Shown one piece after another: positions 1 to 29,306 of a stretch of DNA of 29,306 bases. Source of the DNA: Vitrella brassicaformis CCMP3155 (taxonomy: Eukaryota > Protista > Chromerida); NCBI GenBank assembly GCA_001179505.1, contig CDMY01000695.1, positions 1-29,306 on the forward strand, in the 5' to 3' direction. Within the stretch, counting starts at the first letter, position 1. Every line of letters begins with the position of its first letter. The notes beneath the pieces were generated by a model that was given only the letters and a program-made list of their open reading frames with translations, was not told where the DNA came from and did no database searches. Made by a program: the position numbers and the translations under genes.

Positions 1-1
1 G

Positions 2-451
2 ATATGCCACCACATGTGGCTGGTATGAGTACACAGCCCCTCCCAAACCCAACACACCCCTCCCCACCCCCACCCCCACCCCTCCCTGATACTGCTGCAC
101 ATCCACCCCGCCACCGACACTGCGGTCGCTGTCGTGACGGGATGGCGGCAGCTGCGTCGAGTCGTTGCTCCCCCCGCTCACCCGCCCCCCCACACGTCCC
201 GTCTCCTCCACACAGCCGGGGTGGAAGCTCTTCCTTGCGATGCGCTCGTGGCCGTGCGTCGGGGCAGGCTCGGCGAGAGGGTGGTTCAGGCTGGCCGGAC
301 GCGCTGGCCGGACGCGGCGGCTCCGTGGTTGCAGTTTCTGCTGACCCTCATATGATCCGTAGCCCTGGGGGAAGCCGTGGGTGCAGTGGGGGGCGTGAGA
401 CGTGGTGGCGCTGCTCTCCATGGCCGTCGAGCTGAGGTTGTACGGCGTCAT
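2..451 (-). CDS. 5' part of an unknown low-complexity protein, running off the window start
   Basis: ATG at 451 opens a stop-free minus-strand frame to the window edge (150 codons: MTPYNLSSTAMESSATTSHAPHCTHGFPQGYGSYEGQQK...VDVQQYQGGVGVGVGRG...YSYQPHVVAY). It is absent from the ORF track, presumably because it has no stop inside the window. No family recognised. Confidence 0.4.
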   Translation of the reverse strand, partial: MTPYNLSSTAMESSATTSHAPHCTHGFPQGYGSYEGQQKLQPRSRRVRPARPASLNHPLAEPAPTHGHERIARKSFHPGCVEETGRVGGRVSGGSNDSTQLPPSRHDSDRSVGGGVDVQQYQGGVGVGVGRGVLGLGGAVYSYQPHVVAY

Positions 452-972
452 GGGCAGCGGGCAGAGGCCGACAATGGTCAGAATAGACGAAATATTAGAC
501 GGACGACGGACGAGTCCAATTGGACGAGTCGGCCGCTGGGGGCTCGACGAGCGGCTCAGTGGCGGTGTTGGGACGGCCGATATCAGACCAGCAAGCCTCC
601 TGGTGAGGCAGAACAACGAATTGGCGGGAAAAGGGGCTTGACGAGCAGCCGAGACGGTTGATGACGGTCGGACCGTCGCTGGGGCTCACAGGTGAGCGCT
701 GCGATGACAGAGGGACAACAATAGGGTCGAATGAAGGGCACTGCTGGTCACAGAGACTCGGAAAGAGCTCGTTTGCAATGCCGATGGCGAAATGCGAGCT
801 CAAAGGGGGCGCGATCGGAGTACATGCGGACTGGGGGCAAGGGGAGTTGAGGTTGCTGGTCTGAAAGTGAAGAGTACCGCCTTTGTTGAGCCTGCAAAAA
901 GCAAGACAAGGGCTCAGTGCCTTTCCTCGAGTGAGAGTAGGAGAAACACCACTTGAAAGACAGACACACGCG

Positions 973-1653
973 ATGGGCAACATTTTGCTGAGTTGCTGCG
1001 AAGACAGCTACGTCCAGAAGGTGACACCAAACTAGCAGCAACTAATCAGTGGGGCCTTCGTGTCCATTTCTCCTCCTTTGCTGTCGCGTGGTGTGGTGTG
1101 GTGTGTTGTGTTGTGTCAGGGCCACCGTGCCTCTCCCACTGACGAGGGGGGCATTTCTGCGGGTGGGGCACTCAAAGACGCGAGCAAGGACCTCAAGGAT
1201 GAAAAGAAGGTACACAGCCCCACCCACTCGCAAGCCGCTGAACACACAGAGCCTTCCGGGCCCTTCCCTCACGTCTCTCTCTCTATCTCTCTCTCTGGCT
1301 GTGTGTCGTGTGTGGCCTGTTGCCTGCCGCAGAAGTCAGTGACATTTCCAGCAGGCAGCGAGGTCGCCTTTCTCCAGGCCGCATTGACCAAGGCCAACCA
1401 GGGCTCCACTGGCTCTCCCCAAGCGAGCGAGTCGTCGCCAAACACGTCGGGGACGGGAACGACGCCCTACTTGACGCCGATGGGGCACGGTGAGGCCGAC
1501 AAGACGCCCGGCAGCAAGCAGACGGCAGGGGGCCGCGTAGAAGACACCCCCGCCCATCTCGCCGCGCCGACCCCGAGCCATATTGAAGGCAAGAAATGGA
1601 AGACAGCAATGACAAGACGCATCCTTCTGTTTGTGTCTTGGTGTCTCTTCTAG
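973..1653 (+). CDS. Small (~152 aa) putative dually acylated protein with a PP1-docking RVxF-like motif
   Basis: Exons 973-1020, 1120-1209 and 1333-1653 join in frame through GT-AG introns: MGNILLSCCEDSYVQK|GHRASPTDEGG...KDEKK|KSVTFPAGSEVAF...LFVSWCLF*. No domain recognised; an additional intron in the last exon cannot be excluded. Confidence 0.65.
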
Positions 1654-2212
1654 CTGGTTCGCCGATCAGCCCGTCGCAGTGGGGTGGCGAGATGTACTCG
1701 ACGTATGGCGGGGCGAGGACACTGGAGGGAGAGGGGGGCTGGCAGGGATAGATCGGTGAGTGGCTGGCTGGCTGGCCGGGGGTGGGCTTGGCTGGCTGCA
1801 TGATGGATGTGCTGCTGCACTGAAAGAGAGGTGCGGGGCCTGTTGTTTGTCGCGGGGGTGGATGGGAATCGTTCCTGGTTTGTCGAATGCAGTCTCCAGT
1901 TCTTTCTCTGCTCTGAAAGCAGTGTGTGGCCTGCTCTGAATGGAAGACGACAAACCATAGAGAAGGGGTGCCAGCCCAATGCTATGCTGACGACGAGGGT
2001 GATGATGAGAGTGTGAATGGGCGTGGGGTCGTGACAGTGGTGACATGACGGACAAGTATAGAAGGCCTTATACTCACCCCTCAGCTATTCATCACACAGA
2101 GTCTCATGACACGATTGACACATCGAGAAATGCACCCCACACCATCAATCCATCCATCCATCCATCCGTCCGATTCCCTAGCCCTGCCCCTCCCCCACCG
2201 CCTTCGACCGCC

Positions 2213-3091
2213 TCAGCGCGTGCCGCCCTCCTTGCCGAGACACCTCCATGGATAGCGCACTGGGCAAATTCTACACCAGCTGGCCAGCCAACTCCACGGT
2301 GAGCGTCGGTACAGACCACCACCACCCTGAATCGATGACGAGGCCTCGCTGCCGGCGAATGTCGACGTGCTCTCGACGTCGATGGCGGTGATGCCGAGTG
2401 TTTTGTCACCGACACACGTCAGTGAGGGCCACACCTTCGGATGGCCGACGATGGGACACCGAATCGTCAGAAACAGACCTGAGAGGGCATCCAGCGGACA
2501 GCAAATGTATCATCCATCCGCGAATGGGCTCCGTGTCCATCCATCCATCCATCCATCCATGCGAGGGGGCGGACGGGCGGTTGACCTCTGATGGTCCATG
2601 AGGCTTTGGTGGCGTCGATGTTGCCGTGCAGCGGAATGTCGAACGCGTGATGCGGGGACCGGAAGTGGATGATTTTTTGGCGGATGATGACGTCTGAACA
2701 AGAAACAAACGGCAGGGGGAGCACACCGGCGTGAATGTCCAGCCCACCACGAGCCCCACACTCCTTCCCGACCTACCTGGTCGGGCATCCTTCTGTAGAA
2801 GGTCCACTTCTACACAAAGAAAAGGACATGTAGTACACACACAGAAGTCGGAAAAGGCTCGAATGGCATTAATTGCAAGAGAGGCCTGCAGGCGGTCGTT
2901 CACCTATGACGATGGAGTCATTGCATTGCTGCCAGTGTATCTGTTGGATATATCAACAGAGAGAGAGAGAAGGAGAACGCCCATGAGCTTAGCTTTGTGG
3001 GTCAGTGCGGGTACTCAGCGCTCACCGATGGCTGCCCGAGGCGCCTGAGAAGCCCTCTCTTTTCCGCTGAAAGACCAGGGGGCGCCAGCAT
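2213..3091 (-). CDS. CS (p23/HSP20-like) domain protein, putative co-chaperone
   Basis: Exons 3091-3026, 2940-2904, 2809-2777, 2693-2586 and 2478-2213 splice in frame: ...IHWQQCNDSIVIEVDLLQKDARPDVIIRQKIIHFRSPHHAFDIPLHGNIDATKASWTIRGLFLTIRCPIVGHPKVWPSL. The W-x-Q...L-x-G-x-I-D...S-W...W-P-x-L pattern is typical of CS domains. Confidence 0.75.
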
Positions 3092-3609
3092 AGTGCACTC
3101 GTGTTGGAACGTGGAAGGAAGGTGAAAGGAGCAGGCGGAAAGGCGCCAGGCCCTCACTCTTTGCTTTCAGCTGACTTCCAGGCTTGGTGTGTGCCGACGT
3201 GAGATGCAGCAGAGCCGCTGAAACTTTCCTCTACACTCGATCGTGGCCATTTTTCTGCGGCCGGGTGAAGTGAACCTATCCAACCACACCTTTGTGCGCA
3301 TGCGACGGACTCATTCAAAACTGAGTAGGTAGAAGTAAGTAGTGAGTGCATCTGTGTGTCTGTCCATAGTGCGTGTCGTGTCGGTCACGAGGCGGCCCCA
3401 CAACATGCATGAACGTACATCTCATCTAGCTGTACACACCCCTCTCCTCTCACAGCCCCCGTGCTTCATTGGCAGACCACATCTATCTCTGCCTGTCATT
3501 CAACAGACAGACAGACAGACAGACAGACAGATGTAGGCAGGTACGTCGATGCGCGGGGCAGACCGACACGTCACCGGCCGACCGTACGCAGCCTTGTTTG
3601 TTGCCGGGC

Positions 3610-4897
3610 TTATTCAGCTGCCGGCGCAGCGGGTGCCGGGGCAGGTGCTGATGAGGCGGTTAATCCACCAGAGCATGAGATCTTGGCTGCGGAGGCGCCC
3701 GGCCGTGCGCACAGCTTTGAGAGCGTCGAGTCATCGATCGTTGCGCCGCTGAAATCGGCCTTGGCGATGCTCTTGATCTGCACCCACCCATCGCACAGTC
3801 AATAAAGGACGAGTGCGAGATGACCCCCATGATACATACGTCATGAAATGAATGAGTGTGCGGACGGACCTTATCGACGTTCTTCGCGTTGGTGAAGTCG
3901 GCGTTATTCAACGCGGTGCCGGTGAAGTCGACGTTGGTGAGGTCGGCACCCGGCCACTTGGACTTCTCAAGAAACGCACCCTCGAAGTTCGATCCCTTCA
4001 GCTTCGCGTCAGTGAACCTGACACACATCACACCAAGCAGGCACACATCAAGCAGACATGGACATGGTCAGTCAGTCAGTCAGTGTCTGGGTCTGTCGGG
4101 GCGTTGGTCGGCTTACAGATTGCTGGGTGCCCACATATACGAGAAGTCGGCGTTTTCTGCCTTGATGCCGCCCCAGTCCAGCCGCTTGTCGCCCGAGCTG
4201 CCCAGCTTCTTACCGTCAAGACTCGACTTGCCTGCACAGCACACACACACACACAAACAGACGAAAGCATGATTGATTGTGGGTTGGTTGAGTTTGCAAC
4301 CCCTCTCTCGCCGTGGACGCACGCACCGTCATAAGCCTTCCATGAGGGGTACTCGGTTTTGTCCCTCAGAATGCCCATGTACTCAGTGCCGAGGATCTTG
4401 GGCTTCCTGTAGCCCTTCTCAGGCTGACACCACACACCATTCACACAAACACAACACAGGCAGACAGATAGACACGGAGAGTTAGTGTTGGGCGATGATT
4501 GATTCATTGGTTCATGGATCGATTGCCAGGCTGGCTCACCGTGGCGGCAGATGCGTGGGCAACGGAGTCGGTGAGGGCGGTGTGGTCGATGACGGGGGAA
4601 AGCGCCACAGACGCACCCAGAAGGAATGGCAACGCGCTCAGCAGCTGTCAAACGAACATCACAGCAACCATTGCACAAATCATCACAACAATGATTGATC
4701 TGTCATCGTGTTGGCTTTTCCCGTCCCTCGCTCACTTTGCGTTCAACCCCCCTCTCCGATGAGTCGGCCATCCTCAGCGCTGTCTTGTGCTGGTGCCTTG
4801 CAGGCGATGACAGCGGCCGGACGGCGCTGTACCGAAACGCATTGGTGGTGCCGACCAACAGAGCCGCGACGGCGATGCAAAATCCACGAGAAGCCAT
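3610..4897 (-). CDS. Pentapeptide-repeat protein with plastid and thylakoid-lumen targeting leader (~264 aa)
   Basis: Exons 4897-4736, 4644-4540, 4423-4327, 4231-4117, 4017-3870 and 3777-3610. Repeat register ADFSY-MWAPS-NLFTD-AKLKG-SNFEG-AFLEK-SKWPG-ADLTN-VDFTG-TALNN-ADFTN...ADFSG-ATIDD, followed by a C-terminal Cys pair (LC...SC). Leader MASRGFCIAVAALLVGTTNA-FRYSAVRP... then a second hydrophobic segment ending in AHA. Confidence 0.9.
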
Positions 4898-5042
4898 CCC
4901 TTCGACACCAGATCTGACCCTCACGACGGGCGAAACAACACCAGACCCGACGTGCAACCTCCAATCACAACGCGAGCTATACCCTAGACCCAAAACCCTA
5001 GCGCAAGGGGGAAAAAGCGTTCGCAAGGGAAGAGCCGCACCC
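4898..5042. promoter_or_regulatory. Putative bidirectional promoter (145 bp between start codons) with a telo-box-like AAACCCTA
   Basis: Head-to-head ATGs at 4897 (-) and 5043 (+). AAACCCTA lies at 4993-5000 and ACCCTAG at 4981-4987. Function is inferred from position only. Confidence 0.45.
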
Positions 5043-6129
5043 ATGACGAAGAATGGTGTCGGGGTCGAGGGCAAGCTGCTCGACTACCGGCTTGAAATCG
5101 CAATCGAGGCCTACATGGAGTTGGCAAACGAGAAGAAGCCAATCGAGGGCTTTGTGCAGCCGAAGAGCCCAAAGCACCACCAGATACCAGTCAAACACGT
5201 CGGAGCCCACACGACACACACAGACGCTGTGCACAGAGCAAGAACAGAGTGACTGTTCGTCTGTCTTTCTCTCGTTGGCTTGGCTGGCTGCAGAAGGTTG
5301 ACCCGAGGTTGGACCGTCGTCATTCGATGGAGCTGATAGCCTCGTCGACGACGGAGCAGATGGCGGACATCGACTCGCTCTACAGCAGGATTGGCGGGCA
5401 GGACGTCGTCGACGATCTGGTCGAGCGCTTCTATCGCAAAATCATGAGGGACGACCGCATCAACTCGGTCTTCGGCAGAGTCGACGTTGGCAGGGTAGGT
5501 CGGCACGGCGGACAGTGCATGGTTTGCACGTCGAGTGCCTGTCTGTCTTCGAGGATGGGTGCTTTGGTTTGGTTCAACTTGATGCTTTGCTTCCTTGGTG
5601 CAGATCAAGAAGCATCAGGCGAGGTTCCTGTCGATGATCCTGGGAGGGCCTGACCAGCACGAATTCGCCAACACCGACCTCACTGCCATACACGCCAGGC
5701 ACAACATCAACGTAAGCAACAACAGAACAGCGGAACACACGGACGGCACAAGGCGGACAGCGGCCAGTAAGGTCAGTCATGATTGATGGCTTGCGTGTGT
5801 GCCTGTGTGTGGGGGTCTCTGACGTTAACAGGCGCATCACTTCGGTGCGTTTGTGGAGGACTTCAGGTCCACCCTGGAGGACATGCACCTCCACCAACTC
5901 ATACCTGTACGTCACGCAGCACAACCATCCACCGCACCACCCGACCCCCTGACAAATTCAATTCTCTGTGTGCCTGTGTGTGCAGGAGGCGCTGTCAGTG
6001 ATCCAGTCGCGTCGCGACGAGGTGCTGGGTGTGGGCACGAAGCGGCAGTCGTCCTTCGAGGCCCTCACGCTGGGCAGGTCACACTCCACCGACATCAGAC
6101 CGGTCAATGACTACTTCAGATACCACTGA
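5043..6129 (+). CDS. Group I truncated (2/2) hemoglobin, GlbN/trHbN-like, with N- and C-terminal extensions
   Basis: Exons 5043-~5190 (first donor ambiguous), 5294-5494, 5604-5711, 5832-5906 and 5986-6129. Core: SLYSRIGGQDVVDDLVERFYRKIMRDDRINSVFGRVDVGRIKKHQARFLSMILGGP...LTAIHARHNINAHHFGAFVEDFRSTL, with the GG motifs, B9-B10 FY and proximal His. Confidence 0.92.
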
Positions 6130-7424
6130 CTGACGTCCTGACTGACGGACGAGTTGGCTGATGCACTCACTCGTATGACGGCCATGGGTGGTGGGGGGGT
6201 GGGTGGATGGATGGATTGATGTATCTCTGTACAGACGACTGACTGACTGGCTGATGGGGGTGCCGATCAAGACTAGAGGGGGGATGTAAAGTCTTTCTGG
6301 GGAGGGAGGGAGGGAGGGAGGGAGGCGGTCGTGTGTGCAGGTGGGTGAGTGGGAGGAGGTGATGGTTCTTCCTTGTCGTGTCTTGTGGGCTGCTTCCTTC
6401 GGTTGGGGCGTTAGATGAGGTGAGATGAGAGCGGCTGGTGCATTAACGAGATGAGAGCGTCGCGAAGGGACAGAGGAGGGGCGGCGGAGAGGCTGACGGC
6501 CTCCCTGCCTGCTGACAGACAGAAGTGACTGACGTGCTCAACTCAACCAACTAATGTACTGACTGATTTGAGCGTGTCATGTACGTCCCCACGCACATAC
6601 ATGAGTGAGAGTCGACTGTGGGTGGGTGTTTGTGAGGGTGAGACAGACGGTCGAGTGATTCCTGTGGACTTGTTTTCTCCGTAACCGTCTGTGTCGTTGT
6701 CTGGTGTCAGAAGTCTATCGACTCGCTCTACTTACTTGCTCATTTGCCTTTACCGTTCCCCTCTGCTGCTAGACACGCACACACACACACACACAGACAG
6801 ACCGTGCAGCGCCTTCCAGCCACCATCTCTGTGTGTGTGTGTTGTTATGTAGGTCTGCAGCTCTAATGCCACCACACGACACCGCACCCCACCGCCACTG
6901 TCTGAGCGTATTTATTTTTCCGCGTGACGTGATGTGATGTGATGTGCCATGGATGTCGTTCGTGTTTTGCTGTGTGGACAGTGAGGGTGTCCATCGTATG
7001 TACGTATGTGTGCCTCTAAGTAGATAGATAGTCAGATATATGTTGTGCCATCAGTCTTTCTGGTGCGTGGGTGAGATGAGAGGTGTCATAATCAGGCGTG
7101 AGAGTTTTTTCCAGTGAGTGACTAATGGGGGATGTCAGATGAGGAGGGAGGGAAGTGCTGGTTGTGCTGCGTGTGTCCTATAGTGTGGCTGACTGACTGA
7201 CTGGCTCACATCACTCAACCAACATCTTATCTTCTTCCTGTGTGTGAATCGCTCGCGGCACTCACTCATGTCTTGACACGAACCGAACAACTCTGCATAT
7301 CGATTACATAGAGTCAGTCAGTCAGCGACCCTCGAAAAACAAAACAGACAGACAGACACGGCAGCAGTCATCGGCCATCACTCACATCAAAGAAAGCTGT
7401 CATCGACTCGTCTCGTCCGCTCAT

Positions 7425-8491
7425 TCATTCGACCTCCTGCAGGTAGTCCTTGACCTCGGCAGGCGTGAGGACTTTGAACTTCCTGTCCTCGCCCACGACG
7501 CCGATCTCGATGGCCTCCTCGTCCATCACGCCGTCGAAACTCTCCTTGAGCGTCAGGATCGCCGTGTGAATGGCGTCCTCCAACTCCATGTCGTCATTGT
7601 ACCTGATGAGATGATGAGGGACAACACAGCACAGACAGGCCAGCCAGGCCGTTGTTGTGTGTTGCAATGCATGGGCGTGTCGAGCGAGTGGATAGGTGGG
7701 TGGGTGTGTGGGTGGGGTGGCACTGCACTGACCGTTTCTCGAGGAATGTCTTTGCGTTGATGTAGTTCTTGCCGCAGGCCGTGGCCTTCCAGGGGAAGTA
7801 GGCCCCTGACGGGTCGACCTGGAACAGATGCGGGCCCTCGTGGTCATACCTACGTGACATGACCACCATACCATGCACACACGCACAGACGAAGAGCGAA
7901 TGGTGGGAGGGAGGGATGGGGGCACTGATGTGTGACTGACTGACTGACTGACTGACTGACCCAGCGACGAGAAGTGAAATTCCGAAGGGCCTGACGCCTC
8001 CCTCCTGGGTGTACTCCTGCATGACCTCGGCGCAGTCCCGCGATATGATGCCGATGGGAATCTCCTCCTCATACCGCAAGTGATACAACGACGCCTGCAC
8101 ACACACACACCAGACACAACAGAGTGAGTATCCTCACTCACTCTCGATCACCTCACATGCACTCACTGCACTCACTGCTGTGCTGTGCTGATCCACCCAC
8201 CCTGTTTGTTACCTGTTTTCTGCCCCTGGAAACGAGCACACGGAAGTCTGGTCCCATGCCTGAGAAGGTGCATCCGACGTTGGTGAAGAGGGGCTCCACC
8301 TTGCGGATGGTGCTCGTGTCGCACAGCTTGTCCTTGACCTTCTTGTCCACCGCTATCACCACACCGTTCTTCGCCTTGACGCCCACCGACAGCGTCCCCG
8401 CCCCCACCGCAGCCAGGGCGTTCTCCACAGCCACAAGCTTGCCGCTCGGGGCGAAGGTCGTAAGGGAGAACGAGTAGTCGCTGTCACCCAT
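7425..8491 (-). CDS. PSMA2: 20S proteasome subunit alpha type-2 (divergent N-terminal region)
   Basis: Exons 8491-8213, 8094-7961, 7849-7733 and 7602-7425. Motifs [68 protein letters not shown] and [10 protein letters not shown]. Confidence 0.97.
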
Positions 8492-8734
8492 GATGGCTCA
8501 ACGGGACGAGGCAATTAACGATGCAAACACGCCTGTGACGTCTGCCGCTGTGCAGCAAGGCCTCGCAAGACGCTCGAGATTCCAGATCTCCCACAACGCC
8601 AACAAGCAGCAGCGATTTCATGCAGCACCCTAGCCCGAGCTGAGCGTGCACAAAGAGGAACAGAACGAGAAGGGACGTGCTATAGGAGCCACAGGACAGC
8701 CGCAGGACATGCTCGTTGATTGCTGACGGTCGAT

Positions 8735-9868
8735 ATGGGAGGTAGGCGAACGCAATGCAGCTTGATCTCTGTGCGTGTGACGCTGTTTGTTTGTGTGTGG
8801 CTGGTCGGTCAGATTCGGGTGACGATGACGACTTCCGCATGTCGGCTGACCAGGACGATGATGAAGAGGACGAGCAGCTGAGCCCTGGCGAGGATCTACT
8901 CTACCGCTCACCGCCTGGCAGAAGGCAACAGAGAAGACACTCCGGCAGGTACGTACGTGCAGGACACGACAGACAGACATGGCAACACCAGACAGACAGA
9001 CAGACAGACAGAAGAGTGTGTTGCTGCCGTGCGTGTGTGTGAGTAGGTATGATGATGATGAGGAGGAGGATGAGATGGGCGGTAGGGAGGGCGTCATGTA
9101 CAGCGTCACCGCTCCAAAGGCCAACAAGCGCCTCAGGGCCTGCCTGAACTGCAAAATGATCAAAACCTTCGAACAGGTAGGTACGCACACATCACACACA
9201 CAGAGACATTCCGGCAGGCAGCTGCAGCCAGCTGCAGCTGGAAGTGCGAGTCGGGTGCGGTGCCTGCCATTGGTTGGTTGCTCCGTGTGTTGTGTGTTGT
9301 GTGTTGTGTGTGTATCAGTTCTTCGAGGAGGGTTGTAACAACTGCGACAGGCTGGGTCTACAGGGCGACAAACAGAGAGTGGAGGACAACACCACCGCCA
9401 ACTTCTCGGGGTGAGTAGTGAGGTCTGTCTGAGTTCACTGAACCGGACTCCGTGTGTGATGGGATGGTATGGTGCTGGGGTGGGTGAATGCGGCGATTGA
9501 CTGAATGGCTGCAGGTTGGTCAGTTTGTGTGACCCGGCACGCAGCTGGGTGGCCAGATACAACGGGCTGAGTGAGTGAGAGAGCACCACGAGAGAGAGAG
9601 GAACACATACCTACCACATTCGCACACCTCGATTTGTTTGTATCACCCTTGTGTTGTCGTCTCTGCTTGTGCAGCTGGCAAGCTGCCAGGCTGCTACGCC
9701 GTCAGTGTGGTCGGCGAACTCTCAGAAGGTGCGGGCAGGGGTGCAACTCCACACGAGGAAATGAGGGCAGGATGGATGGATGGATGGACGTGTGTGTGTC
9801 TGTGTGTGTGTGTGTGTGTTTGTGTGTGTGCAGCTGTGCAAGACGAGATCCGGCACAGCTACGACTAG
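8735..9868 (+). CDS. SPT4: Transcription elongation factor SPT4 with an acidic N-terminal extension
   Basis: Exons 8735-8741, 8813-8948, 9047-9176, 9319-9410, 9515-9570, 9675-9728 and 9834-9868. Core LRACLNCKMIKTFEQFFEEGCNNC...NTTANFSGLVSLCDPARSWVARYNGL...PGCYAVSVVGEL has both CxxC zinc pairs. The 7-nt first coding exon (ATGGGAG|gtaggc) is inferred. Confidence 0.95.
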
Positions 9869-10582
9869 GGTGCAGACAGACAGGGGGCCGACGCCCAGAC
9901 GGACGCCTATTTGTCGTGCATACGATACGTGCCATGGACGTCTGCTGCCAGTGACACTGACTGAGACCTCGTTCTCCTCCTTGTCAGTGAAGACATACAC
10001 ACATAGATCCAATCCAATCCACTCCATCCATCCAAAACCAGCAGATAGATAGAAGTAAGTGTCCCACTCACTCATCTGTCTCATCCACCCATCCCATGTA
10101 TACGGCACCAAACTCAGTCAGTCGGTCAGTCAGTATGTAAGACGTCCGCACAGCAGGGAGTCACTCACTGGCCGGCCGATAGACAGACGCATCATCGCAT
10201 GTGACGACTGACCTTCGTTGTTCGTTCACCTACGCAGGCAGATATGACGACGAATTACCAACCATACCGGATGGATGGATGGATCGGATCGAATTGGCAG
10301 CAGTGGGACTCAGTGTGATTCAAACAAACAAACCACCACCACCACCACACCAGCAGCAGCTCACCCCACCCACGTTACACACACGCACCCAGCACTCACT
10401 CCACCCATCCCATCCACACCATATATCAGTACTGACTGACTGACCTCCCCACCGTCTCTCCCTCTCACTCTCACGGCCATCAATCAGATCAGTGGGGTTG
10501 GGTTGATCTCCCCACCGTGTGGAGCGAGCGGACACCGATAAAGCCATCAACCAGCCACCAACCACCGAACCGATCAATCAAG

Positions 10583-13500
10583 TCACCTCACCGGACGTAC
10601 TTGCGTAACAGAGGCCGAAACTGCATGCCAAGGGTCTGCACCAAGCACACAAGCAAGACGATGAATGCTCCTCTCTCTCTCTCTCTGTGCGTGTGATCGC
10701 CCGAGCGAGGTACCGTACCTTAGCACCGATTCGGCATAGTTGGCAGCTTGGGCAGAGTTTGCCGGCGAACTCGGCCTTGACGACGGTGCCGCAGTAGGGG
10801 CAGCGAGCGGTGCCGGCACCCGACGGGATCACCGTCAGAGACTCGGCACATATCGTGGTGTTCTCTGCATCACGTCACGTCACACACAGAGACACAGACA
10901 CAGACGCACGGCGTTAAATACTGATTGGGTGTGGTTGGTGGGGTTACTGACTGACTGACTGACTGACCCCATTCGTTGGGATCGTAGTTGATGTTGTGGG
11001 CGTCGGAGGCCTTCTGCTCGCACACTGCCAGACACTTGCTCGCCTGCATAGAATAGACCACACCACACACACTCAACAGATATCTATCGGTCAGTTTGTC
11101 TGTCTGTCTGTCTTGCCACGTTGAGGAAACAAATTGTGTGCCGACCGACCTGTTCGACGGCCTCCCTGACGCTCCGCTGGCCGGCCATGTTGCCCTGGAT
11201 GATGCGCTTCGCAAACTGATAATGCGCAGATGGAGGGATAGATAGATGGATGGATGGATGGCCAACCGACCAATCGGATCACACACACAGAGACAGAAGC
11301 GCATGAGTGGGCCAGTCAGTCCTATTGCGTGAGCATCGCGTGTGTGTCTGTACCGATGCGGCCGTGATGAAGTTTTGCGCCCTGAATGCGGTGGTCATAG
11401 CCATGCGGACGGCCAGCAGCAAGTGCGCCGGCTGCATCTTGCAAGTCGTCAGGTAAGACGCCAGCTCGACACCTGCACACTCACACACGCATACAAACGT
11501 ACTTACATGATGGGGTGTGTGTCGGTCGTGTGGGTAAGGTCGTGGGTAAGGTCCTCTCTCAGCTTGCTTACTTCTCGCAGCTTGGTTTTGCGGGAGGTCT
11601 TTCCTCGTGACTTCGATCTTCATGGCCTTGACGTACTCGCGGCATATCTCTATCGACTCGTTCAACTGATATCGGATACGCACACACACACACACACACA
11701 CACAGAGGGAGAGGGAGAGGGAGAGGGAGAGAGTGCACGGCGTGGGTGCCAACCCACCCACCCACCCACCACCCACCCACCTGTGCCTCTTCCTCGTCGT
11801 TGGTAGCCGTGACGAGAGGGATGGTCTGCAGCACCCCACGGAAGGCCTGCAACGCCTCTCCAAACTTGCCTGCAGTACAACACACATTCTCGCCGAACGG
11901 CCATAAGCACACAGACAGAGACACGGCGTCGCCTCCCTCCCTCCCTCCCTCCGCACCTTGTGTGGTGAGTTTGTTGGCGTCTCTGAGCATCTCGAGCAGC
12001 CCCGGTGGCGTGAACAGGTGCACAGGCACGTCATTCTTCTCTTTCAAAGTGCCGCTCGCCAGCAGAGGAAATGCCATCGACGGCGTGTGCGGCAGTCCTG
12101 GCAGGTAGCACCACGTTGCCTACACCCACACCACACAAACACACAGACACAGACACACACGTGCAGGTGGCCAGGCGTGTCTGTGTGTGTGTGTGTGTGT
12201 TTGTGTGTGTGTTTGGGGGACTGACCTGGTATGCCTGTAGGAAGAGTGGCTGCAGCGGGTCGGCGTTGATGAGTCCGATGCGCTTGCGCAGCATCTCGAG
12301 AGCTGCCTCGAAGTCACCTGGCATGACCCACAGACACACAGGCATGTGCAGTTCCCTCCCTCCTTCTGCGGGCAAAGGAACACCCCCCACCCCATCCCAC
12401 CTGCTGCGACGAGGTCGGGCACCATGGGCTGCTCACGCACCCATCTACACGATGTAGACACACACCGACTCATCTCAGACGCACCACGATGATGGCACGG
12501 CATGGACCTATCGGTGTTGTCTGTCTTTCTCCCCCTCTGCATGGCATGCTCACCGTTGCTGCGGCCTTTCTCCTCTGCTGACGAATCGGCCGGCGGCCGC
12601 TGCCGGCGCCGCTGCAGCAGGGGCTGCTGCGGCTATAAAGACAGACACATATGCACAGCAGCAAAACACTCACTCGTCGCCTGACTGCGTGTGGGTGTTT
12701 TCAGCTGATTGCGGGCACACCTGCGCCAGTGGGTGTGGTTTCGATGGTGCCGAAGTCGAGGTCATCGCCGCCCCAACCACCGCCAGGTGCCTGATGGACA
12801 TGCCACACACACACACACACACACACTCGTCCATCTCTGCTGCTGAGTTGTGTCGTGTCGTGTTGTGTCGTGTTGTGTTGTGTGGCTGAGCAGCCCACTC
12901 ACTCACCGCGGCGTCTCCCAGTGCAGCATCGAAGTCGCCCATCTCGTCTGCCCAACCGCCCTCGCCTAAGAGACGAAGACCAGCCACACACCAGACCCGC
13001 ACCATGGTGTTTGAAGGTGCCCATACGGACGAACGAACAGGTCATGTAACTAACGCGACCCACCTGCCGGCACGCCCGTGGCGTCCTCAAAAGCCATCTC
13101 CTCCTCAATGCCTTCTGGACACACACACACACACACACACATACGGTTTCACGACTGCAAGTGCATTGCTTTGCCCATTTGCGAGCGAAGGTGCACGGAC
13201 CTGCTTGTGGTCCGTTTTGCTGGTCGGTGACGTTGGCTGCGGTGGTGAGTGCGTTCTCGAATATGTGCTTTGCCGAGCTCAGCAACGGCCAGTTGGTCGC
13301 CTCTGTGTGGGCACGGCACGGCACAGAAAGAGAGAGGCACATATGAGAAAGTTGTGTGTGTGTGTGTGTGTGTTTGGGGAGTGGGAGTGGGAGGGGGAGA
13401 CCACTGTCGGTTTGTCTGATGAGTGGGAAGGGTGGGATGAGCAGCTTTGGGCTGGCGGGCATGATCGAGTCGAAGTCCACACCCTGAACCGCCTCCTCCA

Positions 13501-14535
13501 GCGCCTGCACACAACACATGTCATTCATGTGTGTTAATCAGATGATCGATCTGTGTCTGTCGTGCGTGTCCTTTGGCCCCCAGATACGTTAGTTAGGTAA
13601 CGTACCTGTGAGTACTCTGTGAGTCCGTGTGTCTTGGCTGTGAGTGCCGCCAGGGGGGTCTGCCCCACCTCTGCCAAGATCTTGACGCGCTCAGCCACAT
13701 CGCCCAACATCAGAGCTGCACCGCACCCACCATCACCACACACACACACACACATACAGACAAAGCTGCGTTTCTCTGCTGCAGGTGCATATGTGTGTGT
13801 GTGTGGCCGGACCATTATGGAATCGCGACATGACGTCGCCCCTCATTTCGGCGATCTTGAGCATCTTGCGCAGCTTGGCGATGTTGCCTGCAGTGCGGGC
13901 AGCCAGGAAGGAACACATAAAGGCGTGATTTACAGCGAATAGCACTCATTGGAAGGGGGCACATGCCCCGCCAGGCGTGTGTTGGTGCAGAAGATGCAGA
14001 GCAGACAGACATACCAGTGATGAGGTAGAGGAAGGAGAGGCGCTCGAAGTTCTTGGTGCGCTGATAGACCTGCACGATGGATGCAGACCAGACAGACAGA
14101 CACCACACACCCCACACACACCAGGCACAGAACATGGTATGACAACGGGCGTGTGTGTCTGTCGTGTAGCGGTGGTGGTGGTAGGTTACTTACCATTTCG
14201 ACAATCTGGTGGTTACCCTGACGCAGCGCCTCCACACCAAGACGTGTCCAACAAGCCTGCAGAAACACACACATACACACGGTGAGGGATGTCTGTCCCT
14301 GTTGTGCTGCCTGCGTTGGTTCCTTGCTTGCCTTCTCGTCGATGATTTGTGCGGAGGCCATGGCTTCTTCGATGTGGCCGAACTCCAAGGCCAAGTTGAA
14401 ACGCGTCCGGGGATCTTCCACAAACTGAGAGATACACACACAACACAGAGAGACATGACAGACACAGACATACAAAGCAAAGCAAAGAAAGGCCTATAGT
14501 GAGTGAATGGACGCACTCGTGTGCGAAAGACGTGG

Positions 14536-14572
<37 letters not shown>

Positions 14573-16729
14573 TTGCGTACACACCTGCAAAGCGACTTCT
14601 GGGTGTCCTTTCCGCTTGAGGTAGCCGATGACAGCATTGCCGCACAGACGTCCTGCAGCCAGCCAGCCATGAATGCGACAAACCAACCACATGTGTGTGT
14701 ATGACTACGTGTGTGTGTGCGTGGGGTCACACAGATGAGTGCGCACCTGTTTTGATGAAAGAAGCGACTTGGTTGAACTGTTTGTGGTGCAGCGCCAGCT
14801 TGAACAAGTACTCGGTGCAATTCAACTTCTGCAGTCACCACACACACACACACACAGACATGAAAGAATGGGTGTGTGAGGCGGTGTGTGGTGTGTGGGT
14901 GTGTGTGCGCGCCTGCTTCTGGACGGTGTGCTCGCGAGTGAGGAAGTAGAGGTGCTGCTTCGCCACCCTACAGACACACACACACACACACCAGGGCACA
15001 CAAGCATCGCATTCACGGCATGGATCCCTGTCTCGGTGTGTGTGTGTGCTCCCTCCCTCCCTCCCTACTTGATGATGTAGATCGGGTCGTTGAGTGAGTG
15101 GATAATGCCGTGGTCGCCGTTCGTCAGGCAGTATTTGACGTGACTCAACGTTGAGTACACAAACACTCCTGCACACAACACAGACACACACGACACACGC
15201 CTCGGTGTGGGTGTGGGTGTGGCTTGGTGTGTGGTGGCTACCGTGTTCGTCCCACGCGCCGCTTTTGATGCGGATGTTTTCGTGCAGCGAGTAGAGGTTC
15301 TCGAGCTTGCTGTCCGCCAGGAGGATGTTGTGCTTGGACAGCAAAGCCACGTGGCTCATCGACGGGGACCATATGATGTACCTAACACACCACACCACAC
15401 CACACCACAGCACCGCACCGCCCAACACACATACACATACCCCTCTCTCTCTCTGTGTGTCTCTCTCTGTCTGTCTGTGTCTGTGTCTGTTTCTGTTTCT
15501 GTGTGTGTGGGCGGATCGGTGGCGCACCTGACTCCTGAAGCGCATGTGACCTCGCCGAGCGTCTTGCGCGTCGTGAGATCGTACAGCAGCACCTGCACAC
15601 ACATCACATATGACACACACACAGACAGACAGACACACAGGCGGCGTGTGTGGTGCGGTGCCACCAACCAGACCGAACCTTTTCCTCGCTCTTGAGAAGG
15701 AGTCTGTTGTTGCCGGCGGGGAAGATGCGGTCGACGGTGCAGGGCGGCTCGATCCGCTTAGACAACTCGTTGGACAAGTTCAAGATCTCGATCCAGCCTG
15801 TGTGGCACAACCCCACACACAGAGAGACCATGTGCGGTGCTGTGCCCGTTGTGTGTGTGTGTGTGTGTGTGTGTACCTGATTTGTCGAGTGTTGCGAAGC
15901 GATTGCGCGCGATGAAGGCAACGGAGCTGGCGGAGCCCTGCCCAATTAACACACACACCAAGACAAGACGGCCAGATGTTTATTTAGGACGTGTGTGTGC
16001 GTGCGGATGTGGTGGCTGTCTTGCTGTTGCTGCAGCTGGCTGACCGTTTTGGTGGGAATGGCGTCTGCCCTGCCAACGGTGTCGACAGGGCATGTGACGA
16101 GGTCGTACGAGCCGCCCTCGGTGTCTTGCTGATGAGTGGATGACGGGCCACGATTGATTCATTGATCCGTAGAGTCGACACACACACACACACACACACA
16201 GCAGACAGGGAGGGAGGGAGGGAGGGAGGGGGGGATGCGTCCAAGAGTAGTCACACACACGGAGGGGAGGTGGATGCGTTTCTCGTCAGGTGACTGACGC
16301 ACGTAGTATACGAGGAGGTTGACTTCTGTCGGGTTGAGCGTGTTGACGTACAGGTATCGCGGGCCTGTGTCTCACACACACAAACAGACGGACAGATGTG
16401 GGGGCGACACACATACAGAGAGGGGAAGGGAGGGAGGGAGCGGCCCACGTGTGTGGTGTGTGTGTGTGTGTGTGTGACAGACCGCTGGCCATGGGGTTTG
16501 GCGGCCTCCGTGCGCTTGTGAGTGAGGTGGACGTGTCGCTCGTCAGGTCATAACGCTGTTTGGCAGTCAGCCATGACACACACCGATACTCTCGTGTGTG
16601 TGTGGGGTGGTGGTCGCGTAGCTGGTTAGTTACCGTCAGGTATCTGTCCTTGATGTAATAAAGATGGTGCCCGTGCACCTGCACACACACACACACACAC
16701 ACCCATCCGCAGGCGATTCATTTTCTCTC

Positions 16730-16760
<31 letters not shown>

Positions 16761-18777
16761 GTCTGTCTGTCTGTCTGTGTGTGTTGATACGTGGCAGGCC
16801 GGCCTCTCCCGGTCCAGCTTGAACACAACCATCCCGCTGTCATGACCTGATACCACCACAACACACACACACACACACACGTCTTTACTCCTGATGGCGA
16901 CGAGAGGTTTCTGGTGCGTGGGTCCGTACCGACAGCAATGAGGTTGGACGATTTGTGTGCGGTGAGGATCCAAAACCGGTCGTTCTCGCGACGGAATGTG
17001 TGGATGCCTGGCAGGCACACACACATTCCGTTCGTCCATAGGCCGATGCACCCACCATTGGGGACAGAGATGTCTCTGCAGGTGAGTGAGGAGCACAGTC
17101 AGTCCACCTGTTCGTTTAGAAGCGTCCCACACACGAATGGTCCGGTCTTCGGAATTGGACAGCACCAGATCCTGAAGGAACGAGTTGCACCATAATAAGT
17201 GGATGGATGGATGGATGGCATCTCCCACGAGGGAGGGACCACCGACAGACATGAATGACGTAGATACATACCTTCTTAGGGTGGAAGAGGACGCACGAGA
17301 CGTTGTTGAAGTGGCCGCGAAGGGTGTCCACCTCCCACGCTTTGGTCTCTGTCCCTCCATTCGGCGGCACACAACACAACACAACACAACACACAACAGA
17401 CAGACAGACAGACGCAAATGAGCACACGGAACCCCATGTGTGTGCGCGTGTGTGACATGTCATGTCCCTCCGTCTGAGTACCTACCGTTCATCCGCCACA
17501 GTTTGATGAGCCTGTCGTCGGCGCCCGACACGATCAGCGGGAGGCTGGGGTGGAACGACGCCCAGTTGACGCCACGGTCGTGACCCTCCAACACATACCT
17601 TCACACACACACACACACACACATGAATGGATGGACACATGGATGGATGGATGTGTGTGGTTTGGTCGACTGACTTGACGACTGCATCACTGGTGCCGAA
17701 CACGTCTGCATGCTGGCTGTGGCTCGGACCTGCACAGACAGCACAGGCCACACCCACCAGACCAGACGGACAGACACAGCACACACAATCAATAGAAAGA
17801 CACGCAATATACGAGTGGGGGTGAGCAGAGGAGAGGCGCGTAGGTGCGTACCGGATCCCGACCCACTGATGGACACGGTCTTCTCGCGCAGACCTGTTCA
17901 CACACACACAAAGACAGACAGACAGACAGACACACAGGCAGACGCAGCGATGTGTGTGTGTGTCTTGGGGAAGACCCATTCCCCCCCCCCCCCCCCCCCN
18001 NNNNNNNNNNNNNNNNNNNNNNNNNNNNNNNNNNNNNNNNNNNNNNNNNNNNNNNNNNNNNNNNNNNNNNNNNNNNNNNNNNNNNNNNNNNNNNNNNNNN
18101 NNNNNNNNNNNNNNNNNNNNNNNNNNNNNNNNNNNNNNNNNNNNNNNNNNNNNNNNNNNNNNNNNNNNNNNNNNNNNNNNNNNNNNNNNNNNNNNNNNNN
18201 NNNNNNNNNNNNNNNNNNNNNNNNNNNNNNNNNNNNNNNNNNNNNNNNNNNNNNNNNNNNNNNNNNNNNNNNNNNNNNNNNNNNNNNNNNNNNNNNNNNC
18301 CCCCCGCCTCGCCTAGCATGCATACCTGATATGTCCCACACGCGCACGGTCTGGTCGAGCGATGCCGACACAACCAGGTCGTCCTTGCGGTGGAACTGCG
18401 CACACATGACGTAGTGGTTGTGGCCCGTCAACACGGCGATGCAGCTGCGGCTCTGCCAATTCCAAATGCGCACTGATTGCAATCAATCACAACACACGCA
18501 TTGCATCGCATACACACACGGGCGAGGCGAGTCGAGTGATCCGCAGCTAGAGAGGTACACACCACACGAACGACACGAACGCACCGGTTTGGTCGTCGCT
18601 GGCTGAGAGTATCCAGGGGTACTCAGGATGAAACTGGACCGTCCTGATGTAGTCGAGGTGGCCCAGCAACGTGAAGATGCAACGACGCTGCTTGTAATTC
18701 CACACCTGATTGACACACACGCACACATACACGACCCAATCAAAAGATCGATCGATGGCATTATTATCTTGCCTTCC

Positions 18778-18808
<31 letters not shown>

Positions 18809-19152
18809 GTGCGAGCGTACTTTGATCTTGTAGTCGTCTCCGCCCGACACGAACAGGGGCTGACTCGGGTGGAAATCCACTCCACGAACCGGACCTGTGC
18901 GACCAGATCAGATGAATGACACACATGCGCAAACACGAGGAGAGAGATCCAGTCTGTCTGTCTGTCTGTTTGTCGCCCGTCCGTGGTATCTGACTGACCC
19001 TCATGTTCATCGAATTTGTCGATGAGTGATCCGATTCTGTAGTCCCAGAGCTGTATGGTGCCGTTGTGCAGCGACGCCAATATCCACGACAGCTTAGGGT
19101 GGAACGACAGACCCTTCACTCGGTTGCTCTTCGTCTCGCACTTGACCAACAT
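10583..19152 (-). CDS. COPA: Coatomer subunit alpha (alpha-COP), about 44 exons
   Basis: Starts [22 protein letters not shown]40 segments [25 protein letters not shown] and [13 protein letters not shown]; ARNRFA; [27 protein letters not shown]; C-terminal CPYCG...[11 protein letters not shown] manual walk gave 44 in-frame exons; stop at 10583-10585 after [15 protein letters not shown]. Confidence 0.98.
14257..14331 (-). other. GC-AG intron in COPA
   Basis: AAG|GCAAGC donor with TTCTGCAG acceptor joins AQIIDEK|ACWTRLG, matching the usual alpha-COP spacing (...ALDDK-NCWEKLG). Confidence 0.85.
14829..14912 (-). other. Probable second GC-AG intron in COPA
   Basis: CAG|GCGCGC donor gives TREHTVQKQ|KLNCTEY, which preserves the usual spacing. 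An upstream GTCCAG donor is also in frame but would delete 4 residues. Confidence 0.55.
18000..18299. other. Assembly gap (300 N) inside a COPA intron, flanked by poly-C runs
   Basis: C19 at 17981-17999 and C6 at 18300-18305 flank the Ns. The flanking exons join as WDISG|LREKT, so no coding sequence appears to be missing. Confidence 0.95.
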
Positions 19153-19608
19153 GATCACTCACCACAGACGACCGAACCAACAGACCAACACCAGATGCCA
19201 GGCAGAGCAGATCAATAAGAGCACGGCAGCTGAGCTGGTGCCGTCAGTCACCCTGACTGACACACACGTGGATGGGCCGGCTCGGCTGCCTGCTGACGAG
19301 AGGTGACGTCACTGCTGCAGCTGCACTGCTCAGATCCCAGCTGGATTTCACAACAGGACGGCCATCTCGACGGCACGGCAGACCGAATGGCGCAAATCGC
19401 AACGCCAACCCACGTGACCTTTGCGCGCTGAGCTTGCAGAGCCGATCGCGGAGGGAGTCCATTCTCCGCAGCGGGGCGTCCATCGGTGCCGGACACACAG
19501 AACAGAGCGAGATCTGGTTGTTTCGGTTGCATATGGTAGCGTCGTTGGCGCGCTGACGTGCGTGTGTTGAGTGGCTGGGGCGTTGGTGCTGAGCTTGTGG
19601 TGTGTGCG

Positions 19609-21906
19609 ATGGGTTCCAACTGCAGCGTGTGTGGCGACGGGCCCAGGCATGGCGAAGCGGCCTACAACGAATACTCACCGGGAGTCGCACAAAACGCGGT
19701 CAGCGACCGAGTGCTGAAGCTGGTCTGTCTGTCCCTCTCTCTCTTCATGTGTGTGTGCTTGTCAATTGCCTTTGTGTGAGTCAGCAGGACCACTCAGCGG
19801 AGGAGGCCCCCTTCACAAACAATGCGGTGAGTCAGTCAGTCAGTCAGGCTCTTCTTTCTGGGTGGGTGATCTGTGCTCTTGCGTGTCGACCGGTGCAGGC
19901 CCTGATGCCCCCCGGCCCGCCCGTCGCACCCACAGGCGTCGACGCAGGTCAGCCACAAGCCTCACCGACTTCCTGACCACCAACTTTCCCCACTCATACA
20001 TATTTGTTTGTGTGCCTCTTGGTTTCCATCTCCCCTCTCTCGCTGCCCCCCTCTCTCTCTCTCTCTCTAACATCTATCTATAGTAGCGCAGAACTCCTCT
20101 CCCCGAGGATACGCCAACGGGCAGCTGTCAGCCCGTACCGAGGGCGGACAGAGCGGGGCCACTTCCACAACTGTCAACTACTTTGAAAGGTAGGTGCGTG
20201 ACGGGTGTGTGCATGTGCATGAGCATGTGTGTGTGTATCGACCGGCGTGTGTGTGTATGTGTGTGTCGATATGTAGGGAGTTGGAGGAGCTTCAGAATTT
20301 GCCCGACGCCGGCAGCGGCAGAGTCGAGTCAAGACCACCCTACAAATTCAACACCGGTGCGGTGGGTGGCCACCTCACTCAGCCAACGACGCTCCTTTCA
20401 ATATCTACGTGTGTGTGTGTGTGTGTGTGTGTGTTGATGTGTGTCATGTAGGTGCGTCTTATGAGGGCGAGTGGAAGGGCAACAAGCGCCACGGATACGG
20501 CAAAATGGAGTGGAGCGACGGGGCCGTCTACGAGGGGGAGTGGGTCGACAACCAGGCGCAAGGTCGGTCACCCAGCCGCACACACACACACACACAGAGG
20601 CAGACACGGAGACATCCATTTTCTGTATGTGTGTGTGTGTGTGTTGTGGCAACCAGGCAAGGGTCGGTTTCTGCACTTTGACGGCGACATCTACATCGGC
20701 GAGTGGCAGGGCAACGTCGCATACGGGTCAGTCAGTGAAAGAGTGAGTGAGACGAGCTCAGCACAGCGCAGCCCAGCAAGCACAGGCACATGCATGCCGT
20801 GGTTGTCCTGATATATGTGATGGTTGGTGCGGTGCAGCAATGGCATCTACTACCACAAGCAGACCACCACATACGAAGGCCAGTGGGTCAACGACGTGCA
20901 GGTAGGTATCTATCTGGCGACCAACCCTCTCACAGATGCGTGGCGTCTAATGCGCACCGCATCTGTGGTGGCATGGCATGGCATGGCATGAGGGGATGTG
21001 ATGTGTGTGCAGGAGGGTTGTGGCGTTGAGACCTGGGGCGAGGGCAGCCGCTATGAGGGTCAGTTTAAGATGGGCAAGAAGGAGGGATACGGCATCTACT
21101 ACTGGGCCGACGGATCAAAGGTACGGACGGTGCCCACGCACACACACCACACACCACACACACACACTCACCGCCGGCCTGCCATGCCACACCATGACTG
21201 CATCCCTTTGTATGTCAGTACCACGGCGAGTGGCGCGCCAACAAGATCAACGGCTACGGCATGTATGTCGGCAAAGACGGTAGGCAAACAAGACAACACA
21301 ACACAACACCAAGCAGAGCAGACAACAGCGTCGTTTCCCCCTGTGTGGCCCATGTGATGTGCCTGTCACTTTGCACACAGGTCGAAAGTTCGACGGCCAG
21401 TGGCGCGGGAGCGTGATGGACGGCATGGGGGTCTACCTCTGGGCCGACGGACGGCGATACGAAGGCCAATACCAAACCGACAAAAAAGACGGGTGAGTGA
21501 GTGAGTGCAGCGACGATCGACACGCAGAACAGCTGGCTGTCTTCACCTGTGTGTGTGTGTGTGTTGATGCCTGCAGCTTTGGCGTGTTCATTTGGGCGGA
21601 CGGGAGGCGGTACGAGGGCTTCTGGAAGGACGGCAAGCAGGACGGACAAGTACGCCCACCATCCCCTCCACAACAAAGACACACACACACTCAGACATGG
21701 AAAGATGCACACACCCCTCTCTCTGTATCTCTCTCTCTCTCTCTCTGTCTCTCTCTCAGGGTCGCTACTACATGAAGAACGGTTCGTCTCGTCTGGCCAG
21801 GTGGGCCGAGGGCCGGCGCATCGAGTGGCTGGGCGACCAGGACCCGCCAGAGAAGGAGAGGCCAGGCGCACCGGCCCCTACAGCCACCGGAGGCACACCC
21901 ACATGA
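19609..21906 (+). CDS. MORN-repeat protein (9 repeats) with a putative N-terminal myristoylation/palmitoylation motif
   Basis: About 13 exons. Repeats YEGEWKGNKRHGYG, YEGEWVDNQAQGKG, YIGEWQGNVAYGNG, YEGQWVNDVQEGCG, YEGQFKMGKKEGYG, YHGEWRANKINGYG, FDGQWRGSVMDGMG, YEGQYQTDKKDGFG and YEGFWKDGKQDGQG. Start MGSNCSVC. The 5' exon junctions are less certain than the repeat region. Confidence 0.9.
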
Positions 21907-23979
21907 GTCATGAGTGAAGCATAGCAACCCGCCCCTGAGTGAGTGAGTGAGGGACTGATGCGTCCGTCCGTCTTGCTTGTGTGTGTCGTGTGTCGGCGTT
22001 GGTGTCACACACACGGACACCTGGCTAGCTGGCTCCCTGGCTGGCTGGCTAGGTGGGCGGGGGTATACTTATTTGTGTGGGAGGTTGGTTGGATTATCGG
22101 CTGGGGTGGGTCCATCTCTTGCCATGTCTGTATGTATGTCTCTTTGGTTTCTGTCTACCTACCTGTCGGCCTGCTTGTTTGTTGCCGCAGGGTAAGGTGG
22201 GTGAGGGGTGGCGCACGGTGGCACTTAGTGGGAGGTGGTGGTGGTGGTGGGAGCGACTTACGTGCTTGCTTACTTACTTGTGCGAATTGAGTATCTGATT
22301 GTGTGAGTGATTGATAGTTGCCTGCCTGCCTGCCTGCCCGTGGGTCTGTCTCTCTGTCTGTCTGTCTGTCTGTCTGTCTGTATCTGTGTACTTGCGCCCG
22401 CTCCGGATGGATGGATGCGATGCGCAGAGTTTTGTCCTGCCTGCCTGTTGGGGGCTGGGTGGCTGACCTGCCTGCCTCCCTGCCCGCCTGCCTGGGTTCT
22501 CTATCTCTTCTTACCTCACCCTGTTGTCTCTCGGCTCCCCTCCCTGGCTCTAGACTCCCTATAGCTCCCTCCCTCCCTCCCTCCTAGTGACCCACACACC
22601 CATACCCACACACACAACCACAGACATGCACCGTACATCCATCCCATGCCCATGCGCTTCACACACACATCATCACGACAACCACCGCCACCGCCACCGC
22701 CGTGCCATCCATATCAGCCACATATTGGTAGACACACAGACGGACGGACGGACGGATGGATGCATAATTCACTGCCTGACCTGCCTGACCCTGGCTGCCT
22801 CCGTGGTTGCGTCAGCGCCCTCTCTCTGTCTCTGTCCGTTCCGTGCATATGTGTGTGTGTATGTGAGATGAGAGAGCGCCTCTGTCAGTGTCGGCTCCGC
22901 GGTTGTTTTATTCAACTGTTGGCTAGGCGTGACAGGACAGCTGCTCTGCTCGCTGTGGGGGTGAGTGCAATCGGCGTGAGTGTGTGTCGATTGGGTGGGT
23001 GGCCTGTAAAGCGTGTCGGCGTGGCGTACAAGTAAGGAGCTGACGGACGGAGAGAAACACACAACTGCCTGCCGGCCGGAGAGTGCGCGTGAATTATTGC
23101 CTCTGACTGACTGGGTGGGTGGCTGCTTCTCTCCCTTACTTTGAGCGGTTGCTGGTTGCTTGGTTGCTTGGCTGGTTGGCTGGCTGCTGCCGTGACTTAT
23201 TCCAATGGGTGGCTGAGAGGCCGACTGACTGAGTGAGCGCTTCTTTAACATCTTGTGATCGATGTTTGGCCACTCACTGTGACGGTATGTATGAGTGAGT
23301 TGAGTCAATGCCGGTCGGTCGCCATTTCATCAAGTCGACGTACACGCATCGCATCTCATCGCATCCGTTAGTTACGCCATGGCCATGGAGGCCCGGCCAT
23401 GCACATCTGTCTGTCTGAGGGATGGATGGAGCATCTCCCCACCCACCCACACCACACCACATCTACACAACCTTACACCGCCACCCCATTCCCCGTCTTA
23501 ATTACGCCTCACACCCATACCCACCAGCAAAGGATGGATGGAATCAATGAATGACTTACCGTACGGACCGTCACACACAACCCACCCCACCCTCCACACA
23601 CATCGCATCGCATCGCGGCACCGAGGCATCGCATCCATCCATCAGCCACATAACATGCGACAAGGAAGTAGGAGGAATTAGTAATTACTGGCTGGCAGGC
23701 AGGCAGGCTACATGAGGGAGGGGCCGGCCCGGCATCCTTCTTTCAGACGCATAGATAGATAGATAGATACAGATAGATAGATACTTGGCGACATGGATGC
23801 GATGCGCGTGTGAATGGAATGCACCGACACACAACCGACCGACCGACCAACAGCACCATAACATGCAGGGCACATCTACACGGGAGAGGGGTGGGGGGAG
23901 GGAGGGAGGGAGGGGGACGTACTGGACCGACCGACAGGTTGGCCCTTGTCTGTCTCGTGATCATAGTCGATCGGATCGA
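21907..23979. repeat. Microsatellite-rich convergent intergenic/3'UTR region
   Basis: Dense short tandem repeats (GCCT, GTCT, GGAC, GGCT, CCCT, GATA, GGAT, ATCGC). I found no credible spliced CDS. Confidence 0.7.
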
Positions 23980-25168
23980 TCATATCAGTTTCTTGGATTT
24001 TGTCCGCTCCTCTTTCTGTTTCTTCCTCAGCGACTTGGAGCTCTCCTTCTTCTCCTAACGAGGGAGGCCATCACCACACACACAAACACACACACACACA
24101 CACACACACAGAGTGGGTGGGGTGTGAATAGTAGGCACGTCCGCTGTGACTGACCTTTTTGTCTTCCTGCATGAGCTTGCGTAGAGCGAAGATGGCCGCC
24201 CCAAAGAACACACTCACCACTATTGCGACTGACATAAAAAAGCGACCCACACACAGATGGATGGATGGACAGAGAGGAAGGACGCGGGAGCTTGTGTACA
24301 TGACATGTCCATGTTGGACGTGCCTGCCTCCGTGCCTTCCTTCCCTTCCCCCATCACTCACTGTAGAGGATCTTGACGCCCGAGCTCATCCGCATGTCCC
24401 ACCCACCTATCGCCGGACCAGCGCCCGCCGACTGATTCGCCTACACACACACCAAACCCAACCCACGATTGCAATGCACACGTAGGTATTGTTGCACCCC
24501 ACCTACCCTACCTGGTCAGCTTCGATGACCCTGCCGAGCATGGCCATCTGCCTCTTGCTGAGCGAGAATGGCGTGCCATCCCTGTGGTGGATGATCTCCT
24601 TGTCGACCTGCTCGGGGGTCATGGTGGGCGGCTTGTGCTTGATCATCTCGATGTGCTGGTCGTTGATGTTGAAGTAACAAAAGGTCAGGTGGCGGTGCAC
24701 AATCAGGTTGATGGCCTCGCCCTCTGACAGCCGGTTGCGGGTTTGCGGCTGGCTGAGGATCTCCTGCACCATCCGCTGCAGCAGCTCCTGGCTGCGCCCC
24801 ACCCACCCCCGCACCAGGTCCACACACATCTGACGAAAAGGAAGGAGGCAAGCAAGGAAGGAAGAATGCAATGCATCACGATGATGCCACCCATGGTGAC
24901 TGTCTGTCTGTCTGTCTGTCTGTGTGTTCGCTGAGCTCCTACTGACCTTCATTCTCTCCATCCTTTGAGGTTCAGAGAGACTGGCGTCCATAGCGTCGGC
25001 AGCGGCCTCCTCGAGCTGGTCTGCCTCTTCTTCTTGCTTTGCTTGCTCTTCTGGCACATCCTCCAGCTCTGCTGTGTCGAGATCTGCGATATCCACATCA
25101 TCCTCACCCCGCAGAGGCACCAACGAAATCGCCAGCAAAGCAACAAGCAAGATGGGAACCCAACGCAT
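23980..25168 (-). CDS. Unknown type I membrane protein: signal peptide, acidic luminal region, one TM helix, Lys-rich tail ending KKLI
   Basis: Exons 25168-24947, 24829-24512, 24440-24362, 24228-24155 and 24054-23980 are in frame. N-terminus MRWVPILLVALLAISLVPLRG; TM ILYIAIVVSVFFGAAIFAL; tail ...EERTKSKKLI*. Confidence 0.85.
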
Positions 25169-25357
25169 CTTCGGGAAAGGGATGCCTCTCCTCTCACCCT
25201 CTGCACCCTCGATGACTCATTGCGAGCTGGATCGCTTGAGGCAAGCCCAGCGTAGCCTGTAGCCTGGCGTGACGTGCACACGCAGCGGCGACAGCATGAC
25301 GACAAACACTTGAGTCCTATCAACAGACGCTCACGAATACTGACTGACCGAGTCGAG

Positions 25358-26419
25358 ATGAGCTGGGCCCAGAATCTCACCCGCAAGGGGGGTTTTTGGA
25401 AAGACGCCCATTGGTATGACCTCCACGCGCCCACCCGCCTGCCGCAGTACAAGCAGATGACCGAGCAGCTGGTCAGATCAGCGCCTCCACTCGGCGACCA
25501 AGACGCAGTGTAAGCCTATGTAGCCTGTCTGCTGCATCAATCACACCACGCACAGACAGCTAGCTGCACGACAGACAGACACATGAATACGGGTCGATGT
25601 TTCCATCTCCATGTCTGTCCACTGCGTGTCCCCAGGTGTGACTTTCTCTGCGGTTCTGGTGCTGCTGGCGTGGCCTTTCGGGAAGCCTATCCAGACGTGC
25701 CGATCACCTTCGTTGATTCGAGCACCGAGCGGCTTCGAGAGGTCAGACGCCGGGTGTCAACGAAGCAGGCTGAGGGCTCCCCCGTGTGGCGCCGCGTGCG
25801 GGAGGATGGCGACAAGGCCGCCCTCAGCAGCACCAGCACCACCAGCAGCAGCAGCCCGATGCAGATGCAGATCTCCTTCGAGGAGGGCGCACCGGTCCAC
25901 CTCCACGAGTATGCCTTCGAATATGACTCGCCGACAGCCATCCCTCACGCCCCATTCGACCTGATCATCGCACAGCTGGCGCTGCACGTGATTGTGGGGC
26001 ATGAGCATGAGACGGAGGGAGGGAGCGAGGGCGCTGTGCCTCGGTACCTGACCGTGATGCGATATCTCTGGCGGCATCTGAAGCCGGGCGGGCACCTGCT
26101 GATTGCCGACCACGTGGGTTGCCTGCCGTGCGGGCAGCAGATGGCCCTCCTGGCTGAGGGCGGCATGTTCGAGGACGTCGATGTGGCCTGGAGAGAAGGT
26201 ACGGTAAGAGTGAGAGGAGGGAGTGGGTGGTCGGGGAAGGAAGGATAGCTGATGCGTATCTGAAGTCTGTGTGCTGTGCTGTGCTGTGCTGTGCTGTGCT
26301 GCACAGGTGCGTTCTTCGTCATTGGCGGGCGCAAGTCGGTGTCAGGTGGTGCGACGCCCACATGGCACACGGCACACGGCATCGACATGAATGAACTCGA
26401 CAAAGACAAACTCAGCTAG
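25358..26419 (+). CDS. Class I SAM-dependent methyltransferase (~275 aa), prokaryote-like
   Basis: Exons 25358-25509, 25636-26198 and 26307-26419. Motif I VCDFLCGSG, ITFVDSS, FDLIIAQLALH, LKPGGHLLIADHV and terminal FEDVDVAWREGAFFVIGGRK. Confidence 0.88.
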
Positions 26420-26755
26420 ATAGCCAGTCGACAGACAGATAGACAGACAGACGGACAGACGGACAGATAGACGGGAGAGCGTCCAGTGGGGGTGCTTCTT
26501 GTGGGGTGGGGTGGGTTGGTTGCTCGGCCTGCCTGATGGATGTCAAGACGGGTGGGGTGTGGTGACTTACAATTTTGGACATGCAGAGTTGGGTGTTGGT
26601 CATGTGCTGACTGACTGACAAGTAGATCTTGCCTGTTTGTGGTGTACGTCATGGTGTATTGAAATGGCAATTAATGGCAATTCTCCCCGTTCACAAAGTT
26701 TACGCATGCAATTCCGTTGAGACGCCCTGTGGGCCACCTCAATCCGCTTGTTGAG

Positions 26756-27420
26756 ATGATGCGCTCAACAGTCATGCTCTCCCTGACGCTCTTGTTGGTC
26801 TCATGCGTCACCGCCCAAGAGTTCCTCTTGTGAGCCGAGAGAGGAGGGATGCATCCTCTCCAGGTCCATCGTGTCTGCATTTTGAACTCCCTGTGCAGCA
26901 CTGAGCCTGACGCTCCCCTTCACAAGACCAAGGAGCGGCTCAAGAGCCTCGCTGCCAAGTCGGTCTTCGAGGACGATGCAGCCTTGGGTCATGCGCGAGG
27001 CCTGCAAGACGTGAATGACACGACATCCAACACGACATCTGGTGACTTCGAGACCGTGTTCAACACTCCCGCTGACGACGGCTTCGAAGCCACGCCGCCC
27101 AAGGACTTCAGTGAGCCAAGAAGAGGAGCATGGCACCACCATTCTCTCCCATGACGTGCAGGCATTTCCGGCTGCTGGTCCCGTTCTGACCTGGAGGATG
27201 CGGCCTTCGAGGTCAACCAGGTTCGTGTCCGATGCTGAGTGACGTGGGGATACCGATGCTCTCATTTCATTAATGCATTGCTCTCCAGGTGCACGGCCAC
27301 AAGTACTTTTTCGTGGGCGGAGAGAGCGGCGTCCTGCAGGGCGACAAGGTCATGTTCAGAGGACAGGTACGTCGACGAACGGCATGAGCGGGCTGGCGTG
27401 GGCGACCTCTGGATGTGTGG

Positions 27421-27452
<32 letters not shown>

Positions 27453-27579
27453 TGCACCCAATGACTGCATGTAGGTGGGTACAATCACCGCGTCTGCTGA
27501 CGGCGAGAGGGCCACCCAGATAGACTTTGAGACCCACAGCTGGGTGTACGTCTCGGAGCAATGCGAAATCAACGTCTAG
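26756..27579 (+). CDS. Unknown secreted protein (~175 aa)
   Basis: Exons 26756-26829, 26899-27110, 27162-27220, 27289-27366 and 27475-27579 are in frame with GT-AG introns. Signal peptide MMRSTVMLSLTLLLVSCVTA-Q; C-terminal beta-rich region SISGCWS...SEQCEINV*. Confidence 0.75.
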
Positions 27580-28280
27580 ACTGACCGACTGACCGACAGA
27601 CAGACACCCATACCAACCATCTTTTTCTTTTCAACTGCATACGGACGGCATACTCAACGCAGCGCTCTCTCTTTTTGCATCTGTGGATGTGTGGATGGAT
27701 GGATGGATGGACGCCTAATTGGTCGGCTCACTGCCTCCCTCCCTTCGTGTGTGTTGTGATGTATTCTACCTACACCATCTATGTGTGCCTCCCATGTGTG
27801 TGTGTAGAAATCGCTTTGTATGTCCATCGCCTGTTTAGGTGTGTGTATGTTCTGTCTGTCTGTCTGTCTGTGCGTGATGGGTGCGGTGCATGGTTGTTGC
27901 CCAGGCATTTTGTAAGACTCGCTATCCTAGTGAGTGACGGGACTTTTGTAATCCGGCTGGCTGGCTGGTCCATCGACGGCACTTTTAACGTGAGGAGCGA
28001 GAGCGAGAGCGAGAGTGAGAGTGAGAGAGGCAGCCGTGTGTCCAGAGACGAGATAGACAGGACGACAGCTGCTGCACTCCCCTCCCCTCCCCTCCTCCCC
28101 CCGCCCTCCTCCCCGCTCGAGAGCGTGTGTACATGTATGGGGTGTTTGTTTCTTGAGTGACTGACTGCCTGACTGGGTGGGGTGGGTGGGCCGACCGATG
28201 GACAGACAGACACCTTTTTTTGTGGGTCACCGGACAGACACGAATTATTCTACATCACAGAGTCTGTTCCAGTCCGTCCG

Positions 28281-28809
28281 TCATCCTAGCAGCAGCTCAA
28301 CCACAATCACGAGCACGTTACACAACGCCAGCGGCACTGTAGAAGGCGCACAACCCGACACCAAACATCCATCCATCCATCGTGTGTGCGTGTGCGTGTG
28401 TGTTTGCCCGATGTGCTTACTTCTGAGGTATGTCCTGACGGCATAGAGCAACATGGCCACCTGGTTCTTCAGACCCTCACCTGCACACACCACACCAGTG
28501 TCGACACACACAAACCATGGCCGGCTGTCCATCCGTCTGTCTGTCTGTCCGTCTGTGCGCATGTCAGTCATCTCATCTCACTGACCATATGCAGGCTTGT
28601 CCAGAGAATCTTAAGGGCACACAGCCAGCACATACAACCATACACATACATAAACGCAAGCACATCACACATCGGCTGTCTTCGCTTTCTGCCTTTTCGT
28701 GTCGTGACACGTACGTACACTTAGCGAGGAATCGTTTGTCGTGGAGGATGGCGAGTGCGTTGGCAACAAACAGAGCCGCCTCCAGCAGATGCAGCAGCGT
28801 GAACGCCAT
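28281..28809 (-). CDS. YOS1: Yos1/IER3IP1 family ER-Golgi transport protein (76 aa)
   Basis: Exons 28809-28719, 28609-28586, 28480-28421 and 28336-28281 give MAFTLLHLLEAALFVANALAILHDKRFLAKYSLDKPAYGEGLKNQVAMLLYAVRTYLRMPLALCNVLVIVVELLLG, matching the IER3IP1 pattern MAFTL...NAIAVLHEERFL...RTVMRVPLI...LLLG. Confidence 0.95.
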
Positions 28810-28927
28810 GACGTCGACGAGAGCGAGGCAAGACACACGACCTGCTGCAGCTGGGCAGATCTCTCCGACTACCCGGCCCCGCCTGTCCATGTCATTTCGT
28901 GTGCCGCCTGGTATCTTCTCGGGAGAG

Positions 28928-28932
28928 AAAAA
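28928..28932 (-). terminator. Possible Pol III terminator (T5) about 35 nt downstream of the tRNA-Ser-like gene
   Basis: AAAAA on the + strand reads TTTTT on the tRNA strand. Confidence 0.4.
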
Positions 28933-28966
28933 CAAACGGCTAGAAGGGATGGGCAGGACAGCAGCA

Positions 28967-29048
28967 CGACAGCTGCAGGATTCGAACCTGCGCGGGTAAC
29001 CCTAGTGGATTTCAAGTCCACCGCCTTAACCACTCGATCCAAACTGTT
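28967..29048 (-). tRNA. trnS-UGA: tRNA-Ser(TGA), degenerate and possibly a pseudogene
   Basis: AACAGTT TG GATCG AGTGGTTA AGGC G GTGGA CTTGAAA TCCAC TAGGGTTACCCGC GCAGG TTCGAAT CCTGC AGCTGTC G. Anticodon and T arms are perfect, with a long variable arm and G discriminator. The 1:72 pair is A/C and the D-stem is distorted. Confidence 0.85.
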
Positions 29049-29306
29049 TGTCATCCATGCTGCGGACACTCCTTCATTCATTCATTCATTCAGTTCATCA
29101 AGCGTCTCCTATGAACGCATGAAAATGCATTCATGGAAACGGTCTAGCAGCCCTGCAAAAACGAGGCAGAGACCAGGGCGGCGAGTCCGGCTCACCAAGG
29201 TTTCCCTTGGCTACCCCTGGGTTTCGAAGAAAAATGCCAGTCCGTTTTCAGCCCGATGGCGCGGGGCTGCCCTGCTTGTATACGTCCCCCGGGCGAGGGG
29301 AGGTGG

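Follow-up and report, generated by a model that had tools for sequence, protein, structure and literature searches.

[quoted passage not shown] In the explanation that we favour, and to which we give about an even chance of being correct, the normal architecture of Vitrella introns consists of two independent, position-specific composition signals, of which the 3' one is linear and would play the role of the polypyrimidine tract.

The window analysed here is the whole of contig CDMY01000695.1 of V. brassicaformis CCMP3155 (29,306 nucleotides). From this single 29-kb contig we curated 82 introns in 10 genes (8456 nt), half of the introns coming from one gene; reading frames were verified, exons match Pfam families, and spliced contigs from RNA back 11 of the 82. 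About 70 of the intron boundaries are those of our own gene models, with an acceptor matrix trained on first-pass introns, and model boundaries were fixed using RNA joints, conserved protein blocks and two GC donors. AC or GT repeats of at least 6 nt on the sense strand were counted as tracts. The set has no notable excess of introns with lengths divisible by three (length modulo 3 gave 25, 31 and 26 introns in classes 0, 1 and 2) or of in-frame stops (present in 41 of 82). An Rfam scan of the window returned tRNA-Ser alone. The genes referred to by position are:

3713 to 4899, minus strand: pentapeptide-repeat gene (Pfam Pentapeptide).
5294 to 6102, plus strand: truncated-globin gene (Pfam Bac_globin) with three polar introns.
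7425 to 8493, minus strand: proteasome alpha-subunit gene (Pfam Proteasome) with three polar introns, beyond the range covered by the preliminary description of this DNA.
10590 to 19152, minus strand: coatomer alpha (COPA) gene with 42 curated introns and one further intron with an assembly gap.
19609 to 21906 (annotated range), plus strand: MORN-repeat gene (Pfam MORN) with 12 introns.
23980 to 25170, minus strand: gene for a secreted or membrane protein, family not assigned, with four introns.
26759 to 27579, plus strand: gene for a small secreted protein (g27).

The individual introns on which the argument draws are:

9177 to 9318, plus strand: SPT4 intron in which a CA tract on the 5' side is followed by a run of GT/TGT tracts on the 3' side.
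9411 to 9514, plus strand: SPT4 intron, RNA contigs with the GT..AG joint in 4 runs.
9571 to 9674, plus strand: SPT4 intron, RNA contigs with the GT..AG joint in 4 runs.
9729 to 9833, plus strand: GT-only intron in which a GT repeat of about 45 nt leads directly into CAG.
10636 to 10718, minus strand: COPA intron, RNA contigs with the CT..AC joint in 4 runs.
10865 to 10967, minus strand: COPA intron beginning with (GTCA)5, RNA contigs.
11044 to 11149, minus strand: COPA intron, RNA contigs.
11216 to 11353, minus strand: COPA intron, RNA contigs.
14257 to 14331, minus strand: GC-AG intron, donor AAG/GCAAGC, 3' GT tract.
14829 to 14912, minus strand: COPA GC-AG intron, donor CAG/GCGCGC, 5' CA tracts and 3' (TG)9 tract.
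15169 to 15241, minus strand: COPA intron, previously placed at about 15170 to 15241.
15798 to 15876, minus strand: COPA intron starting GT(AC)12, with only a short 3' GT tract.
17894 to 18325, minus strand: COPA intron enclosing the assembly gap at 18000 to 18299.
20563 to 20656, plus strand: two-armed MORN intron, (CA)9 ... (TG)8.
27367 to 27474, plus strand: GT-only intron whose (TG)n tract measures 29 nt.
28481 to 28585, minus strand: YOS1 intron (Pfam Yos1) that has GACA repeats on the 5' side and GT tracts on the 3' side.

All eight introns named in the preliminary description were recovered, with boundaries within one base of those it had given. The donor of the intron at 14829-14912 is GC, not GT; a GT donor 12 nt upstream was rejected, as it would cost four residues of a conserved block. 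Similarly, the GC donor of the intron at 14257-14331 was adopted because the frame and the conserved ...IIDEK/ACWTRLG... require it. The exons of COPA match the Pfam families WD40, B-prop_COPA_B_2nd and COPI_C and its spliced frame is open, and the public annotation of this gene has a 1243-aa product with its end at 19152. The COPA intron at 17894-18325 (minus strand), which was omitted from every statistic, has the donor GTATGC at 18325 and the acceptor AG at 17895-17894; because its split phase-1 codon reads G/GT, yielding ...WDIS-G-LREKTV..., the frame is continuous across the gap, on the flanks of which lies sense-strand poly-G, with (AC)n and then TGTC/GT repeats before the acceptor. The boundaries of the SPT4 intron at 9177-9318 are fixed because the flanking exons match positions 1-15 and 16-45 of the Spt4 profile, and the 76-aa YOS1 product equals that of the annotation. 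There may be a further intron in a 5'-UTR at about 8949-9045.

Together, the 82 introns hold 51 AC and 99 GT tracts, compared with 2.4 and 5.7 in mononucleotide shuffles and with four and six in 9495 nt of exon. On the sense strand, 43 of the 51 AC tracts lie in the 5' half of the intron and 87 of the 99 GT tracts in the 3' half (Mann-Whitney p = 4e-15), so that the placement of AC near donors and GT near acceptors suggested by the preliminary description is borne out by the positional profile. G+T is higher in the 3' arm than in the 5' arm in 77 of 82 introns on this one contig, including 39 of 42 in COPA; 11 of the 12 MORN introns and all four introns of the gene at 23980-25170 are polar. 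As had also been proposed, the 3' element is the more universal, with a GT tract in 63 introns and an AC tract in 35 of the 82, and where both are present AC precedes GT in 26 of 28. The pattern is found in nine of the ten genes and persists when COPA is removed (36 of 43 GT tracts and 13 of 16 AC tracts in the expected half). In the pentapeptide-repeat gene, 3' GT tracts occur in all five curated introns and AC tracts in none; g27 is the sole weak gene, its three shortest introns (51-69 nt) having neither tract. Other simple repeats are sorted as well, with GA/AG and GACA repeats located 5' and TC/CT and TGTC repeats located 3', and intron centres are compositionally neutral. In the RNA-supported subset (n = 11) the contrast is weaker (5' A+C 0.58, 3' G+T 0.65). 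Because an AC...GT arrangement is its own reverse complement, two-armed introns are uninformative on strand and one-armed introns alone test the polarity. Among GT-only introns the tract lies in the sense 3' half in 9 of 11 on the plus strand and 23 of 24 on the minus strand (32 of 35 in total). Thus, the statement that polarity tracks the gene strand holds by virtue of the GT-only introns, whereas the two-armed introns, which it had also invoked, provide no evidence for it. UTR-proxy skews were mixed, the sense strand being G+T-rich in four to five of eight genes.

The 3' arm looks like a substitute for the polypyrimidine tract, in line with the earlier suggestion that this tract is replaced. 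A pyrimidine run of at least 8 nt is present in the last 40 nt of only 7 of 82 introns and a G/T run of at least 10 nt in 49, and the median length of the longest pyrimidine run before the acceptor is 4. From the end of the last GT tract to the end of the intron the median distance is 11 nt, and in 12 introns this tract runs directly into CAG; in the intron at 9729-9833, the distance from the acceptor to the nearest upstream A exceeds 40 nt. Over the last 30 nt, C+T amounts to 0.55-0.57, G to 0.33-0.37 and C to 0.14-0.19. T in the 3' arm is 0.38 +/- 0.07 in all intron classes and A is 0.11; for the interval ahead of the acceptor the values are 0.38-0.41 for T and 0.08-0.11 for A. A trade-off between G and C (rho -0.73) makes CT-type and GT-type tails interchangeable. 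AG is depleted 5-15-fold in the last 30 nt (0.002-0.007 versus 0.03 expected from base frequencies), YAG occurs 1.8 times per kb in the 3' arm, 24.6 times in exons and 37.8 times in the 5' arm, and the AG-free zone measures 54.5 nt at the median, versus 12.3 nt with shuffled intron cores. The 3' arm holds 8.6 bits (order 0) to 15.5 bits (order 1) of information per 40 nt, compared with 7.6 bits for the donor, 5.4 bits for the acceptor core and only 1.4-3.5 bits for the 5' arm. A search for branch-point motifs in the 82 introns found no CTRAY-type signal, CTRAY being present in 16. Junctions in which an A is followed by TGTG are over-represented (ATGTG in 24 introns versus 4.8 expected), and these may be mere tract edges.

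In the favoured explanation, introns of about 100 nt with GT(GC)-AG ends carry both signals on the pre-mRNA. The first is a segment of about 35-40 nt, rich in U and G, poor in A and free of AG, that adjoins the acceptor in nearly all introns and of which the (GT)n and (TGTC)n microsatellites are the extreme form. This segment occupies the usual place of the polypyrimidine tract and would do its job, would probably be read linearly by a U2AF-large-subunit-like or other UG-binding RRM protein, and would keep competing AGs and branch-like As out of the stretch leading up to the acceptor. The second is an A/C-rich, U-poor segment after the donor in about half of the introns, carrying little information, with (AC)n, (GACA)n and (GA)n as its extremes. 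Replication slippage would presumably expand whichever simple repeats are tolerated on each side. AC-GU hairpins would then arise in about 30% of introns by the chance of having both arms, and might possibly aid splicing, the layout itself presumably not being selected for them. AG avoidance has been reported to shape 3' intron composition in Drosophila (PMC10946897).

The preliminary description had instead suggested RNA hairpins as a general means of intron definition. There is a precedent in the structured (AC)m-(GT)n introns of teleosts and lamprey (Lin et al. 2016, Genome Res 26:12; PMC4691745), in which the arms zip, the splice sites approach each other and the polypyrimidine tract and U2AF2 become dispensable. 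In fish these introns are a minority class, found in 10% of zebrafish genes, that is defined by repeat co-occurrence across the intron and not across exons; its native folds exceed shuffles in stability by about one third, and its function was shown by experiment (PMC4691745). In Vitrella, as in fish, AC repeats closely follow the 5' splice site, GT repeats closely precede the 3' splice site, the polypyrimidine tract is obscured, and a bridging hairpin is predicted for some introns. For the 24 two-armed introns the mean minimum free energy (MFE) is -37.8 versus -32.0 kcal/mol in dinucleotide-preserving shuffles (mean z -1.7; z below -2 in 46%). Of the predicted pairs, 67% link the two halves, and 5' arms pair with 3' arms at -24 kcal/mol versus -16 to -17 kcal/mol for like arms. 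Three of the six two-armed introns singled out in the preliminary description are far more stable than their shuffles (z -5.5, -4.9 and -2.8); the best hairpin case predicted is that at 20563-20656, with a bridging stem and an MFE of -48.3 versus -29.8 kcal/mol (z = -5.49), and the SPT4 intron at 9177-9318 has z = -4.85. The YOS1 intron at 28481-28585 has z = -1.26, and in the intron at 15798-15876 the (AC)12 tract is unpaired in the MFE structure.

Unlike in fish, however, the 3' arm in Vitrella is near-universal, the arms are independent and their pairing is not intron-specific. The expected co-occurrence of 5' AC and 3' GT did not emerge (Fisher odds ratio 1.17-1.37, p 0.6-0.8; p 0.21, 1.0 and 0.68 at thresholds of 8, 10 and 12 nt), AC and GT tract lengths within an intron are uncorrelated (Spearman rho 0.10), and 5'-arm A+C does not vary with 3'-arm G+T (rho -0.05). 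Arm duplexes are as stable between introns (-24.06 kcal/mol; permutation p 0.69) and across exons (-24.18 kcal/mol) as within the same intron (-23.7 kcal/mol). Over all introns the MFE gain is only 7% (-29.2 versus -27.2 kcal/mol, mean z -0.57), and shuffling each half separately gives the same outcome as shuffling the whole intron (-27.5 versus -27.2 kcal/mol). Moreover, 36 of the 82 introns (44%) combine a GU-rich 3' arm with a near-neutral 5' arm (A+C 0.55) and have z = 0.01; the GT-only introns at 9729-9833 and 27367-27474 have z = -0.58 and z = +3.0, respectively, the latter fold being less stable than shuffles. Only the two-armed class folds better than its shuffles. We consider structure-based definition of Vitrella introns unlikely. 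Because good pairing is predicted for every combination of a 5' with a 3' arm, a generic, non-specific zipper is conceivable and may operate in introns with an A/C-rich 5' arm. A UG-binding factor, the other possibility raised originally, would fit the data better than hairpins. pUG folds were rejected as a general basis, as the length of at least 23 nt is reached by just 7 of the 99 GT tracts.

We also considered explanations in which the tracts have little or no active role. They could be a neutral by-product of microsatellite slippage and a transcription-associated strand bias, an account that we hold to be about as improbable as intron definition by structure. It would suit the low complexity and variable length of the tracts, their absence from about a quarter of introns and the three shortest g27 introns, which are apparently spliced with neither tract; a G+T excess also marks the sense 3' flanks of COPA, MORN, MT and g27 (skew 0.2-0.45), so that some sense-strand G+T bias exists outside introns. 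A transcription bias should, however, be uniform, whereas the asymmetry changes sign in mid-intron in 77 of 82 introns, around a neutral centre and with the tract anchored close to the acceptor; because strand asymmetry flips within about 100 nt, transcription-coupled mutation alone is insufficient. The constancy of T under the G/C trade-off and the depletion of AG also argue against neutrality. Slightly less probable, in our view, is the exclusion of decoys without any positive signal: in introns of about 100 nt, T and GT would be tolerated only where the acceptor is too near for a donor to work, and A and AG only ahead of the branch point, so that GT-free repeats would survive 5' and AG-free repeats 3'. 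Consistent with such exclusion, the median GT-free zone past position +7 is 28 nt long versus 8.4 nt in shuffles, GTNNGT pseudo-donors occur at 79 per kb in the 3' arm versus 11 per kb in the 5' arm, the AG-free zone is long, and GA/AG and GACA repeats are sorted from TC/CT and TGTC repeats as it would predict. Yet (AC)n and (CT)n, which hold neither GT nor AG, are polar (AC 43 of 51 in the 5' half, CT five of six in the 3' half), and GT dinucleotides in the 5' arm are not depleted below the level predicted by its low T content; because of these two observations, a positive preference for U at the 3' end is still needed.

An origin of the arms as decayed terminal inverted repeats of intron-generating transposons (introners or MITEs, as in Amoebophrya, Micromonas and Aureococcus) appears very improbable. 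AC...GT is indeed an inverted repeat, and the introners of Amoebophrya, likewise an alveolate, have complementary intron ends able to form a hairpin, with inverted repeats of 8-20 nt, but they fall into sequence families, have boundary direct repeats and use splice sites that are for the most part non-canonical (Farhat et al. 2021, PMC7789003). In contrast, the Vitrella introns are GT/GC-AG, an all-against-all blastn of the 82 introns of this contig gave only low-complexity matches of at most 26 nt and thus no families, boundary direct repeats average 3.67 nt versus 3.61 nt for permuted donor/acceptor pairs (p 0.28), and the arms are independent, most introns having one arm only.

With these alternatives weighed, a linear 3' signal of the kind we favour can be set beside known linear elements. 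The canonical polypyrimidine tract with its AG-exclusion zone is read by U2AF, and the Vitrella segment resembles it in lying between the presumed branch point and the AG, in being about 40% U, A-poor and AG-depleted, and in having C instead of G in a minority of introns; it differs in that the usual partner of U is G and in often being a perfect dinucleotide microsatellite. In humans, TDP-43 binds the (UG)m tract of CFTR intron 8 and hnRNP L binds CA repeats. These proteins regulate single exons, and at the 3' splice site of CFTR the UG repeats have an inhibitory effect. The targets are the same dinucleotide repeats near splice sites and act as linear elements, whereas the Vitrella element would be general and constitutive. 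In the literature that we searched, the polar CA/UG intron layout was not described for Vitrella, and the chromerid genome paper covers introns by number and size only. A metagenome scan with a proteasome exon yielded distant eukaryotes only, at up to 74% identity, and a word search with a methyltransferase exon yielded Vitrella's own protein alone, neither of them returning Chromera or another relative; the best full-length proteasome match is intron-poor and has ordinary introns.

Tentatively, we suggest as a possibility short of a probable one that 3' splice-site recognition in Vitrella has been rewired, with a UG-repeat-type element replacing the polypyrimidine tract genome-wide and constitutively. 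The reader of this element would be a re-specified U2AF large subunit or a recruited UG-binding RRM protein of the TDP-43/CELF type, and the optional CA-rich 5' arm would act as an additional signal, linear or weakly structural. Few parts of intron recognition are as conserved as the polypyrimidine tract and U2AF, and a free-living, intron-rich relative of apicomplexans with U/G-rich ends in about 90% of its introns would demonstrate that such a code is able to change. In the window, the information in the 3' segment matches that in either splice-site motif; this has consequences for the prediction of chromerid genes, on which standard acceptor models will do less well. Vitrella also offers a comparison with the AC/GT introns of fish, in which the same repeats work via structure and, if the proposal is true, would be a natural system in which the sequence code of polypyrimidine-tract recognition has been altered.

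Most intron boundaries analyzed here come from our own gene models, which were generated with a purpose-written exon/intron dynamic programme and corrected by RNA evidence, conserved protein blocks, and reading frame. For the RNA evidence, four public runs, which behaved as RNA assemblies, were compared with positions 8950-14949; besides seven contiguous exon pieces, their contigs gave joints at the following introns.

Introns with joints in RNA contigs
9411-9514, plus strand, SPT4, GT..AG
9571-9674, plus strand, SPT4, GT..AG
10636-10718, minus strand, COPA (coatomer alpha gene), CT..AC
10865-10967, minus strand, COPA, CT..AC
11044-11149, minus strand, COPA, CT..AC
11216-11353, minus strand, COPA, CT..AC
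about 11473-11571, minus strand, COPA, CT..AC
about 11870-11956, minus strand, COPA, CT..AC
about 12318-12400, minus strand, COPA, CT..AC

Over 9837-10635, a single unbroken RNA contig also joins the final exons of SPT4 (+) and COPA (-), implying that these convergent 3' UTRs overlap or abut, or that the assembler fused both transcripts. Family searches, run one exon at a time, matched exons to the Pfam families WD40, B-prop_COPA_B_2nd, COPI_C, MORN, Spt4, Yos1, Proteasome, Bac_globin, Pentapeptide, and Methyltransf_12, and the exons flanking intron 9177-9318 (+) match Spt4 profile positions 1-15 and 16-45. Our models agree closely with the public annotation for the COPA end (19152), the MORN-repeat gene (19609-21906), the small secreted-protein gene g27 (26759-27579), and YOS1 (76 aa), and the methyltransferase exon 25637-26197 is 100% identical to an NCBI protein of Vitrella brassicaformis CCMP3155, the encoding record of which is contig CDMY01000695.1 (29,306 bp, assembly GCA_001179505.1); the window spans this contig completely. 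The divergent 5' ends of the methyltransferase gene and its minus-strand neighbour (25358-25457 and 25170-25411) are uncertain: the annotated methyltransferase starts at 25457 (242 aa), yet an in-frame ATG is present at 25358, and the annotated neighbour reaches 25411 (276 aa) while our model starts from the ATG of a signal peptide (25168). The sole Rfam match in the window is a tRNA-Ser(UGA) gene (28967-29048, -) directly upstream of YOS1.

The curated set comprises 82 introns (median length 103.5 nt) from 10 genes on this one contig, half of them from COPA; donors are all GT or GC, acceptors all AG, and every spliced frame is open. G+C content of the window is 54-62%, apart from the stretch holding the assembly gap. 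This gap (18000-18299) lies inside COPA intron 17894-18325 (-), which was left out of every count. The donor GTATGC follows an upstream exon whose last bases are ...GAC ATA TCA G (to 18326), and AACAG precedes the downstream exon, GT CTG CGC from 17893; the codon split as G/GT yields ...WDIS-G-LREKTV..., the sequence anticipated in coatomer alpha, and so the frame is continuous across the gap. In the readable 3' part, (AC)n precedes TGTC/GT repeats, the order seen in other introns. A homopolymer, C on the plus strand and poly-G in COPA pre-mRNA, flanks the gap on either side (17964-18325) and probably caused it.

The 8456 nt of intron contain 51 AC and 99 GT tracts of at least 6 nt, compared with 2.4 and 5.7 expected by mononucleotide shuffles and with 4 and 6 in 9495 nt of exon. 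On the sense strand, AC tracts have a median relative position of 0.26, with 43 of 51 in the 5' half, and GT tracts one of 0.77, with 87 of 99 in the 3' half (Mann-Whitney p = 4e-15). A+C is 0.60-0.68 in the first 40% of introns and G+T 0.70-0.78 in the last 40%, with a neutral centre, and G+T is higher in the last than in the first 40 nt in 77/82 introns (p about 1e-17). This layout is found in nine of ten genes and persists without COPA. Among tetranucleotide relatives, GACA lies in the 5' half in 11/13 cases, as do GA/AG repeats, and TGTC in the 3' half in 7/11, as do TC/CT repeats. The example introns of the preliminary description were all correct, 14829-14912 (-) having a GC donor (CAG/GCGCGC); a second GC-AG intron in COPA lies at 14257-14331 (-; AAG/GCAAGC), and both keep the 3' GT tract. 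In g27 (+), the introns 26830-26898, 27111-27161, and 27221-27288, which at 51-69 nt are the shortest of the set, carry neither tract and have ordinary short C/T-containing tails, so the architecture is not obligatory. We note that the commonest donor hexamer is GTCAGT (10/82 introns) and that tandem 4-nt repeats copying the donor, (GTCA)5-6, (GTGA)3, and (GTGG)n, occur at the start of introns 10865-10967 (-), 7850-7960 (-), 21493-21576 (+), and 11666-11780 (-), thus placing in-register pseudo-donors, 4 nt apart, after the real donor.

Because the reverse complement of (AC)n...(GT)n is again (AC)n...(GT)n, the flip with gene strand from which it had been argued that polarity follows transcription is uninformative for two-armed introns. 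One-armed introns do show that it follows transcription: of the 35 with GT only, 9/11 on the plus strand and 23/24 on the minus strand have the tract in the sense 3' half, and of those with AC only, 6/7 have it in the 5' half.

It had also been proposed that hairpins between the arms may define introns widely. The structured (AC)m-(GT)n introns of teleosts and lamprey are characterized by repeats that co-occur across introns and not across exons, and their folds exceed shuffles in stability by about one third (Lin et al. 2016, PMC4691745). Here, 28 introns carry both tracts, 35 GT only, 7 AC only, and 12 neither, and among these 82 introns co-occurrence is not in excess (Fisher p 0.61), nor with half-restricted tracts (odds ratio 1.17, p 0.80), nor at thresholds of 8, 10, or 12 nt; tract lengths (rho 0.10) and 5' A+C versus 3' G+T (rho -0.05) are likewise uncorrelated. 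Using RNAduplex on 45-nt arms, 5' arms paired with their own 3' arm at -23.7 kcal/mol, with 3' arms of other introns at -24.06 kcal/mol (p 0.69, 10,000 permutations), and across exons at -24.18 kcal/mol, compared with -16 to -17 kcal/mol for like-with-like arms. Because energies are equal within introns, between introns, and across exons, the complementarity is generic rather than intron-specific. Whole-intron MFE was -29.2 kcal/mol versus -27.2 for dinucleotide shuffles and -27.5 with halves shuffled separately (mean z -0.57); only two-armed introns stood out (n=24; z -1.7, 46% below -2), while introns that had the 3' GT tract and lacked the 5' AC tract (n=36) had a z of 0.01, their 5' arm being near neutral (A+C 0.55). 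For the example introns, two-armed and GT-only, z ranged from -5.5 upward, with -0.6 and +3.0 for the GT-only pair, and in 15798-15876 (-) the (AC)12 tract is unpaired in the predicted fold. With independent arms, generic pairing, and no extra stability in GT-only introns, hairpins are not supported as a general intron definition; predicted hairpins are present in a minority of introns, where they look like a by-product of end compositions that are independent of each other rather than the basis of these compositions.

Among alveolates, the closest example of intron ends that are complementary comes from Amoebophrya introners (PMC7789003). An introner origin is not supported here, as neither sequence families nor direct repeats at intron boundaries were found among the 82 introns. 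A purely mutational strand bias cannot reverse sign within 100 nt. Nevertheless, sense-strand 3' flanks are also G+T-rich in four or five genes, so the G/T bias is not limited to introns and a background strand bias may contribute.

G+T-rich sense 3' flanks (skew 0.2-0.45)
21907-22500, MORN-repeat gene
9990-10590, COPA
26420-26720, methyltransferase gene
27680-27980, g27

Between the MORN-repeat gene and the next gene, about 1.4 kb (22500-23900) without an annotated gene alternates between blocks of strong A/C and strong G/T richness; these may represent an unannotated transcript or long UTRs. (GGAT)n/(ATCC)n repeats recur across the contig, in introns and between genes (for example 9775-9790, 10270-10285, 11235-11260, 17200-17220, 17630-17650, and 27695-27715).

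Within the last 30 nt of introns, AG dinucleotides are at 0.2-0.7%, where base frequencies predict about 3%; YAG per kb is 1.8 in the 3' arm compared with 24.6 in exons and 37.8 in the 5' arm, and the AG-free zone before the acceptor has a median of 54.5 nt versus 12.3 nt in shuffled cores. Pure decoy exclusion, in which avoidance of AG and GT alone shapes intron ends, accounts for this AG-free side and for where GA and TC repeats are placed, and AG avoidance in Drosophila polypyrimidine tracts (PMC10946897) supports such a component; however, it does not explain why (AC)n and (CT)n, both free of GT and AG, are polar too.

On introns, the chromerid genome paper gives number and size only, and in the literature searched this layout is described neither for Vitrella nor for any other alveolate. 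A motif search of the 82 introns found no branch-point consensus; in several introns, leaving aside the 10 nt next to the acceptor, the first A is met only 40-60 nt upstream, so branch points there must either precede or coincide with the beginning of the U/G segment or sit exceptionally near the AG. The donor (GTNNGT) carries 7.6 bits of information and the acceptor core (CAG) 5.4 bits, the 5' arm 1.4-3.5 bits, and the 3' arm 8.6-15.5 bits. All four intron classes have a T content of 0.38 +/- 0.07 in the 3' arm, where A is 0.11 and G and C are inversely related (rho -0.73); tails are of CT type (C 0.23-0.31) in introns that lack GT tracts. We conclude that the 5' arm is weak and optional and that the 3' arm, with its AG depletion, behaves as a polypyrimidine-tract equivalent in which C is largely replaced by G.
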